64,000 nucleotides of DNA from Bacilli bacterium (GTDB taxonomy: Bacteria; Bacillota_I; Bacilli_A; RF39; UBA660). This document shows, piece after piece, positions 1 through 64,000 of the stretch. Numbering within the stretch: the stretch's first letter is position 1; each line of letters starts with the position of its first letter. The notes under the pieces are model-generated. The model was not told the origin of the DNA, ran no database searches, and worked only from the letters and a program-made list of their open reading frames with translations. Both the position numbers and the translations under genes were made by a program. The stretch covers positions 12,650 to 76,649 of the forward strand of contig JAFQTN010000005.1 of assembly GCA_017409025.1 (NCBI GenBank). Reading direction: 5' to 3'.

Positions 1-72
1 CAGGAAAACAAGAAATATACTCTAAATTAATAGATAAATTAGAATTAAAATAATAGAAAGATAGGTGATATT

Positions 73-1386
73 ATGAAAATACCTTCAGTAGCCTTAGTAG
101 GTCGTCCTAACGTAGGTAAATCTACAATATTCAACAGATTAGTAGGTAAAAAAATATCTATAATTGAAGATACTCCAGGTGTAACTAGAGATAGAATCTA
201 TGGAGATGTAATCTATAAAAATTATAAATTTCACTTAATAGATACTGGTGGAATAGATGTAGGTCCAGAAAATTTTAACAAAGAAATTACTATTCAAGCA
301 TCACTTGCCATAGATGAAGCAGATATCATAGTATTTATCGTAGATGGCAAGGAAGAATTAAATAGAAATGACTTTGTAATAAGAGATATGCTAAAAAAAT
401 CAGGTAAAAAAGTAATTTTAGCAGTTAATAAAATAGATAATGATAAAAGAATGAATGATATTTATTCATTCTACGAATTAGGTTTTGATAATATCATCGC
501 TGTAAGTGGAGAACATAATATTGGAATATCTTCATTATTAGATGAAATTACTAAAGATTTTCATCCACAAGAAGAAGTAAATTTAATCGACAACAAAATC
601 AAATTCTGTGTAATTGGAAGACCTAATGTAGGGAAGAGTAGTCTAGTAAATGCCATTCTTAACGAAGAAAAAGCCATTGTTAGTAATGTGGCTGGAACTA
701 CCAGAGATGCTGTGGATACCCCATTTACATATGAAAAAGAAGAATACGTTATAATTGATACAGCAGGTATTAGAAAAAGCGGAAAAATATATGAAAATAT
801 AGAAAAATATAGTGTAATTAGAGCTATGAAAGCCATTGAAAGAAGTAATGTTTGTGTAGTTGTAATAAATGCAGAAGAAGGAATAATAGAACATGATAAG
901 CATATCGCAAGTTATGCTCTTGAAGCAGGTAAACCATTAGTCCTAGTAGTAAACAAATGGGATACGGTAGCAGATAAATTTAACATTGCAGAATATACTA
1001 AATTAATGAGAGCAGAATTTCAATTTTTATCGTATGTTCCAATCGTATTCTTATCAGCAAAAACTAAAAAAAGAATTCATACTTTAATGCCAGAAATTAA
1101 AAAAGTATATAATAATTCCATGAAAGAAGTTAAGACAAGTGTCTTAAATGATGTTATAAGAGATGCCGTAATTTTAAACCAACCACCTTCGTACAAAGGG
1201 AAACGATTAAAAATATATTTTGTATCTCAAAAAGGTGTAACTCCACCAAAATTCGTATTTAATGTAAATAGCAAAGGATTGGTTCATTTCTCTTATGAAC
1301 GTTATCTAGAAAATAAAATACGTGAATCATTTGACTTTGAAGGAACACCAATCCAAATAGAATTTAAAAATAGAAATGAAGAGTAG
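73..1386 (+). CDS. der: Ribosome-associated GTPase Der/EngA
   Basis: Two tandem GTPase domains, each with a GRPNVGKS(T/S) P-loop, DTGG/DTAG and NKID/NKWD motifs, plus a C-terminal KH-like tail. AGGTGA RBS upstream. Confidence 0.95.
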   Translation: MKIPSVALVGRPNVGKSTIFNRLVGKKISIIEDTPGVTRDRIYGDVIYKNYKFHLIDTGGIDVGPENFNKEITIQASLAIDEADIIVFIVDGKEELNRNDFVIRDMLKKSGKKVILAVNKIDNDKRMNDIYSFYELGFDNIIAVSGEHNIGISSLLDEITKDFHPQEEVNLIDNKIKFCVIGRPNVGKSSLVNAILNEEKAIVSNVAGTTRDAVDTPFTYEKEEYVIIDTAGIRKSGKIYENIEKYSVIRAMKAIERSNVCVVVINAEEGIIEHDKHIASYALEAGKPLVLVVNKWDTVADKFNIAEYTKLMRAEFQFLSYVPIVFLSAKTKKRIHTLMPEIKKVYNNSMKEVKTSVLNDVIRDAVILNQPPSYKGKRLKIYFVSQKGVTPPKFVFNVNSKGLVHFSYERYLENKIRESFDFEGTPIQIEFKNRNEE

Positions 1387-1485
1387 GTTAGTAATAAAAA
1401 CCACTCTTTTTTTATGGCCAGAATATAATCTTGATTAACTAATGAATAAGTGCTAGAATAATCATCATCAATGGGAGGTAATGGT

Positions 1486-2619
1486 ATGAAAACAGAATCA
1501 GAAGTCTATAATGAGGTGTTAAATTATATAAAAAGTGATAAACACAACCGTCCATGTACATTACAAAGTATAAAAAAAATACTAAGAAGTCAAAGAATAG
1601 TAGATCTAATATTTTCCAGACCAGACATATTTAAACTAGAATCAGAATTTAAACATGTGCCTACGGAGTGCATGACAGAAAATGTTTTAGTAAAATTTGT
1701 ATTAGCTAATTCAGATAATTTTAATCAGTTAGATGAATCTTTACAAGCAATTCCAGTTTTAGTGGCATTTGAATTTGCAAAACGTCGAGAAGAGCGCTTC
1801 TCTAGAGCGTGGTGGGGTCCATACTACGAAAGAAAACCATACACAGGAAAAATGCTTGAATATAGAGATGCTATATCAAATATATGTGACCAAGTTTTAA
1901 AAACAATATCACCAAATCCGGATGAAAGTTATATATTACGTGATTATTTAAAATATATTGAAATAGCAAGCAAACAAATATTAGAATATTGTAATTCCTT
2001 AAATCAAGAATTACAAAAAGAAGAAAAATATACAGCAAAATATTTTGGAGTTAGTTTTGACACTGATGAAAGAATTTTTATATTTGTATCAGGTCGCCCG
2101 GACACAGGAAAAACATCATTTTCTAACATTTTAGCAAGTCGTATTTGTAATTCCGTTCACCTTGACTCTGATGTGTTGTTAGAAAGAAACTTAATATGCG
2201 CACCATTAGATAGTCTCCTGTCAAGCGACACAAAAGTTGTTATTTTTTCTGATATATATGCTGATCGTTTCTTTAAAAAAGAAGAATTAGGAGAAGCCAA
2301 AGTAATCAATATATTAATGGAACCCGTCTCTATTGAAGCTATGCATAGAAATTCAAAGTACATGTCACGAATTCCGTTTGAAGAATACAAAAGACATGAA
2401 ATAGATAAAATCAGATATGACAACTTGGAAAACCCAATAATAGTTACTAATAATTATAGTGGTACAATAGCGAAGGAAGCAGACAAAGCTCTAGAAGAAA
2501 TCTCTCAAAGATTAGAGGTAGCACTATTATCAAAGCAACCAGATGTAATAATAGGTGAAGTAAATTCAACACCATTAAAAAAGATGCTTAAACCAATATA
2601 CACTCCAAGTAAAAATTAA
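1486..2619 (+). CDS. Hypothetical P-loop NTPase/kinase-like protein with an unknown ~190-aa N-terminal domain
   Basis: Walker A GRPDTGKTS and Walker B-like VVIFSD. GGGAGGT RBS sits before the ATG at 1486, so the track start at 1471 is less likely. No family recognised. Confidence 0.6.
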   Translation: MKTESEVYNEVLNYIKSDKHNRPCTLQSIKKILRSQRIVDLIFSRPDIFKLESEFKHVPTECMTENVLVKFVLANSDNFNQLDESLQAIPVLVAFEFAKRREERFSRAWWGPYYERKPYTGKMLEYRDAISNICDQVLKTISPNPDESYILRDYLKYIEIASKQILEYCNSLNQELQKEEKYTAKYFGVSFDTDERIFIFVSGRPDTGKTSFSNILASRICNSVHLDSDVLLERNLICAPLDSLLSSDTKVVIFSDIYADRFFKKEELGEAKVINILMEPVSIEAMHRNSKYMSRIPFEEYKRHEIDKIRYDNLENPIIVTNNYSGTIAKEADKALEEISQRLEVALLSKQPDVIIGEVNSTPLKKMLKPIYTPSKN

Positions 2620-2716
2620 CTCATAGCAAGTAATTAAAATCCTTCGTGTAAATATTTAATAATTAAGTTTAAATAAATTAAAATCAATTACATATACTAT
2701 TACATAAGGAGGAATA

Positions 2717-2962
2717 ATGGGTTTTTCAGATAGTTTTTTTAAGAAAGTAGAAAAAAAGACAAAAGTTAATAAAGAAACTATTATTTCATTAGCAAACAAA
2801 CTACAAAATGGTAATATGAAAGATGAAAAAACACTAAAAGAAGTAATAAGTACATTATCAGAAATGACAGGTAGACCAGTATCGAAAGAACAAGAAGAAA
2901 AAATAATTAACGCCGTAGTAAATGATCAAGTTCCAAAAGATTTAGATAAATATTATAATTAA
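2717..2962 (+). CDS. Small sporulation protein, SpoVIF-like
   Basis: The 81-aa protein (FFKKVEKKTKV...LANKLQNGNMKDEKTLKEVI...) resembles B. subtilis SpoVIF as recalled from memory. AGGAGG RBS upstream and a terminator hairpin at about 2962-2985. Confidence 0.5.
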   Translation: MGFSDSFFKKVEKKTKVNKETIISLANKLQNGNMKDEKTLKEVISTLSEMTGRPVSKEQEEKIINAVVNDQVPKDLDKYYN

Positions 2963-3087
2963 ACTTCGAAAGAAGTTTTTTTATATATAAACACATAAAT
3001 TAAAAAGTATAGGAATATAATTACTAAAATTCACATAAATACTTGAAATTGTTATGTAAAATGCAAAAAAATCTTTACTTTAAAAAA

Positions 3088-3162
3088 ATAATTTGCTATA
3101 ATACTCCGTGAGCGAAAGCTCCTTGCCTGAAAAGGCCATAAGACCATAAGGAGGTGTACTAA
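3088..3162 (+). promoter_or_regulatory. rpsF promoter (extended -10 TGCTATAAT) and structured 5' leader
   Basis: TGcTATAAT at 3093-3101. The leader has two small hairpins, GAGC-GAAA-GCTC and GCC-TGAAAA-GGC. It may be the S6:S18-binding autoregulatory leader. Confidence 0.35.
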
Positions 3163-3453
3163 ATGAGAAAGTATGAAATAATGTTCATAGTAAGACCTGA
3201 TTTAGAAGAAAACGCAGTTAAAGAAACAGTTAAGAAACTAGAAAAGATTTTAACTGATAACAAAGCAGTAATTACTTTATCAAAAGAACTAGGTCAAAAA
3301 GAATTTGCATATGAAATCAAAGGATTCAAATCTGGATTCTACTACTTATATAACATTGATTCATCAAAAGATACAGCAATTAAAGAATTTGATAGAATTG
3401 CAAATATCGATGAAGCAGTAGTAAGACATTTAATATTAAATGTTGAAAAGTAG
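3163..3453 (+). CDS. rpsF: 30S ribosomal protein S6
   Basis: MRKYEIMFIVRPDL... is a typical S6 N-terminus. Conserved rpsF-ssb-rpsR order. Confidence 0.95.
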   Translation: MRKYEIMFIVRPDLEENAVKETVKKLEKILTDNKAVITLSKELGQKEFAYEIKGFKSGFYYLYNIDSSKDTAIKEFDRIANIDEAVVRHLILNVEK

Positions 3454-3461
3454 GAGGAAAT

Positions 3462-3923
3462 ATGAATAAAGTATTTTTGATAGGAAGATTATCAAGAGAT
3501 CCTGAGTTAAGACATACAACATCAGGAACTGCAGTTTGTCAAATTAATGTTGCTATCAGCAGACCTGTATCACAAGGTACAGAACCACAAACTGATTTTA
3601 TCAACGTAACAGTATGGAACAAACAAGCAGAAAACGTAGCAAAATACCTTGCAAAAGGAAGACAAATTGCTGTCGAAGGAAGAATTCAAACAAGAAATTA
3701 TGATAATAATGAAGGTAAGAAAACTTATGTCACTGAAGTAATTGCTAGCAATGTAGAATTTTTAGGTTCAGCAAATGACAATAATAGAGTAGTTAATAAC
3801 GAAAATCTTAATGAAAATCCATTTGACTCAGAACCTGTAATGGATACAACATCAGTAGATAACGATCCATTCGCTAGTTTCGGAGAAAAAGTAGAAATAA
3901 GTGATAGCGAGTTACCTTTCTAA
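3462..3923 (+). CDS. ssb: Single-stranded DNA-binding protein
   Basis: OB-fold N-terminus MNKVFLIGRLSRDPELR and an acidic C-terminal tip DSELPF. Confidence 0.95.
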   Translation: MNKVFLIGRLSRDPELRHTTSGTAVCQINVAISRPVSQGTEPQTDFINVTVWNKQAENVAKYLAKGRQIAVEGRIQTRNYDNNEGKKTYVTEVIASNVEFLGSANDNNRVVNNENLNENPFDSEPVMDTTSVDNDPFASFGEKVEISDSELPF

Positions 3924-3940
3924 AAAAGGAGGAACAAAAA

Positions 3941-4159
3941 ATGGCAGAATTTCGTAAGAAAAGAAAAAAAGTATGCTATATGTGTATTGGAAAAAATGTT
4001 GATTACAAAGATGTAAATGTAATCACTAAATATATAAATGACAGCGGTAAAATTTTACCAAGAAGATTTACTGGAACATGCGCTAGACACCAAAGACACG
4101 TAGCAGAACAAGTTAAATTAGCAAGATTCATGGGATTTATACCATATACAACTAAATAG
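3941..4159 (+). CDS. rpsR: 30S ribosomal protein S18
   Basis: Length, the ITKYINDSGKILPRRFTG motif and operon context. Confidence 0.95.
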   Translation: MAEFRKKRKKVCYMCIGKNVDYKDVNVITKYINDSGKILPRRFTGTCARHQRHVAEQVKLARFMGFIPYTTK

Positions 4160-4207
4160 ATATAACCATATCTATTTTTTTAAATAAAGAAAGAAGGTAG
4201 GAATAAA

Positions 4208-4645
4208 ATGAAAGTAATATTTATTAAAGACTTAAAAAAACAAGGGAAAGTAAATGAAATAAAAGAAGTGTCAGATGGCTATGCAATAAATTTTCTAATC
4301 AAAAATGGTTATGCAGTAAAATATACTAAAACAAGCAACGAAATACTAAATACTAATCTTAAAAATAAAGCTATTGAAGAAGAAAAAAATATTGAAGAAG
4401 CTAATAAACTAAAAAAAGAATTAGAAAAATTAGAATTAACATTTAGTGTAAAAGCAGGAAAAGATGGACGTACATTTGGCACAATTTCTACCAAACAAAT
4501 AGCACAAAATTTAAATGAATTAGGACATAAAATTGATAAAAAACAAATAAAAGAAGAATTACCACTAAATGTTTTAGGTACACACTATGTTAAAATTGCT
4601 CTACATAAAAAAGTAGAATGTGAATTAAAGGTAGTATTAAAATAA
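4208..4645 (+). CDS. rplI: 50S ribosomal protein L9
   Basis: [30 protein letters not shown] is a typical L9 N-terminal domain. Terminator hairpin follows at about 4647-4672. Confidence 0.95.
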
Positions 4646-4770
4646 TGGTTTAGATGAAAATCTAACCATTTTTTCTTTTAATATTAACTTATATTTAATG
4701 ACATATTTCTTATTTTATAGTATAATTACTTATAAGAAGAAAAGAAAAAATATGCGAAGTAGGTGAATTT

Positions 4771-6117
4771 ATGAACAAAGGATTACCTAATAATATAGAT
4801 GCTGAAAAAGCTCTTATTGGATCATTGTTTTGGTCAAAAGCATCCCTTCAAAAAGGATGTGAAGAAGTAGAGCCTGAATTTTTCTACTTAGATAGTAATG
4901 CTAAAATATTTGAAACAATAAAAGATTTATACAATAGACACGATCCAGTAGATGTAAATACTATAACAACAGAATTAGTTGCTAAAAACATCTTAAATCA
5001 AGTAGGTGGAGTAGAATACCTATCTGAAATAATAAATAGCGTAGCAACAGGCGCTAATATAGAATATTATATAAATTCAGTAGCAGAAAAATATACTTTA
5101 AGAAGACTAATCGAAGCGGCAACAAAAATAGAAAAGCATGCTAATGAATCTGAACCTGATGTATCAGCCTTAGTAGAATTAGCAGAAAAAGAAATATTTA
5201 ATGTTGGTAAAACTAGAAGAACAAGTGAATTTAGAAAAATCCAAGATGTTTTAGTAAAAACACAAGAGGATATTGAATTATTAGTAAAAAATAAAGGCAA
5301 AGTAACAGGACTAACATATGGATTAAGAGATCTTGATAATATAACTGAAGGTATGCATCCATCACAATTAATAATCATTGCCGCGCGTCCTGCCGTAGGT
5401 AAAACAGCATTTGCTCTTAATATAGCAACTGCTGCAGCTAAAGCTACTAAGAAAAACGTTGCTATATTCTCACTAGAAATGCCCGCAGAACAATTAGTTC
5501 TAAGAATGATTAGTTCTCTAGGACAAGTAGATAATAAAAAGTTGCAAACAGGTAGATTAGAAAGTGAAGATTATCGTAGATTAAATGAGGCTATGAGCCA
5601 ATTAGCAGATACAAATATATTCTTCCACGATGGAACTGCTACTACTGCAAGTGAAATTCAAGCGAAATGTAGAAGACTATCAACTCAAGGTGAAGGTCTA
5701 GGATTAGTAGTAATCGACTACTTACAATTAATTGATTCATCTGGAAAATATCAGGGTGCAAGACAACAAGAAATATCTGAAATATCAAGAAAATTAAAAA
5801 CAATGGCTCTAGACTTAAATGTTCCGGTAATAGCATTATCACAATTATCAAGAAGTGTTGAAAAAAGAGAAGATAAAAAACCGGTATTGAGTGACCTAAG
5901 AGAATCTGGTGCTATTGAACAAGATGCCGATATCGTAGCAGCACTTCATGCTCCAGATGTCGAAGTCCCTGTTACAGACGATTCAATTCCGGCACCAATT
6001 CAGTTAATACTATTAAAGCATCGTAATGGACCAACAGCTACTATTGATATGTTATTTAAAAAGAAAACATCAACTTTCTTATCGCTTAAAAAGGATGGAG
6101 GTCCTAATGAAAACTAA
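4771..6117 (+). CDS. dnaB: Replicative DNA helicase (DnaB family)
   Basis: Walker A ARPAVGKTAF, VIDYLQLI, and RESGAIEQDAD motifs. Position after rplI. Confidence 0.95.
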   Translation: MNKGLPNNIDAEKALIGSLFWSKASLQKGCEEVEPEFFYLDSNAKIFETIKDLYNRHDPVDVNTITTELVAKNILNQVGGVEYLSEIINSVATGANIEYYINSVAEKYTLRRLIEAATKIEKHANESEPDVSALVELAEKEIFNVGKTRRTSEFRKIQDVLVKTQEDIELLVKNKGKVTGLTYGLRDLDNITEGMHPSQLIIIAARPAVGKTAFALNIATAAAKATKKNVAIFSLEMPAEQLVLRMISSLGQVDNKKLQTGRLESEDYRRLNEAMSQLADTNIFFHDGTATTASEIQAKCRRLSTQGEGLGLVVIDYLQLIDSSGKYQGARQQEISEISRKLKTMALDLNVPVIALSQLSRSVEKREDKKPVLSDLRESGAIEQDADIVAALHAPDVEVPVTDDSIPAPIQLILLKHRNGPTATIDMLFKKKTSTFLSLKKDGGPNEN

Positions 6118-7636
6118 AAAGAATAAATTGACATTCAGTATAATACTAGTAGTGATATTATCTCTATCAAGCCTTCTTCTAGTAGGATTTGGTATAACTA
6201 AAAATAAAACACCAAATGAGATGTATGCTGTCTATTTAGATGGAAACAAAATAGGAACAGTAAAAAGTCAAGAAGATTTTAATGAATATATAAATAAACA
6301 AGAAGAAAAGTTAAAAAAACAATATGATGTCGAAGAAATATATACTCCAAAGGGAGTAGAAATAAAAAAAGTAATTACATATAATAATAAAACTAATACT
6401 AATGAAGAAATATATAGAAATCTAGTATCATCAGAAAATTTCACAATCAAAGGTGTAGTTATTGAAATTGAAAAAGAAACAGAAGAGGAAGAAGAAACAG
6501 AAAAAGAAGTTTTAACAATAAATTTATTAAATAAAGAAATGTTTGATGAAGCAATAGTTGAAATAATAAAAGCATATGTAGATGATGAAGAATATGAAGC
6601 TTTTATGACATCTACTCAAGAACCAATCGTAGATACAGGTGAATTAATCGAAGATATTTATATTAAAGAAAATGTAACCTATAAAGAAAGTTACATACCA
6701 ACTAATGAAAAAATATTCACTGATGTAGATGAACTAAAAATGTATTTGATGTATGGAAATACAGAAAAACAAAATACATATATTGTAAAAGAAGGAGATA
6801 CAATAGAAAGTGTCGCAGAAAAAAATAAACTTAACGTTCAAGAATTCTTGATAGCTAATCCAGATTTTACTAGTGCAAATAATTTATTATATGAATCGCA
6901 AGAAGTTGTAGTAGGCTTAATCAACCCATTAATAAATATAGTTGTAGAAAAGCACTCTGTACAAGAAGAAGTTCAAAGTTATACTACAGAAATTAAATAT
7001 GATGATACATTGATTATAGGTTATTCATATGTTGAAAGAGAAGGGGAAAATGGTCTAGATAAAGTAACTAGAAAAATTCAATACATTAACGGACAAGCAG
7101 TAGATGTAGCCTTAGTAGGAAGCGTTGAAATTAAACCATCGGTTAGTAAAATTTTAGTCAAAGGAGACAAGTATGTTCCAAATGTAGCTGATTTATCTTA
7201 TTGGGCATGGCCGACAAAAAAACCATATTCAATTACTTCAAGTTATGGATGGAGATGGGGAGAATTCCATGATGCTCTTGATATATATGTATCGTATGGA
7301 TCTCCAATTTATGCAGCGAATAATGGTACAGTATATAAGGCAGGAACTGGATGTGTAGCTGGAAACTTATCTTGCAATGGAAGACAAGGAAACTTTGTTA
7401 TAATTAATCACAATATTGGAGGGTATTATACAATATACATGCACCTTAAAGAAGTTTATGTAAAAACAGGTCAAACGGTAGAAAGAGGCCAAAAAATAGG
7501 AACAATGGGTAACACCGGAAATGTATACCCCGTACCAACAAAATCTAGTCCATATAAAGGAACTCACTTACACTTTAGTGTAAGAGTAGGGGCACCTTAT
7601 GGTTCACATATAAATCCTCAAAGATTATATTGGTGA
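6107..7636 (+). CDS. Membrane-anchored LysM/G5-domain M23 peptidoglycan metalloendopeptidase
   Basis: GGAGGT RBS before the ATG at 6107, overlapping the dnaB stop. N-terminal TM segment, LysM-like YIVKEGDTIESVAEKNKLNVQEF, a G5-like segment, and M23 motifs HDALDI and HLHFSV. Confidence 0.8.
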   Translation: MKTKKNKLTFSIILVVILSLSSLLLVGFGITKNKTPNEMYAVYLDGNKIGTVKSQEDFNEYINKQEEKLKKQYDVEEIYTPKGVEIKKVITYNNKTNTNEEIYRNLVSSENFTIKGVVIEIEKETEEEEETEKEVLTINLLNKEMFDEAIVEIIKAYVDDEEYEAFMTSTQEPIVDTGELIEDIYIKENVTYKESYIPTNEKIFTDVDELKMYLMYGNTEKQNTYIVKEGDTIESVAEKNKLNVQEFLIANPDFTSANNLLYESQEVVVGLINPLINIVVEKHSVQEEVQSYTTEIKYDDTLIIGYSYVEREGENGLDKVTRKIQYINGQAVDVALVGSVEIKPSVSKILVKGDKYVPNVADLSYWAWPTKKPYSITSSYGWRWGEFHDALDIYVSYGSPIYAANNGTVYKAGTGCVAGNLSCNGRQGNFVIINHNIGGYYTIYMHLKEVYVKTGQTVERGQKIGTMGNTGNVYPVPTKSSPYKGTHLHFSVRVGAPYGSHINPQRLYW

Positions 7637-8391
7637 AGTTTAGCGTTTTATCATCCGGTAGCAAAGGAAACACTACCTATATTGAAACTAAAAAAACAAA
7701 AATATTAATAGATATTGGCAATAGTTCAAAATATGTAAAGGAAAAATTAGAGGAATTAAAAGTTAACCCATATGAATTAGATGCAATTCTTATTACACAT
7801 ACGCATATTGATCATATAAAAGGATTGCGTACATTTCAAAAAAAATATAACATACCAGTTTATATAACTGAAAAAATGTATCCGGAAATGGAATATTTAG
7901 AGAATTATCATGTAATAAAAGAAGAAACAATAAATATAAAAGATATGTCTATTAAAGTAATAAAAACATCGCATGATACCAATGATTCAGTAGGATACAT
8001 CATAAATAATAAAGACAAATCTATTGTCTATATAACAGATACAGGATATATAAATAGAAAATATTTTGATGCACTAAAAAATAAAGATGTTTATATAATG
8101 GAAAGTAATCATGATGTAGAAATGTTAAATAATAGTTCATATCCATTTGCCTTAAGACAAAGAATATTATCTGATAAAGGACATTTATCGAATTATGATT
8201 CAGCTAAGTATTTATCAAAATTTATTGGAGATAAGACTAAATATATCTTATTAGCTCACTTATCCGAAGAAAATAATACTAAAGAACTAGCTTATGAAAC
8301 CCTAGTTGATAGACTAACCAAAGAAAATCTTAAAGTAGATAATATAATAATAACCAAACAAAATAAAGAAACTGAATTTATAAATATTTAA
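7630..8391 (+). CDS. MBL-fold metallo-hydrolase, YycJ/WalJ-like
   Basis: HTHIDH motif and an FSVLSSGSKGN N-terminus like YycJ. Start is TTG at 7630 or GTG at 7633, overlapping the upstream stop. Confidence 0.8.
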   Translation: MVKFSVLSSGSKGNTTYIETKKTKILIDIGNSSKYVKEKLEELKVNPYELDAILITHTHIDHIKGLRTFQKKYNIPVYITEKMYPEMEYLENYHVIKEETINIKDMSIKVIKTSHDTNDSVGYIINNKDKSIVYITDTGYINRKYFDALKNKDVYIMESNHDVEMLNNSSYPFALRQRILSDKGHLSNYDSAKYLSKFIGDKTKYILLAHLSEENNTKELAYETLVDRLTKENLKVDNIIITKQNKETEFINI

Positions 8392-8424
8392 TTCAGTTTC
8401 TTTTTGGTCTAATTTATATAGTTT

Positions 8425-9165
8425 TTAAACTCTTTCTTTACCACAATTTGGACAAAATCTAACATTATTATCTAATTTAGTTCCGCAATTTCCACAAAAA
8501 GAAAATTGTTGTGCATGAGTATCGGTTATATTTTGTTGTGTACTGCTAGTTTCATCGTTATTAACAAAATTATTTTGCACTGGCGATGATTGACTGTTAT
8601 TTACAGTATTGTTATACATTGGTTGCGCATTATTAGTATTTTGATAAGCATAGTTAACATTATCATTAGTAGTATTAGATTCTGTAGGTGCAAAAACACC
8701 ATTATTGCTAACTGGAACATTATTATAAACATTATTCTTTGAAAAACCTAATATAGGAATACATATCGGTGTAAATAAAGTTAAACATACTGCAAAACCA
8801 GTTCCCTTATTAAATTTCTTTGAAATATTATAATAACAATTAAATACAGCAAATAAGTAAGCTAAACTACCTAGCCATGCCAATCCAATAACCCCGAGTA
8901 CTAAAGGTGCAAAAAAGAATAAGAACCACCACCAGTTAAGACCAGAGATTTCTACTAAAACCCAGTTACAGTAAAACGGAACAATAGCCTCCCATCCACC
9001 TTTTCCCGATTTTTTAAACACTTTCCATAATCCGATTATTTGTATAATGTAAACAGCCAAACTAATAAGTATTGCAATTAAACCTATTATTGCAATTCCA
9101 CCTAAAAGCCCGAAAGCTGCATCATAGTCAGTATACCCATAATCAGTATATCCATAATAATCCAT
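8425..9165 (-). CDS. DUF5684-like membrane protein with C-terminal zinc ribbon
   Basis: GLWKVFKKSGKGGWEAIVPFY core motif, an N/Q-rich linker, and a CGNCG...CPNCG ribbon. AGGAG RBS supports the start at 9165 rather than 9219. Confidence 0.6.
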   Translation of the reverse strand: MDYYGYTDYGYTDYDAAFGLLGGIAIIGLIAILISLAVYIIQIIGLWKVFKKSGKGGWEAIVPFYCNWVLVEISGLNWWWFLFFFAPLVLGVIGLAWLGSLAYLFAVFNCYYNISKKFNKGTGFAVCLTLFTPICIPILGFSKNNVYNNVPVSNNGVFAPTESNTTNDNVNYAYQNTNNAQPMYNNTVNNSQSSPVQNNFVNNDETSSTQQNITDTHAQQFSFCGNCGTKLDNNVRFCPNCGKERV

Positions 9166-9330
9166 AATAAACTCCTTTCCTATGTTAATTATATAATATA
9201 AGTAAAAAAATTCAAACAAATATCGATAAAATTATCAAAAGATTAAAAATCTTGCATTTTAAAAAATAATATGGTATGGTATAGATGAACCAAAATAGTA
9301 TAAATTCATAAAATATACAAGGAGGAACTT

Positions 9331-10584
9331 ATGCCTAAAATAAAGATAGAGGGTGGACACCAATTAACAGGTACAATTACAGTGTCTGGCGCAAAAAATA
9401 GTGTAGTTGCCCTTATACCAGCAGCTATCCTTTGTGATGAAAAAGTAAAAATAAGTAACGTTCCAAATATAACAGACGTAAACGACTTAGAAAATATCCT
9501 AGATCACTTAAATGCCACAACAGTAAGAAAAGATGGAACTATTGAAATAAATTCTAGTGATATTATAAATAAAGAAATTACATATGAACTATCTAAAAAA
9601 CTAAGAGCATCATATTATTTTATGGGAGCTTTATTAGGTAGATTTAAAAAAGTAGATATGTATTTCCCAGGAGGATGTGCTATTGGAGCAAGACCAATAA
9701 ATCTTCATTTAAAAGGATTTGAACTACTAGGAGCTAAAATAACTGAAGAAGATAATCATTTTATTATTGAAGCAGATAAATTAAAAGGAAATAATATATA
9801 TCTAGATTTTCCAAGTGTAGGAGCTACTATTAATATTATGCTAGCAGCAGTAAAAGCTAAAGGGAAAACAATTATCGATAATGCAGCTCAAGAACCAGAA
9901 ATAGTAAATATAGCAACATTCCTAAATAATATGGGCGCTAAAATAAAAGGAGCAGGAACTAGTACTATAACTATAATTGGAGTAAAATACTTACACAGTT
10001 GCTTCCATGAAGTAATTCCTGACCGTATTGAAGCTGGTACATATCTAATAATAGGGGCACTTTTAGGAAAAAAATTAAAAATAGCTAATATGATCCCTAA
10101 TCATCTAGAAGCCTTAATAGCCAAACTTACTGAAGCAGGAGTAGATATGGAAATAGGCATAGATAATATTATTATAAACGAAGTAAAAGATTATAAAGCA
10201 GTCGATATTAAAACACTAGTATATCCAGGATTTGCAACAGACTTACAACAAGTAATGGCAACATTCTTAACACAGTGCAAAGGGAAATCTTTAATAGAAG
10301 AAACAATCTACGAAAATAGATTCCAAAATCTATTGAGACTTGAGAAAATGGGGGCTGAGTTTAAAATTGCCCCAGATAATAGAATTGCAGTAATTAAAGG
10401 AAAAGCAAAACTAAAAGGAACTTATGTGGATGCAACAGACTTAAGAGGAGGAGCCTCTCTTCTAGTAGCAGGTCTAATAGCTGAAGGAGAAACTACTATT
10501 GATAATATCTCTTATATATTAAGAGGATATGATCAAATAATAGAAAAATTAACTGAAGTTGGTGCTAAAATAGAAATAATTTAA
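9331..10584 (+). CDS. murA: UDP-N-acetylglucosamine 1-carboxyvinyltransferase
   Basis: Full-length MurA pattern: SGAKNS, the active-site loop PGGCAIGARPI, and DLRGGASL. Confidence 0.95.
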   Translation: MPKIKIEGGHQLTGTITVSGAKNSVVALIPAAILCDEKVKISNVPNITDVNDLENILDHLNATTVRKDGTIEINSSDIINKEITYELSKKLRASYYFMGALLGRFKKVDMYFPGGCAIGARPINLHLKGFELLGAKITEEDNHFIIEADKLKGNNIYLDFPSVGATINIMLAAVKAKGKTIIDNAAQEPEIVNIATFLNNMGAKIKGAGTSTITIIGVKYLHSCFHEVIPDRIEAGTYLIIGALLGKKLKIANMIPNHLEALIAKLTEAGVDMEIGIDNIIINEVKDYKAVDIKTLVYPGFATDLQQVMATFLTQCKGKSLIEETIYENRFQNLLRLEKMGAEFKIAPDNRIAVIKGKAKLKGTYVDATDLRGGASLLVAGLIAEGETTIDNISYILRGYDQIIEKLTEVGAKIEII

Positions 10585-10605
10585 TATTATTAAGTAGTGA
10601 TAACT

Positions 10606-11250
10606 ATGAAAAAAATAATATTAATATTATTTCTTTTTCTATCTTGTTACTTAATATATAACTTAACAGAAGACAATAACATATCTTGCCTAGTCCTAGG
10701 TGATAAAATTGGCGATAATATCTACATAAAAGAAAATGAACTAATAACAGAGTATAATAATACTTATGTAAATAAAGACTATCGAATCATAGATTTAATA
10801 AATATAATTAAATATAATGAAGAATTAGAAGTAAATAATAATGAAATATCTATTCACAGATTAATGAAAAATACAGACATACTAGTACTATCAATTGGAA
10901 TGAATGACATATATTCTAAACTAAATGACAATATCAAAGATATCTATACTTATATGAATAATATGGTAAATAATATGGAAACACTTTTATCACTAATAAA
11001 TAAATATAACTATAAAGAAGTGATAGTCCTAGGATACTATAATATTACTAATAAAAATAATGATATCTTCACATACCTAAACTATAAAATGAAAAAAATT
11101 GTAGAAAAAAACAACTCCACATATATAGAATTAAATAATATCTTAAAAAACAATCCAAAATTTTATGAAAATAGTAATAATTTCAATCTAAATAGTAATG
11201 GATATAGTAAAATAAATGAAATAATAGTTGAAAATTTAAAAAAATACTGA
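10606..11250 (+). CDS. Membrane-anchored SGNH/GDSL-like protein, catalytic residues apparently degenerate
   Basis: Block I reads GDKIG (Ser to Lys). Block III SIGMNDI is present. Block V reads NLNSNGY instead of DxxHPNxxGY. Confidence 0.45.
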   Translation: MKKIILILFLFLSCYLIYNLTEDNNISCLVLGDKIGDNIYIKENELITEYNNTYVNKDYRIIDLINIIKYNEELEVNNNEISIHRLMKNTDILVLSIGMNDIYSKLNDNIKDIYTYMNNMVNNMETLLSLINKYNYKEVIVLGYYNITNKNNDIFTYLNYKMKKIVEKNNSTYIELNNILKNNPKFYENSNNFNLNSNGYSKINEIIVENLKKY

Positions 11251-11310
11251 TATAATATCAAATGTATTTATTACTATGACTTGTATTAGTCATGGCGAAA
11301 GGAGAATAGT

Positions 11311-11523
11311 ATGAAGAAAAATATACATCCAAATTATGTTGAAGCTACTGTAACATGTGCATGTGGGAATACTTTCACAACTAAGTCTACTAACAAAGAG
11401 ATAACTGTTGAAGTATGTTCTGCATGTCATCCATTCTATACAGGAACACAAAATACTACTACTAGAAAAGGACAAGTAGAGAAATTTAATAAAAAATATG
11501 GATTTAAAGAAGAGAACAAATAG
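11311..11523 (+). CDS. rpmE: 50S ribosomal protein L31 (Zn-binding type)
   Basis: MKKNIHPNY..., CxC...CxxCHPFYTG. Terminator hairpin at about 11511-11535. Confidence 0.95.
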
Positions 11524-11630
11524 TTCTCGTTTTTCTTTGTCAAAAATATGTCAAAATTTCTAAATGTATTGACTTTAATTAATAACTGAAATAATATTTA
11601 ATTAGATAACTATATGAAAGGATTGATAAA

Positions 11631-12074
11631 ATGAATATAGGTATAACTAATGATCACAGAGGAGTAGAAGTAAAACAATTTTTGACAGAATATTTAACTA
11701 GATTGGGATACAATGTAATAGATTATGGAACTGACAGTGAAGAACCAGCAGATTTTCCAGATTATGCTAAAAAGTTAGGATTAGGAATATTATCAAAAGA
11801 AGTTGACTTAGGTATCGCTATTTGTGGAACAGGTATTGGAATGAGTATTGCCCTAAATAAAATGAAAGGTATATATTGTGCTAAAGTATCAAATCAAAGT
11901 GAAGCAGCACTATGTAAAGCCCACAATGATGCCAATACTATCGCTATATCTGAAGAAATGGATAGAGAACTAATGAAAGAAGTAATAAAAACTTTTACAG
12001 AAACACCATTTTCTAATATAGATAGATATAAAAATAGAAATAATAAAATTAAGGATATAGAAAATAATGTATAA
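11631..12074 (+). CDS. rpiB: Ribose-5-phosphate isomerase B
   Basis: RpiB/LacAB family pattern: DHRG, ICGTGIGMSIALNK. Confidence 0.9.
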   Translation: MNIGITNDHRGVEVKQFLTEYLTRLGYNVIDYGTDSEEPADFPDYAKKLGLGILSKEVDLGIAICGTGIGMSIALNKMKGIYCAKVSNQSEAALCKAHNDANTIAISEEMDRELMKEVIKTFTETPFSNIDRYKNRNNKIKDIENNV

Positions 12075-12255
12075 TTTATTATTATATTCAATTATCTTAG
12101 TAATAGTAATTTGGACTATGGACGGAGTAAATATTAATGCTATCTTCAAAAAAAATAGAATCTATCAAGCAAGAGTATTCTATATAATGATAGTTTTTAG
12201 CATAACTTATCTAGTCACAAATTTTATAATAGATTTTATAAACTGTTTAAAATAA
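12067..12255 (+). CDS. Small two-TM membrane protein (DUF1146/YwzB-like)
   Basis: 62 aa with two hydrophobic segments. Its position next to spoIID resembles the B. subtilis ywzB neighbourhood. Confidence 0.45.
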   Translation: MYNLLLYSIILVIVIWTMDGVNINAIFKKNRIYQARVFYIMIVFSITYLVTNFIIDFINCLK

Positions 12256-12286
12256 TAAGGAAGTATGAATTAAGAAAAGAGGTTAT

Positions 12287-13210
12287 ATGAAGAAAATAAT
12301 AATCTTTATAACAGTATTAATTTTTATTCCTTTTTTTATTGTCATAATATACAATAAAAATTATAAAGAAATAGAATTAAAGTATATTAGTACTACTTAT
12401 ATAAGAGTGAAAAAATTAAAAGATGATACTATCAAAAAAATTCCTTTAGAAGAATATATTGTCGGAGTTTTAGCTGGAGAAATGCCTATAAGTTTTGAAT
12501 TAGAAGCATTAAAAGCCCAAGCTGTTGCATCTCGAAGTTATGCTTTAAAAAGAATTGAGTATAATAAAGATAAAGAATATGATGTCGTAGACAGCGTTAT
12601 GAATCAAGTATATTTAGATGAAGAACATTTAAAAGAAGCCTGGGGAATTAATTATGTTAAAAATATTAACAAATTAAGAACCGCAGTTAATGAAACCTTA
12701 GATGAATATTTAGAACATAACGGTTCCATCGCAGATGCATTATTTTTCTCAACTAGTAATGGTTATACCGAAGATAGTCAAAATATTTTTAATTTTGATT
12801 GTAATTATTTAAAAAGTGTAGAAAGCCCATGGGATAAAGATGTGTCTAGTGCATACAAATATCAAAAAGCAATGAAATTAACAGAATTTTATAAAAAAAT
12901 AAACATTCCATATAGTAAAAATTTAAATATTGAAATATTAAAAAGAAGTACTACTAACAGAATACTTCTTTTAAAAATAAATAATGTAGAATTTAAAGGA
13001 ACTGATCTATATAATAAATTATCTCTAAGATCTACTGACTTTGAAATAGAACTTCTTGGTGAAGAAGTAAAAATAACTACTAAAGGATATGGACATGGAG
13101 TAGGAATGAGTCAATATGGAGCGCTAGGTATGGCTCTAGAAGGATATAGTTATGAAGAAATATTAAAACACTATTATAAAGATACTGAAATAACAAAATT
13201 AAAAAATTAA
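12287..13210 (+). CDS. spoIID: Stage II sporulation protein D (lytic transglycosylase)
   Basis: SpoIID/LytB domain: EEYIVGVLAGEMP...EALKAQAVASRSYAL, and GHGVGMSQYGA. Confidence 0.9.
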   Translation: MKKIIIFITVLIFIPFFIVIIYNKNYKEIELKYISTTYIRVKKLKDDTIKKIPLEEYIVGVLAGEMPISFELEALKAQAVASRSYALKRIEYNKDKEYDVVDSVMNQVYLDEEHLKEAWGINYVKNINKLRTAVNETLDEYLEHNGSIADALFFSTSNGYTEDSQNIFNFDCNYLKSVESPWDKDVSSAYKYQKAMKLTEFYKKINIPYSKNLNIEILKRSTTNRILLLKINNVEFKGTDLYNKLSLRSTDFEIELLGEEVKITTKGYGHGVGMSQYGALGMALEGYSYEEILKHYYKDTEITKLKN

Positions 13211-13256
13211 GGTATATAAAGTTAATTTTTGTTAAAACTTATAATAGGTGATTGAA

Positions 13257-13892
13257 ATGATTAAAACAAATTTAAAGAATTTAACTGTTCCTGCTATCTA
13301 TACATTAGCTTTATTAGTATTTGGAACAAGTATGTACTTAATTCAAAAAGCAGTAAATAATCAAACATTTGAAGATAACACGAATATGGAGTATGTAGAT
13401 AAAGAAATAGTAAATGATAATATATATATTCCTGTAGTAAGCCAAACTAACATTATAATTAAACCATATATAAATGAAGAAGTAAGTGTAAGTAAAACAT
13501 TTTATGATTATATGGGAGAATCAGCTAGTCAAGAAAATTCTATAATCTATTATGAAAATACATATATGCAAAATTCTGGTATAGATTATAAACACACAGA
13601 AATGTTTGAAGTGGTAGCTATATTAGATGGTACAGTAATTGAAGTAACAAATAATGAAATATTAGGTCAAACTATTAAAATAAGACATGAAAATGATTTA
13701 ATTAGCACATACCAAAGCCTAGAAGATTTAAACGTTAAAGTAGATGATACTATAGTAAGAGGTCAAGTAATTGCTACAAGTGGCTCATGTTCACTTTATA
13801 GTAGTGATTACAACCTACATTTTGAATTAACTCATCAAGGAAAAAATGTTAACCCAGAAGAATATTATGAAAAAACAACTGACGAATTATAG
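13257..13892 (+). CDS. SpoIIQ-like LytM (M23) domain protein
   Basis: N-terminal TM segment and a C-terminal LytM fold (IKIRHENDLISTYQSL, NLHFELTH). Motif 1 is degenerate (NSGIDY). Clostridial-type spoIID-spoIIQ-spoIIID-mbl order. AGGTGA RBS before the ATG at 13257. Confidence 0.6.
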   Translation: MIKTNLKNLTVPAIYTLALLVFGTSMYLIQKAVNNQTFEDNTNMEYVDKEIVNDNIYIPVVSQTNIIIKPYINEEVSVSKTFYDYMGESASQENSIIYYENTYMQNSGIDYKHTEMFEVVAILDGTVIEVTNNEILGQTIKIRHENDLISTYQSLEDLNVKVDDTIVRGQVIATSGSCSLYSSDYNLHFELTHQGKNVNPEEYYEKTTDEL

Positions 13893-13940
13893 GCATATGC
13901 CTTTTTTTCTCTAATATAATTTACTAAAGGGGTAATAACA

Positions 13941-14204
13941 TTGAATAGATATATCGTAAAAAGAGTTCTTGAGGTAGCTAATCATATATTAGATACTAAA
14001 GAAACTATAAGAGAAACAGCTAAAAAGTTTAATATAAGCAAAAGTACAGTTCATAAAGATTTACAAGAAAGATTAAGTCAAATAGACATAAATAAGTATA
14101 ATATGGTAAAGAAAATAATGAATGAACACATAGAAACAAGACATATAAAAGGTGGAGAATCAACTAGACAATTATTTCTAAGAAAAAGGCAAGTTACACT
14201 ATAA
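13941..14204 (+). CDS. spoIIID: Sporulation transcriptional regulator SpoIIID
   Basis: HTH TIRETAKKFNISKSTVHKDL, 87 aa, TTG start, located upstream of mbl. Confidence 0.9.
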   Translation: MNRYIVKRVLEVANHILDTKETIRETAKKFNISKSTVHKDLQERLSQIDINKYNMVKKIMNEHIETRHIKGGESTRQLFLRKRQVTL

Positions 14205-14249
14205 AAAACTGTAAATATATGGTAAAATATACATAGAAAGGGTGATAAT

Positions 14250-15239
14250 ATGTTCAACAAAGATATTGGAATAGATTTAGGAACAGCAAACGTTCTAATA
14301 TACATCAAAGGACAAGGTATAGTACTAAACGAACCTAGTGTCGTAGCAATAGATTCTGATACTAAAAGACCTCTTGCCGTAGGATCAGAAGCAAGAGAAA
14401 TGCTAGGAAGAACACCCGGTAAAGTAAAAGCTATCAAACCAATGAAAGATGGTGTAATTGCTGACTTTGAAACAACAGGTATTATGCTAAATTATTTTAT
14501 AAAAAAAGTAAATGGAAAAAGTTTTTTTCAAAGACCAAGAATATTAATATGTTGTCCATCAAATATAACACAAGTAGAAAAAAATGCTATTAAAGAGGCT
14601 GCTGAAAGAACAGGCGCTAGAAAAGTATTTCTAGAAGAAGAACCAAAAGTAGCTGCCGTAGGTGCCGGAATGGACATTTCAAAACCATCAGGAAACATGG
14701 TAATAGATATTGGCGGAGGTACAACAGATATTGCTATCTTATCTTTAGGTGGAATCGTAGAAAGTGCTTCTATTAGAATCGCTGGAAATGCCTTTGATAA
14801 TGATATTATTAAATACATTAAAGATAAATATAAACTTCTAGTCGGGGAACGTACTGCCGAAGATATAAAAATAACAATTGGTACAGTCTTCCCAGGAAGT
14901 AGAAATGAAAAAATGGAAGTAAGAGGAAGAGACTTAGTTACAGGACTTCCACATACAATCACATTAACTAGTGAAGAAGTAGAAGAAGGACTAAGAGAAA
15001 GTGTTTATACAATAATAAATGCCGCTAAGGGAATCCTAGAACAAACACCTCCAGAACTATCAGCTGATATTATAGATAAAGGAATAGTATTGACAGGTGG
15101 CGGATCACTAGTAGATGGATTTAGTCAAATATTAGCACAAGAATTAAAAGTTCCTGTATTTACTGCTGAAAGCCCATTAACATGTGTAGCAGAAGGAACG
15201 GGTATTCTTTTAGATAATATTCATTTAGTAGACAACTAA
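14250..15239 (+). CDS. mbl: Rod shape-determining actin homolog MreB/Mbl
   Basis: IGIDLGTANVLIY, DIGGGTTDIA, and GIVLTGGGSL motifs. Confidence 0.9.
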   Translation: MFNKDIGIDLGTANVLIYIKGQGIVLNEPSVVAIDSDTKRPLAVGSEAREMLGRTPGKVKAIKPMKDGVIADFETTGIMLNYFIKKVNGKSFFQRPRILICCPSNITQVEKNAIKEAAERTGARKVFLEEEPKVAAVGAGMDISKPSGNMVIDIGGGTTDIAILSLGGIVESASIRIAGNAFDNDIIKYIKDKYKLLVGERTAEDIKITIGTVFPGSRNEKMEVRGRDLVTGLPHTITLTSEEVEEGLRESVYTIINAAKGILEQTPPELSADIIDKGIVLTGGGSLVDGFSQILAQELKVPVFTAESPLTCVAEGTGILLDNIHLVDN

Positions 15240-15276
15240 AAAAGTAATGGTTAATCAATAAAACCATTACTTTTTA
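15238..15276. terminator. Bidirectional rho-independent terminator between convergent genes
   Basis: AGTAATGGTT...AACCATTACT hairpin flanked by an A-run and a T-run. Confidence 0.7.
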
Positions 15277-15685
15277 ATTTCTTTTCAATTTTCTCAGTAC
15301 TTGCATTACCATTAATTCTATTAGCAACTGTTGTTTCTTCACCATTCTTTAAAAACACTGTAACAGGAGTTCCATCAAATCCTATATATGATTCAAAAGT
15401 TTTCTCCTCTTCAGCAGTTAATAAATCTACATCGATATAGTATATATCAAGTTTATATTTATTTGCAACTTTTTCTAATTTAGGCTTATAACTAGCGCAA
15501 TGACTACAAGTAGTTTGACTAATAAGTAAAATAACATCTTCCTTATTTTGTATCTTATTCATTAAATCTTCATATTTAATTTCGTTAAGATAAGTCTTAC
15601 TCATAATCTTATCGCCAATAAAAGCACCTACAAGAATAACCAAACAAATACTTACCAATATAATTACTTTTTTCTTTATGCTCAT
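15251..15685 (-). CDS. Membrane-anchored thioredoxin-fold protein
   Basis: N-terminal TM segment, CSHC redox motif, and a GTPT cis-Pro region. Confidence 0.75.
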   Translation of the reverse strand: MSIKKKVIILVSICLVILVGAFIGDKIMSKTYLNEIKYEDLMNKIQNKEDVILLISQTTCSHCASYKPKLEKVANKYKLDIYYIDVDLLTAEEEKTFESYIGFDGTPVTVFLKNGEETTVANRINGNASTEKIEKKLKSNGFID

Positions 15686-15739
15686 AACATCACCTATAAA
15701 TATAATAACATTTAATAAGTAATTTGTCTATCTTTACTA

Positions 15740-16285
15740 TTAACTACTGAAATAATCTTCCAATAAAAGATTATTTTTATATAAATATTCAGCTATATCA
15801 CCAACATATCTATAGTGCCAAGGTTCATAATTATATCCTGTCCTATCTTCCATATTTTTAGGATATCTCAAAATAAATCCATATTTATGTGAATTATTAA
15901 TTAACCAATTAATTTCTTCACTATCTTCAACTTCATGTTCAATATAACATTTATCTCCTTTATATATACATATATCTATTGCAAGACCAGTTTGATGCTC
16001 TGATGTACCAGGCTTAGCGATACTTCTAAAAGTATAAGCAAACCCTTTTTCCTTAAGTAACTTATTATAAATTGCCTCCTGATACATATAATCTCTATAA
16101 CCACTCATAATATCTATATTATATCCTAACTTTTTAGCATCTTCTCGCATTAAATTAAATTGTTTCAATACCAATTTATTAATTAATATACCATCCCTAT
16201 AACTACTAAGAGCATCTACTAAATCATCTGGTATATAGGATTTATCTAATGTATTATCTTTATTAACTAAAATCTTATAATCCAT
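15740..16285 (-). CDS. D-alanyl-D-alanine carboxypeptidase, VanY/M15B family
   Basis: SGYR, SEHQTGLAID and EPWHYRY motifs. Confidence 0.85.
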   Translation of the reverse strand: MDYKILVNKDNTLDKSYIPDDLVDALSSYRDGILINKLVLKQFNLMREDAKKLGYNIDIMSGYRDYMYQEAIYNKLLKEKGFAYTFRSIAKPGTSEHQTGLAIDICIYKGDKCYIEHEVEDSEEINWLINNSHKYGFILRYPKNMEDRTGYNYEPWHYRYVGDIAEYLYKNNLLLEDYFSS

Positions 16286-16380
16286 AAATTCACCTATGAT
16301 ATTATATTCTAAATTGTAAAATAGGTACTAAATGTAAAAAAGAAGAACATTCAATAGAATAAATTCTTCTTTTTTGTATA

Positions 16381-18474
16381 TTAAACTTTTGTTAAGCTCT
16401 TATGATTTTTCATCATTTTCTTAACTCCATATGGGTGTGGGAAAGCAATAGTAACAATTGATTTATCAACCATGATTACAACACCATCACCAAAGTCTGG
16501 ATGATTAACATGGTCTCCTGCTTCAAAAGATACATCTTCTTTTCTAAATATATCTTCTTTAGAGAAATTGATTACTTTATCAACAAGAGTAGTTTTATTG
16601 TTTTCTATATCCAAATATTTACTATCAATTTCATCCATAAATCTACTAGGCATATTAATTTGCGTATTACCAAATAACATTCTCTTCTTAGCATTTAACA
16701 TCCATAAATTTTTTCTAGCCCTAGTAATAGCAACATAACAAAGTCTTCTTTCCTCTTCGATAGCAGCCATTGTTCCTTCATTAATTGAATTATAATGAGG
16801 AAATATCCCTTCTTCCATTCCAATAACAAAAACATTGTCAAACTCTAGTCCTTTAACGGCATGTATTGTCATTAAATTAACCTTATTATTTCCATCTTGA
16901 TGTTCAGATACATCACTTACTAAAGATATTTCATTCAAAAAATCCGTTAAAGAAATTACTCCATATTCTTCTTCGTAACTTTTAGTAATGGATTTAAATT
17001 CCTCTAAGTTCTCAAGTCTTATTTCAGATTCTAAACTCTTGTCACTTACTAAATCTTCTTTTAAACCACTATCATTTAAGACAATTTCAACCATATCAGT
17101 AAGTGTTGCATTCTCACACTTATCACGCATACTTAAAACTAATTCTTTAAACTTTAATTCTTTACCACTATCTATTGATTCAAATAATGATGTTCCATTT
17201 ATATTAGCAACATTAGCTAAATTCTCTAATGTCTTATCACCAATACCTCTTTTAGGAGTATTAATAACTCTAAGTAAACTAACATCATCGTCTTGATTAT
17301 TAATTAATCTTAAATAACAAAGTAAATCTTTAATTTCTTTTCTATTATAGAAATAAAAACTACCAATAATCTTATAAGGAATACCATTCTTTAACATCTC
17401 TTCTTCAATAAGTCTAGATTGTGCATTAGTTCTATATAATATAGCAATATCTTCATAATTAACATTATTATCATGTAATTCTTTAATAGTCTTAGAAACA
17501 TAACTACATTCATCTTTGTCACTATCAGTCTTTATATATTTAACCTTACTACCTATATCATTATTACACCATAAATTCTTATCTTTTCTTTGCTTATTAT
17601 GTTTAATAACACTATTCGCAGCATCCAAAATATTTTGAGTAGACCTATAATTTTCTTCAAGTAGAATAACCTTACAATCAGCATAATCCTTCTCAAAATT
17701 TAAAATATTCTTAAAATTAGCCCCTCTAAAAGCATATATTGCCTGATCATTATCCCCAACGACAAATATATTTTTATGATTATTACATAACATCTTACTA
17801 AATATATATTGTGCTTCATTAGTATCTTGATACTCATCGATTAAAACATATTTATATTTTTCTTGATAATATTTTAACGTATCAGGATATTCCTTAAATA
17901 ATTTAATAGGTAATAAAAGTAAATCATCAAAATCAACAGAATTGTTGATAACTAATTTCTTATTATATCTCTCATATACTTGAATAATATTTTGATCGAA
18001 TTCTAACTTAGCATATTGACTAGGACTCATAAGTTCATTTTTAGCAGAACTAATCTTATTCCTAATCTCTCTAGCGTTATAAAATTTAGGATTTAAATTC
18101 ATCTCTTTCATTATCTTTTTAACTACAGTCAAAGTATCATCACTATCTAAAATAACAAAATTACTCTTATATCCTAATTTACTATAATTTTCTTTTAATA
18201 ATCTTAAGCCTAATGAATGAAATGTAGATATTTGTATAGAACTAGCCTCAGGCCCTATAAGTTTAAAAACTCTTTCTTTCATCTCTTTAGCAGCCTTATT
18301 AGTAAAAGTTATAGCCAATATATTCTCTGGCATTATTCCATTCTCAATTAAATAAGCAATTCTATTAGTTAAAACTCTAGTCTTACCAGACCCAGCACCA
18401 GCTAAAACTAACATCGGTCCATTAATATGAGTAACCGCTTCTCTTTGTTCTTTATTTAATCCATTTAAGTCCAT
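16381..18474 (-). CDS. pcrA: ATP-dependent DNA helicase PcrA (UvrD family)
   Basis: AGAGSGKT Walker A, DEYQDT, and YRS..I motifs. GGAGG RBS supports the start at 18474. Confidence 0.92.
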   Translation of the reverse strand: MDLNGLNKEQREAVTHINGPMLVLAGAGSGKTRVLTNRIAYLIENGIMPENILAITFTNKAAKEMKERVFKLIGPEASSIQISTFHSLGLRLLKENYSKLGYKSNFVILDSDDTLTVVKKIMKEMNLNPKFYNAREIRNKISSAKNELMSPSQYAKLEFDQNIIQVYERYNKKLVINNSVDFDDLLLLPIKLFKEYPDTLKYYQEKYKYVLIDEYQDTNEAQYIFSKMLCNNHKNIFVVGDNDQAIYAFRGANFKNILNFEKDYADCKVILLEENYRSTQNILDAANSVIKHNKQRKDKNLWCNNDIGSKVKYIKTDSDKDECSYVSKTIKELHDNNVNYEDIAILYRTNAQSRLIEEEMLKNGIPYKIIGSFYFYNRKEIKDLLCYLRLINNQDDDVSLLRVINTPKRGIGDKTLENLANVANINGTSLFESIDSGKELKFKELVLSMRDKCENATLTDMVEIVLNDSGLKEDLVSDKSLESEIRLENLEEFKSITKSYEEEYGVISLTDFLNEISLVSDVSEHQDGNNKVNLMTIHAVKGLEFDNVFVIGMEEGIFPHYNSINEGTMAAIEEERRLCYVAITRARKNLWMLNAKKRMLFGNTQINMPSRFMDEIDSKYLDIENNKTTLVDKVINFSKEDIFRKEDVSFEAGDHVNHPDFGDGVVIMVDKSIVTIAFPHPYGVKKMMKNHKSLTKV

Positions 18475-18601
18475 ACTTCCTCCTTGTACCTTCATTAATA
18501 ATTATACCATAAAAGAAAAGTATTTAAGACAAATATTATTGACTGAGATAAATAATTTCTATATAATTAACTTATAATTAATAAAAGAAAGAAGGTATAT
18601 A

Positions 18602-19441
18602 ATGACAAACATAAAACCATTTATGAAAAGGACTATAGCTTATGCAATAGATACAATTATAATATTAGCAGTATCATCACTAATATCAAGTATTCCATTT
18701 CTAAATAAAGGTATGGATGACTATCAAAAAACATACGATGAATACGAAGAAGAATATAATAAATATTCAGAATATCTTACTCTATTAGATAAATCATATA
18801 AAGATGAAGAAATAACTGAAGAAGAGTATACTAAATTAACAGAATCAACTGAATATAAAGGAATAATAGAAACTAAATATGAAGATAAAAAACTATCTCA
18901 AGATGAATATGATGATGCAGTGGAAGAAATAAATGAAGAATTTGATAAAATAGCTAAAGACTATGTATACATCTTAAGTAAAAAAGGAATCTCTAATTCA
19001 ATAATAACTCTAGTGTGTACTTTATTATATTTTGGAGTAATTCAATATTTCTTAAAAGGAGAAACTATTGGTAAAAAGATATTTAAATTAAAAGTAATAT
19101 CTGCAAATAATAAAAAATTAAATATCTTTAATTATCTTTTTAGATCATTAATAGTAAATGATATCTTATTAAATACCATTGGAATATTATTCTTAGCATT
19201 TGCCACTAAAACAGTATATCTAAAAGCAGATTCTCTAATAACAACTTTAGTGAGCGTAGTTGAAGCAGTAATAATTTTCTTAGTTCTTACTAGAGAAGAT
19301 CAAAGAGGATTACATGATTTATTGTTTAATACTAAAGTAATTTCTACTATAGAAAGTAATAAAGAAGATAATAAGATAATTGAAGTAGATATTGAAGAAA
19401 AAGAGGTAAAAAATGTCAAATCAAAAAGAAAAAAACAGTAA
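18602..19441 (+). CDS. RDD-family membrane protein with an acidic coiled insert
   Basis: RTIAYAIDTIIIL N-terminal segment and a C-terminal RGLHDLLFNTKVI motif. Confidence 0.7.
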   Translation: MTNIKPFMKRTIAYAIDTIIILAVSSLISSIPFLNKGMDDYQKTYDEYEEEYNKYSEYLTLLDKSYKDEEITEEEYTKLTESTEYKGIIETKYEDKKLSQDEYDDAVEEINEEFDKIAKDYVYILSKKGISNSIITLVCTLLYFGVIQYFLKGETIGKKIFKLKVISANNKKLNIFNYLFRSLIVNDILLNTIGILFLAFATKTVYLKADSLITTLVSVVEAVIIFLVLTREDQRGLHDLLFNTKVISTIESNKEDNKIIEVDIEEKEVKNVKSKRKKQ

Positions 19442-19850
19442 TATCAAAGACAAAATCGAAGATTTAAAAGAGAAAACTGAAGAAATATTAAAAGATGTCA
19501 AAGATAGTAGCAAGAAATTTGATAAAAAAGATATCGAGGAAAATAAAGCAATGGCTGCATTATGTTACATAATTGCACCAATACCATATTTTGTTGAAAC
19601 AAAAAGTAAATGGGTTCATTATCACGCTATACAAGGGATGAATTTATTTATCATATTTATCATTTTAAGCCTAGCTGTATCCGTAATTAATTCACTAATA
19701 CTATGGCCATTTATATTTATAAAAGTTGTTTTAAGAACAGTGTTACATGTATTCATTACGATTTTTGCAGTAATAGGAATAATAAATGTTTGTAATGGTG
19801 AAGCAAAAGAACTACCATTAATAAATAAATTCAAAATAATAAAAAAATAA
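19413..19850 (+). CDS. DUF4870-like membrane protein
   Basis: AALCYIIAPIPYFVE...HYHAIQG motif. Overlaps the upstream gene and has an AAGAGGT RBS. Confidence 0.6.
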   Translation: MSNQKEKNSNIKDKIEDLKEKTEEILKDVKDSSKKFDKKDIEENKAMAALCYIIAPIPYFVETKSKWVHYHAIQGMNLFIIFIILSLAVSVINSLILWPFIFIKVVLRTVLHVFITIFAVIGIINVCNGEAKELPLINKFKIIKK

Positions 19851-19878
19851 ATCTTTCCAAAAGGAAAGATTTTTATAT

Positions 19879-20196
19879 CTAACTATTTAAATCACTAATT
19901 TCTTGATTTAACATTTGAATTTTACTACTAATTTTCTGAGTTTCGGCCTTTTCTAAACTATACCATCCTTTACGAAACATAAGTTCATAAACTTTTCTTT
20001 GTAATTTAATATAATTATCAAACATTGACTTATAATTATTATATAAATTTTCATTACTAGCTTCAGTTAAACTAACTGAATAACTTTTTACCATTTCTTT
20101 TAAAGAACTTAATAAACAATTAATATAATCTTTATCATTTAAACTTTTACCAGTAGGTACTTCTGTTTTAGTATTACTAATTTTATTATTATCCAT
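19879..20196 (-). CDS. Spore coat protein, CotF-domain
   Basis: Coat_F-like pattern: DKDYINCLLSSLKEMVKSYSVSLTEASNENL... Confidence 0.7.
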   Translation of the reverse strand: MDNNKISNTKTEVPTGKSLNDKDYINCLLSSLKEMVKSYSVSLTEASNENLYNNYKSMFDNYIKLQRKVYELMFRKGWYSLEKAETQKISSKIQMLNQEISDLNS

Positions 20197-20410
20197 TATT
20201 CACCTCATCGTTTAAAATACTTATTATAGAATTCATATTATTGTAAAACATTTCTGAAGCTCTTGTTAACATATCCTTAATTTCAATATCGCTAACACTA
20301 TTAATAGCATTAAATGTACTTTTATATGCACCATAATTCCAATTAAACATATCACTTAAATAATCTAAATCTTTACAACTAATCATCTTAGGGACATTAG
20401 TGTATTCCAT
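20189..20410 (-). CDS. Small CotF-like/unknown spore coat-associated protein
   Basis: Overlaps and is co-oriented with the CotF-like gene. GGAGGA RBS before the ATG at 20410. Confidence 0.45.
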   Translation of the reverse strand: MEYTNVPKMISCKDLDYLSDMFNWNYGAYKSTFNAINSVSDIEIKDMLTRASEMFYNNMNSIISILNDEVNNG

Positions 20411-20527
20411 TATTATCATCCTCCATAAATATTATTTCCAAATAACTAAATAATATACAAGGCAAAAATTATTATTGATTTATAATAAAAATAATGATAA
20501 TATATAAAACAATTAAGGAGTGATAGA

Positions 20528-21076
20528 ATGAAAATATTTACAGAAAATAAAGTATATGTTCAAAAAAATGATATCGCATATTTAAATCAAACAGATCTTC
20601 CTATTCCTGCATCAATATTTATGAAAGTTTTTGGACAAGGTGTAGTAATTATAGATGATAGGAATAGATATGAATTTATGGAATTCACTAAGCCTGAAGA
20701 AATAGATTTTTTTAAAAAACTAGATTGGATAATAGATTATAACGAAGTTAAAGAGTTAACAGAAGAAGAATTAATCGAATTAGGAAAATGTGTGGCCGAT
20801 AAAATGAATGTCCTAGCAAAGAAATATAATGTCATGACTCCTTCACAAAGAGAAAAAAATCAAAATATGATATTTGAACATGAACTTCTAGAATTCAAAA
20901 TGCATTCATTAAAAGATATAATTTTATTTAAAAGAGGGGATTTAAAAATAAAATTACCTAAAGATGTATCAAAATCAATTATAGAAATATCTTCTGATAC
21001 ACCACAAAGCATAGAAAGAAAAAATAATGGCCCTAGATTATTTAGAAGTATATTCAACAGAAGAAAAAGAAAGTAA
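20528..21076 (+). CDS. Hypothetical protein with a basic C-terminal tail
   Basis: Long ORF with an AAGGAG RBS. No family recognised. Confidence 0.5.
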   Translation: MKIFTENKVYVQKNDIAYLNQTDLPIPASIFMKVFGQGVVIIDDRNRYEFMEFTKPEEIDFFKKLDWIIDYNEVKELTEEELIELGKCVADKMNVLAKKYNVMTPSQREKNQNMIFEHELLEFKMHSLKDIILFKRGDLKIKLPKDVSKSIIEISSDTPQSIERKNNGPRLFRSIFNRRKRK

Positions 21077-21186
21077 AACTATATTTAAAAAGTCATCAAT
21101 GTTTTATTTAAAATTAAAACAGTTGGCTTTTAAATTTATGATATTAAAATAAAATATTTGTGTTAAAATAATAATAGGGTGATGAA

Positions 21187-22062
21187 ATGAAAAGCAAAGT
21201 ATATTTTACTAAAGAAATAACAAAAGAAGCAATAGTAAAAATGTATGAAATATTAAATAAAGAATTGAAAGGAAAAGTAGCTATAAAAGTTCATTCTGGA
21301 GAATTAGGAAACCAAAATTTTATCAAGCCAGAAATGTATAAAGATATCGTAGAAAAGTTAAATGCTACAATAATAGAATGTAACACTGCTTATGATGGAG
21401 CAAGAAATACTACAGAAAAACATCAAGAATTAATGAAAAAACATTGTTGGACCAATCACTACAATGTAGATATATTAGATTCTGAAGATCAAGATTTAGT
21501 ATTAGAAATAAAAGAAGGTAAAATAATAAAAAAGAACTATGTAGGTAAAAATATAAAAAAATATGATTCAATGTTAGTTATATCTCACTTCAAAGGACAC
21601 CCGATGGGCGGATATGGTGGTGCATTAAAACAACTATCCATCGGAGTAGCTTCCTCAAAAGGAAAAAGATATATCCATTGTGTAGGAAAAGAAAACGGAG
21701 CATATGAAGATATGTTTAAAGTAGACCAAAATAAATTTTTAGAAGCTATGGCAGATTCGGCAAAATCAGTAATTGATTATTTTAATAAAGAAATAATATA
21801 TATTAATATAATGTGTAATATGTCAGTTGATTGTGATTGCTGTGCTACAGCCAAAGATCCATGTATAAAAGATATTGGTATTCTTTCATCAACAGATCCT
21901 GTTGCTATAGATCAAGCTTGTATAGATTTAGTATATAATTCAGAAGAAGAAGGTAAAAAACATTTAATTGAAAGAATAGAATCTAGAAATGGTATCCATA
22001 CAATTGAATCTGCGGAAGCATTAAACATAGGCTCAAGAGAATATGAATTAATAGAAATATAA
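21187..22062 (+). CDS. DUF362-like protein
   Basis: An N-terminal KVYF...VAIKVHSGE pattern and a Cys cluster VDCDCCA. The family call is from memory only. Confidence 0.45.
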   Translation: MKSKVYFTKEITKEAIVKMYEILNKELKGKVAIKVHSGELGNQNFIKPEMYKDIVEKLNATIIECNTAYDGARNTTEKHQELMKKHCWTNHYNVDILDSEDQDLVLEIKEGKIIKKNYVGKNIKKYDSMLVISHFKGHPMGGYGGALKQLSIGVASSKGKRYIHCVGKENGAYEDMFKVDQNKFLEAMADSAKSVIDYFNKEIIYINIMCNMSVDCDCCATAKDPCIKDIGILSSTDPVAIDQACIDLVYNSEEEGKKHLIERIESRNGIHTIESAEALNIGSREYELIEI

Positions 22063-22089
22063 AAATGAAGTGAAATTCACTTCATTTTT
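22061..22089. terminator. Bidirectional terminator
   Basis: AAAAATGAAGTGAA / TTCACTTCATTTTT perfect hairpin between convergent genes. Confidence 0.75.
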
Positions 22090-22111
22090 ATATATTATAA
22101 GCGATGAAACG

Positions 22112-22987
22112 CTAAGCAGCAGGCCCGGTAGGACCTTGTGGAATGGTTAAGTTTAAAACAAAGTTTGGTGCAGTACCAGTAATAGTTGCAGCGGCTTCTG
22201 TTCCTGGATCACCAGTGGTAACGGTACCTATAGTTAAAGTAGGAGTTTCACCGTCAACTCCAGCAGGCCCAGTAGGTCCAGTAGGTCCGGTCGCGCCATC
22301 TACACCATCAATTCCAGCAGGCCCAGTAGGTCCGGTAGGTCCAGTCGCACCATCTACACCGTCAACTCCAGCAGGCCCGGTAGGTCCAGTTGGCCCGGTC
22401 GCGCCATCTACACCGTCAACTCCAGCAGGTCCGGTAGGTCCAGTAGGTCCAGTAGCGCCGTCTACACCATCAACACCAGCAGGTCCGGTAGGTCCAGTAG
22501 GTCCAGTAGCGCCGTCTACACCATCAACACCAGCAGGTCCGGTAGGTCCAGTTGGCCCGGTAGCACCATCTACACCATCAACACCAGCAGGTCCGGTAGG
22601 TCCAGTTGGCCCGGTAGCACCATCTACACCGTCAACTCCAGCAGGCCCAGTAGGTCCGGTAGGTCCAGTCGCACCATCTACACCATCAACTCCAGCAGGT
22701 CCAGTAGGTCCAGTCGGACCCTCGGGAATGACAAAATCTAAAACTAGATTAGCAGCAGTACCAACATTGGTAACAGTTGCTGCGGTGCCAGGATCTCCTG
22801 TAGTAGTAGTCCCAACAGCGATGGTAGTAGGTCCAGCAGGACCTGTAGGTCCGGTAGGTCCAGTGACTCCACCAGTGCCAGTCGGTCCAAAACAACAACT
22901 AGATAGTGGTCTATTCTTGCTATCTCTTCTTATAATTTCTAAAGCTCTTTCAAATCCGTTAGCATTATCCATATTATCAAAATTCAT
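22112..22987 (-). CDS. Collagen-like triple-helix repeat protein (BclA-like spore-surface candidate)
   Basis: About 52 consecutive G-X-Y triplets built from the 18-aa unit [18 protein letters not shown]. Strong RBS (AGGAGGTAAAAAAATG) on the minus strand and a terminator downstream. Confidence 0.9.
22247..22720. repeat. Tandem 54-bp repeat, about 8.7 copies, inside the collagen-like gene
   Basis: Direct reading shows eight full [10 protein letters not shown](V/I)DGVDGAT units plus a partial one. The copies differ almost only at synonymous third positions. Confidence 0.95.
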
Positions 22988-23140
22988 TTTTTTACCTCCT
23001 AATATAATGTATGAATAATATAAAAAAATAATTAAGTGATATAACCAATAAAAAAGAAAAAAATATAATAATAGTTCTCTTCATTATTAACAAATATTAA
23101 TACTGAATAAACTATATACAGAGAAAGGGAAGGTGATAAA

Positions 23141-23950
23141 ATGGATTGTAGAGTATTAAAAAAAAGAAAGTGTATAATAACACAAGATTATACTAATAGT
23201 CACGCTGCAATTGATATGGTTGGGGATAATTACACATTAGATGATATAATAGCCCATAGTGATGGAATTATTGATATAATACAAGATGGATATGGAAATA
23301 TGAAAGGAAGTAGTGGTACACTTTCTTATGGCAATTACATAAAAATAAATCATCAAAATGGATATTATACTTTATATGCACATCTAAAAAACGGTCTAAA
23401 TCTAAAAAAGAATCAAAAAATTAATAAGGGTCAAATTATTGGATATATGTCAGATAGTGGTAATGCCTATGGAAAACATCTACATTTTGAGGTATGGAAA
23501 GAAAATAAAAGAATCAATCCAACAGAGTATCTGAATAAAGATTTGCCATTCGAAGAAATAAAACAACAATATCAAATAGGAGATATAGTAACAATAAATG
23601 GTGTATATGTATCTAGTAAGAGTCAAGAGAAATTAAGGCCATTAATAACTGAAGGAGAAATAACAAAAATTATAGAAAATGTTAGAAACCCATATTTGTT
23701 AGAAAATGGTAAAATAGGTTGGGTTAACAATGATGTAATAATATCAAAAAAAGAATATAAATATTTATCTAACGAAAATTACAAAGGAAATTCCATTGTT
23801 GATGCGCTAAATGAAATAAATATAAATAGTTCATATCAGTATAGAAAAAAATTAGCAAAAATTAATGATATTAATAATTATCAAGGAACAGCAGACCAAA
23901 ACCTATATCTGCTAAATCTTTTAAAACAAGGAAAGTTAAAATATGAATAA
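23141..23950 (+). CDS. M23 peptidase with SH3-like and C-terminal putative wall-binding domains; no signal peptide
   Basis: HAAIDM and HLHFEV M23 motifs. An SH3b-like YQIGDIVTINGVYV...GWVNNDVI segment. Confidence 0.75.
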   Translation: MDCRVLKKRKCIITQDYTNSHAAIDMVGDNYTLDDIIAHSDGIIDIIQDGYGNMKGSSGTLSYGNYIKINHQNGYYTLYAHLKNGLNLKKNQKINKGQIIGYMSDSGNAYGKHLHFEVWKENKRINPTEYLNKDLPFEEIKQQYQIGDIVTINGVYVSSKSQEKLRPLITEGEITKIIENVRNPYLLENGKIGWVNNDVIISKKEYKYLSNENYKGNSIVDALNEININSSYQYRKKLAKINDINNYQGTADQNLYLLNLLKQGKLKYE

Positions 23951-24039
23951 TAAAAACAATAAAAATACTAGTATAAATATTTAAATGTGATATAATATTA
24001 AATGACAAATATAATAATGATTTGTAGAAAGGAAACAAT

Positions 24040-24519
24040 ATGAAAAAAATTAAGAGTTTATTACTATTATTATTAGTAGGATTTGTAACTATATCACTAA
24101 CTGCATGTGGAGAAAAGAATGTAGAAGGTTCACTTGAAGAAATAATGACCAAAGTATATGCAGATTTAAATGATGATGAAAAACCAATGATGTTAGGAAA
24201 TATTGAAGTAAATGAAGAAATGGATAATGTTGAAAGTTTCATTGGAACAAAAGAAATTGAATATGAAGAAATATTAGCATCAGAATCAATGGTAGGTTCA
24301 ATCGCTCACTCAGTAGTTTTAGTAAGAATGAAAGATGGAGCAGATATTGAATCAGCAAAATCAAAAATCAAAGAAACAGTAAATCCTAGAAAATGGATTT
24401 GTGTAGGAGTAGAAAAAGAAGACGTAATAGTAAAGAATAAAGGGAACTTAATTATTCTTATTATGGTTGAAAATGAAACTACTAGAAACAAATTAGAACA
24501 AGGATTTGACAATCTATAA
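24040..24519 (+). CDS. Lipoprotein (DUF4358-like)
   Basis: Lipobox LTAC at the end of the signal peptide. Lies upstream of the MBOAT gene. Confidence 0.6.
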   Translation: MKKIKSLLLLLLVGFVTISLTACGEKNVEGSLEEIMTKVYADLNDDEKPMMLGNIEVNEEMDNVESFIGTKEIEYEEILASESMVGSIAHSVVLVRMKDGADIESAKSKIKETVNPRKWICVGVEKEDVIVKNKGNLIILIMVENETTRNKLEQGFDNL

Positions 24520-24556
24520 GTCTTCATTTGAAGACTTTTTATTTTAGAGGTGAAAT

Positions 24557-25936
24557 ATGATATTTTCAAGCATAACATTTATATATTATTTTCTACCAAT
24601 ATTATTAATTTTTTATTTCATAGTTCCTTTTAAATATAAAAATTTAATTCTATTAATATTTAGTTTACTTTTCTATTTCTTAGGAGAACCTAAATATATA
24701 TTAGTATTAATTTTATCTTGCATTATTAACTATACATTAAGTAAACAAATAGAAAAAGATAAACATTCAAAATTATATCTAATAATAGCATTAATCTATA
24801 ACATTGGAAGTCTTTTAATATTTAAGTATACAGATTTCTTTATAAGTAACATTAATAATATATTTAATACTAAAATTCCATTTATGTACATAATAATGCC
24901 TATAGGAATTAGTTTCTATACATTTCAAGCTGTTGGATATATTATAGATGTATATAGAAAAAAACATAAATCTGCTAAAAATATAATTGAGTTTATGACA
25001 TATCTTTGCCTTTTTCCTCAACTAATTGCAGGACCGATAGTAAGATATGCTGATGTAGAAAAGGAATTAAAAGAAAGAACTCATTCATTTGATAATTTTG
25101 CTGAAGGAATAAAAAGATTTGTTATAGGATTATCCAAAAAAGTATTGCTAGCTAATGTATTAGGTGAGTTTTCTAAACTATTAATAACAGAAACCATTGT
25201 ATCATCATGGTTAAAACCGATAGCTTATACACTACAAATATATTTCGATTTTAGTGGATATAGTGATATGGCAATAGGACTTGGATTAATGTTTGGATTT
25301 AAATTCCTAGAAAACTTTAATTATCCACTAATAGCATCATCTATAACAGATTTTTGGAGAAGATGGCATATATCATTATCTAGTTGGTTTAGAGACTATG
25401 TATATATTCCTTTAGGAGGAAATAGAGTAGGTAAAGTAAAATTAATTAGAAACATCTTTGCAGTATGGTTTTTAACAGGCTTTTGGCATGGAGCTAGTTG
25501 GAACTTTATCATCTGGGGATTATATTTTGGAATTATTCTAGTAATAGAAAAATTCTTTATAGGGAAATATATAGAAAAAACAAAAATATTTAAATATATA
25601 TACTCATTAGTAATAGTTATAATAAGTTTCTTAATATTTAATTCAAATACAACAAAAGATATTTTTATTAGTTTAAAGAATATGTTTGGCTTAAATAATC
25701 TCGAATTTATTAATGTGGAAACAATATATTACTTAAAAAGTTATTTAATTACTCTTGTTGTAGCTTCTATATCAGCTACCCCTCTCATAAAAAATATAAT
25801 ATCAAAAATTGAAAACAAAAATATAAAGAAAACAATATCTATATTAGAACCTGTCTTTTATATTATACTATTAATTCTATCAACAACGTTTTTAATAGAC
25901 GAATCATTCAATCCATTTTTATATTTTAGATTTTAG
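24557..25936 (+). CDS. MBOAT-family O-acyltransferase (AlgI/DltB-like)
   Basis: Polytopic protein with FWRRWHISLSSWFRDYVYIPLGGNR and the catalytic His region FLTGFWHGASW. Confidence 0.9.
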   Translation: MIFSSITFIYYFLPILLIFYFIVPFKYKNLILLIFSLLFYFLGEPKYILVLILSCIINYTLSKQIEKDKHSKLYLIIALIYNIGSLLIFKYTDFFISNINNIFNTKIPFMYIIMPIGISFYTFQAVGYIIDVYRKKHKSAKNIIEFMTYLCLFPQLIAGPIVRYADVEKELKERTHSFDNFAEGIKRFVIGLSKKVLLANVLGEFSKLLITETIVSSWLKPIAYTLQIYFDFSGYSDMAIGLGLMFGFKFLENFNYPLIASSITDFWRRWHISLSSWFRDYVYIPLGGNRVGKVKLIRNIFAVWFLTGFWHGASWNFIIWGLYFGIILVIEKFFIGKYIEKTKIFKYIYSLVIVIISFLIFNSNTTKDIFISLKNMFGLNNLEFINVETIYYLKSYLITLVVASISATPLIKNIISKIENKNIKKTISILEPVFYIILLILSTTFLIDESFNPFLYFRF

Positions 25937-25947
25937 GAGACACACAT

Positions 25948-27012
25948 ATGAAAAATAAAATACAAACAATTATTTTTATAGTATATATATTTATCTTCCC
26001 AATTTTAGGAATAGTCATTAAAGATAAAGAGATAAGTGTATCAGAAAGAAGAAAACTATCATCTTTTCCTGAATATACCCTAAATAGTGAATATATAAAT
26101 AAAATAGATAAATATCTATTAGATCATTTTCCTGGAAGAGATAACTTTAGAAGTCTCAAAGCAAATTTTAATTATAATATATTAAAAAAATTAGATAACA
26201 ATAATATTTATTTAAAAGATAACTATATCTTTAAATCTGAATATCCTACTAATAAAAGTTCTATATCAAAATTTATATCTAATATTAGTAAAGTAACTGA
26301 AAATTTAAATAAAGAAAACGATACATATATTATGATAATTCCCGATAAAAATTATTATCTAAAATCGAATGACTTTCTACATATAGATTATAATTATATA
26401 TATAATGGAATAAATAAATTAAATATTAAAGAAATAGATATTAGAAATGTTATGACACTAGAAGATTATTATGAAACAGATACTCATTGGAGACAAGAAA
26501 AACTAGATAAAGTAATATATCAAATGAGTAAAACTATGAATTTTAATTATCAAAAAATAGAATATCAAAAAAATATCTATAATGATTTCTATGGAGTATA
26601 TTATGGAGAATCAGCAATAAATAGAAATCCAGAAGATTTGATATATTTAACTAATGATAATCTAAATGAAATTTCTGTAAAATACTTAGAAAATAAAAAT
26701 CTAAAAACTATATATAATTTAGAAAATCTTACTAGTTTAGATAGCTATGAAGTATTCTTAGATGGTGCAAGTTCATATATAGAAATATACAATAACAATA
26801 GTCAATCAGATAAAGAATTAGTAATATTTAGAGATTCTTTTGCAAGTAGTATTACTCCATTATTAACCGAATACTACAAAAAGATAACTCTGATAGATAA
26901 TAGATATATAAGTAGTACCCAATACAATAATTTAATAGATTTTACTAATCAAGATATCTTATTTATGTATAGTACATTAATAGTAAATAATTCATCTACA
27001 TTGAAAGGCTAA
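25948..27012 (+). CDS. DHHW-family / AlgJ-like partner of MBOAT
   Basis: N-terminal anchor, a DTHW motif (ETDTHWRQE), and a position immediately downstream of the MBOAT gene. Confidence 0.65.
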   Translation: MKNKIQTIIFIVYIFIFPILGIVIKDKEISVSERRKLSSFPEYTLNSEYINKIDKYLLDHFPGRDNFRSLKANFNYNILKKLDNNNIYLKDNYIFKSEYPTNKSSISKFISNISKVTENLNKENDTYIMIIPDKNYYLKSNDFLHIDYNYIYNGINKLNIKEIDIRNVMTLEDYYETDTHWRQEKLDKVIYQMSKTMNFNYQKIEYQKNIYNDFYGVYYGESAINRNPEDLIYLTNDNLNEISVKYLENKNLKTIYNLENLTSLDSYEVFLDGASSYIEIYNNNSQSDKELVIFRDSFASSITPLLTEYYKKITLIDNRYISSTQYNNLIDFTNQDILFMYSTLIVNNSSTLKG

Positions 27013-27033
27013 TTCAAAAAGGAGTGATAATAA

Positions 27034-27654
27034 ATGAAAGCAATAACTATTGAAGATAATGAAAAATATTTAAGACAAATATCAGAAACAGTAGACATAA
27101 AAAATGATAAAGAAATAGAGAAAGATATAAAAGTTCTAGAAGAATTTTGTAAAGAAAACGAAGTAATGGCGATGGCAGCTATTCAATTAGGTATTCCTAA
27201 AAGAATAGTATATTTGAAAAACACCAACATCGATATCATCAATAAACTTCAAACAAATGAAGCAACAGAAAACGAAGAAAAATATAATGAATCAAGAGTA
27301 TTAATTAACCCAATCATTAAAAAAAGAGAAGGATTAACAGAATATTGGGAAGCTTGTGCTAGCTGCTTAGACAATTTTGGAAGAGTATTAAGACCATATA
27401 AAATATATTTAGAATATACAGATATTAATGGAAATAAACAAGAATCAACTTTTGAAGGATTTGAATCAACAGTACTATCACACGAAATGGATCACTTAGA
27501 TGGTATATTACACATGGACATAGCTGAAGAAGTAAAAATAATGAATAAAGAAGAAAGAAAAAAATGGAGACAACAAAACGGATATAAAATAATATCACAA
27601 ACTGGAGACTATAAAAAAGAAAAAATGTTATATAAACAGAAGGAGAATATTTAA
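27034..27654 (+). CDS. def: Peptide deformylase-like protein
   Basis: AAIQLGI and HEMDHLDG motifs. Motif 2 reads EACASC rather than EGCLS, and there is a long basic C-terminal tail. Confidence 0.75.
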   Translation: MKAITIEDNEKYLRQISETVDIKNDKEIEKDIKVLEEFCKENEVMAMAAIQLGIPKRIVYLKNTNIDIINKLQTNEATENEEKYNESRVLINPIIKKREGLTEYWEACASCLDNFGRVLRPYKIYLEYTDINGNKQESTFEGFESTVLSHEMDHLDGILHMDIAEEVKIMNKEERKKWRQQNGYKIISQTGDYKKEKMLYKQKENI

Positions 27655-27832
27655 AAATATTTCTCCGTTCTTTTATTATGACTCAATTAACAATAATATA
27701 GACGCCATCTTTTTGAATATTTGTCACTAAGAATATAAAAAAGTTATTGCAATCTAAGAAAATAAAAATTAAATGACAAAATAAAAAGTAAATTGAAAAG
27801 TTTTTACGAATAATACTATTGAAGGAGGAAAA

Positions 27833-28603
27833 ATGACTAACATAAGTGGAAAAGAAAATGAATACGAATTTGTAAAATATCTAAATGGAAAGAAGATATC
27901 AGAATTAAATCCTATGTTTAGGGGTTTTATAGATAAATTATTTCCTAATGAAACTAAAAATTCAACAATTAAATGTTGGAAAAATCACTACAAAGAGAAA
28001 GCAGATATATTTATTAAAATTAATGGATCAATGAAAGGCATAAGCATAAAGAAGGGAATAAAAAATTCAGTTCATGTAGAAAGAATATCGGATTTTATCC
28101 ATTTCTTAATAGAAAACAAAGTAGATAGAGAAGTGGTACTTGAATATTTAAAATATCAATATGCAGATGGTAGTACAAATGGCAAGGGAAATAAACGAAT
28201 ATCGGCGGAAGAATATAAAAAAGAAAATCAACACAATATTGATAAAATAAATCATGCTTTTAGAAACGAAAAGTTATTAAAAAGTGCTACAACTAGATTC
28301 ATTACTAAAGGAAAAAATTCAAACTATTATATTTCGGCTATAATTTATGGTGAAGTAAATGACTTTGTGTGGGCAACAAGAGAAGAAATAGAAAAAATAA
28401 TGTTATCAAAAAAAGATATTTATTCAAGTGCTGTACATTTTGGAGCAATGACATGCCAACCTAAAAATAGATGTTTAAACTATAATCCATTATATGAAAA
28501 AGATAGGTATTGTGTTCAAATCAAATGGTATAACATATTTGATGATATTATTGAGTATATGAACAAAACTGTTGACAAAGAATTTCGAAAACAAGAAGTT
28601 TAA
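27833..28603 (+). CDS. Hypothetical protein, possible PD-(D/E)xK nuclease (MspI/HpaII-like pattern)
   Basis: KADIFIKINGSMKGISIKKG gives D-x12-S-x-K, reminiscent of the MspI D...N-x-K site. AGGAGG RBS and its own terminator hairpin. No methyltransferase is nearby. Confidence 0.3.
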   Translation: MTNISGKENEYEFVKYLNGKKISELNPMFRGFIDKLFPNETKNSTIKCWKNHYKEKADIFIKINGSMKGISIKKGIKNSVHVERISDFIHFLIENKVDREVVLEYLKYQYADGSTNGKGNKRISAEEYKKENQHNIDKINHAFRNEKLLKSATTRFITKGKNSNYYISAIIYGEVNDFVWATREEIEKIMLSKKDIYSSAVHFGAMTCQPKNRCLNYNPLYEKDRYCVQIKWYNIFDDIIEYMNKTVDKEFRKQEV

Positions 28604-28642
28604 TGTAGAACTTCTTTTTAAATTGTAACAATAATCTATATA

Positions 28643-28671
28643 TCTTATCAAGCAGACCACATGGTTCGATT
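28643..28671 (+). pseudogene. tRNA-Gly fragment (anticodon-stem to T-loop), plus-strand orientation
   Basis: tcttatcaAGCaGACCACaTGGTTCGATT versus the intact tRNA-Gly sequence gccttccaAGCTGACCACGTGGGTTCGATT, about 22 of 30 identical. Confidence 0.45.
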
Positions 28672-28725
28672 AAATGACAAAGAAAAACTCACACCACTAA
28701 TCAAGTGTGTGAGTATTAATCTAAA

Positions 28726-28756
28726 TGGAGCGACTGCAGGTGATTTCCCGCACCCC
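28726..28756 (-). other. tRNA-3'-end-like remnant, copy A (...TCGCTCCA), with adjacent minus-strand terminator hairpin 28688-28713
   Basis: TGGAGCGACTGCAGGTGATTTCCCGCACCCC matches copy B at 29 of 31 positions. It shares only TGGAGCG with the intact tRNA-Gly. No 5' acceptor complement was found. Confidence 0.4.
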
Positions 28757-28792
28757 TTAAAAAAATAAAACCCTTATAAATAAAGGGGAAAC

Positions 28793-28809
28793 GGGTTAGA
28801 TTCCCATCA
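28793..28809 (+). pseudogene. tRNA-Gly T-arm/acceptor fragment, plus-strand orientation
   Basis: GGGTTAGATTCCCATCA versus GGGTTCGATTCCCATCA of the intact tRNA-Gly, 16 of 17 identical. Confidence 0.4.
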
Positions 28810-28918
28810 AAGGTTAACACTTTTTTGAACAAAATATTAATAAAAGTTATTTAAACTAATAATTAATAATGTAAATTTTATTTATTTTTAATCAACTTAT
28901 TTGAGATATTGAACAAAC

Positions 28919-29012
28919 CTACAAATTTACCACAAAACGACCACAAAAAGTCTACAAACAGACCACAATTTGTTTTATAAGAACCTCAAAATAATCTCAA
29001 AAAATCTCACAA
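28919..29012 (+). repeat. 11-bp phased C(C/T)ACAA / CTCAAA hexamer array upstream of the module-1 promoter
   Basis: Hexamers start at 28919, 28930, 28941, 28952, 28963, 28985, 28996 and 29007. All sit on one 11-bp lattice with a single empty slot at 28974. Confidence 0.8.
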
Positions 29013-29037
29013 AATTTCTTCGATCACCAACGTTAAT

Positions 29038-29066
29038 GTTTCAAACAAAGGTTTTTATGATATAAT
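29038..29066 (+). promoter_or_regulatory. Module-1 promoter (extended -10 TGATATAAT)
   Basis: TGaTATAAT at 29058-29066 and GTTTCA at the -35 distance. The block TTAATGTT(T/A)CAAACAA is conserved with module 2. Confidence 0.45.
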
Positions 29067-29090
29067 TTAGTTGAAAGGAGTGAATAAAAA

Positions 29091-29708
29091 GTGGAGAATC
29101 AAAAAAATAATAAAGGAGTAATAGCATTACTTATTGTAATAATTGTTATATTATCAGTTTTATGTGTACTATTTGCTACAGGAACAATAACTTTAAAATC
29201 TAATGACGTAGATAATAGTGGAACAAACGAAAATATTAATGATAATAACCAAACTAATGAAGAAAATAATGATGAAGAAAAAGAATCTAATTGGGTTGAT
29301 TATTTATTATCTCGTCATATACTTGATGCAAAGGTTTCAAGGATTAGAAGTAAAGACCTTGGAGATACAGAAGATTTTAGTAAAACAGAAACTATCACAA
29401 TGGATGAAGTTAACGAAATTTTATCAAATTTTAAAAATAGCAAATTAACTAAAACTTGGAGTCAAGGTAGAGGTGGACCAGATAAAGACCATTTAACTAT
29501 TGCTTACGAAAATAATGATCAAAAATATGAATTTGAAATTTATTATGGAACTATTGTTGTTGATAAATTAGACGATGAATTAAAAAACATTTTAGAACAA
29601 AATAAATATGATGAAAAAAATGCTGAATATAAAAATATGGAAGGTTCATTTTATTTCTATAGCATAGATAACTATAATGAAACTATTTTTGATAAATATT
29701 TTAATTAA
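29091..29708 (+). CDS. Module 1 gene A: type-II membrane-anchored protein, N/D-rich linker, unknown ectodomain
   Basis: GTG start after AAAGGAG. The first ~33 aa are nearly identical to 30588..31229, and the rest is unrelated. Confidence 0.7.
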   Translation: MENQKNNKGVIALLIVIIVILSVLCVLFATGTITLKSNDVDNSGTNENINDNNQTNEENNDEEKESNWVDYLLSRHILDAKVSRIRSKDLGDTEDFSKTETITMDEVNEILSNFKNSKLTKTWSQGRGGPDKDHLTIAYENNDQKYEFEIYYGTIVVDKLDDELKNILEQNKYDEKNAEYKNMEGSFYFYSIDNYNETIFDKYFN

Positions 29709-29810
29709 TTAGGTTTAACGAGAGAATTGCATCTCTCTTTTTATTTTTTACTGGATATTTACCAAATTATGCGGTATTGTTTGTGTGAAGTTAATATATA
29801 ACTTCAGGAG

Positions 29811-30185
29811 GTGAATATAATCAAAATAATATTTGTAGAAAGATTGTTGTTTGATAATGATGTAAAAGAATCATTAGAAAGGTCGTTTAAAAGAAGTGGA
29901 ATAAAGTTTACATATTATGATGGATATATTTTAAGATTTGAAAAAACTAATGTATATTCAATCACACCACATAGACTAGTTTTTAGTAAGAATGAATACA
30001 ATTTACTGGTGTTATATTATGATGAATATCATGAGACAGATGAACTATTCTTTGTAGATGGAGAAAAGTATACATTACAAGGGATTAAGAGATATGTTAG
30101 AAATTATTTTATAAGTAAAACTTCAAATAAACCTACAAAAGATAGTACAAAGAATAATACAAAAAGACCTAAGATAGGTCTATAG
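29811..30185 (+). CDS. Module 1 gene B: conserved 124-aa protein with a basic K/T/N-rich tail, unknown function
   Basis: GTG start after AGGAGG. 117 of 124 aa are identical to 31323..31697. Confidence 0.7.
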   Translation: MNIIKIIFVERLLFDNDVKESLERSFKRSGIKFTYYDGYILRFEKTNVYSITPHRLVFSKNEYNLLVLYYDEYHETDELFFVDGEKYTLQGIKRYVRNYFISKTSNKPTKDSTKNNTKRPKIGL

Positions 30186-30244
30186 ATGAAGTAGGGTTTG
30201 GGAATAAAAAAACTAGTGCTATTACACACTAGATCAATTACACA

Positions 30245-30275
30245 TGGAGCGACTGCTGGTGATTTCCCGAACCCC
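30245..30275 (-). other. tRNA-3'-end-like remnant, copy B, with adjacent hairpin 30213-30232
   Basis: TGGAGCGACTGCTGGTGATTTCCCGAACCCC. It is preceded by the same hairpin and spacer found beside the intact tRNA-Gly. Confidence 0.4.
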
Positions 30276-30436
30276 TTAAATGCTCAAATCCAAAGAAATA
30301 AAGTGTTCTATTAGTTTAAAAATTATATATTTTTAATATATGTATATAAAAGTATACCTATATTTTTGAAAAAACAACAGATAAAAATTTTAAATTTTTT
30401 GTTTTTAATATATTACATTTGATGTTATAGATAAAC

Positions 30437-30528
30437 CTACAATCAGTCAACAAAAAATTTAAAATAAATTGCAAATGAGTTGTAAATTAAGTCACAATAA
30501 ATAGTACAAAATTTCAACAATTATCAAA
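30437..30528 (+). repeat. Weaker ~11-bp phased (N)CA(A/C)AA array upstream of the module-2 promoter
   Basis: CTACAA at 30437, CAACAA at 30448, TGCAAA at 30470, TGTAAA at 30481, TCACAA at 30492, GTACAA at 30504, CAACAA at 30515. The extended -10 TGGTATAAT lies at 30555-30563. Confidence 0.45.
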
Positions 30529-30587
30529 TTTAATGTTACAAACAATATAATTAATGGTATAATTTAAATGAAAGGAGTGAATAAAAA

Positions 30588-31229
30588 GTGGAGAATCAAA
30601 AAAATAATAAAGGAGTCATAGCATTACTAATTGTAATCATTGTTATATTATCAACATTATGTATTTTATTTGCTACAGGAACTATTAGTTTTAATTCAAA
30701 TAAAGCTAATGATGATGAAATAAATGAAAATATCAATGATACCAACGATGATAATAATGTTCAAACAAGTAATATTAAAGTTGAAGATATCAAAGAAATA
30801 TTCGAAGTAGCATACAACTATTATGAATTGCCAACAGTTTATTGCGGAAAATCTGATCATACAATCGTAAATATTTATGGAAAAGATAGATATGCATCAA
30901 CTGAATTTACTAATTACGATGCATTGCTTAATTCGTTGAAAAAGTATATGAGTGTAGAAGTAATATCTGGTAAAACTCCTTGGGCGGCTACAACAAAAGA
31001 GTATTATTTAGAACAAGATGGTAAATTATATTGTGAAGAAACATATAAAGGTTATATGTATGGTCATGGAAATATAGAAGTAGAAATAACTTCACAAACA
31101 GAAAATAAAGTTATTTGTGTTGCTACTATGGAGTTAACCGACCCATCCGAAAATAAAACTTATGATAAAGTAAACTTAGTGTTAGAAAATATAGATGGTA
31201 ATTGGATTATTACATCTTATAAAAAATAA
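30588..31229 (+). CDS. Module 2 gene A: type-II membrane-anchored protein, N/D-rich linker, different unknown ectodomain
   Basis: Same GTG, RBS and anchor as module 1. The ectodomain contains Cys residues and ends in DGNWIITSYKK. Confidence 0.7.
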   Translation: MENQKNNKGVIALLIVIIVILSTLCILFATGTISFNSNKANDDEINENINDTNDDNNVQTSNIKVEDIKEIFEVAYNYYELPTVYCGKSDHTIVNIYGKDRYASTEFTNYDALLNSLKKYMSVEVISGKTPWAATTKEYYLEQDGKLYCEETYKGYMYGHGNIEVEITSQTENKVICVATMELTDPSENKTYDKVNLVLENIDGNWIITSYKK

Positions 31230-31322
31230 AATTAAGGAAAAACCTTAATTTTTTTTATTTAGCTGGATATTTATAAAATTATGCGGTATTGTTTGTGTGA
31301 AGTTAATATATAACTTCAGGAG

Positions 31323-31697
31323 GTGAATATAATCAAAATAATATTTGTAGAAAGATTGTTGTTTGATGGTGAGGTTAAAGAATCATTAGAAAGGTCGTTT
31401 AAAAGAAGTGGAATAAAGGTTTCATATTATGATGGATATATTCTAGGCTTTGAAAAAACTAATGTATATTCAATCACACCACATAGACTAGTTTTTAGTA
31501 AGAATGAATACAATTTACTGGTGTTATATTATGATGAATATCATGAGACAGATGAACTATTCCTTGTAGATGAAGAAAAGTATACATTACAAGGGATTAA
31601 GAGATATGTTAGAAATTATTTTATTAGTAAAACTTCAAATAAACCTACAAAAGATAGTACAAAGAATAATACAAAAAGACCTAAGATAGGTCTATAG
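31323..31697 (+). CDS. Module 2 gene B: conserved 124-aa protein (paralog of 29811..30185)
   Basis: Near-identical paralog with identical upstream leader and RBS. Confidence 0.7.
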   Translation: MNIIKIIFVERLLFDGEVKESLERSFKRSGIKVSYYDGYILGFEKTNVYSITPHRLVFSKNEYNLLVLYYDEYHETDELFLVDEEKYTLQGIKRYVRNYFISKTSNKPTKDSTKNNTKRPKIGL

Positions 31698-31716
31698 ATA
31701 GAGTAGGGTTTGGGAA

Positions 31717-31744
31717 TAAAAAAACTAGTGCTATTACACACTAG
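31717..31744 (-). terminator. Rho-independent terminator of tRNA-Gly
   Basis: On the minus strand, the CTAGTG...CACTAG hairpin is followed by a T-run (plus-strand A-run at 31717-31724). Confidence 0.6.
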
Positions 31745-31756
31745 ATCAATTACATA

Positions 31757-31830
31757 TGGAGCGGATGATGGGAATCGAACCCACGTGGTCAGCTTGGAAG
31801 GCTGAAGTTCTACCATTAAACTACATCCGC
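31757..31830 (-). tRNA. tRNA-Gly (anticodon UCC)
   Basis: The reverse complement GCGGATGTAGTTTAATGGTAGAACTTCAGCCTTCCAAGCTGACCACGTGGGTTCGATTCCCATCATCCGCTCCA folds as a cloverleaf. Anticodon loop is CTTCCAA and the CCA end is encoded. Confidence 0.95.
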
Positions 31831-31850
31831 AAATCAAGTAGGCAATATAA

Positions 31851-31879
31851 ATTATAGTATATTCAGCCTTCCTTGTCAA
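31851..31879 (-). promoter_or_regulatory. Consensus sigma-A promoter for tRNA-Gly
   Basis: On the minus strand: TTGACA, 17 nt, TATAAT, about 20 nt upstream of the tRNA 5' end. Confidence 0.6.
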
Positions 31880-31988
31880 CAGTTTTTTGCAAAAAACTGT
31901 TTAAAATATTACCTTTTGTTATATTTTATGCTGACCTTAAAGAAAAAATGTAACATTTTAACCAAAAAATCAGCATAATTTTAATTTA

Positions 31989-34139
31989 TTATTTAATCAT
32001 TGTCAAACTAACTTTATTTTTATCTAATTTTATTTCTTCAACATAACAATCAATAATGTCGCCAACACTAAGCACATCACTAGGATGTTTAATATATTTA
32101 TTAGTAATCTTTGAAATGTGAACTAATCCATCTTCATGTAATCCAATATCAACAAAAGCTCCGAAATCAACTACGTTTCTAACTGTTCCTTGCAACTGCA
32201 TACCAACCTTTAAATCTTTAAGTTCTAAAATATCACTTTTAAGTATTGGTTGAGGCATTTCATCTCTTGGATCCCTATTAGGTTTCTTTAAAGAATCTAT
32301 AACATCTTCTAAAGTATAAATATCAGTATCTAACATTTCTTTATATTCGTTGACATTTATTCCTTCTAGTTTATTAATTAATTCATTAGTACCTACATCA
32401 GATAAACTCATATTTAATTTATCAAGTAATTTAATTACAACACCATAACTCTCTGGATGTATACCTGTAGAATCTAAAATATTTTCTCCATCAGTAATTC
32501 TTAAAAATCCTATAGCTTGTTCATAAACTTTATCTGTAAGTAATCTTTCTATTTCACGTCTAGAATTTATTCTTCCAACTTTTTCTCTATATTCAATAAT
32601 CTTTTCAATATATCTTTTGGTAATACCAGAGACATATTTAAGTAAAGAAGGAGATGCCGTATTAACATTAACACCAACACTATTAACTGCTTTGCTAACT
32701 ACGAAATCTAAGTTATCTTTAAGTTTCTTTTGAGGAATATCGTGTTGATACAAACCAACCCCAATACCTTCAGGTGGAATTTTAACAAGTTCAGCCAAAG
32801 GATCTTGAAGTCTTCTTCCAATGCTAACAGCGCTTCTTTTTTCTACCGCTAAATCAGGAAACTCTTCCAATGCAATAGGTGAAGCACTATATATTGAAGC
32901 TCCAGCTTCAGATACAATAACATATTTACAAGTAAGATTATATTTTTTAATCATATCAGCAATCATTCTCTCGCTCTCACGGGAAGCAGTTCCATTACCA
33001 ATAGCAATAATATCCACTTTATATTTGTTAACTAAATTAACTACGATTGCCATAGATTGTTCTATTAATTTGTCAGTATTACTTCCATTTAAGAAAGGTT
33101 TAACAACAGTAGAATCTAAATACTTACCAGTAGGATCCACTACAGCTATCTTACAACCATTAACATATCCTGGGTCAAATGCTAATACAACTCTATCTTT
33201 CATTGGTGGAGTAAGCAGTAATGCTTCTAAATTTTTACCAAAATTTTCTATTGCTGCAGTTTCCCCTAGTTCTGTTAAATCACTTCTGATTTCTCTTTCT
33301 ATAGAAGGCTCAATTAATCTCTTATATGAATCAACAATAGCATCTTTAACTATATCCACTACAAAAGATTTATCATTCTTAATAATACGTTTATTTATAA
33401 ATTCAATAACTCTTTCTCTATCATTATCGATAGAAACACTAATAATACCCTCATTTTCACCTCTATTAAGTGCTAATACTCTATGAGGTTTAATAAATTT
33501 AACTCTTTCTTCATAATCATAATACATATCATATACTTTATTCTCGTCAACTGCATTTTTCTTAATCTTACTCTTGATAACACCATAATTATAAGTATTA
33601 TCTCTAATGCTTTTCCTAATTTTAGCATCATCACTAATATATTCAGCAATAATGTATTTAGCCCCTTCAATCGCTTTGTCTATATTAGGAACATTCTCAC
33701 TAATATATTTTTTAGCAATGTTATCTATACTTCCATTAACTGGAAATGCTAATATTTCTTTAGCTAAAGGTTCTAATCCATTCTTAATAGCCTCAGTAGC
33801 CTTAGTTTTCTTCTTTTCCTTAAATGGTCTATATAAATCTTCTACTTCAACTAATTTAGTGCACTTAAGAATACTATCTTTAATTTCATCAGTAAGTAAT
33901 CCCTTCTCATCAATTAATCTAATTACATCTTCTTTTCTCTTAGCTAAATTAACCTGATATTGATATACCTCATCTATCTTTCTAATACTCTCTTCATCCA
34001 TAGCACCAGTAGCTTCTTTTCTATATCTAGCTATAAAAGGAATTGTATTACCTTCCTCTAATAAATTTAAAACAGTTTCTACCTGTTTAACTTTAATATC
34101 TAATTCTTTTGCAATTTCTTCTATTATAAAATTATTCAT
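31989..34139 (-). CDS. tex: Tex-like transcription accessory protein (YqgF/HhH/S1 domains)
   Basis: N-terminal IPFIARYRKE motif, a central YqgF-like region, and a C-terminal S1 domain (GTVRNVVDFGAFVDIG). Confidence 0.9.
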   Translation of the reverse strand: MNNFIIEEIAKELDIKVKQVETVLNLLEEGNTIPFIARYRKEATGAMDEESIRKIDEVYQYQVNLAKRKEDVIRLIDEKGLLTDEIKDSILKCTKLVEVEDLYRPFKEKKKTKATEAIKNGLEPLAKEILAFPVNGSIDNIAKKYISENVPNIDKAIEGAKYIIAEYISDDAKIRKSIRDNTYNYGVIKSKIKKNAVDENKVYDMYYDYEERVKFIKPHRVLALNRGENEGIISVSIDNDRERVIEFINKRIIKNDKSFVVDIVKDAIVDSYKRLIEPSIEREIRSDLTELGETAAIENFGKNLEALLLTPPMKDRVVLAFDPGYVNGCKIAVVDPTGKYLDSTVVKPFLNGSNTDKLIEQSMAIVVNLVNKYKVDIIAIGNGTASRESERMIADMIKKYNLTCKYVIVSEAGASIYSASPIALEEFPDLAVEKRSAVSIGRRLQDPLAELVKIPPEGIGVGLYQHDIPQKKLKDNLDFVVSKAVNSVGVNVNTASPSLLKYVSGITKRYIEKIIEYREKVGRINSRREIERLLTDKVYEQAIGFLRITDGENILDSTGIHPESYGVVIKLLDKLNMSLSDVGTNELINKLEGINVNEYKEMLDTDIYTLEDVIDSLKKPNRDPRDEMPQPILKSDILELKDLKVGMQLQGTVRNVVDFGAFVDIGLHEDGLVHISKITNKYIKHPSDVLSVGDIIDCYVEEIKLDKNKVSLTMIK

Positions 34140-34318
34140 AACATCCTTCTTTCTATGCATAAATAATTATAACATAAATAAACTTCATTTTTCTACCATT
34201 CTTTTTATAAAAATAGCCTATGACAAACCACAATATAGCTGATTCTATTATTCAAATCTTTTAATCAAAAGCAAAAAATAACAAAAATTTATGGTATAAT
34301 TTGGTTAGGAGTGAAATT

Positions 34319-35104
34319 ATGGAACAATTATTAAAAATATTAGAAGTCTTCTGGATAGGCATAAAATCAATTATAAGTAATCCAACAATATTATCTTTAT
34401 TATTACTAGCATTATTGATGAAATTATTTTATCCCAAATTTAGAGGATTTATGGGTGAATTTTGGGTAAAGTTAGAATTAAATAAACTATCAAAAAAAGA
34501 ATATATTGTATTAAACGATATTATGTTAGAAAATCAAAATGGGACACATCAAATCGATCATTTAGTTATTTCAAAGTATGGTATATTTGTAATTGAAATG
34601 AAAAATTATTATGGATTAATATTTGGAGATGAATATAAGAATAACTGGACACAACACTTAGGAAAGAAAAAATATTATTTTAAAAATCCAATTCATCAAA
34701 ATTATGGACATATAAAAGCACTAGAAGAAATATTACAATTAAACAATAATGTTTTCATTCCAATAATATGTTTTTCAAACCAGGCAAAAATGAAAGTAAA
34801 TAGTAAAAGTATTGTAATACAATTAGATTATTTAATTCAAACCATCAAAAAGTTTTATAAAATTCAACTAGATATGGATATAAATTCAATAGCCGATAAA
34901 ATTAAACTATTAAATATTACTAATAAAGACCAAAGAAGAAAACATGTTAGTAATATCAAGGCTAAAATAAAAGCAGATAATCAAAAAGCAGATAATATGT
35001 TATGTCCAAAATGTGGGAATCAATTAGTACTAAAAAATGGTAAATATGGAACTTTTGTAGGTTGTTCAAATTATCCAAAATGTAAATACATAAAAGAAAA
35101 TTAA
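34319..35104 (+). CDS. NERD-domain nuclease-like protein with C-terminal topoisomerase-type zinc ribbon
   Basis: HQIDHLVISKYGIFVIEMKNY NERD core, and CPKCG...GCSNYPKC. Confidence 0.85.
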   Translation: MEQLLKILEVFWIGIKSIISNPTILSLLLLALLMKLFYPKFRGFMGEFWVKLELNKLSKKEYIVLNDIMLENQNGTHQIDHLVISKYGIFVIEMKNYYGLIFGDEYKNNWTQHLGKKKYYFKNPIHQNYGHIKALEEILQLNNNVFIPIICFSNQAKMKVNSKSIVIQLDYLIQTIKKFYKIQLDMDINSIADKIKLLNITNKDQRRKHVSNIKAKIKADNQKADNMLCPKCGNQLVLKNGKYGTFVGCSNYPKCKYIKEN

Positions 35105-35178
35105 ATTTAAACCATAACCATTAAACTTGCTAATAAATATTAATTTTAATATAATAATTAGACATAAAGGTGATTTAC

Positions 35179-37050
35179 ATGGATATAAAAAATATTAAGA
35201 ACCCAAGTTTTTTAAAAAAACTAAAAATCAAAGATTTAGAATTGTTATCGAATAATATTAGAAAATATATTATAGATTCAGTATCTATAACTGGTGGACA
35301 CTTATCATCTAATCTAGGAGTTGTAGATCTAACTATTGCCCTTCATAAAGTATTCGATACACCTAAAGATAAAATAATTTTTGATGTTTCTCATCAGTGT
35401 TATACACATAAAATATTGACAGGCCGAGCTAAAGAATTTGACAAATTAAGACAATTAGACGGATTATCAGGGTTTCAAAAAAGAGAAGAAAGTCCACATG
35501 ATGCATATGAAGCAGGACACTCATCGACAAGTTTGTCCGCTGCTTTAGGTATGGCTCTTGCAAGAGATAAACAAAATAAAAAAAATAATGTCATCGCAGT
35601 CATTGGTGATGGTTCTATGGGAAATGGACTATCTTATGAAGCTCTAAATCATATAGGAAGTACTAAAACAAAATTAATAATTATCCTAAATGATAATGAA
35701 ATGAGTATATCTAAAAATGTTGGAGGTCTACATAATAATTTAGATAAAATAAGATCTAATTATAAATATAACAACGCTAAAAATAAAACAAAAGATATCT
35801 TAAATAAAATTCCTTTAATAGGTTCCAAAATAAGTCTAGGTATAACAAACTTAAAATCATCTATAAAGAAACTTTATCTAAAAGAAGGATTTTTATTTGA
35901 AGAACTAGGAATTAAATATTATGGCCCCATAAATGGACATGATTATAAAGAAATGTTAATATATCTAGAAATGGCTAAAAAAGAAAATGAACCAGTATTA
36001 ATTCATGTTATAACAGAAAAAGGAAAAGGATATATTCATAGTGAACAAGATAGGCTTGGTTCTTGGCATGGAGTAGGACCATTTGATATAGAAACTGGTA
36101 AATTTATAAAAAAAGAAGAAAATAAAATAACATGGAGTGAAGTAATAAGTAACCACTTAATTGACTTAACCGAAAAGAATAATAATTTAACAGTAATAAC
36201 ACCAGCAATGGCAGGAGGAAGTAAGCTATTTAAATATAAAGAATTATATCCAGATAATTTTATTGATGCAGGAATTGCGGAAGAACATGCTTTAGTGTTA
36301 GCTAATGGCATGAGTATAGAAGGTTTAATTCCATTTGTATCAATCTATTCAACTTTCTTACAACGAGGATATGACCAAGTAATCCACGATATAGCTAGAA
36401 TGAATACCCATGTCATAATAGGTATAGATAGGGCGGGTATCGTAGGTGAAGATGGAGAAACTCATCAAGGAATATATGACTTAACATTTCTTCTTCCTAT
36501 CCCGAATTTAATAATATCAACCCCAAAAGACAGTATTGAAGCAGGTAATATTTTATATACTGCAATGCTATCAAAAAGACCATTTGCTATAAGATATTCT
36601 AAAGAAAAATTAGAATATCATAAAGAAAACTATAAAATAGTTCCAATAGGCTCTTGGGAAATATTAGAAAAAGGAAAAGATGCAGTTATAATAACATATG
36701 GTTCCCTTTTAGAAAAAGCAAAAATGATTAAAAAGAATCTATCGAAAACAATAGACCTATCAATAGTAAATGCCAGATATCTTAAACCAATTGATGAAAA
36801 ATTATATAATAAATTATTAAAAGAATATAAAAATATCTTTATCTATGAAGAAAATACAAAAATAAATTCCCTAGGTTCATACCTAGTAAACTATGCAGAA
36901 GAAAAAAAATATAAAGGAAATATTAATATATTTGCAATAAAAGATGAATTTATTAAACAAGGAAAAAGAGAAGAAGTATTAAAGTTATTAGAACTAGATG
37001 AAAAATCTATTACTAATAAGATAAAAAATATAATGAAGAAAAAAGATTAA
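35179..37050 (+). CDS. dxs: 1-deoxy-D-xylulose-5-phosphate synthase
   Basis: GGHLSSNLGVVDLT, the GDGSMGNG TPP motif, and an intact transketolase-like C-terminus. Confidence 0.93.
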   Translation: MDIKNIKNPSFLKKLKIKDLELLSNNIRKYIIDSVSITGGHLSSNLGVVDLTIALHKVFDTPKDKIIFDVSHQCYTHKILTGRAKEFDKLRQLDGLSGFQKREESPHDAYEAGHSSTSLSAALGMALARDKQNKKNNVIAVIGDGSMGNGLSYEALNHIGSTKTKLIIILNDNEMSISKNVGGLHNNLDKIRSNYKYNNAKNKTKDILNKIPLIGSKISLGITNLKSSIKKLYLKEGFLFEELGIKYYGPINGHDYKEMLIYLEMAKKENEPVLIHVITEKGKGYIHSEQDRLGSWHGVGPFDIETGKFIKKEENKITWSEVISNHLIDLTEKNNNLTVITPAMAGGSKLFKYKELYPDNFIDAGIAEEHALVLANGMSIEGLIPFVSIYSTFLQRGYDQVIHDIARMNTHVIIGIDRAGIVGEDGETHQGIYDLTFLLPIPNLIISTPKDSIEAGNILYTAMLSKRPFAIRYSKEKLEYHKENYKIVPIGSWEILEKGKDAVIITYGSLLEKAKMIKKNLSKTIDLSIVNARYLKPIDEKLYNKLLKEYKNIFIYEENTKINSLGSYLVNYAEEKKYKGNINIFAIKDEFIKQGKREEVLKLLELDEKSITNKIKNIMKKKD

Positions 37051-37063
37051 ACAACAACAAGGT

Positions 37064-38272
37064 TTAATCTTTCTTTTTTAATTCATCAGCATAAGTAATA
37101 GATTTATCACCAAACTTTTTCTTTATATCATCAATAGTTTTTTGCAAATGATCGTTTTTCTCCATCTTAATATTATTATCCTCAAATATAGATAATTGAA
37201 CCTTATATACATCCGTTAAATTAGATACTGATACGCATAATCCTCTAACTTTCTTATCATCATCGGGATTCCATACTTTATTGAATAACTTAATAGCATT
37301 ATTATAAATATCCTCATCACTATTAATTAAATTTTCTAAAGTAACTTGTTTACTAATTTTAGTAAAATCATGAAACCTAACCCAGATACCAACGTTTGGA
37401 GTATACATTTTCTTCTCTCTGAGTCTCATTCCAGTTTCTATAGATAATTTCTTTAACTGCTTGTAAATATCTTCAGTACTAGTATAGTTATATGGAAGAA
37501 CTTCTGAAGTAGATATACTCTTAGGATTACCATAATCGCTTTCTACTTCAGAAAAATCAATTCCATTCGCATAATTCCACATCATTTTCCCCATACTTTT
37601 AAAGTGTCTAACTAAAAAATCTAAATCACTATTAGCTAGTTCACCTATATTGTTGATACCTAAATCATGTAATTTCTTATTACTAGATTTACCAATCATA
37701 AATAATTCGGATACATCCAAAGGCCACATTTTTTCTTTCACTTCATAACTAAATAAAGTATGAACTTTATCAGGCTTAGAAAAATCACTTGCCATTTTAG
37801 CGAGTAGTTTATTGTTACCAACGCCAACATTTACTGTAAAACCAAAGTTTTCTTTTATTTCATTCTTAATCTTGTATGCTAACTTAACTGGATCACCAAA
37901 TAGTTTATAACTATCCGTATAATCAATAAAACATTCATCCACTGAATATCTTTCAATTTTATCAGAATAATTACATAAATAAGTATACATCATATCAGAA
38001 TATCTCTTATAAATGTTATAATCAGGTCTATATACTTCTAAATAAGGGCACTTCCTTCTAGCACTATATAAAGGTTCTCCGGTGATAACTCCTTTTTTCT
38101 TACATGGCATACTCTTAGCAAGAACAATTCCTTTTCTAAGTGATTCATCTCCACCAATAACCGCATATCTATTTCTTATATCAATTTTACTTCCTTTATG
38201 TAACATATTAACAGCAGTCCATGACAAAAAAGCATTATTACAATCAATATGCAAAATAATTCTTTCCTTCAT
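37064..38272 (-). CDS. dinB: Y-family DNA polymerase IV
   Basis: ILHIDCNNAFLS, SVDECFID, and the NKLLAKMASD motif. Confidence 0.9.
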   Translation of the reverse strand: MKERIILHIDCNNAFLSWTAVNMLHKGSKIDIRNRYAVIGGDESLRKGIVLAKSMPCKKKGVITGEPLYSARRKCPYLEVYRPDYNIYKRYSDMMYTYLCNYSDKIERYSVDECFIDYTDSYKLFGDPVKLAYKIKNEIKENFGFTVNVGVGNNKLLAKMASDFSKPDKVHTLFSYEVKEKMWPLDVSELFMIGKSSNKKLHDLGINNIGELANSDLDFLVRHFKSMGKMMWNYANGIDFSEVESDYGNPKSISTSEVLPYNYTSTEDIYKQLKKLSIETGMRLREKKMYTPNVGIWVRFHDFTKISKQVTLENLINSDEDIYNNAIKLFNKVWNPDDDKKVRGLCVSVSNLTDVYKVQLSIFEDNNIKMEKNDHLQKTIDDIKKKFGDKSITYADELKKKD

Positions 38273-38358
38273 AACTACCACCCAATATAATTATAACAAA
38301 CATATGTTTAAACATCAATGCTATATAATAAAAAAGACAACCAATTTATGGTTATCAA

Positions 38359-39486
38359 TTAATTTTTATAATGTTTATAACTTAATAAATCCGTATTGTA
38401 TAAACCAGATATTTCTTTTAAAATAATATCATTTTCTTCAAGTGTAACAGCATATACTAAAAACTCTCTCCATAAAACCAAATGTTTTTTAGTAGCTTCA
38501 TCTAAATTACTAAAATCATGTATAAAATTCTTCATTCCATATAATTTTTCGGCTAAAACATTACCTTCATAAGTTCTTTTGAATTTATCTTTATTAGCCA
38601 TACTCTTACTAACAATTAAATGAATAATACCTGAAATAAAACTCCAAAAACCAACGAGTATAGAGACAATTAGTCCTAGCCCCATTAAAAACGCTAAAAT
38701 ATAATCTGGATTATCAACCATAAAATTTAAAAGATCGAGATTACTCTCTAAAGTAGTTGATCCGCTATTTAATAATGTTGATATTTTCTCTGCATTGAAA
38801 CAAAAAAATACAATAAACCCTAAAGATAAAAGATGTAAAAACAAGAAAATTCCACATCCAGATTTATTCTTTTCATCTTTCTTTTTTCTCTTAATTAAGT
38901 TATTATTAACTGCCTCACAAATAACATTTTCTCTCCACTCATTTAGTGTAAAAATATCTTTCTTACATTTATATAAACAATTTAATAAAATATCATCACT
39001 TTTATTTATTCTAACATTATTAGGATTATTTAAATATAAACTACCATCTTTTTCATATAGAAAAATATTATTTATTTCATAATATAATTTCATAGCTCCC
39101 AAATCTTTTTCTGTTTCTAAAGATAAATCCATAAGTAAACTCATCGTAGCGGGCGTAACTCCATTAAATTTTTCCCTATAGTATTCTAGATCTGTTTTCA
39201 CATCAAAAGTAACTCTACTTCTATTATATTTTTTAATACCCCATCTTAACCCCAAGTATATCAAAGTGTGAGGTATAGCATTTAAAAATATAATAAATAA
39301 TAAAATAACTATCCAAAATATATGAACCATAACATCGTCTGTACTGTTGAAAATAATTATAACATCTTCCCATTGAGTAAAAATCAATCTCGATGAATTA
39401 ATAATAATAGCTATAAAAATTATCGTATCAAATAATTTCCATCTAATGTTTCTCTTAGTAATAAATCTCTTTTTTTTCTTTCCCAT
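38359..39486 (-). CDS. DUF2207-like polytopic membrane protein
   Basis: C-terminal pattern GMKNFIHDFSNLDE...LVLWREFLVYAV, plus multiple TM segments. Confidence 0.5.
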   Translation of the reverse strand: MGKKKKRFITKRNIRWKLFDTIIFIAIIINSSRLIFTQWEDVIIIFNSTDDVMVHIFWIVILLFIIFLNAIPHTLIYLGLRWGIKKYNRSRVTFDVKTDLEYYREKFNGVTPATMSLLMDLSLETEKDLGAMKLYYEINNIFLYEKDGSLYLNNPNNVRINKSDDILLNCLYKCKKDIFTLNEWRENVICEAVNNNLIKRKKKDEKNKSGCGIFLFLHLLSLGFIVFFCFNAEKISTLLNSGSTTLESNLDLLNFMVDNPDYILAFLMGLGLIVSILVGFWSFISGIIHLIVSKSMANKDKFKRTYEGNVLAEKLYGMKNFIHDFSNLDEATKKHLVLWREFLVYAVTLEENDIILKEISGLYNTDLLSYKHYKN

Positions 39487-39596
39487 AAAAACTCCTCAAT
39501 TATTATATTTAAATTATAACATATAAATATAAATTTATTTGCAAAAAAGATATATTTTATGATATACTTATACCGCAAGAGAAAGGACTGATTATT

Positions 39597-40658
39597 GTGA
39601 TAAATAGATTAGAAGCAATACAAAATAGATATAATGAAATATCTAAAGAATTATCATCTCCTGAAGTAATAAATGATATAAAGAAAATGACAGAATTGTC
39701 AAAAGAACAAAGAAGATTATCACAAACTGTTGAAATATATGAAAAATATAAAGGAGTATTATCTGATATTGAAGCAGCCAAAGAAATGCTTGAAGATAAA
39801 GAAATGCAAGAGTTTGCCAAAGAAGAAATATCTTCACTAACTTCTATCAAAGAAGACTTAGAAAAAGAACTTGAAGTATTATTATTACCACATGATCCTA
39901 ACGATGAAAAAAATGTTATCGTAGAAATTCGTGGTGCAGCCGGTGGAGATGAAGCAAATATATTTGCTGGGGACTTATTTGATATGTATACTCATTATGC
40001 TAATAACTTTGGTTGGAAAATAGAAACACTAAACGAAGAAGCAGGGACTGCTGGTGGTTTCTCTCAAATAGAATTCATGATAAAAGGTGAAGGTGCTTAC
40101 TCAAAATTAAAATATGAGTCAGGTGCCCACAGAGTACAAAGAGTTCCAGAAACTGAATCACAAGGAAGAGTTCATACATCAACAGCAACAGTATTAGTAA
40201 TGCCTGAAGCAGAGGAATTTGACTATGAATTAGATGAAAGCGAAGTAAGAATAGATATAACAAGAAGTAGTGGATGTGGTGGACAAGGAGTAAACACTAC
40301 AGATTCAGCTGTAAGATTAACTCACTTACCAACAGGTATTATCGTATACTCTCAAACTGAAAGAAGCCAAATCAAAAACAAAGAAAAAGCTTTTAAAATC
40401 TTAAAAACAAGACTATATGATTTAAAACTAAGAGAACAAGAAGAAGCAAACGCCGCAGAAAGAAAAAATAAAATTGGAACTGGTGATAGATCAGAAAAAA
40501 TAAGAACTTATAACTATCCACAAAACAGAGTAACAGACCACAGAATTGGTTTTACATCAATGAATTTAGATAGAATTATGACTGGCGACCTAGGAGTTAT
40601 AATTGAAGCTCTAATAAATGAAAATCAAAGAATAGAATTAGAAAATCATGAAATATAA
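39597..40658 (+). CDS. prfA: Peptide chain release factor 1
   Basis: SGCGGQGVNT (GGQ) motif and a PxT-type tripeptide region PET in RVQRVPETESQGRVHTS (canonical RF1 is PAT/PVT). GTG start. Confidence 0.95.
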   Translation: MINRLEAIQNRYNEISKELSSPEVINDIKKMTELSKEQRRLSQTVEIYEKYKGVLSDIEAAKEMLEDKEMQEFAKEEISSLTSIKEDLEKELEVLLLPHDPNDEKNVIVEIRGAAGGDEANIFAGDLFDMYTHYANNFGWKIETLNEEAGTAGGFSQIEFMIKGEGAYSKLKYESGAHRVQRVPETESQGRVHTSTATVLVMPEAEEFDYELDESEVRIDITRSSGCGGQGVNTTDSAVRLTHLPTGIIVYSQTERSQIKNKEKAFKILKTRLYDLKLREQEEANAAERKNKIGTGDRSEKIRTYNYPQNRVTDHRIGFTSMNLDRIMTGDLGVIIEALINENQRIELENHEI

Positions 40659-41400
40659 TAAAAGTGACTTAGATTATTTAAAAAAATATATTAATGAAAA
40701 CAAACTAGATAATAATTATTATAATGAATGCCTAAAAGAATTAGAAAAAGGAAAACCTATACAATATATAATAGGTAATGTAGATTTTTATGGTAATATT
40801 ATCAAAGTTAACCCTTCAGTTCTAATACCTAGATTTGAAACAGAACTTCTAGTAGACCTTACAATAAAAAAAATAAAAAATATCTTTAAAGATAAACAAA
40901 TAGATATTCTAGATCTAGGTACAGGTAGTGGCTGTATTGCTATAACATTAAAAAAAGAAATTAATTCTAATGTAGATGCCTTAGATATATCTTCTGAAGC
41001 ATTAATGGTAGCTAAAACTAATGCCAAAGAAAACAATGTAGAAATTAATTTTATCCATAAAGATATGACTATATATAAAGAAAAAAAATACGATGTAATT
41101 ATTTCTAATCCACCATATATAAGATACAATGAAGAAATAATGGATATTGTAAAGAATAATGAACCACACTTAGCTTTATATGCCAATGATGATGGCCTAT
41201 ATTTCTATAAAGAAATAATAAAAAATATTCCTAACATAACTAAAGACAAATATTTAGTATGCTTTGAAATAGGAGAGTCACAATCAACAGTTATTGTTGA
41301 TATAGCAAAAGAATATTTAAAAGATGTAAACATTTCTGTTCATAAAGACTATTCAGATAAAGATAGATTTATATTTATAACTAATGAGCCAAATAATTAA
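40648..41400 (+). CDS. prmC: Release-factor glutamine N5-methyltransferase
   Basis: DLGTGSGCIA SAM motif and NPPY. Overlaps the prfA stop. Confidence 0.9.
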   Translation: MKYNKSDLDYLKKYINENKLDNNYYNECLKELEKGKPIQYIIGNVDFYGNIIKVNPSVLIPRFETELLVDLTIKKIKNIFKDKQIDILDLGTGSGCIAITLKKEINSNVDALDISSEALMVAKTNAKENNVEINFIHKDMTIYKEKKYDVIISNPPYIRYNEEIMDIVKNNEPHLALYANDDGLYFYKEIIKNIPNITKDKYLVCFEIGESQSTVIVDIAKEYLKDVNISVHKDYSDKDRFIFITNEPNN

Positions 41401-41460
41401 TTTTGACTCATTTTTGTTTAGAAAATAAAAATATATAACAATATACTAATAGGTGATAAA

Positions 41461-41976
41461 ATGAAAAGAAAAATATTCTTGTTAGTATTAGGACTAATCT
41501 TAATAGCAATATATTCAGTAAGTGAAACAGAATTATCTATACCAGATTCATCTATTAGATTAAGAGTAATACCTAATAGTAATAATTCTATGGATATAAA
41601 TATTAAAGAACAAGTAAAAGACTATCTAGAAACAGATGTCTATACACTATTAAAAGAAACAAATGATATAGATTCGGCAAGAAATATAATTAATAATAAT
41701 ATTCCTAAAATAGAAACAAATATAGACAATATCTTTAAAGATAATAATTATAATATTCCTTATGAAGTAAATTTTGGTTATAATTATTTTCCAGAAAAAA
41801 CATTTGCTGGAGAAAATTATCAAGAAGGGTATTATGAATCATTAGTAATATATATCGGAGATGCAAAAGGAGATAATTGGTGGTGTGTCTTGTTTCCAAA
41901 TTTTTGCCTTGTAGATACAGAAAAAGATACAGAATATAAATCTTATTTCAAAGAGTTATTTAATAAAATATTCTAA
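41461..41976 (+). CDS. spoIIR: Stage II sporulation protein R
   Basis: IRLRVIPNSN and GDNWWCVLFP signature motifs. Confidence 0.85.
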   Translation: MKRKIFLLVLGLILIAIYSVSETELSIPDSSIRLRVIPNSNNSMDINIKEQVKDYLETDVYTLLKETNDIDSARNIINNNIPKIETNIDNIFKDNNYNIPYEVNFGYNYFPEKTFAGENYQEGYYESLVIYIGDAKGDNWWCVLFPNFCLVDTEKDTEYKSYFKELFNKIF

Positions 41977-42013
41977 AAAATAAAAAGAAGAGTAATATTA
42001 AATAGGTGATATT

Positions 42014-42547
42014 ATGTCTTCTTTTTTAACTATTCTAATAATTGGTATCAGTCTAAGTATGGATGCCTTCTCTCTAGCTTTAATATATGGTATGCAAGGT
42101 ATGTCAAAAAGAAATAAAATATTATTGTCTTTAATCGTAGGTATATATCATTTTATAATGCCATTAATAGGATTAACATTTGGAACTATCCTAGATAATA
42201 TAAATTTAATGAGTATTGATATTATTGCATCCCTAATACTAATTTATATTGGTATTGACTTAATAATCTCTAATTCTAAAAAAGAAGATAGATTAGAAAT
42301 AAACAAACTAGGCTTTATAATCTTTGGCTTATCTGTCAGTATAGATAGTCTTACCGTAGGTATTGGCTTAAAAGCACTAACAGACAACTATTTAATCTCA
42401 TCAATAACATTTTCTCTGTCTAGTTTAATATTTACATATACAGGATTACTTTTAGGAAATATAATAGGAAGTAAAGTAGGAAAATATTCCAAACTCACAG
42501 GAGGTATAATCCTTATATGTATAGCAATTATAATGTTTATTAGATAA
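42014..42547 (+). CDS. mntP: Manganese efflux pump MntP
   Basis: Six TM segments. The SMDAFS motif appears in the first half and SIDSL in the second. Confidence 0.85.
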   Translation: MSSFLTILIIGISLSMDAFSLALIYGMQGMSKRNKILLSLIVGIYHFIMPLIGLTFGTILDNINLMSIDIIASLILIYIGIDLIISNSKKEDRLEINKLGFIIFGLSVSIDSLTVGIGLKALTDNYLISSITFSLSSLIFTYTGLLLGNIIGSKVGKYSKLTGGIILICIAIIMFIR

Positions 42548-42552
42548 AATTG

Positions 42553-42581
42553 TTGACAAACAACTATATTCATGATAAAAT
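42553..42581 (+). promoter_or_regulatory. tRNA-His promoter
   Basis: TTGACA, 17 nt, then TGaTAAAAT, 12 nt upstream of the tRNA. Confidence 0.55.
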
Positions 42582-42593
42582 TACAAACGTACT

Positions 42594-42670
42594 GGCGGAT
42601 TTGGTGAAGTGGTTAACACATTGGATTGTGGTTCCAACATACGTGGGTTCGATTCCCACAATCCGTCCCA
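42594..42670 (+). tRNA. tRNA-His (anticodon GUG) with encoded G(-1)
   Basis: G-GCGGATT...AATCCGT-C-CCA. The anticodon loop is TTGTGGT. The extra 5' G opposite discriminator C is the tRNA-His hallmark. Confidence 0.95.
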
Positions 42671-42710
42671 GATAGAATATAAAGAAGCAGGAATGAGCTT
42701 CTTTTTTCAT
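42665..42710 (+). repeat. 46-nt direct repeat, copy 1 (tRNA-His 3' tip plus terminator hairpin)
   Basis: GTCCCAGATAGAATATAAAGAAGCAGGAATGAGCTTCTTTTTTCAT versus 45676-45721. About 40 of 46 positions are identical, and the differences lie mostly in the hairpin loop. Confidence 0.85.
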
Positions 42711-42777
42711 ATATTTAAGAAGGTATGGAAAAGGATAACAAATTATGGTATTATATTATTCATTAACAGGGGGAAAT

Positions 42778-43746
42778 ATGGAAAATTTTAAGGTATTAAC
42801 ATACGAAGAAGAAAAGAAACTTACAGTAGATGAAAGAAAAATATATTATATAAGATTAAAAGAATATTTATCTAGTTTAAAATATTCTTTACCTAAAGAA
42901 AAGTATTTAACAATTTGTGAAATATTAAACAAAAAAGTAGTAAGAACTATAGTTGATAAAATTAAAGGATATGATTTATTCATAGAGAATCAGAGTATAA
43001 TTCCAACTAGGCCAGTAATCTATGCATCTTCTCACCAAGATTTTAATGACCATTTTAATGTTGTATTATCTATACCAACTCATATGATTATCTTAAATTC
43101 TAGTAATGTCCCTAGTATAATTAAATTCGTCATGGGGATACACGGTATTGAGTATGTTGACAGAAATGATTCACAAAGTAGATTTGAATCTAAAATGCAT
43201 CTAATGGAATATTTATCCAAAGGTAAAAGTATTGTTGTGTTTCCGGAAGCAACATATAATTGCTCTCCAAATAAATTAATACTTCCATTACATAGTGGAG
43301 TAATTGATATAGCAAAAAAAATGCAAGCACCAATAGTACCACTAGTTCAGGAATATGATTTTGATAATTCTAGATTAGATGGAAAAAATAGAGTAAAAAG
43401 TTGTACAGTAAGATTTGGTATGCCAATATATGTTTCTTATGATGATAATATCCAAGCAAAGAAAGAAGAATTGCGAGATGCTATGGCAACTATTAGATAT
43501 AACTTGATTGAACAAAAAGGAATTTTTTCTAGAGAAGAAATTTCTAATGAAGAATATATTAGTTATCTATTATCAAGATTAGATACTATGGATTTAATGA
43601 AAGTAAATTATGAAATTGAAAAAAATACAATATATGGCGCAAGTGATGAATTTTATCAATATCACCCTATAAATGCAGTTCCATATAACGAAAAAGGTGA
43701 ATTATTGACAACTGGCCCTGTAAGAAAATTAACAATTGCAAAATAA
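42778..43746 (+). CDS. Lysophospholipid/glycerol-phosphate acyltransferase-family protein (PlsC-like)
   Basis: HQDFND (HX4D) and FPEATYN motifs. AGGGGGAAAT RBS before the ATG at 42778. Confidence 0.8.
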   Translation: MENFKVLTYEEEKKLTVDERKIYYIRLKEYLSSLKYSLPKEKYLTICEILNKKVVRTIVDKIKGYDLFIENQSIIPTRPVIYASSHQDFNDHFNVVLSIPTHMIILNSSNVPSIIKFVMGIHGIEYVDRNDSQSRFESKMHLMEYLSKGKSIVVFPEATYNCSPNKLILPLHSGVIDIAKKMQAPIVPLVQEYDFDNSRLDGKNRVKSCTVRFGMPIYVSYDDNIQAKKEELRDAMATIRYNLIEQKGIFSREEISNEEYISYLLSRLDTMDLMKVNYEIEKNTIYGASDEFYQYHPINAVPYNEKGELLTTGPVRKLTIAK

Positions 43747-43791
43747 ATAACCAGATTGAAAAACATTATGTTATAATTAACATAATAGGAA

Positions 43792-45579
43792 GTGGTTAGT
43801 GTGTATTCGATTTTTGAGTTATCGTTACCAATTTGTGCAATTGTTTTTTCATTGTTATTAATAATAGTTTATTTTACAAAACGAAGAATAAATTTGTTGG
43901 AAAACAAAATGTATTGTGTTATGCTAATTTGCGTTTTTATAGATAGTATTTTAGTAACACTAGAAAAAGGATTAGTTATTAACCAAGAATTATTAGAAAT
44001 TCCACAAATAACACAATTTGTCGTAGGAGTTCTAAATAAATTTGATGCAACTACCTTAATAGTACTTACTTCAGCTTTATTCTTATATATATACATAATA
44101 ACGATAAAACCTAACGATAAGCAATTTAAAAAGACATTATATGCAACAATATCTATGAATATAATTTTTATGATTTTGATATTTTTACTAGATGTACATT
44201 TGATTACAAATGGAGAAATTATTAGTATTTCAGGAACAGCTTTATATCCAACGTATATTGGATGTGGATTAAATATAATACAATCAATATTTATAACACT
44301 TTTAAATATTAAGAAAATAACAAAAAAACATATTCCATTAATAATTACAATATTAATGTTTATATTACTAATTTTAATCTTCACATTTAATCCATACATA
44401 ACAGTCATTTCAATATTGCTTACATTCGTAAACTATGTAATGTACTATACAATTGAAAATCCTGATATACAATTATTAGAAGAAATTCATAAATCAAAAG
44501 AAATATCAGATAGTGCAAATGAAGAAAAAACATTATTTTTATATAATATGACTCAAGAAATTAGAAATATTAATAAAAAGATAGATGATGATGCAGATAT
44601 TATTTTAGATAGTAAAGATTGGGAAGAAACTTATGAAAGTGCTAGAGATATTAAATCTTTAACATCTAAATTTAATTCAATGACTAATGAGATTTTAGAT
44701 ATTTCACAAATAAGTTCATCTAATATAAAGGTATATAACACCAAATATAACATCAAAAACCTTCTTAAACACATTGTAAATATCTACACGGATATTAGTA
44801 AAGATAAAGAATTAAAGTTTATTACTAATATTGATCATAATATACCAGAAATACTATATGGAGATTCAATAGAATTAAAAGAAATACTAACAATAATTTT
44901 AAATAACAGTACTAAATATACAGAAAAAGGATACATTGAATTTAACGTTAATACAATTATAAAAAATGATATATGTAGATTAATAATTACAATTGAAGAT
45001 TCAGGAACTGGTATTAGTAGTGAAAATATTAATAAAATAAAAATAGCTAAAAAATCCTTATCTAAAGCAAATGAATTAATTACTTTAATGAATGGTACGA
45101 TGATGATATCATCAGATTATGGCAAAGGCACAAAAATTAAAATAATATTAGATCAAAAAATGGAAATAATCGAAAATAAAGAAGTATCAAAATATGAGAA
45201 CATATTTAATAATGTAAAAATACTTGCCATTGATGATTTGGAGTCTGGACTTAAAATAATTGATAAGCTGTTAAAAGATACAAATATTGAACTAGACAAA
45301 GCTATAAATGGTAAAGATAGTATAAATAAAATAAGAATAAATAAATACGATATTATATTACTGGATGAAGAATTATCACAAATAAGTGGAATAGAGTTAA
45401 TCAAAAAAATTAAAGAAATCAGAAATTTTAATACACCTATAATTTTGTTAACTAAAGATAATAGTTATGAATATAATGAAGAACATTTAAAATTAGGATT
45501 TAATGATTATATTTTAAAACCACTAAAAAAAGATAATTTATTAGCTAAAATTAATAAATATACAAAAAAAGGCGACTAG
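43792..45579 (+). CDS. Membrane hybrid sensor kinase/response-regulator-like protein with degenerate H-box
   Basis: About 6-7 N-terminal TM segments. The H-box reads FLYNMTQEIRN, with Q at the His position. N-box NNSTKYT, G1 EDSGTGI. The receiver domain has DD, LLD, T and KP residues. Confidence 0.8.
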   Translation: MVSVYSIFELSLPICAIVFSLLLIIVYFTKRRINLLENKMYCVMLICVFIDSILVTLEKGLVINQELLEIPQITQFVVGVLNKFDATTLIVLTSALFLYIYIITIKPNDKQFKKTLYATISMNIIFMILIFLLDVHLITNGEIISISGTALYPTYIGCGLNIIQSIFITLLNIKKITKKHIPLIITILMFILLILIFTFNPYITVISILLTFVNYVMYYTIENPDIQLLEEIHKSKEISDSANEEKTLFLYNMTQEIRNINKKIDDDADIILDSKDWEETYESARDIKSLTSKFNSMTNEILDISQISSSNIKVYNTKYNIKNLLKHIVNIYTDISKDKELKFITNIDHNIPEILYGDSIELKEILTIILNNSTKYTEKGYIEFNVNTIIKNDICRLIITIEDSGTGISSENINKIKIAKKSLSKANELITLMNGTMMISSDYGKGTKIKIILDQKMEIIENKEVSKYENIFNNVKILAIDDLESGLKIIDKLLKDTNIELDKAINGKDSINKIRINKYDIILLDEELSQISGIELIKKIKEIRNFNTPIILLTKDNSYEYNEEHLKLGFNDYILKPLKKDNLLAKINKYTKKGD

Positions 45580-45604
45580 TATTACGTTTAAAATCCAAAA
45601 ACAC

Positions 45605-45721
45605 TTGAATAAGAAGCAAAACAGAGTTATAATTACATTAACGAATCGATATCTTTGTAGATGGTTCTAATACTGGTCCCAGATAGAATATTAAGAAGCA
45701 AAAAAATGCTTCTTTTTTCAT
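45605..45721 (+). pseudogene. Decayed tRNA-His-like locus: intact promoter, homologous leader, about 31 nt of degenerate body, conserved 3' tip and terminator
   Basis: TTGAAT, 17 nt, TATAAT at 45605-45633. The leader TACATTAACGAA resembles TACAAACGTA. GATGGTTCTAATAC resembles GTGGGTTCGATTCC. It ends with copy 2 of the 46-nt repeat (45676-45721). Confidence 0.45.
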
Positions 45722-45752
45722 AAAAAAATCGTCTCATTAAGAAACGATCTCT

Positions 45753-47093
45753 TTATTTATTCTTTAAATAATTAACAACTTCAATTAATTTCATGCCATT
45801 AGATCCTTTGACTAAGATAGTATCTCCATCTTTAAGAATACTATCGATATCTTGCAGTAATTGCCCATTACTCTCAAAATAATAACATTCAGTATTATTA
45901 TTTTTCACAACCTCATAAGTATATTTTGATAATTTACCTACAGTAATTAATAAATCTATATTATTTTCAATAATAATATTTCCAATTTCCTTATGAATAT
46001 TCTCTCCATATTCATCAAGTTCTAATATATCAGCAAAAATAAACACTTTTCTACCATTAACTTTGCCAAGTAATTCTAAACCATTTTTAACAGAATCTAA
46101 ACTTGCATTATATGTATCATCTATAATATTAATACTATCAGTCTTAATTAATTCTAATCTATGTGGAGTTAAAGTAAATGATTTTAATGAATTACTTATT
46201 TCTTCACTAGATATTCCTAGTTTTGTTCCTACTGCATAAGCAAATAATGCATTATATATAAATGCTTTACTACCAACAGGTAATTCTATATATTGATTAT
46301 TTATATAAAAATTACTAGCAAAAACCTTATCTTGAATTTCTTTAGCTATATAATCACTTTCGTTTTCAATTCCTACAGTAATTAAATTATTATATTTAAC
46401 AGTTCTTAACATATCATTATCATTATTAATAATTAAAATACCATCATCCATTCCATCTAGTATTTCTAATTTAGCTTTAAGAATATTTTCTCTACTACCA
46501 AGATTACCAATATGAGCAGTCCCAATATTAGTAATAACTGCAATTGTTGGCCTAACTATATTTGATAAAATATGTAGTTCTCCAAAATGGTTCATTCCCA
46601 TTTCAACTACCAAAGCATCATGATCATTAAGTTCTAATATCGTCAAAGGAACACCAATATGGTTGTTTAAATTTCCCTTAGTAGATAAAACTCTATATTT
46701 AGATTTTAAAACTGAATATATAATATCTTTAACAGAAGTTTTTCCAACACTACCAGTAACAGCTATAACAGGTATATCATATAAACTTCTTTTATACTTA
46801 GCTAACTCTTGTAATGAGCTAATCGTATTATCCACTAAGATAATATTTTTATCTCTATAAGTATCATCTATTTTGGTATCATTATCTAATAAACAAAGAC
46901 TAGCACCCTTAGAAAATGCTTCTTTATAAAAATTATTTCCATTAAAAGTATCTCCTTTAATACCTACATAAATATCTCCTTCATTTAATTTTCTAGTATC
47001 AGTACAAAAATTAATACATTCTAAATCTAAATTTTCTATATTAGAAAATAATTTTCCATTACATAAATTAATAATATCTCTAACGTATATCAT
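45753..47093 (-). CDS. murF: UDP-MurNAc-tripeptide--D-alanyl-D-alanine ligase
   Basis: Canonical-length (446 aa) Mur ligase with VTGSVGKTS, a TNIGTAHIGNLGS region, and DDTYNAS. Confidence 0.9.
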   Translation of the reverse strand: MIYVRDIINLCNGKLFSNIENLDLECINFCTDTRKLNEGDIYVGIKGDTFNGNNFYKEAFSKGASLCLLDNDTKIDDTYRDKNIILVDNTISSLQELAKYKRSLYDIPVIAVTGSVGKTSVKDIIYSVLKSKYRVLSTKGNLNNHIGVPLTILELNDHDALVVEMGMNHFGELHILSNIVRPTIAVITNIGTAHIGNLGSRENILKAKLEILDGMDDGILIINNDNDMLRTVKYNNLITVGIENESDYIAKEIQDKVFASNFYINNQYIELPVGSKAFIYNALFAYAVGTKLGISSEEISNSLKSFTLTPHRLELIKTDSINIIDDTYNASLDSVKNGLELLGKVNGRKVFIFADILELDEYGENIHKEIGNIIIENNIDLLITVGKLSKYTYEVVKNNNTECYYFESNGQLLQDIDSILKDGDTILVKGSNGMKLIEVVNYLKNK

Positions 47094-47175
47094 TGTATCA
47101 CCCTCAAATAAATTATATCACAGATTATAATATAATACTAATAAGAAAAACAGTATGCAAATACTGTTTCATATA

Positions 47176-47508
47176 TTATTTTTTAGAATTATTAGTCATA
47201 ACACAAAGCATTTTTAAAACAAAATCTAAATCCTTGTTAGATAATGATATACAATATTGATTAATCTTTTTAATTTTTTCTTTTCTAATATCTGCTCCGT
47301 CGTGACCATCCAAATTAATTCCAAGTAGATTATCAATACTAATATTAAAAGAGTGTGCTAATTTTGATAATATTTCTGCCGTAGGTAATGACTTGTTAGT
47401 TTCAATTCTAGATAAATAATTTCTATTTATTTCTAATTTTTTAGCTAATTCTTCCTGACTAAGATTGTGATTGTATCTGATATTTTTAATTTTGCTTCCT
47501 AAATCCAT
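47176..47508 (-). CDS. XRE-family HTH transcriptional regulator
   Basis: LSQEELAKKLEINRNYLSRIETNKSLP helix-turn-helix. Terminator hairpin at 47143-47168. Confidence 0.85.
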   Translation of the reverse strand: MDLGSKIKNIRYNHNLSQEELAKKLEINRNYLSRIETNKSLPTAEILSKLAHSFNISIDNLLGINLDGHDGADIRKEKIKKINQYCISLSNKDLDFVLKMLCVMTNNSKK

Positions 47509-47573
47509 AACAGCCTCCCACTTAAACTACCAAAATTATAATAAATTTAAAGAGAATATTTGTGATATTAACA

Positions 47574-47606
47574 AAATATTACCAATGTTGGTGCAAATAT
47601 TACCAA
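47574..47606. promoter_or_regulatory. Candidate operator in the XRE/HD divergent intergenic region
   Basis: AAATATTACCAA occurs twice, at 47574 and 47595 (21-bp spacing). It overlaps a perfect palindrome ACCAATGTTGGT at 47581-47592. Confidence 0.4.
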
Positions 47607-47715
47607 GAATGTATTAAAAATAAATTATCAAGATTAAAATCATTGAAAAAAATATGTATTTGTTATATACTTACTATAAGTATATTGTTAAAAGATAAAT
47701 TAAGAGAGGTATCTT

Positions 47716-48462
47716 ATGAAAAGCAGTAGATTATTAAAATATTTTGAAGAATACATAAAAAAAATAGACATGAACAATACCTGGTCAAAAGCAAAATATT
47801 TTCACTCACTAAAATCAATGGATCTTGCTAGAAATATAGCAAGTAATTTTAATATATTTGACGAAGAAGAATTAGTAGTTATTGAATTGATTGCACTATT
47901 CCATGATATTGGAAACTTTGAACAAAAGAACTATAATTACTTAGATAATCAAGAAGAAGATAGTACTATGAAATCTATACATGTATTATTTGATGAAGGA
48001 TTACTAAGAAAAATAACAGATGAAACAAAATATGATACTTTGATAAAACTAGGAATATTCTGTCACAATAAAGATGCCCTTCCTAAAAATATTGATGAAA
48101 AAACAGCATGTGTATGTAATATTATGAAAGATGTATATAAACTAGAAGAATTAAGAATGGTTATTAACTATCCATATATAGATAATCGAATTAACGATTA
48201 TCCTAGCACTCTAGTATATAATGATTTCAAATTGTTTAATAAAGTAAATAGCAAGATGTCAGATAATAATGCTGACAATATATTAATTGCTCTATCTAAT
48301 ATTTTTGATTTAAATTATAGATCAAGTTGTGCTCAAGTATTAGAAAAAGAATATGTAACAAAAATAGTAAATTCTTTAATATATGAAGATAAAAAGATAG
48401 AAAAATTCTTTAAACAAATTGAATCAGTATTAAATAATTATTTAAAGAAAAAAATAAGTTAA
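47716..48462 (+). CDS. HD-domain phosphohydrolase-family protein (paralog 1)
   Basis: FHDIGNFEQ HD motif. About 240 aa with the same architecture as 48743..49462. Confidence 0.75.
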   Translation: MKSSRLLKYFEEYIKKIDMNNTWSKAKYFHSLKSMDLARNIASNFNIFDEEELVVIELIALFHDIGNFEQKNYNYLDNQEEDSTMKSIHVLFDEGLLRKITDETKYDTLIKLGIFCHNKDALPKNIDEKTACVCNIMKDVYKLEELRMVINYPYIDNRINDYPSTLVYNDFKLFNKVNSKMSDNNADNILIALSNIFDLNYRSSCAQVLEKEYVTKIVNSLIYEDKKIEKFFKQIESVLNNYLKKKIS

Positions 48463-48510
48463 TATTGCAAAAATAAAAATGTATGTTATAATACATTAAA
48501 ATTAAAAAAC

Positions 48511-48723
48511 AAAGACCAAGAGGAGTAATCTATTATTTATTTAAAGAGAGTTAGTGTTTGGTGGAAACTAATAATAAATATGGATGAAGGTAGCTTGTAA
48601 GTTGTATATCTGAAATATAAGTAAGATATATCGTTAACTGCGTTAAAGTTTCAAGTGATAGATAAAATCTATAAGAAAGGTGGTACCACGGGTAAACTCG
48701 TCCTTTCATTATAGATTTTTTTT
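48511..48723 (+). promoter_or_regulatory. T-box riboswitch leader (probably tRNA-Val responsive) with terminator/antiterminator
   Basis: Promoter TTGCAA at 48465 and TATAAT at 48487. AGAGAG bulge, TGGTGGAAA distal loop, specifier region GAAGGTAGC at 48586-48594, and T-box GAAAGGTGGTACCACGGG at 48675-48693. A 15-bp terminator stem spans 48666-48717 and is followed by a T-run. Confidence 0.85.
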
Positions 48724-48742
48724 ATAAGAAAGGAGATACACA

Positions 48743-49462
48743 ATGAATATGTTTGATAAATACACATCCAATTACGACATGAATGACCCAGACATTAACT
48801 ATAAATATTACCATAGTTACAGAGTTATGGAAATCATGGAAAAGTTAGCTATAACACTAAATTTATCCCCAAAAGATATTGAATTAGCAAAAGTAATTGG
48901 CTTACTTCATGATATTGGAAGATTTGAACAAGATAAACTATATGATAGTTTTAAAGATGGAAAATTTGATCATGGAGATTATGGGGAAAAGTTATTAAAA
49001 GAAACAAATTTTTTGAAGCACTTTGATATTCTAGAGGAAGACTATGAAGTAGTATATAAAGCAGTAAAAAATCATAACAAATATGGAATCGAAAACACAC
49101 AAAATGAAAGAGAATTATTCTTTTCAAAACTAATAAAAGATGCGGATAAATTAGATATATTATATGTTCTTGGAAGTGATAAATTTGATATGCTTGAAAA
49201 AGATAATAAAGATGATATCTCTAAAGAAATAAAAGATGCATTTATTAATAATAAATTAGGAAATATAAAAGAAATAAAAACACAAAATGATAAATTGATT
49301 ATACCATTTACATATATCTATGATATCAATTTTAAAGAAAGCCTTAAAATTATTGATAAAAATAAATACTATGATAAGATATATGAAAAAATTAACAATA
49401 AAGATATTTTTAAAGAATATATAGAATATACAAATAAATATATTGCAGAAAGGATTGATTAG
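48743..49462 (+). CDS. HD-domain phosphohydrolase-family protein (paralog 2), first gene of the T-box-controlled operon
   Basis: [11 protein letters not shown] motif. The stop codon lies 1 nt before the valS ATG. Confidence 0.75.
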
Positions 49463-49463
49463 A

Positions 49464-51995
49464 ATGTTAGATAAAAAATATAATCATATAGATGTAGAAA
49501 AAGATAAATATCAAGAATGGAAAACAAAAGGGTATTTTAATTCTGGAGATTTATCAAAAGAACCATTTTGTATAGTTATTCCACCGCCAAATGTAACAGG
49601 AAAATTACACTTAGGACATGCTTGGGATACAACCTTACAGGATATAATCATCAGATATAAAAGAATGAATGGTTATGATGCATTATGGCTACCAGGAATG
49701 GACCATGCCGCAATAGCCACAGAAACAAAAGTCGTAGGAAAATTAAAAGAACAAGGAATAAAAAAATCTGATTTAACAAGACAAGAATTTTTAGATGAAT
49801 GTTGGAAGTGGACTGATGAATATTCTGAAAATATCAGAAATCAATGGGCTAAATTAGGACTTTCAGTTGACTATAGTAAAGAAGCATTTACATTAGATGA
49901 AAATTTAACAAAAGCTGTAAAAACTGTATTCTTAAAATTATATGAACAAGGACTTATATATAGAGGAGAAAGAATAATTAACTGGGACCCTCAAGCTAAA
50001 ACAGCCCTATCTAATGAAGAAGTAATTTACAAAGATGTAGAAGGAGCTTTCTACCACTTAAAATATTTTATCGAAGATTCTGAAGAATTTTTAGAAGTAG
50101 CTACTACAAGACCAGAAACTCTATTTGGTGATACTGCCGTAGCAGTTAATCCAGAGGATACTAGATATAAACATTTAATAGGAAAAAATGTAATTCTTCC
50201 AATATTGAATAAAAAAATTCCTATCATTGCTGATGAACATGCCGATATGGAATTTGGAACAGGTGTTGTTAAAATAACTCCCGCTCATGACCCAAATGAC
50301 TTTGAAGTTGGTAATAGACACAACTTAGAAAGAATTATTGTCATGAATGAAGATGCTACTATGAATGAATATACTGGCATTTATAATGGAATGGATAGAT
50401 TTGCATGTAGAGAAAAACTACTTGAAGACTTAAAAGAACAAGACCTATTAATTGAAATAGAAAAAATAACTCATAACGTTGGACATTCAGAAAGAACAGG
50501 TGTTATGGTTGAACCATATTTATCTAAACAATGGTTCGTAGATATGAAAAAATTATCTAGCCAAGTACTAGAAAATCAAAAAAATAAAGATACAAAAGTA
50601 AACTTTGTACCTTCAAGATTTGAAAAAATATTAAATCATTGGATGGAAGATTGCCATGATTGGTGTATCTCAAGACAATTATATTGGGGGCATCAAATTC
50701 CAGCTTGGTATAAAGGTGAAGAAATATACGTAGGTATGGAAGCACCAACTGAAGAAGGATGGATTCAAGATAACGATGTATTAGATACATGGTTTTCATC
50801 AGCATTATGGCCATTCGCTACTTTAGGATGGCCAGAAGAGACAGATGATTATAAAAGATATTTCCCAACTGATGTATTAGTAACTGGATATGATATTATC
50901 TTCTTCTGGGTATGTAGAATGGTATTCCAATCACTTGAATTTACTAAAGTAAGGCCATTTAAAGATTGCCTAATTCATGGACTTATAAGAGACAAAGAAG
51001 GAAGAAAAATGTCTAAGAGTCTAGGAAATGGTGTAGACCCAATGGATGTTATCGAAGAATATGGATGTGACTCACTAAGATATTTCATAACAACATCATC
51101 AGCACCAGGACAAGATTTAAGATATGATGAAGAAAAAGTAAAATCTACATGGAATTTTATCAATAAATTATGGAATGCATCAAGATTCGTATTAATGAAT
51201 ATTGAAGATTTAAAAGAAACAGATTTAAAAGAATTAAATATTCATGATAAATGGATACTAACAAAATATTCTGAAACTATCAAAAAAGTAAAAAAACATA
51301 TGGATAAATATGAATTCAATATCGTGGGAAGCACATTATATGATTTTATTTGGGATAATTTCTGTGATAAATATATTGAAATGTCAAAATTCACTAGCGA
51401 TACAACTGCTACAAAGAGTACTCTATATGTAGTACTAACTGGAATTATCAAAATGTTACATCCATTTATGCCATATGTAACTGAAGAAATATATAAAATG
51501 TTACCAATTAAAGAAGAAGAATCTATTATGATATCTAATTATCCTAAATATGATAAAAAATTAGTATTTGAAACAAATGAAGTAGATAATGCCCTAGAAT
51601 TTATTACACTATTTAGAAATAAGAAAAAAGAATTAAATATTAAAGATTTTTCTATCATTAGCCATGTTGATAATAAAGAAATAGAAGTATTATTATTAAA
51701 TATGTTAAAACTAAATGATAAACAAAATAATAATAATTATGAATTAACGCAAGAAATTAAACTAAATAATCTACATATAGATATTTTATATAATGATGAA
51801 ATAGACCACGAATTAGAAAGAGAAAATTTACTTAAAGAAAAAGAAAAATTAACATCATCTATAGAAAGAAGAAAAAAATTATTATCTAACGAAAATTATG
51901 TAAATAAAGCTCCTGCTAATGTCGTAGAAAATGATTGTATACAACTAGAAAAAGAAGAACAAAAACTAGAAGAAATATTATCAAAATTAAACTAA
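49464..51995 (+). CDS. valS: Valyl-tRNA synthetase
   Basis: [13 protein letters not shown] (HIGH) and KMSKS motifs, and a C-terminal coiled coil. The ATG at 49464 is preferred over 49443. Confidence 0.95.
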
Positions 51996-52094
51996 ATTAT
52001 ACTAAAAAGAGTTAAAAAACTCTTTTTTTATATGTAATAAAATAGTTCTTATAATAATTAAATAGCATATTTATAATAATAAAGGATACTATTT

Positions 52095-52838
52095 ATGAAA
52101 AAAAAGATAATGAATGTAAATATAAATTATTATTTCTCAAATATAAGTTCAGAAAAGACTATCGTTTTATTACATGGCTGGGGACAAAATATAGAAATGA
52201 TGAAACATATAGGTAATAAATATTTGAATGAATTTAACGTATTAATAATAGATCTTCCCGGTTTTGGAGAAAGTGATGAACCCCCATATTCATGGAGTAT
52301 ATATGAATATGTTGAATGTATCAAAAAACTAATTGACTATCTAAATATTGATAAAATTTTTTTAATTGGTCATTCTTTTGGTGGAAGAATATCTTTAATT
52401 TATGCATCTATTTATAAAGTAGAAAAACTAGTATGTCTAGCAAGCCCGTATTGTAAAGAAATAACTAAATTACCATTAAAAATAAGAATATATAAGAAAG
52501 TTAAAAAAATACCTAGGTTATCTTGGTTAGCCAATATAATGAAAAATCTAATAGGATCATCTGATTATAAAAATGCAAGTGATGTAATGAGAGGTATTCT
52601 AGTTAAATCTATTAACGTAGAAATGGAAGAATATATAAAAAAAATAAACTGTCCAACACTACTAGTATGGGGCACAAACGATACGGCTGTTCCAATAAAA
52701 AGAGCCTACGAATTAGAAAAACTAATAAAAGATTCAGCAGTAATCAAATATGAAGGTGCCTCCCATTATGCATATTTAGAAAGACTTAATAACCTAATTC
52801 CTGTATTAGATTCATTCTTTAATGTAAGGAGGCATTAA
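52095..52838 (+). CDS. Alpha/beta-fold hydrolase
   Basis: HGWGQN and the GHSFGG nucleophile elbow, with a C-terminal His. Confidence 0.8.
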   Translation: MKKKIMNVNINYYFSNISSEKTIVLLHGWGQNIEMMKHIGNKYLNEFNVLIIDLPGFGESDEPPYSWSIYEYVECIKKLIDYLNIDKIFLIGHSFGGRISLIYASIYKVEKLVCLASPYCKEITKLPLKIRIYKKVKKIPRLSWLANIMKNLIGSSDYKNASDVMRGILVKSINVEMEEYIKKINCPTLLVWGTNDTAVPIKRAYELEKLIKDSAVIKYEGASHYAYLERLNNLIPVLDSFFNVRRH

Positions 52839-54418
52839 TGAAAATTATAATTATTATTTTATCTTCTTTATTTTACTTAATGTTAGAACTCAAAAAAAAT
52901 ATCCATATGTTACAACAAAACTTCTACAACGAAAATAATAGATATCTAAAATGGGGAATAAAAAACATATCAAATATATTAGATTATAAAAGTATATTAA
53001 TTCTTATATTAAACTTAATAAATTTATTCTTCCAAAAAGAAATCCTATTATATGTAAATATTCTATATTTAGGACTATACTTATGTGAAAAGAAAAGAGA
53101 AAAAAATACTTACTATAAAATACCATTAAAATGTACAAAAAGAGTAAAAAGATTATATATAACTAATATAATATTATATTTATCATTAATAGCTATATAT
53201 AATCTTACTAAAAAGATATATTTATTTACTTTCATATATTCACTATATATATCTATATCTTTCTTAGTAGTATACTTATCAAATATTATCAATATTCCCA
53301 TAGAAAAAATAGTATTTAACCACTATAAAAATAAAGCAGTAAACAAATTAAGTAAACAAACTAATTTAGAAGTTATAGGAATAACAGGAAGCTATGGTAA
53401 AACAAGTAGCAAAAGTATTTTAAATGAAATTTTAAGTGTTAAATATAATCCTATAGCAACTCCCAAAAACTTTAATACTCAATATGGGTTAATAATCACA
53501 ATTAATAACTATATAAATAAATTTCATGATTTATTTATTGCAGAAATGGGTGCCTTCAAATTAGGTCGTATCAAAATATTATGTAATCTAGTAAAACCTA
53601 AATATGGTATCATTACAAGAATTGGTGATTCCCATTTAGAAACTTTCGGCAGTAGAGAAAACATTCAAAAAGGTAAGTTTGAACTTATTGAGTCTCTTCC
53701 TAGTGAAGGCCTTGCCATCTTAAATATGGATGACGAATATCAAGTAAACTATAAATTAAAAAATAAAAGCAACGTTAAATGGATTTCAATTGATAACAAA
53801 GAAGCAGATATCATAGCTAGTGATATTAAAATGGATGCAAATGGAATGAGTTTTAATGTATATTTTAAAGAAGATAATCTTAATCAAAGATTTTATACAA
53901 AATTATTAGGAACTTCTAATATCTATAACATCCTAGGAGCAATTACCCTAGCTTATCATAAAAATATGACTTTAGAAGAAATTGATATTGGAATAAGAAA
54001 AATTAAACCAGTTCCTCACAGACTAGAATTAAAGAAAAATAAAGACAACATAATCATTGATGATAGTTATAATTCTAATCCAATAGGATCTAAAATGGCC
54101 TTAGATGTATTAAGTTTAATGAACGGTATTAAAATAGTTGTTACCCCTGGAATGATAGAACTAGGAGATAAACAATATGAATTAAATAAAAAATTTGGAG
54201 AATATATTTCTAATGTAGCAAACTACGTTATTTTAGTAGGCCAAAAACAAACAAAACCAATCTTAGATGGTTTGAAAGAAAAGAAATATAAAGAAGAAAA
54301 TATCTTTATTATAAATGATGTAAGAGAAGCCTTCAAAATAATCGATGGAATAAATACGAAAGGAAAAAAATATATATTATTGGAAAACGATTTACCAGAC
54401 ATATTTAATGAAAATTAA
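52838..54418 (+). CDS. MurF-like Mur ligase with ~170-aa polytopic membrane N-terminal region
   Basis: About 4 hydrophobic segments (aa 1-160), then GITGSYGKTSSK, a TRIGDSHLETFGS region, and DDSYNSNP. The start overlaps the upstream stop (TAATG). Confidence 0.8.
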   Translation: MKIIIIILSSLFYLMLELKKNIHMLQQNFYNENNRYLKWGIKNISNILDYKSILILILNLINLFFQKEILLYVNILYLGLYLCEKKREKNTYYKIPLKCTKRVKRLYITNIILYLSLIAIYNLTKKIYLFTFIYSLYISISFLVVYLSNIINIPIEKIVFNHYKNKAVNKLSKQTNLEVIGITGSYGKTSSKSILNEILSVKYNPIATPKNFNTQYGLIITINNYINKFHDLFIAEMGAFKLGRIKILCNLVKPKYGIITRIGDSHLETFGSRENIQKGKFELIESLPSEGLAILNMDDEYQVNYKLKNKSNVKWISIDNKEADIIASDIKMDANGMSFNVYFKEDNLNQRFYTKLLGTSNIYNILGAITLAYHKNMTLEEIDIGIRKIKPVPHRLELKKNKDNIIIDDSYNSNPIGSKMALDVLSLMNGIKIVVTPGMIELGDKQYELNKKFGEYISNVANYVILVGQKQTKPILDGLKEKKYKEENIFIINDVREAFKIIDGINTKGKKYILLENDLPDIFNEN

Positions 54419-54432
54419 AGGGGTGTTCATAT

Positions 54433-55602
54433 ATGAAATTAAAAATTGGTGTTATCTTTGGTGGTAAAAGTGTAGAACATGAAGTAAGTATTATTTCTGC
54501 CATCCAAGCAATAAATAATATAGATAAAGATAAATACAATATTGTTCCTATATATATATCAAAAGAAAAAGAACTATATACTGGAAAAAACTTACTTAAA
54601 ATAGAAAACTATAAAGATTTACAAGAAATTAAAAAAGTTTCTAAAGCTGTAACTCTATGTAAAATTAATAATGAATTCTGCCTATTATCATTAACAGGAC
54701 TAAGAAAAGTAGTAGACAAAATAGATGTTGCTTTCCCAATAGTTCATGGTGCGGGAGTAGAAGATGGTTCATTAGCAGGTTATCTAGATACTATTGGCGT
54801 TCCTTATGTAGGAAGTCGAGTTCTAGGTTCAGCATTAGGGCAAGATAAAGTTATTCTAAAATATGTACTAAAAGCTAATGATATTCCAGTTACTGACTTT
54901 GTATGGTTTTATGATAGTGAATATCTAGTATCAAAAGACACATATTTAAAACAAATAAAAGAAATGGGTTATCCCGTAGTAGTAAAACCAGCATCTCTTG
55001 GTAGCAGTGTTGGTATAACCTATGTAAAAGATGAAGATTCTATTGATAAAGCTATCGAAGAAGCTTTTGAATATGATAGAAAAATTTTAGTAGAAAAGGC
55101 AGTTGACAATCTAGTAGAAGTTAACTGTAGCGTTCTGGGAAATTATCATCATCAAGAAGTAAGCATTCTAGAAGAAGTTATCAGTAGTAGCGATATTTTA
55201 ACTTACCAAGATAAATATATTGGTCATAGAAAAATGAAAGGTCCTTCTAAGGGAATGGTCAATACCGATAGAAGAATCCCTGCCAATATAGATGAATGTT
55301 TACAAAAAGAAATTAAAGATTTAAGTATATTAACATTTAAAGCCCTAAATCTTAGCGGAGTTTGCAGAATAGATTATCTAATCGATAGTAAGAAAAATAA
55401 AGTATATGTTAATGAACCTAATATTATTCCTGGTTCACTATCATTCTATCTATGGGAACCAATTGGTAAAAAATATCAAGAATTATTAGATGACTTAATA
55501 AAACAAGCAATAGATGAATATAAAATAAGTAACAAAAAAGTATCTCATTTTCAAACAAATATATTAGAAAATTTTGAAGGTACTAAAGGAATAAAAAAAT
55601 AA
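54433..55602 (+). CDS. ddl: D-alanine--D-alanine ligase family protein (long form, 389 aa)
   Basis: GVIFGGKSVEHEVS, HGAGVEDGSLAG, and an ATP-grasp core VVVKPASLGSSVG and NEPNIIPG. There is an insertion, GHRKMKGPSKGMVNTDRR. Confidence 0.88.
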   Translation: MKLKIGVIFGGKSVEHEVSIISAIQAINNIDKDKYNIVPIYISKEKELYTGKNLLKIENYKDLQEIKKVSKAVTLCKINNEFCLLSLTGLRKVVDKIDVAFPIVHGAGVEDGSLAGYLDTIGVPYVGSRVLGSALGQDKVILKYVLKANDIPVTDFVWFYDSEYLVSKDTYLKQIKEMGYPVVVKPASLGSSVGITYVKDEDSIDKAIEEAFEYDRKILVEKAVDNLVEVNCSVLGNYHHQEVSILEEVISSSDILTYQDKYIGHRKMKGPSKGMVNTDRRIPANIDECLQKEIKDLSILTFKALNLSGVCRIDYLIDSKKNKVYVNEPNIIPGSLSFYLWEPIGKKYQELLDDLIKQAIDEYKISNKKVSHFQTNILENFEGTKGIKK

Positions 55603-55662
55603 AAATTAAATATGGAATACATATGTATTCCTTTTTTTGTCAATAATATAACTGGTGATTTT

Positions 55663-56337
55663 ATGAACGAAATAACAAATGTTATAACAAGAACCCTAAT
55701 TGTCTTAATCATAATATTTATCTCATTTAAGTTAATGGGAAAAAAACAAGTATCTCAAATGAGTATGTTTGACTATATTACCGGTATAACTATTGGATCA
55801 ATTGTTGCAGACATATCTCTTGATATAGATAAAAATCTTATAGCAGGATTAGTATCACTATTAATATACTGTATTACTGATATACTCGTATCCATTCTAA
55901 GTTTAAAAAGTGTTAACCTAAGAAATTTCTTTAATAGTAAAGAAGTACCTCTTATTATAAATGGCAAAATCAATAGAGAAAATATGTCTAAAAACAAAAT
56001 AACTATTAATATTTTACAAACAGAAGCTAGACTAATGGGTTATTTTGACTTAGATGAAATAAATAATGCTATTCTAGAACCAAATGGTATGATCAGTTTT
56101 GAACCAAAAGATAAAGAAAAACCAGCTACTAAAAAAGATATGGGAATAAAATCTAATAATAAAGGTTTGGTATACAATCTAATCATAGATGGTAAAATAT
56201 TAAAAGATAATCTAGAACATGCTAAAAAGACAGAAAAATGGCTTAAACATGAATTAAAAGTATTGGGTAAAAAACTAGAAGATATCCTTCTACTAACAAT
56301 CGATGGTGAAGAAAAAATAAATTTTTATACAAAATAA
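55663..56337 (+). CDS. DUF421 (YetF-like) membrane protein
   Basis: GKKQVSQMSMFDYITGITIGSI motif. Confidence 0.7.
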   Translation: MNEITNVITRTLIVLIIIFISFKLMGKKQVSQMSMFDYITGITIGSIVADISLDIDKNLIAGLVSLLIYCITDILVSILSLKSVNLRNFFNSKEVPLIINGKINRENMSKNKITINILQTEARLMGYFDLDEINNAILEPNGMISFEPKDKEKPATKKDMGIKSNNKGLVYNLIIDGKILKDNLEHAKKTEKWLKHELKVLGKKLEDILLLTIDGEEKINFYTK

Positions 56338-56375
56338 AAGTTATATATAGGAATAATTCCCAATATATAACTTTT

Positions 56376-56915
56376 TTATTTATTATTATATTCTTTCTTT
56401 GTTATATTCATGTAAATTTCATCTTCATATTTACCATCAAAATAACGACTTTCTTTCCATACACCAAAAGTTTTAAAACCACACTTTTCATATGCTTTAA
56501 TTGCTCTTTTGTTTCTTGCGAATACCTTAAGCATAATATTATTTAAATTAACATGATTAAAAGCATAATCCAAAATTAACATAATAGCTTCACTACCATA
56601 ACCTTTTGAATGATAATTTTCATCTCCAATAAATATTCCAAGTTCAGCAGTCCTATTAACTTCATGAATTTTCATTAAACTAATATTTCCGATAAGCATA
56701 TCGTTTTCCATATCGACAATAGCAAAATTATATTTTTCAGCTGTAGCTTTTTCTAACCATGCTTTTTCAGATTCAATAGAAACAATTGAACAATAATTTC
56801 CAATATTCTTAGCAACAACATCACTGTTCATCCATTCTGCATATTTTAAATAATCTTCACTATTCATCGGCGATAAATAAATTCTCTTTCCAACAATCTT
56901 TTTAAAATATTTCAT
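56376..56915 (-). CDS. GNAT-family N-acetyltransferase (RimJ/RimL-like)
   Basis: Motif-A region HSKGYGSEA...NKRAIKAYEKCGF. Confidence 0.85.
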   Translation of the reverse strand: MKYFKKIVGKRIYLSPMNSEDYLKYAEWMNSDVVAKNIGNYCSIVSIESEKAWLEKATAEKYNFAIVDMENDMLIGNISLMKIHEVNRTAELGIFIGDENYHSKGYGSEAIMLILDYAFNHVNLNNIMLKVFARNKRAIKAYEKCGFKTFGVWKESRYFDGKYEDEIYMNITKKEYNNK

Positions 56916-57072
56916 AAATCCTCCTTTCTGTGATGTGTATCAAAAAAAGACACAAAATCACTATAGTTAGTGACTCCGTATCTTATACGTGTAGGCATAT
57001 ACCCTATATAGCTAGATATATAAATATCATATATATACTCACAAAACTTAAATTTATTATAACAATAAATTA

Positions 57073-59214
57073 CTAAATGTCAAGATTAATTCTTAAACTA
57101 TTAACCCCCATATCATAATATTTAGTATTATAATTATCTCTTTTCTTATAATTATATATATACATTAAATTATTCTTAGTAATAACTCTATAATTATTTT
57201 TAAACATATCTCTTAAATATATCTTATCATTACCAAAATATTTATTTAAACTAAATTTAGATATCATCACTTCTTCATAAGCATTAACTATTAATTCTAC
57301 ATTTGGATGTTTTCCATATCTTTGATGATAATTATCTATAATATCTTTAATTTGACTATCATTAAGTTCATAAGATAAAGTGATCTTTCTAGCACCAAGA
57401 GAATGTAAGAAAGCAACCGTATATGAATTAACTACGTTCAAAGAAAAATCTGTGTGGGCATTCTTTAATTTATTAAATGCTCCAATTTCACCAATCATCA
57501 CAACCTTATCACTATTCACATACCCTTCAATAACTCTAGGTAACTTATATATAGTCTTATCATTAATAAATTCACTATAAACAATATCATATTTTCTATC
57601 TAAATTATTATACTTATCCATATCATTAACTAAACAAGTAACTAATCTTTCTTTCTTAAAATCAGGAACATCTATATAATATTCGCACTTCTTAAAATCA
57701 CTCTTATATAAACGTAACTCATTTAATTTATCAATTGCCTTTCTTCTAAGTTCATTAATCTCTTTAATAGGAATAAATATATTATTATCAATATCAATAT
57801 CTAATTGAGAAAAACTATAAACAGTATCTCCAAGTTTACTTAACTTTTCACAAATCATATCTCTATCAACAGGTCTGTTGACAGATTCATTTACAATACT
57901 TCCTGATACAGAAACTTCATTTGCTCCGTCATTTAAAGTTAAAGACATTTCCATACCAACATGTCCTGAAAATTTACCACTAATATTAACTTTACGTAAA
58001 TTACTACTAATAATATCTTCTATATTATCACTAATTTCTTTATCCATAGTAATAACTACTATATCATCTACAAAAACATCACTATTAACTTTAATACTAA
58101 TAATATCTCCCTTTGAAGCTTTCTTTACTAAATTACCACCTACATATATTTCGTTAACACTAATACCAACATCATTTTTCTTTCCAATAACTCTAAGTCC
58201 GCTACCAATAGATATATTGTCATTAAGTTTAATTCTAGCAATTCCTTTTTTATATTCTATTACTTTTCCAACAGGAACACCCATATGATTAGGTCTATAA
58301 CCGTTTATTAAATCATTGTTACTAGTGTTAAATAAAAATCCACGAGTAAAATTTCTATTAAATATCTTTTTTAATTTTAATATCTCTTCATCATCTAATT
58401 TAACATAACCATATTTATAATAAGAATCAATTGCCCTCCTGTATAAACTAACAACCATATAAACATATTCTGGTGATTTCATTCTACCTTCAATTTTAAA
58501 ACTAGCAATACCGGCATCAATTAATTCTCCAACATGTTCTAAACTATTTAAATCTTTTGTACTAAGAGGATATTCACCTGTATTTAATTTTTTACCATTC
58601 TCATCAATAATATCATATTTAAGCCTACAACTACCAGCACAAGCTCCTCTGTTACCGCTTCTTCCTCCGATTAAACTACTCATTAAACATTGACCAGAAT
58701 AACTTATACATAAAGCTCCATGCACAAATACTTCAAGTTCTACATTAGAATTATTCTCTATCTCACGAATCGTATCTATACTAGTCTCTCTAGCTAAAAC
58801 AACTCTTTTCATTCCTAATTTTTCCATTAATAATGTACCATCTAAATTATGAATATGCATCTGTGTAGAAGCATGAATTTCTAAATTAGGAAAAGTTTTT
58901 CTCACTAAATCAAACATTCCAAAATCTTGCATTATTACAGCATCAACATTATTCTTGTGTAAAAACTCTATATATTCCATAAAACTATTTACTTCATTTT
59001 CATATATTAAAGTGTTAACTGTAACATAAACTTTAACCCCATACAAATGACAATAATTAATTGCTTCAACGATTTCATCATTATCAAAATTTTTAGAAAA
59101 TGCTCTAGCACCAAAATTAATTCCACCTAAATAAACAGCATCACACCCAGCCATAATTGCAGCTTTTAATGCTTTCATATTGCCAGCAGGTGCCAACAAT
59201 TCAACTTTTTTCAT
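57073..59214 (-). CDS. Peptidase U32 family protein (long form)
   Basis: ELLAPAGN N-terminus, EVFVHGALCISYSGQC, and GNRGACAGSCR motifs. Confidence 0.88.
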   Translation of the reverse strand: MKKVELLAPAGNMKALKAAIMAGCDAVYLGGINFGARAFSKNFDNDEIVEAINYCHLYGVKVYVTVNTLIYENEVNSFMEYIEFLHKNNVDAVIMQDFGMFDLVRKTFPNLEIHASTQMHIHNLDGTLLMEKLGMKRVVLARETSIDTIREIENNSNVELEVFVHGALCISYSGQCLMSSLIGGRSGNRGACAGSCRLKYDIIDENGKKLNTGEYPLSTKDLNSLEHVGELIDAGIASFKIEGRMKSPEYVYMVVSLYRRAIDSYYKYGYVKLDDEEILKLKKIFNRNFTRGFLFNTSNNDLINGYRPNHMGVPVGKVIEYKKGIARIKLNDNISIGSGLRVIGKKNDVGISVNEIYVGGNLVKKASKGDIISIKVNSDVFVDDIVVITMDKEISDNIEDIISSNLRKVNISGKFSGHVGMEMSLTLNDGANEVSVSGSIVNESVNRPVDRDMICEKLSKLGDTVYSFSQLDIDIDNNIFIPIKEINELRRKAIDKLNELRLYKSDFKKCEYYIDVPDFKKERLVTCLVNDMDKYNNLDRKYDIVYSEFINDKTIYKLPRVIEGYVNSDKVVMIGEIGAFNKLKNAHTDFSLNVVNSYTVAFLHSLGARKITLSYELNDSQIKDIIDNYHQRYGKHPNVELIVNAYEEVMISKFSLNKYFGNDKIYLRDMFKNNYRVITKNNLMYIYNYKKRDNYNTKYYDMGVNSLRINLDI

Positions 59215-59298
59215 AATACCACCAAATTTCACATACATTCTAACATAATATTAATAAAAAGAAAAGTCTAATATTATTAAAGATACATATATTTTAGT

Positions 59299-59961
59299 AT
59301 GAATAAATTTAAATTAATAATTATTATAGGTATGTTTTTTTCTATCATATCTATATCTAAAGTATATGCAAATATTTTTAATTACAATTTATTAGGCAAA
59401 GTAATATATCTAGATCCAGGACACGGTGGAAGAGATAGTGGTGCTATATATAAAAATATCTATGAAAAAGATATCAATCTAATAATATCTAAAAAAATAG
59501 AAAAATATCTTACAGCAAAAGGTGCAACGGTGTATTTAACAAGAGAAAGTGATATCGATTTATCTACTACTACCAAAAATAAAAAAAGAAGTGATCTATC
59601 TAATAGAGCAAAATTAATAAATGAATCAAAAGCTGATTTATATATATCAATTCACTTAAATTATATCTCTAACAGTAGATGGAAAGGATTACAAATATTT
59701 TATAACAATAAAAATAAAGAAAATGAAATAATAGCAAATACTATAACATCGTATTTAAAGAAAACAAGCAATACTATAAGAGAACCTAAAAAAGAAAATA
59801 TATATTATATGTATAAACAAATAAATACTCCAGGCATTTTAATAGAATTAGGCTTCTTATCGAATCCAAACGATAGATATAGATTAACAAAAGAAGAATA
59901 TCAAGATAAATTAGCCATATCTATATCCAATGCTATTGAAAATTATTTCATAAATAAATAA
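59299..59961 (+). CDS. cwlD: N-acetylmuramoyl-L-alanine amidase, CwlD-like (germination-specific)
   Basis: Signal anchor, DPGHGGRDSGA, SIHLN, and ELGFLSN motifs. Confidence 0.8.
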   Translation: MNKFKLIIIIGMFFSIISISKVYANIFNYNLLGKVIYLDPGHGGRDSGAIYKNIYEKDINLIISKKIEKYLTAKGATVYLTRESDIDLSTTTKNKKRSDLSNRAKLINESKADLYISIHLNYISNSRWKGLQIFYNNKNKENEIIANTITSYLKKTSNTIREPKKENIYYMYKQINTPGILIELGFLSNPNDRYRLTKEEYQDKLAISISNAIENYFINK

Positions 59962-59992
59962 AAATGTGCTATAATAACAACCAGGTGATTTT

Positions 59993-60787
59993 ATGAAACA
60001 AAAGAAAAAACATCCAATAAAAGATTTTTATATCGGAGAAATTTATCTATATCAACAGTTTGCAAATTTGTTGTCAATAGAAACAGATGTAAAAAATAAT
60101 AATAGTATTAAACAAAATTTTCCACTATCTGGTGCCATAGATTTTCAAAGAGATTTAATAAGTAGATATATAGATTGGGAAAATAGAAGAACATATGAAG
60201 GCTTTTTAACTATATTCTATAAACAAGGAGATAAATATATTTGCTTGCATAATGGAGTTACTTATGAGTTGGGTACACCAATTATTATTGAAAATTTAAT
60301 ACCACTAACTGAATTATTACCACAAATAAATACAAATGCAATAACTGAAATTAGTTTAGCGCAAGCCTTAGATTTATTTGATACACTATTTAAAGAAGAT
60401 GAATCAATATTGTATAGTGAAAAAGAAGAATTAACTTCAGATTTCTACGTTGGAGATATAGTTCTAAAAGAAAGAACTCTTCCAGAAGATATGGATATGA
60501 GGGTAGAATATTTTAATTTACCATTACACTTAATGCTAAGTAAAAATAACTTAGAAATTTATAGTTTTGGAGAAAATAACACAGATAATACAGTATATAG
60601 ATGCCTATTCTTAAGAGATGGAGTAGACTTATATAATATAAATAACAATGGTTTCTATAACCCAAATGAAGATAATTTTGATAGTATAATCCCATTTAGA
60701 GACTATTTACAAGAATTTAAAATACCAACTCCTAAAGATAGAATGTCAATCCCTAAAGCACTTACATTATTTAAAAAGACAATATAA
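59993..60787 (+). CDS. Hypothetical protein
   Basis: Long ORF with an AGGTGA RBS. No family recognised. Confidence 0.5.
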   Translation: MKQKKKHPIKDFYIGEIYLYQQFANLLSIETDVKNNNSIKQNFPLSGAIDFQRDLISRYIDWENRRTYEGFLTIFYKQGDKYICLHNGVTYELGTPIIIENLIPLTELLPQINTNAITEISLAQALDLFDTLFKEDESILYSEKEELTSDFYVGDIVLKERTLPEDMDMRVEYFNLPLHLMLSKNNLEIYSFGENNTDNTVYRCLFLRDGVDLYNINNNGFYNPNEDNFDSIIPFRDYLQEFKIPTPKDRMSIPKALTLFKKTI

Positions 60788-60884
60788 AGACTTGATACAA
60801 TCAGAGATTGTAAAAAAAGTCTTTTTTTTATTGTAAATTTATGCTATACTTTAAATAGTAGACTACTAGGCAAAGGAGGTAACA

Positions 60885-61544
60885 ATGAAAAATATAAAAT
60901 ATAGTTTTTTAACATTAATGTTATTCCTAATATGTATAACTAATACCTATGCTGCCTGTACTGAAGAAGCAAAAAAAGAATTCAAAAAAATAGAAGATCA
61001 ATATACAGTAAAATACAAGTACGACAAAACTACTAAAAGCTATGAAGTAACATTTGGGTATACAAAATCAAATATGTATGGATATGAAACAGATGAAAGT
61101 TTATCTGATATGGAGTATATAAAAAGTGATGAAAAGGGTTTTACTGCAAGAATAAAAAAACCTGGTGAATATAAAATAAATGTTGTAGGTGTTACCCAAG
61201 AATGTAATGATACATTAAAAACAATTACATTAAAACTACCGGAATACAACAAATATGCAGATGACCCCTTATGTGAGGGTATTGAAGAATTTGTTCTTTG
61301 TCAACCGACATATGATAAGGAGATTGATTATGAAACATTTGTGTCTAGAGTAAATACATACAAAAAGACAAAAAAACCAAATGAAAAACAAGAAGAGGAA
61401 CAAATTGAAGAAAAATTAAACATGTTTCAATATATAAAAGATAATTTAGGACAAATTATAATAATATCATCGTTTGCAATATTATTAACCATTACTATTG
61501 TTATAACAGCCAAATCTATAAAAGAGAGTAGGCGATTAGAATGA
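60885..61544 (+). CDS. Hypothetical secreted protein with C-terminal TM anchor
   Basis: Signal peptide ending TNTYA/AC and Cys pairs, with a C-terminal TM segment. AAAGGAGG RBS. The stop overlaps the next start (ATGA). Confidence 0.55.
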   Translation: MKNIKYSFLTLMLFLICITNTYAACTEEAKKEFKKIEDQYTVKYKYDKTTKSYEVTFGYTKSNMYGYETDESLSDMEYIKSDEKGFTARIKKPGEYKINVVGVTQECNDTLKTITLKLPEYNKYADDPLCEGIEEFVLCQPTYDKEIDYETFVSRVNTYKKTKKPNEKQEEEQIEEKLNMFQYIKDNLGQIIIISSFAILLTITIVITAKSIKESRRLE

Positions 61545-63400
61545 AAAGAAAAATAACATTATTTATATTTGTAATTATCTTATTAATGAGTAATCTAGAA
61601 AAATATGAAGCCAAAACAATGCAATTTAATAGTATAAGCAATTCTTCTGGCGGAGGTGGTAACCAATCGGGAAATCCGGACGATTGTACACCTCAAAATA
61701 ACTGTGATGGAGGAAGCGTAACAGAAGGAGATACAGAATATAGTTATGAATATACTAAAATAATAGAAACGCAAACAAAGATTTCTGTGGACGTTTATGA
61801 TATGGAAGGCAATTCATTGATACCAGAAAAAAGAGATCAGACTACAGAGCATTTTTTTAAAGCAGGAACTTGGATAGGAATAAATACAACAGAAATTCAT
61901 TCTGCCGACTGGTCTGTATCAAATTTTAAATTCTATTTACCATATAAAAAATATACATGTCATTATAAAAAAACTACTAAAGAACAAAGAATGCGTGTTA
62001 CTACGACTAATACAGGAACTGAATGCGACAAAATAGTAGCAAATGATAAAGGCACTATCTTAAATAAAATTGAAGGCGCTAATGGATGGGTTTGTCAATA
62101 TACAATTACTAAATCTAGTACATCAAGTACAACTAAAAATATTGTTATAAAACCTAGCGCGAACGTTGATACAGAGTGCAAAAACAACAGACCTAACGGA
62201 TATAGCAAAGGAGACTATAAAGACGCTACACCTAAAGGTGTTGATAATACACAAAGAGAAGAAGTTACTGATAAGGTGAGCGATACAATAAAAGATAAAG
62301 CAAAAAATGAAGCAAGAGAAAAAACATATGGCGAGGCAAAAGGAAAAGTAAGTTATTCTAATGCAGCTGTAACCTATATTACAACTAACAGATATCCACT
62401 AGAAGTAGGAACGGATACGAAAACAATAGATTATTCTGCAGCAAACAATTATACTTTGGATACATATAAAGAATCAGGTAGAGATAGTGGTGCTACAAGC
62501 GGTAAATTACGACGAGAATATGAAATTTTAGAGAAAAATGTCTGCATGAACATGAAAACCTCGGAAGTGTTTTATGGCAGAGAATGTAAAGAATCAGAGG
62601 GCGAAATTAAAATAGAAAATGGCACTGTCAATGTACGTGATGAAAACAAAGAAAAAGAAGTTAATTATTGGCATTACTTTATTCCATTAAACATTAAAAG
62701 TAACAGTGCTCCGCATCCAAAAGGAAATACCAAAGAATATACAGAAGAATTTGAAAATGAAATAAATAGAAATCAAGTATTCTATCTTTCGATAGTAAAA
62801 AATGAAAACAAAGAATATTCATTTGACACATGCAAAGACTATATGACAAATGAAAATCCTGAATATTATCATTATGAGATAATAGCTAAAGGTGAAACTG
62901 GTGACATACCTTTTACTGGAAATTATTATAATGATTTATTAATTTTGGAACAAGCAGGATCATGTAATTCTTATGTTCAACTATATTTCCCGATATCTCA
63001 AGAGTTTTATAAAGAAGTAACAAAAGAAGATTCTACTATTAGTTTAAAAGGATTTAACTTCTATTATAGACCAATAGATATAAATGACCCATTTCCAAAT
63101 GGAATAGGAGCAAGTAGCTTATGGAATTTATGGAGTAAAAATACTGAAAAAAATCCAGACATCTCTAAATCATTTACTACAATTACATATCAAACAGAAA
63201 AAATAAATGCTGATAAAATAAGAGAGTATACGAAAGAAAATCCGTATACAAGTTGGACCAATATGAACTTAGATGGCACTAGTAGTTATATAGGTAGTGG
63301 TAACAATTTTATTATACAAAGAAAAACTAGTGGAAATATATATAAACTAGGATGTGGACCTGCTAATAAAAATAAATTTCATTGTGGAGGTTCATCATGA
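61541..63400 (+). CDS. Hypothetical large secreted protein (619 aa)
   Basis: Signal peptide and a G/N/S-rich linker. Translationally coupled on both sides. No family recognised. Confidence 0.55.
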   Translation: MKRKITLFIFVIILLMSNLEKYEAKTMQFNSISNSSGGGGNQSGNPDDCTPQNNCDGGSVTEGDTEYSYEYTKIIETQTKISVDVYDMEGNSLIPEKRDQTTEHFFKAGTWIGINTTEIHSADWSVSNFKFYLPYKKYTCHYKKTTKEQRMRVTTTNTGTECDKIVANDKGTILNKIEGANGWVCQYTITKSSTSSTTKNIVIKPSANVDTECKNNRPNGYSKGDYKDATPKGVDNTQREEVTDKVSDTIKDKAKNEAREKTYGEAKGKVSYSNAAVTYITTNRYPLEVGTDTKTIDYSAANNYTLDTYKESGRDSGATSGKLRREYEILEKNVCMNMKTSEVFYGRECKESEGEIKIENGTVNVRDENKEKEVNYWHYFIPLNIKSNSAPHPKGNTKEYTEEFENEINRNQVFYLSIVKNENKEYSFDTCKDYMTNENPEYYHYEIIAKGETGDIPFTGNYYNDLLILEQAGSCNSYVQLYFPISQEFYKEVTKEDSTISLKGFNFYYRPIDINDPFPNGIGASSLWNLWSKNTEKNPDISKSFTTITYQTEKINADKIREYTKENPYTSWTNMNLDGTSSYIGSGNNFIIQRKTSGNIYKLGCGPANKNKFHCGGSS

Positions 63401-63822
63401 AATGGTCGTTCGCATCCCTAGGATTAATTATGATAGGATTATTCGGATTCTTAATTATAATCCTATTTAATGAAATTACCGTAAGTAATGAACAAGATTA
63501 TTATACATTAAAAGATGCAGCAGAAGCTGCAATGATTGAATCTGTAGATGTAGCATATTATAGACTCACTGGAGAAATAAAAATGAGTCAAGAGAAATTT
63601 GTTGAAAATTTCACAAGAAGATTCACAGAAACTTCTACATTTGGACAAGGAAATTATGAAATTGTTTTCTATCAAATAAGTGAAACACCACCAAAAGTAA
63701 GTTTAAGAATCGTAGATTCAACAAATTCATACAATATATACAATACATTTAGTGTTGACTTAGATGCAACACAAATTAATATAGTAAATGAATTATCAGC
63801 AATATTAGATGTATATGAGTAA
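63397..63822 (+). CDS. Small N-terminally anchored protein, possibly TadE/pseudopilin-like
   Basis: A single N-terminal hydrophobic helix followed by a soluble domain. GGAGG RBS, ATGA overlap, and position directly upstream of the CpaB-like ORF. Confidence 0.35.
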   Translation: MKWSFASLGLIMIGLFGFLIIILFNEITVSNEQDYYTLKDAAEAAMIESVDVAYYRLTGEIKMSQEKFVENFTRRFTETSTFGQGNYEIVFYQISETPPKVSLRIVDSTNSYNIYNTFSVDLDATQINIVNELSAILDVYE

Positions 63823-63842
63823 AAAGAAAGGAAGGAAAAAAT

Positions 63843-64000
63843 ATGGGTAAATCATTTAGCAAGTTCTTAAAAAATAAGAACACAGTAACAATTTTAGGAG
63901 TAATAGTTTGTCTAGTAATTTTATATGCAGGATATACAATGAGAATTAATACTAAAACAGCTTTAGTAGATGTATATTATGCTAATCAAACTATTCAACC
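63843..64000 (+). CDS. Partial ORF, CpaB/RcpC-like (Flp pilus assembly) N-terminus
   Basis: MGKSF..KNKNTVTILGVIVCLVILYAG, then ALVDVYYANQTIQP resembling the start of a SAF domain. Truncated by the window edge. Confidence 0.35.
   Translation, partial: MGKSFSKFLKNKNTVTILGVIVCLVILYAGYTMRINTKTALVDVYYANQTIQ

Follow-up and report, generated by a model that had tools for sequence, protein, structure and literature searches.

Among the Dehalococcoides, tandem islands at ssrA are bounded by repeats of the ssrA end and are served by a serine recombinase, DsiB, and 15 of the 31 islands have no integration module (McMurdie et al., 2011, PMC3146451). Islander-type tDNA islands and their tandem arrays (PMC4383910), like the tycheposons of Prochlorococcus (bioRxiv 10.1101/2020.12.28.424599), are defined by a tyrosine integrase that they carry themselves and by crossover within the tRNA gene, whose 3' end the element restores. 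CIMEs that grow by accretion (discussed in PMC3146451) are att-type-flanked units that have no integration or transfer genes and lie in tandem with, or replace, autonomous elements at the same site. Integron cassette arrays, finally, consist of short units, of one or two genes apiece, that end in a short structured site; the units are stacked at one fixed docking site and vary in cargo and order among relatives.

The locus described here lies in a 64,000-nucleotide stretch of DNA (the window) from a Bacilli bacterium, and it shares features with each of these systems. As in the Dehalococcoides islands, the units follow one another behind an RNA gene with boundary repeats that look like its 3' end, and autonomous members have a large serine recombinase beside that gene; roughly half of the Dehalococcoides islands are likewise without an integration module and were read as accreted, cis-mobilisable units, and the Dehalococcoides integration module contains a tRNA-Gly-like pseudo-tRNA, another point of likeness (PMC3146451). 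However, the window's units measure 1.5 kb with two genes rather than about 10-20 kb, their target is tRNA-Gly (and, elsewhere in the genome, tmRNA), their repeat consists of about 7 nt plus a look-alike arm instead of a 20-bp exact repeat, and their host is a small-genome gut Firmicute. With the Islander-type islands and tycheposons the locus has in common an intact tDNA followed by direct, copy-like partial repeats that mark unit ends, an order in which later insertions push older units outward, and degenerate remnants and extra partial tRNAs scattered through the island; unlike them, it has no on-board integrase, its tRNA is not rebuilt by the element, and its candidate enzyme is a serine recombinase. 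An integrase-bearing tDNA island of the Islander type was set aside, since no tyrosine integrase gene was found in any window ORF or on the contig. CIMEs match the array in lacking integration and transfer genes, but here the host genome lacks the candidate recombinase, and mobilisation in trans is a proposal. In its short stacked units, fixed docking site and variable cargo and order the locus behaves like an integron cassette array, but an integron proper, with an intI integrase beside attI and promoterless cassettes bounded by attC, was rejected: there is no tyrosine recombinase nearby, no intI, attI or attC, the cassettes bear their own promoter-like sites and ribosome-binding sites, and the docking site is the end of an RNA gene.

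The docking gene is an intact tRNA-Gly(UCC) on the minus strand at 31757-31830 (ARAGORN; Rfam tRNA, 71 bits), whose last bases, CGCTCCA, form the joint shared across the array. It has a sigma-70 consensus promoter at 31851-31879 on the minus strand (TTGACA-17-TATAAT, a 12/12 match to consensus), and its transcript ends at a minus-strand terminator hairpin (31725-31744) that forms part of cassette 2's right end and abuts the CCA end of the gene. An identical hairpin closes the right end of cassette 1, after e2, at 30213-30232; two others, also on the minus strand, lie after the element e1 (28690-28709) and before it, inside the left end of cassette 1 (28771-28787). Terminator-like sites number 7 against 0.7 expected from shuffles. 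A preliminary description made from the sequence had reported that the tRNA carries its own promoter and terminator and that a minus-strand terminator accompanies the tRNA and each 31-nt element, and both statements hold (hairpins at 31744-31725, 30232-30213 and 28709-28690).

Between the tRNA and the older DNA to its left, positions 28726-31756 are a tandem pair of two-gene cassettes of about 1.5 kb each, arranged head to tail with a spacing of 1512/1519 bp and with two 31-nt elements as their boundaries. This two-gene structure did not appear in the earlier, sequence-only reading. Each cassette encodes two proteins, one anchored in the membrane, whose outer domain has been swapped, and one of 124 aa that is conserved, and a 31-nt element closes its distal end. 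Cassette 1 (28726-30244, plus strand) consists of e1, a terminator, a T-arm fragment, a promoter, gene A205 (29091-29708, plus strand; an anchored protein with a variable outer domain), the first copy of gene B (29811-30185, plus strand; 124 aa) and a terminator. Cassette 2 (30245-31756, plus strand; 1512-nt spacing) comprises e2, a promoter, gene A213 (30588-31229, plus strand), gene B (31323-31697, plus strand; a 124-aa conserved cassette partner with a YDEYHE motif) and a terminator. A213 has the N-terminal membrane anchor of A205 followed by an unrelated outer domain, and it matched no Pfam family above cut-off. The two cassettes form a mosaic: their B modules are 95-100% identical and their promoter and anchor regions 79%, whereas the outer domains and the regions after the 31-nt elements cannot be aligned. 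Judging from the near-identical cassette ends, one cassette could be a copy of the other made by homologous recombination; the two may have arrived separately or arisen by such copying.

The two 31-nt elements, e2 (TGGAGCGACTGCTGGTGATTTCCCGAACCCC, 30245-30275) and e1 (28726-28756), both on the minus strand, are identical at 29 of 31 positions, and at 95% identity the repeated stretch is 37 nt long. Their presence at 28726 and 30245, as first described, is real, and a genome-wide search found no further copy, so that these are the only two in the 1.28-Mb genome; a looser pattern finds e-type elements only in the tRNA-Gly and tmRNA arrays. Both stand in direct orientation with the layout of a tRNA 3' half, and share with the tRNA 7-8 contiguous nucleotides (ATGGAGCG), far fewer than classical displaced tDNA fragments do. 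That motif is all that the three junctions have in common: the cassettes agree fully as far as ATTACA(C/T)A, and beyond TGGAGCG they diverge into either the tRNA body or the body of e. The ends of e are conserved (TGGAGC ... CGAACCCC), terminators always adjoin it, and its 31 nt exceed a real T arm plus acceptor by 3-4 nt. Elements of this fixed length bound cassettes in more than 10 loci, with differing sequence on both sides, and an outward-facing promoter-like motif precedes many of the joints; no dyad symmetry of the joints could be clearly established. The first 25 nt of e2, the pattern searched, occur exactly on the metagenome contig L067, where the full 31 nt prove identical and the copy adjoins tRNA-Gly(GCC). 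It had been proposed that the element is the 3' end of a different tRNA, which is not supported by the genome's own tRNAs, since they match it no further than GCTCCA. In other organisms (L045, L067) e recurs unchanged with different flanks. Such recurrence fits an attachment arm borne by the element, and e2 in particular can be read as an attR-type scar, composed of the element's arm and a core of about 7 nt.

To the left of e1 lies flank F (28672-28725, minus strand), a terminator hairpin (28690-28709) plus a spacer that abuts e1, which may be an older flank that was pushed away from the tRNA end. This flank shows homology to the one that follows a distal e element in L064, and its layout is that of the flank abutting the real tRNA in genome G001 and an e element in G012. 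Further left are an inverted pseudo-tRNA-Gly(UCC) (28597-28671, plus strand), in which a D arm (28597-28614) and an anticodon stem to T loop (28643-28671) are separated by 28-34 nt of filler, and orf256 (27833-28603, plus strand), an orphan gene resembling a type II restriction endonuclease (PADLOC REase_II, E 8e-12; no Pfam match), which is part of the older variable segment beside the array. A further inverted fragment, from the T arm and acceptor (GGGTTAGATTCCCATCA, 28793-28809, plus strand), lies within cassette 1. With E-values computed within 16 kb, this fragment matches tRNA-Gly(UCC) at 16/17 positions (E 0.005), the stretch 28649-28671 at 21/24 with one gap (E 0.07), and the D-arm fragment, which is new relative to the earlier reading, at 18/19 (E 0.02). 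The three pieces lie collinearly on a single strand within 213 bp and correspond to tRNA positions 9-27, 35-58 and 49-65. They include bases of the anticodon stem and the variable loop that are specific to tRNA-Gly(UCC), and their similarity thus exceeds generic T-arm conservation; neither ARAGORN nor Rfam made a call on them, as befits a fragmentary relic. The two plus-strand fragments noted originally are accordingly genuine (16/17, and 21/24 with one gap). The inversion that had been invoked alongside them is not needed, because in two other genomes the heads of elements at this site also have, just past the terminator, an inverted piece of tRNA-Gly(UCC) that runs from the anticodon loop to the T arm. 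Fragments resembling the local target gene also occur at cassette ends in L063, L066 and G012, and weaker ones (about 13/16 by eye) in tmRNA arrays.

The array is one of a family tied to the ends of particular RNA genes. Cassettes of the same family form a sister array directly behind, and abutting, the tmRNA gene of the same genome, where three e elements begin with TGGTG, as the tmRNA end does, and others stand behind tRNA-Gly(GCC or UCC) in at least 10 other gut-bacterial genomes or contigs. Gene B is convergent with and adjoins a tRNA-Gly (GCC or UCC) in 7 of the 8 species genomes with a B homologue, and it is next to tRNA-Gly likewise in metagenome contigs; it is present in 2 of 13 congeners. 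The linkage of tex to tRNA-Gly is conserved in those congeners in which the tRNA was located, with a varying 3' side. In three pairs of genomes or loci the same flank touches the RNA gene in one member and an e element in the other: flank X follows tmRNA in G013 and eA in G000, flank F follows tRNA-Gly in G001 and e in G012, and the same head follows tRNA-Gly in G010, G013 and G004 and e in L053. By comparison of these sequences, the exchange reads as the classic mark of site-specific insertion. For the junction of e1 with F in the window itself, the corresponding evidence is the homology to the e-F flank in L064 and the G001-like layout. Cassette order behind tmRNA also differs between G000 and G007. 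The contigs with identical proteins all have the same arrangement, and no excised circle, empty site or copy-number variant of the exact locus was seen among them. The suggestion of a recombination hot spot with serial insertion at the tRNA-Gly 3' end is thus supported by relatives, close ones among them, through differing occupants of the site and exchanged flanks.

No integrase, recombinase or transposase Pfam domain was found in the 59 window ORFs of at least 110 aa. PF00589 has no match on the window's contig, all matches in the genome lying on other contigs, where four tyrosine recombinases are of non-Xer size; PF00239 (serine recombinase) has no match in the whole genome, whose assembly is 95.9% complete, and present-day mobility is therefore unsupported there. 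The original remark that no integrase is present is therefore correct for the window, and for serine recombinases in the genome as a whole, but it does not extend to congeners: in these, a large serine recombinase lies some 0.5 kb from this tRNA end, with a MobV-type relaxase after it in one case. Domain scans identify the enzyme in G012 and, as a protein of 611-639 aa encoded 0.4-0.5 kb from the end of tRNA-Gly(UCC), in G013 and G007; at that distance G011 shows a Resolvase-domain match within a frame of 632 aa, and G010 and G004 have shorter or differently placed recombinase frames near the site. The sequence G012:C17 begins with ...GCTCCA and continues with a small ORF and a serine recombinase; next come a Mob_Pre relaxase, cassettes and e elements, and a further recombinase unit. 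None of the recombinase-bearing elements was found to contain an A/B cassette; what links the two is the shared site and an unscored, by-eye likeness between one type of cassette end and the head of a recombinase element. With no large serine recombinase, defined by Resolvase and Recombinase domains with or without a zinc ribbon, in the window or the genome, the window array is at most a non-autonomous relative of such elements.

Based upon these observations, we consider it likely that this array grew by accretion at the 3' end of tRNA-Gly(UCC), where two non-autonomous cassettes of about 1.5 kb were added by successive site-specific insertions. The joint lies in the final ~7 bases of the tRNA gene (CGCTCCA; TGGAGCG on the plus strand), so that the tRNA stays intact. 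The tRNA-proximal end of each cassette supplies its own terminator for the tRNA; the distal end would leave the 31-nt element, in which an arm of the element that resembles a tRNA 3' half (CCA end ... CGAACCCC) is joined to the common core. As cargo, each cassette has an anchored membrane protein, whose outer domain can be exchanged, together with a small, conserved second protein. To the left of e1 is what reads as an older, displaced flank, with a terminator, an inverted tRNA-Gly fragment like those in element heads, and the restriction-enzyme-like gene. The enzyme is not encoded here; most likely it was the large serine recombinase of mobilisable elements at the same tRNA end in congeners, which would have acted in trans or been lost. 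The sequences show directly the anatomy, the family's linkage to tRNA-Gly and tmRNA ends, the exchanged flanks and where the joint lies; the nature of the enzyme and any mobility today are inferred.

The array could instead be a plain tandem duplication, in which unequal homologous recombination doubled an ancestral A-B pair, e being part of the repeat, and the outer domain of A was later gene-converted, with no site-specific recombination at all. The head-to-tail units with their 1512/1519-nt spacing, right ends that are 95-100% identical, the lack of a recombinase in the window and of a serine recombinase in the genome, and the failure to find a polymorphic version of the locus speak for such a duplication. 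Yet it leaves unexplained why the cassette family sits at tmRNA, tRNA-Gly(GCC) and tRNA-Gly(UCC) with the joint exactly at the CCA end, why e recurs between unrelated sequences, and how the flank swaps and the altered cassette order in G007 arose, and as a complete account we regard it as rather improbable. Duplication may have been the last step only, copying cassette 1 into cassette 2 within an otherwise site-specific family.

Islands of the tyrosine-integrase type, the textbook tDNA-island model (PMC4383910), seem less probable still. Crossover would then take place in the T loop or the anticodon loop of the tRNA, and the e elements would be decayed, displaced tRNA-Gly 3' ends left by islands whose integrases were deleted. 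The tRNA 3'-half layout of e and the four non-Xer-sized tyrosine recombinases elsewhere in the genome agree with this. However, a tRNA end supplied by cassette 1 would make e2 resemble the present tRNA end, and e2 diverges right after TGGAGCG; e1 and e2 agree at 29/31 positions and e2 is identical in another organism, which argues for conservation rather than independent decay; all e elements are 31 nt, 3-4 nt longer than T arm plus acceptor; and near-identical cassette ends abut tRNAs with differing acceptor and T arms. Nor was a tyrosine integrase gene present in the stretches read beside the arrays (Pfam lists, scanned ORFs), and of five genomes searched for a tyrosine recombinase one had none detected, the positions of the matches in the others not being assigned to array loci. 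We give the least credence to the idea that the tRNA-like pieces are not scars but functional RNA or DNA signals under selection, for example tRNA-like signals for processing or termination, or antisense counterparts of the tRNA. The conserved ends of e (TGGAGC ... CGAACCCC), the constant company of terminators, the outward-facing promoter-like motif before many joints and the match of inverted fragments to the local target gene could all be so explained, but neither e nor the other pieces match an Rfam family, T-arm pairing is not kept in e, and the flank swaps and cassette orders require DNA rearrangement anyway. Such a role could coexist with serial site-specific insertion instead of replacing it.

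Serial insertion at the tRNA end would make the locus a compact variant of a known bacterial route for collecting accessory genes. Beyond this, and more speculatively, these arrays may be a working, undescribed form of integron-like gene capture in small-genome gut Firmicutes, a possibility that we hold only tentatively: miniature, recombinase-less cassettes with exchangeable surface-protein domains would dock at the CCA ends of tRNA-Gly and tmRNA through a 31-nt mimic of the tRNA end, and the enzymes that shuffle them in trans would be large serine recombinases from MobV-type mobilisable elements with which the cassettes share these sites.

The region from 28726 to 31756 consists of two cassettes of about 1.5 kb, arranged head-to-tail against the 3' end of a tRNA gene, a structure that the preliminary description overlooked. 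As that description had stated, the tRNA-Gly(UCC) gene is intact on the minus strand at 31757-31830 (ARAGORN; Rfam tRNA model, 71 bits), and has its own promoter, a perfect match to the TTGACA-17-TATAAT motif at 31879-31851, and a terminator hairpin 3' of the gene at 31744-31725 (both minus strand). Each cassette contains, in order, a 31-nt element resembling a tRNA 3' end, a promoter region, an A gene, a B gene, and a hairpin that terminates transcription in the tRNA direction. The two elements, e1 (28726-28756) and e2 (30245-30275), both on the minus strand, are identical at 29 of 31 positions and are the sole copies of this element in the whole 1.28-Mb genome. Both copies had been reported beside minus-strand terminators, and we found the adjoining hairpins at 28709-28690 and 30232-30213, together with an additional one at 28787-28771. 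The A genes, A205 (29091-29708) and A213 (30588-31229), and the two copies of B (29811-30185 and 31323-31697) all lie on the plus strand. The A proteins have a conserved N-terminal membrane anchor and outer domains unrelated to each other; the B proteins, of 124 aa each, are 94% identical.

To the left of the array, orf256 (27833-28603) resembles a type II restriction-endonuclease gene (PADLOC REase_II, E 8e-12) and is an orphan. None of the ORFs flanking it has a methyltransferase domain, and the nearest methyltransferase, of PrmA/MTS type, is 12 kb away at 40648-41400. An exact 13-mer that brackets orf256, ATTAAATGACAAA, was set aside, since we estimate that comparing 5 kb with itself should by chance yield an AT-rich exact match of this length.

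The right ends of the cassettes are identical as far as ATTACA(C/T)A, only ATGGAGCG is common to all three junctions, and past TGGAGCG the sequence runs on either as tRNA body or as the body of an e element. The recombination joint is therefore within the tRNA gene's final ~7 bases. By eye, the joints show some apparent dyad symmetry, for example around that between the first cassette and e2 (AGGGTTTGGGAA versus TTCCCGAACCCC). The 31-nt element had been taken for the 3' end of a different tRNA, yet alignment with all 31 tRNAs of the genome revealed nothing beyond GCTCCA. Elements of equal length and with the same end motifs mark cassette boundaries at more than 10 loci. One copy of the window's type (locus L045) is one base off e1 and one base off e2, and another (L067) is identical to e2; both are surrounded by unrelated sequence on either side. 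L067, in which the cargo is an HTH gene adjoining tRNA-Gly(GCC), was the single further copy recovered by a JGI metagenome search with the element. The unrelated flanks of these copies, and the lack of a tRNA match beyond GCTCCA, argue that e is a discrete boundary module, neither the end of another tRNA nor a randomly decaying copy. On contig C35, a 15/15 match to the acceptor of tRNA-Gly falls within a long ORF and was dismissed as chance.

Further copies of B and of the A anchor occur on another contig of the same genome, C27, directly behind the tmRNA gene. This sister array (C27:49543-55215; locus L010, 2044-7716) has three e-bounded units: B104 and A206 make up one, a B-less module carrying A168 another, and a pair of HTH-domain genes the third. 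Its three e elements, each of 31 nt, start with TGGTG, as the tmRNA end does, and end in ...C(C/G)AAACCC(C/G); across the genome, a loose e pattern matched the window array and the tmRNA array only. The B-less module also holds a 40-nt near-palindrome, GTTCGACTCCCATCAG followed by TGGGGGAGTTGAGGGGATTCGAAC, in which a decayed tmRNA end faces an inverted fragment of a T arm. More widely, B has only 88 relatives among 5.8 billion proteins; all come from metagenomes of the gut or of digesters, and not one has a Pfam family. B is convergent with and adjacent to tRNA-Gly (GCC or UCC) in 7 of the 8 species genomes with a homologue; the remaining one keeps a truncated TGGAGCAGTTGAGG remnant, and metagenome contigs show the same linkage. 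Searches of A, B and the small ORFs against Pfam, PHROGs, PADLOC and NCBIfam returned nothing above cut-offs, no B homologues were found among viral contigs, and the predicted structure of protein B was unusable (pLDDT 44).

Two upstream features of the cassettes are also conserved. Ahead of gene B (29738-29810 and 31250-31322) is a promoter-like motif that faces outward, TAGACT/TGGATA-17-TGnGATATCT/GGTATTGT; it is also found at the cassette right ends of five other loci (L010, L045, L062, L065 and L067). In B-less cassettes it reads directly into the terminator and the next e or the antisense strand of the tRNA. As the hairpin has a T run on the tRNA side only, the tRNA may be crossed in antisense by transcripts that come from the cassette side. 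Upstream of the A genes, runs of CCACAA/CTCAAA-type hexamers (28900-29060 and 30430-30560; L010, 3620-3740) are kept between tRNA-Gly and tmRNA cassettes and across genomes, which suggests a putative shared regulator-binding array.

In those congeners in which this tRNA was located, its linkage to tex is kept and its 3' side varies; synteny with relatives G002 and G010 picks up again to the left of ~23956. Moreover, three flanks are swapped between positions behind RNA genes and positions behind e elements. The flank AGTTGTTTTTATCGAATACTTG... follows the tmRNA in G013 and an e element (eA), 2.8 kb from the tmRNA, in the genome holding the window (G000). Similarly, TTGAGATACAGTCTACGATAC... follows tRNA-Gly in G001, with an equal flank after an e element in G012, and AA(A/G)(G/A)(G/A)TAAAATCGTCGCAC... 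follows tRNA-Gly in G010, G013 and G004 and an e element in metagenome contig L053. Behind the tmRNA, the order of cassettes in G000 is unlike that in G007. In the window, the flank to the left of e1 (flank F, 28672-28725) is homologous to that behind a distal e in L064, and has the layout of the G001/G012 flank. An exact-protein look-up for strain variants of the window locus returned the same arrangement only. The original observation is thus borne out and enlarged; its interpretation, serial integration or duplication at a tRNA 3' end plus an inversion, is partly supported.

One part of that interpretation that finds no support is the inversion. Two plus-strand fragments had been described as matching tRNA-Gly; both are confirmed, at 28649-28671 (21/24) and, inside the first cassette, at 28793-28809 (16/17), and a third piece, from the D arm, lies at 28597-28614 (18/19). 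The three are collinear and on a single strand. Some of their bases are specific to tRNA-Gly(UCC), and generic T-arm conservation, which had been raised as a possible refutation, is therefore insufficient to account for them. Simple inversion models do not reproduce the observed order of the pieces. Just past the terminator that follows the CCA end, an inverted tRNA-Gly(UCC) fragment running from anticodon loop to T arm recurs at three sites: at the element head in G012, beside a small resolvase in L053, and in the window beside e1 and flank F. In addition, short inverted T-arm/acceptor fragments matching the local target gene occur at cassette ends in L063, L066 and G012, with weaker matches at tmRNA arrays. 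Because inverted fragments recur in like positions at these other loci, no local inversion is needed, and the fragments are a recurring feature of the architecture. In G012 (contig C17, locus L044), the leader of an operon encoding a small ORF and a serine recombinase includes, at 66-96, ~28 nt that are complementary to the part of tRNA-Gly(UCC) spanning anticodon loop to T stem, and the window pseudo-tRNA occupies the equivalent place; this stretch might act in regulation or belong to a site.

Which enzyme could have built such arrays? As noted previously, the window lacks integrases, recombinases and transposases: none of its ORFs encodes such a domain. The tyrosine recombinases of G000 are all on other contigs, and a genome-wide search for serine recombinases gave zero matches. 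A crossover in the T-loop, as in the classical tyrosine-integrase model (PMC4383910), requires e2 to read like the present tRNA end; e2 differs, and we reject this model for the cassettes. Of five array-bearing genomes scanned as wholes for tyrosine recombinases, four gave hits and in one (G041) none was detected. In relatives, serine recombinases are found at the tRNA itself. In G013 and G007, a small ORF accompanies a large serine recombinase 0.1-0.5 kb from the tRNA-Gly(UCC) end. The enzyme has 639 aa in G013 (L038, 4333-6252) and 611 aa in G007 (L037, 4692-6527); both forms carry Resolvase and Recombinase domains, and that of G007 a zinc ribbon as well. At an equal distance, G011 has a Resolvase-domain match in a 632-aa frame; G010 has a short 160-aa frame at this position, and G004 a nearby recombinase in the opposite orientation. 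Contig C17 of G012 opens with ...GCTCCA, behind which come the element head, a small ORF and genes for a serine recombinase and a Mob_Pre (MobV) relaxase. Next are a cassette and an e element, then an A/B cassette with another e, and lastly flank F and a further pair of small ORF and recombinase. Behind its tmRNA, G011 also has a broken frame with a Resolvase domain. The window array is probably tied to serine recombinases. Since G000 has no candidate recombinase, the window array may be a fixed relic.

Among pig and other animal gut contigs (L053-L058), L053 carries at 9163-11126 an ISL3 transposase, a 189-aa resolvase and a 91-aa ORF, between the A/B cassette joint and tRNA-Gly(UCC); the resolvase adjoins both the end of the tRNA gene and a tRNA fragment in inverted orientation. 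Elsewhere in the window, tRNA-His (42595-42670) is followed by a 3-kb insert of two genes, an acyltransferase and a hybrid kinase-like gene (region 42595-45721). It is bounded by a ~46-nt direct repeat (42665-42710 and 45676-45721) comprising the last 6 nt of the tRNA and its terminator. Among insertions at tRNA ends it is the second in the window, and its repeat is built differently. The 26% GC host is a walled Firmicute and probably spore-forming, since SpoIID, SpoIIR, Mur ligases, Ddl and MreB are encoded at 12287-13210, 41461-41976, 45753-47093 and 52838-55602. In contrast, public labels of its relatives include 'Mollicutes bacterium', 'Candidatus Scybalousia' (under Bacteroidales in NCBI taxonomy) and 'Muribaculaceae'.

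The array belongs to a known kind, the accretion arrays at tDNA ends, which include recombinase-less members. It is unusual among them in its very small units, in a joint at the CCA end, in a boundary formed by a 31-nt mimic of a tRNA end, not a long repeat, and in its probable tie to serine recombinases. Serine recombinases at the tRNA end together with recombinase-less units match the pattern of the Dehalococcoides ssrA islands, which have the serine recombinase DsiB and of which 15 of 31 lack an integration module and were interpreted as cis-mobilisable (PMC3146451). In general, tDNAs are not counted among the targets of serine integrases (PMC4383910), the ssrA islands being the printed exception, and large serine recombinases at a CCA end are therefore of interest. 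As a rule for annotation, a cassette boundary in these genomes can be recognised by a 31-nt TGGAGC...CGAACCCC element with a terminator next to it; such units would escape tools that look for a tyrosine integrase within the island and for an extended tDNA repeat. Accessory genes, here encoding variable surface-anchored proteins, may be gathered and reshuffled in very small units at the ends of RNA genes in small-genome gut Firmicutes.

Follow-up and report, generated by a model that had tools for sequence, protein, structure and literature searches.

Two integrase-less cassettes arrayed at a tRNA-Gly(TCC) 3' CCA terminus in an uncultured Bacilli genome

The 64,000-nucleotide stretch of Bacilli DNA analyzed here, referred to as the window, contains two adjoining units, in each of which a variable gene (A) is followed by an almost constant one (B), and the locus raises the question of what kind of unit is repeated. 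The first-pass annotation regarded it as a surface-protein/partner system, its units delimited by the motif TGGAGCG. The three copies of this motif are indeed present at 28726, 30245 and 31757, at spacings of 1519 and 1512 bp. A point that was missed is that the copy at 31757 forms the 3' terminus (CGCTCCA) of a minus-strand tRNA-Gly(TCC) gene (31757-31830; ARAGORN; Rfam tRNA, 71 bits) with a TTGACA-17-TATAAT promoter on the same strand (31851-31879, 12/12 matches), while the copies at 28726 and 30245 are att-type repeats. Our analysis revealed two integrase-less 1.5-kb cassettes arrayed precisely where this tRNA gene ends in its 3' CCA; the units are integrated mobile cassettes and not a two-gene functional module.

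Both cassettes lie on the plus strand and follow the same order, namely the core GCTCCA, a pseudo-tRNA arm of ~30 nt, cargo gene A, gene B, a terminator and the core again. Cassette 1, distal to the tRNA (28726-30244, 1519 bp), comprises core and arm, A1, B1 and terminator, and the tRNA-proximal cassette 2 (30245-31756, 1512 bp) comprises core and arm, A2, B2 and terminator. Each cargo gene has its own promoter and terminator, and gene B its own conserved leader. The mosaic described earlier, a swapped middle between conserved flanks, was borne out. The conservation of 95-97% claimed for the flanks holds for the 3' block (482/499 or 96.6% identity, 29753-30251 against 31265-31763), but not for the 5' block comprising the promoter and the start of A (139/163 or 85%, unit 1 against unit 2). 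The hairpin is identical in the two units, as stated earlier, but its T-run lies on the minus strand, and it is thus a terminator for the tRNA. The first copy of this element-borne hairpin, CTAGTGTGTAATAGCACTAG followed by TTTTTTT, is located at 30213-30232 (minus strand; terminator scan), and its twin at 31725-31744 now ends the tRNA-Gly transcript.

The integration core on the attB side consists of the last bases of the tRNA, CGCTCCA (31757-31763). Junction comparison showed that GCTCCA is common to the tRNA, middle and distal junctions, and the repeat GCTCCA(T) recurs at 31757, 30245 and 28726, as is characteristic of integration at a tRNA 3' end. Following the core, the tRNA and middle junctions continue into element sequence (TGTGTAATTGATCTAG.., terminator) and the distal junction into host flank (TTTAGA.., a different terminator). 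The middle junction (30245-30280, plus strand) is equivalent to a reconstituted attP: the terminator and 13 further nt that close cassette 1 are linked through the core TGGAGCG to the cassette 2 arm. The distal junction (28726-28761, plus strand) consists of the core TGGAGCG and the element-borne pseudo-tRNA arm ACTGCAGGTGATTTCCCGCACCCCTTAAA, which reads ..GGGGTGCGGGAAATCACCTGCAGTCGCTCCA in the tRNA sense and is identical to the copy at 30245 in 35/37 positions. Similar arms border cassettes in L001, L005, L009, L023, L025-L029 and L031-L033. At a permissive Rfam threshold neither the pseudo-tRNA arms nor the B leader gave a match, the tRNA alone being matched. Owing to the two insertions, the native downstream flank of the tRNA (28690-28725, minus strand; TTTAGA.., then a terminator hairpin at 28690-28709, terminator scan) now lies 3.03 kb from it.

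An arrangement corresponding to the empty site was found in L109, where a tRNA-Gly(tcc) next to Tex runs directly into the flank (GCTCCA|TTTAGA), which continues with a terminator and what is left of a restriction endonuclease (REase) homolog and is collinear with the window from 28725 leftward. L109, the closest empty site, is a distant relative, its Tex being only 65% identical, and no same-species empty site or excised circle was seen. In another species, strains with identical Tex are polymorphic at tRNA-Gly(tcc) (L034-L037). In the window the corresponding gene beside the array is type II restriction-endonuclease-like (27833-28603, plus strand; PADLOC REase_II, 8.4e-12), and a further homolog lies inside the array of L030. 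The gene is either older cargo or a resident host gene beside the tRNA; a third cassette containing it was also considered, but no att-like site was found between def and the REase-like gene.

Gene B is without exception associated with a tRNA gene 3' end. In cassette loci of other genomes (L001, L014/L025, L023, L024, L027, L028, L029, L031 and L032) the B stop codon is followed by the conserved hairpin and then by tRNA-Gly (GCC or TCC), the left border, at 1.35-2.4 kb upstream, consists of a host-specific terminator, TGGAGC and the conserved arm, and a single variable cargo gene is enclosed. In the window, B1 (29811-30185, plus strand) and B2 (31323-31697, plus strand) are identical in 117 of 124 residues (94%), as had been reported. 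The B1 ORF was called from GTG at 29811; this GTG falls within the Shine-Dalgarno sequence, and the true start is probably a conserved in-frame ATC/ATT located 8 nt past GGAGG (ATC at 29820 in B1 and 31332 in B2). The conserved leader (29751-29810, plus strand; second copy 31263-31322) contains a -35-like TGGATA (29752-29757), a 17-nt spacer, TATTGT (29775-29780), the 5' hairpin GAAGTTAATATATAACTTC (29787-29805) and the Shine-Dalgarno sequence AGGAGG (29806-29811). Across 14 loci the leader DNA is conserved even though B protein identity drops to ~60%, and it is thus more strongly conserved than the protein. A reading of B as an IS200/IS605-type HUH (Y1) transposase, a type defined by a conserved metal-binding HUH motif and a catalytic Tyr on the C-terminal helix, or as a minimal HUH-like or tyrosine nuclease (E-Y-H plus YxxxY) was rejected, the residues being unconserved family-wide and the fold unmatched. 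No B gene was detected among viral contigs or in records of phages and plasmids.

The wider B family is additionally linked to large serine recombinases (LSRs). A B-like gene and an LSR lie directly past tRNA-Gly(tcc) in L040 (Tex 92%), L057 (Tex 81%) and L037, and the distal border of the first element in L057 reads arm, GCTCCA, TTTAGA. Seven distinct B-like genes (25-65% mutual identity) were each found directly upstream of an LSR at an element end, and one such element sits exactly past the CACCA of six different tRNAs. The autonomous relative in L041 carries an LSR, TnpV, a NikA-like protein and a relaxase. Profile comparison by hhalign connected the B-like genes beside LSRs with the B family (probability 99.8%, E 2.6e-30). 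B points toward the tRNA junction in the mini-cassettes and the B-like gene away from it in the LSR elements, so the two architectures are related but not identical. Among the array neighbours (~±10 kb) Pfam annotation detected no recombinase, tyrosine recombinases included, and a tblastn search of the whole 64-kb window, made with six queries that were all serine recombinases, detected no serine recombinase. As the window contains no LSR, a recombinase acting in trans has to be assumed for this genome. Gene position, the one basis for this assignment, suggests that B may be a directionality or accessory factor of the LSR; to our knowledge, directionality factors (RDFs) have no common sequence signature.

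It is likely, in our view, that the cassettes are non-autonomous, CIME-like elements mobilised in trans by an LSR, with B as an accessory factor. They would derive from integrative, mobilisable elements that form a family in uncultured gut Bacilli and whose parent members would insert right past the tRNA CCA and carry a B-family gene adjacent to the junction, followed by an LSR. Acting in trans, the LSR would catalyse recombination between the tRNA end and the attP of the cassette, made up of terminator, 13 nt, GCTCCA and arm. The arm imitates the T-arm and the 3' half of the acceptor of a tRNA and ends in the core GCTCCA. Successive insertions at the tRNA displaced the earlier cassette and the native tRNA terminator outward, the cassette terminator taking over from the tRNA's own. 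B would most likely be a recombination accessory, that is a directionality, targeting or regulatory factor, because it is the sole gene retained by every cassette; its leader appears to provide a promoter, a 5' hairpin, a Shine-Dalgarno sequence and a non-AUG (AUC/AUU) start, and the weak start codon may hold B at a low level. A more ambitious reading is plausible but tentative. It takes the B family as a new accessory of an LSR clade that inserts past the tRNA CCA, serving as a directionality or target-selection factor, and the cassettes as an integron-like, trans-mobilised array of single genes at tRNA-Gly, since the mini-cassettes retain only B and the att sites.

The cassettes could instead be dead relics, LSR elements that decayed in place, with B having no present role in mobility and their likeness kept only by gene conversion between neighbours. 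B is a pseudogene in L029, L031, L032 and L033, and many cassettes may therefore be dead. Furthermore, the window has no LSR, no circular form was found among short contigs carrying a B gene, and exact-protein look-ups of the neighbouring genes returned four contigs that all share the same arrangement. However, the same backbone, with B ~90% identical and matching arm and terminator, occupies two different sites, namely the tRNA-Gly(TCC) beside Tex in the window and, in L001, a tRNA-Gly(GCC) beside ffh. B shows dN/dS values of 0.17-0.41 between genomes and is thus under purifying selection, and strong conservation across genomes was also seen for its leader. Random decay of 5-10 kb elements should moreover not leave every cassette with just one cargo gene and precise ends. 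We thus believe that the relic explanation is unlikely.

We consider it equally unlikely that the cassettes are mobile but B is a maintenance or conflict gene (toxin/antitoxin, anti-defence, exclusion), or a regulator protecting expression of the junction tRNA. B is the only constant gene and a small orphan protein, belonging to a family of ~90-125 aa with >4000 members (90% clustering) and no Pfam domain. Its model from a deeper alignment is confident (pLDDT 85; that from close homologs only is poor, pLDDT 62) and has no structural match in PDB or BFVD. The wide family retains only G38, N47, P53 and mostly H54, with no recombination-type motif; YDEYHE and KxYxRxYF are conserved in the close subfamily only, and no DNA-binding or catalytic motif was detectable in B. 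Conflict functions are also frequent in hot-spot cargo, the REase-like neighbour being an example. Against this stands the fixed att-proximal position upstream of an LSR in seven divergent element families, a classic position for genes of an integration module. In addition, B has no PADLOC match and no toxin-antitoxin partner gene.

The pairing originally proposed, in which B would be a constant chaperone, regulator or immunity-like partner of a surface protein whose ectodomain is swapped, fares far worse and is very improbable. Its appeal is that in each of the two units, likewise in L005 and L022, A and B are neighbours with the same orientation, and that the 5' module of A is constant before different ectodomains. 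Cargo A1 (29091-29708, plus strand, 205 aa) has an N-terminal membrane anchor, an N/D-rich linker and an orphan ectodomain, and cargo A2 (30588-31229, plus strand, 213 aa) the same type of anchor and a different ectodomain. As stated in the first-pass annotation, a TTAATGTT(T/A)CAAACAA block and an extended -10 (TGnTATAAT) precede both A ORFs; the A1 promoter is GTTTCA-17-TGaTATAAT (29038-29066, plus strand) and its A2 equivalent lies at 30535-30563 (plus strand). The N-termini are near-identical (33/38 residues), and past them no similarity between the ectodomains was found. Along its entire length, A2 shares 38% identity with the 222-aa cargo of L005. In other genomes (L005, L022) the A-type 5' module, consisting of promoter, RBS and ~40 codons of membrane anchor, recurs near-unchanged before other ectodomains, and the ectodomains can therefore fairly be described as exchanged in a cassette-like manner. 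The cargo in the window consists of two membrane-anchored extracytoplasmic proteins with a common promoter/anchor module and unrelated ectodomains. No recognised family could be assigned to A or B, in agreement with the earlier statement; searches of A1, A2 and B against Pfam, PHROGs, NCBIfam, PADLOC and PDB sequences gave only sub-threshold, low-complexity or anchor-driven matches.

It is the genes preceding B elsewhere that speak against the pairing. B does not always follow a gene with the MENQKNNKG anchor. In about 15 other loci it is preceded by unrelated cargo, including proteins without an anchor such as a 432-aa HExxH protein, cytoplasmic-looking proteins of 513 and 301 aa, a Peptidase_S51, a class II aaRS and two TyrRS, and B is therefore a cassette backbone gene rather than a surface-protein partner. 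A1 moreover ends in its own terminator (29720-29737), separate from the promoter-like leader of B, B lacks a signal peptide, and B-family genes accompany serine recombinases at tRNA ends. The comparative data already largely refute the partner model. The weakest reading, a non-mobile tandem duplication of a tRNA-proximal host segment whose middle diverged later, would suit two head-to-tail units of nearly equal lengths, but is already contradicted by ectodomain regions that are unalignable and not merely diverged, by unit borders that match the CCA terminus of the tRNA and an arm conserved in many genomes, by the empty site in L109 and by LSR elements occupying the same site in relatives, and is scarcely credible.

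Several known systems resemble the array in part. Mycoplasma vsp/vlp/vsa loci are tandem genes with a conserved 5' UTR and signal/anchor and divergent mature parts. The A genes share the conserved 5' region, but a variable surface lipoprotein of this type was rejected, as there is no lipobox in MENQKNNKGVIALLIVIIVILSVLCVLF (LSVLC is unfit) and a repeat search of the region found no internal tandem repeats; in addition, there is no invertase or phase-variable promoter, and the repeats are att sites at a tRNA. The arrangement was correctly described as the reverse of a toxin/immunity locus, the downstream gene being constant (94%) and the upstream one variable, and no toxin domains were found. 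Integron cassette arrays are alike in outline, with small single-gene units bearing a recombination site at one chromosomal attachment point and a recombinase encoded outside the cassette. An integron cassette was nevertheless rejected: the junctions are tRNA-like arms at a tRNA end, both A and B have their own promoter-like sites whereas integron ORFs mostly lack promoters, B is a constant protein gene, and neither IntI, attC hairpins nor a tyrosine recombinase (Pfam, neighbours within ~±10 kb) was found.

An autonomous IME/ICE was likewise rejected, each unit holding A and B only, with no recombinase within ±10 kb and no serine recombinase in the 64-kb window. The cassettes do correspond to CIMEs in that att sites are kept, integration and transfer genes are absent, the arrangement is tandem and related autonomous elements occur, though in other genomes rather than in the window. 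CIMEs formed by IME-ICE accretion at tRNA 3' ends in Firmicutes have similarly lost integration and transfer genes while keeping attL/attR, and show chimeric attI/attP-like junctions between neighbours (PMC5704250). However, the present units are just 1.35-2.4 kb, with a regular plan of one cargo gene plus a constant B, the repeat is merely 6-8 bp, and the related autonomous elements use an LSR. Tyrosine integrases typically target tRNA 3' ends, whereas serine integrases usually insert within genes (PMC5704250, PMC4701971). The Dehalococcoides ssrA islands are also arranged in tandem downstream of a tRNA-like gene (tmRNA) and bordered by its 3'-end repeats, with an att-adjacent integration module containing the large serine recombinase DsiB; some lack the module and were proposed to be cis-mobilisable (PMC3146451). 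They differ in size (several kb to tens of kb), in their 20-bp repeat and in their six-gene module (PMC3146451), and they have no B-family gene, another host phylum and another target. Prochlorococcus tycheposons are cargo elements stacked beside tRNA genes with flanking partial tRNAs, in which newer insertions displace older ones outward and degenerate remnants occur; they are far larger, with mostly tyrosine recombinases (910/937) and replication genes, and belong to another phylum (bioRxiv 10.1101/2020.12.28.424599). The gene set of L041 resembles that of Tn4451/Tn4453-type mobilisable transposons (the large serine recombinase TnpX, TnpV, Mob; PMC5704250). By analogy the serine recombinase would be expected to excise the element to a circle, although Tn4451 has low target specificity and does not target tRNA ends. 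We know of no B-family gene reported for Tn4451.

If this explanation is true, recurrent small ORFs and pseudo-tRNA fragments, and the assembly breaks around them, would be accounted for in genome annotation, and serine integrases with their directionality factors are sought-after tools for genome engineering. The findings point to an LSR clade with an unusually simple target, the tRNA CCA end, one element being found behind six tRNAs, and to a conserved partner protein without known fold for this clade. Finally, a hypervariable spot at tRNA-Gly in a large uncultured group of gut Bacilli would consist of very small, regular, single-cargo cassettes, whose cargo of surface proteins and spare aminoacyl-tRNA synthetases may use serine rather than the usual tyrosine integrases.

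Three copies of the landmark TGGAGCG, at 28726, 30245 and 31757, delimit two tandem units, the distal cassette 1 (28726-30244, 1519 bp) and the tRNA-proximal cassette 2 (30245-31756, 1512 bp), each consisting of a cargo gene (A1 or A2) and a near-identical 124-aa gene (B1 or B2). All features listed in the first-pass annotation, i.e., the landmarks, the GTG-start and 124-aa ORFs and the same hairpin after each B, were found to be present. The B blocks (29753-30251 and 31265-31763) are identical at 482 of 499 positions (96.6%), the promoter and 5' end of A at 139 of 163 (85%) and a 37-nt repeat opening each unit at 35 of 37; the middle ~500 bp of the two units cannot be aligned. It was missed, though, that TGGAGCG at 31757 reads CGCTCCA on the opposite strand and forms the 3' end of a minus-strand tRNA-Gly(TCC) gene (31757-31830; ARAGORN; Rfam 71 bits) with a perfect TTGACA-17-TATAAT promoter on the same strand (31879-31851). 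The T-run of the hairpin after B (CTAGTGTGTAATAGCACTAG TTTTTTT) is on the minus strand, a placement suited to ending transcription of the tRNA gene rather than of B. Immediately to the left of the first TGGAGCG, at 28690-28709, the minus strand has a third terminator, different from these two. Read in the tRNA sense, the element terminator follows GCTCCA at the tRNA junction (..GGGTTCGATTCCCATCATCC-GCTCCA-TATGTAATTGATCTAG..) and at the middle junction (..AAGGGGTTCGGGAAATCACCAGCAGTC-GCTCCA-TGTGTAATTGATCTAG..), and the different terminator at the distal junction (..AAGGGGTGCGGGAAATCACCTGCAGTC-GCTCCA-TTTAGATTAATACTCACAC..). This three-junction pattern is what would be expected if two elements had inserted site-specifically, one after the other, at the end of the tRNA gene, leaving attL, a reconstituted attP and attR.

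A scan for relatives of the Tex gene neighbouring the tRNA yielded an empty site (L109), in which tRNA-Gly(tcc) runs directly through GCTCCA-TTTAGA into a terminator and what remains of a homolog of the REase-like gene in the window. The sequence after this tRNA is collinear with the distal flank of the window, so that adding 3,031 bp to the L109 arrangement at the CCA end gives the window. The structure of the array, its precise junctions with the CCA end of the tRNA and the empty site in a relative were observed directly, and we are highly confident that both units are cassettes integrated at the end of the tRNA gene. The REase-like ORF of the window (27833-28603, 256 aa; Type II, PADLOC REase_II, 8.4e-12) has no methyltransferase gene beside it. 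Apart from the L109 remnant, a 33% homolog resides inside another cassette array (L030), and the gene may have adjoined the tRNA ancestrally or be an older piece of cargo.

The same Tex/tRNA-Gly(tcc) site has other occupants in relatives closer than L109. In L040 (Tex 92%) the tRNA is followed by a B-family ORF and then a serine recombinase, and in L057 (Tex 81%) by a B-like gene, a 640-aa large serine recombinase (LSR) and a MobV-like relaxase. This first L057 element is bounded distally by the arm found in cassettes, GCTCCA and TTTAGA, and a second B-like + LSR element comes next; the two tandem autonomous elements span 11822-18700, and the relaxase carries the MobV-type motif SPHMHIVGVP. 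Strains of another species (L034-L037) with identical Tex differ in their contents after tRNA-Gly(tcc).

The cassette plan is general across the loci compared. A conserved hairpin, ~13 nt and TGGAGC follow the B stop codon in every locus recovered, and in ten independent loci this TGGAGC forms the terminus of an intact tRNA-Gly (GCC or TCC). The left boundary, 1.35-2.4 kb upstream, comprises a host-specific terminator, ~12 nt, TGGAGC and a conserved ~30-nt arm, which reads GAATGAGAGTATGCTTCCAAACCCCTTT in L009, L023, L025, L028 and L031; the window-type arm (ACTGCAGGTGATTTCCCG.ACCCCTT) occurs also in L001. Between this boundary and the tRNA lie a single cargo gene and then B. The cargo differs and is unrelated among cassettes, including anchored small proteins (window, L005, L022), a 432-aa HExxH protein, 513-aa and 301-aa proteins without anchors, two different TyrRS, a class II aminoacyl-tRNA synthetase, a Peptidase_S51 and an HD protein. 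The synthetase cargo is complete (L023 8617-9885, L026 8723-9913, L027 3292-4533), represents one HGTP-type class II enzyme besides the two TyrRS, and may provide spare or inhibitor-resistant copies. In L022 (2463-3760), an A-type cargo gene with a MENQK..-like anchor adjoins the tmRNA gene, whose 3' end also contains GCTCCA (GCTCCAcca), which suggests that ssrA can be an alternative attachment site.

The first-pass annotation had proposed a surface protein (A) with a dedicated partner (B). A1 (29091-29708) and A2 (30588-31229), both with GTG starts, have 33 of the first 38 residues in common and no similarity thereafter, and are membrane-anchored, extracytoplasmic cargo proteins. The conserved A module, which begins at the -10 box and extends to around codon 40, is near-identical in cassettes of other genomes, being identical across ~160 nt between window unit 2 and L005. 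The ectodomain of A2 has a 38%-identical relative in L005, that of A1 has none among the loci examined, and neither matched known families or solved structures. The proposed swap of unrelated ectodomains between conserved flanks is thus a fair description of this cassette sub-class. The functional reading, however, is wrong, as B also follows unrelated cargo such as TyrRS or Peptidase_S51.

B1 (29811-30185) and B2 (31323-31697) are 94% identical. Their homologs are confined to metagenomes and MAGs of uncultured gut Bacilli, with sources labelled 'Tenericutes', Ca. Scybalousia and Clostridium sp. CAG:914. B had no match in Pfam, PHROG, NCBIfam, PADLOC or PDB, and no description of the family was found in the libraries and literature searched, an absence of evidence that leaves its novelty unproven. 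A full scan of 1.8 billion representatives with the B HMM returned 81 clusters, almost exclusively of small proteins (36-141 aa); the sole larger protein (326 aa) was the weakest match, in several weak stretches, and hence no convincing fusion. A search with a profile built from distant members yielded 4235 proteins of ~90-100 aa, and hhalign joined the close family to a 98-aa group (99.8% probability, E 2.6e-30). With a deeper alignment, AlphaFold confidently predicted a β-α-β7-α fold (pLDDT 85.4, pTM 0.73) with no significant structural neighbour in PDB or BFVD. A catalytic, HUH-like B was dropped because conservation of the YDEYHE and KxYxRxYF motifs does not extend to the wide family, which keeps only G38, N47, P53 and mostly H54. 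B is a functional gene under purifying selection (dN/dS between genomes 0.17-0.41); several copies in other genomes are pseudogenes. A second terminator-like hairpin on the minus strand (AGACCTATCTTAGGTCT and a T-run; 30165-30181 and 31677-31693) falls within the last codons of B, in a K/T-rich C-terminal tail found only in window-type B proteins.

The leader of B is more conserved as DNA than B is as protein, and comprises in order a -35-like TGGATA, 17 nt, TATTGT, a hairpin (GAAGTTAAT..ATTAACTTC, with G·U-compatible changes) and GGAGG. The conserved in-frame start, 7-8 nt past GGAGG, is probably ATT (ATC in the window, within 29806-29822 and 31318-31334), in the same place in 14 other loci. 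It would then be one of the rare non-AUG starts, of the kind used by infC. Together with a GTG within the Shine-Dalgarno that is out of frame with B in L014, this suggests that B translation may be deliberately weak.

It is the position of B-family genes that is informative. Two distant B-family proteins, P0382 and P0285, are encoded by the first genes of integrated elements, with a 592-594-aa serine recombinase immediately next. The P0285 element recurs, with an identical element end each time, precisely behind ..CACCA in six tRNA genes (L046-L053; Arg-TCT, Leu-TAA, Leu-CAA, Leu-CAG, Thr-GGT, Thr-CGT). It encodes a 98-aa B-like protein, a 592-aa serine recombinase with a multi-tRNA target, an SNF2 helicase and a DNA methylase, and its junctions lie ~100 nt upstream of the B-like gene. 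Seven B-like/LSR pairs were recovered (P0382, P0285, L009, L037, L040 and the two L057 elements); their recombinases form one clade, and identity among their B proteins is only 25-65%. B of the cassettes is homologous to the junction-proximal gene of LSR elements, pointing toward the junction in the mini-cassettes and away from it in LSR elements. In L009 (9163-11126; also L012 and L013) an ISL3 transposase adjoins a truncated serine recombinase, which over its first 189 aa has 79% identity to the L041 LSR. This fits with the recombinase having been cut by the insertion sequence; L009 shows in-place decay of an autonomous element adjoining tRNA-Gly(tcc).

Neighbour annotation and serine-recombinase queries across the window detected no recombinase within the cassettes or the window, and no excised circle was seen. 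The cassettes are probably non-autonomous derivatives of LSR elements, integrated and possibly excised by an LSR supplied in trans. The arm, which resembles the T-arm and acceptor 3' half of the tRNA (GGGTTCG...CGCTCCA), would be an attP half-site mimicking the attB half-site, and the element-borne hairpin would restore tRNA termination. B could be an accessory factor in directionality, targeting or regulation, although its assisting recombination is a tentative proposal, somewhat short of even odds.

A T-box leader (48503-48708, 143 bits), an L31 ribosomal-protein leader (11274-11304) and a tRNA-His gene (42595-42670) in the window are ordinary Firmicute features, unrelated to the cassettes.

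Among the closest concepts are cis-mobilisable elements (CIMEs) and accretion at tRNA genes (PMC5704250), the Dehalococcoides ssrA islands, which are tandem, partly integrase-less and associated with a large serine recombinase (PMC3146451), Tn4451-type LSR mobilisable transposons, with L041 carrying an LSR, TnpV and a relaxase, and Tycheposons (bioRxiv 10.1101/2020.12.28.424599). Unlike these, the unit described here is very small and regular, with two genes, a 6-8-bp core at the extreme CCA end and a constant B gene. The recombinases concerned are serine rather than tyrosine recombinases, and reviews describe serine recombinases as unusual at tRNA ends (PMC5704250; PMC4701971). The array is of a known kind, i.e., tandem integrase-less cassettes at a tRNA; its potentially new component is the B family, with its link to serine integrases specific for tRNA ends.
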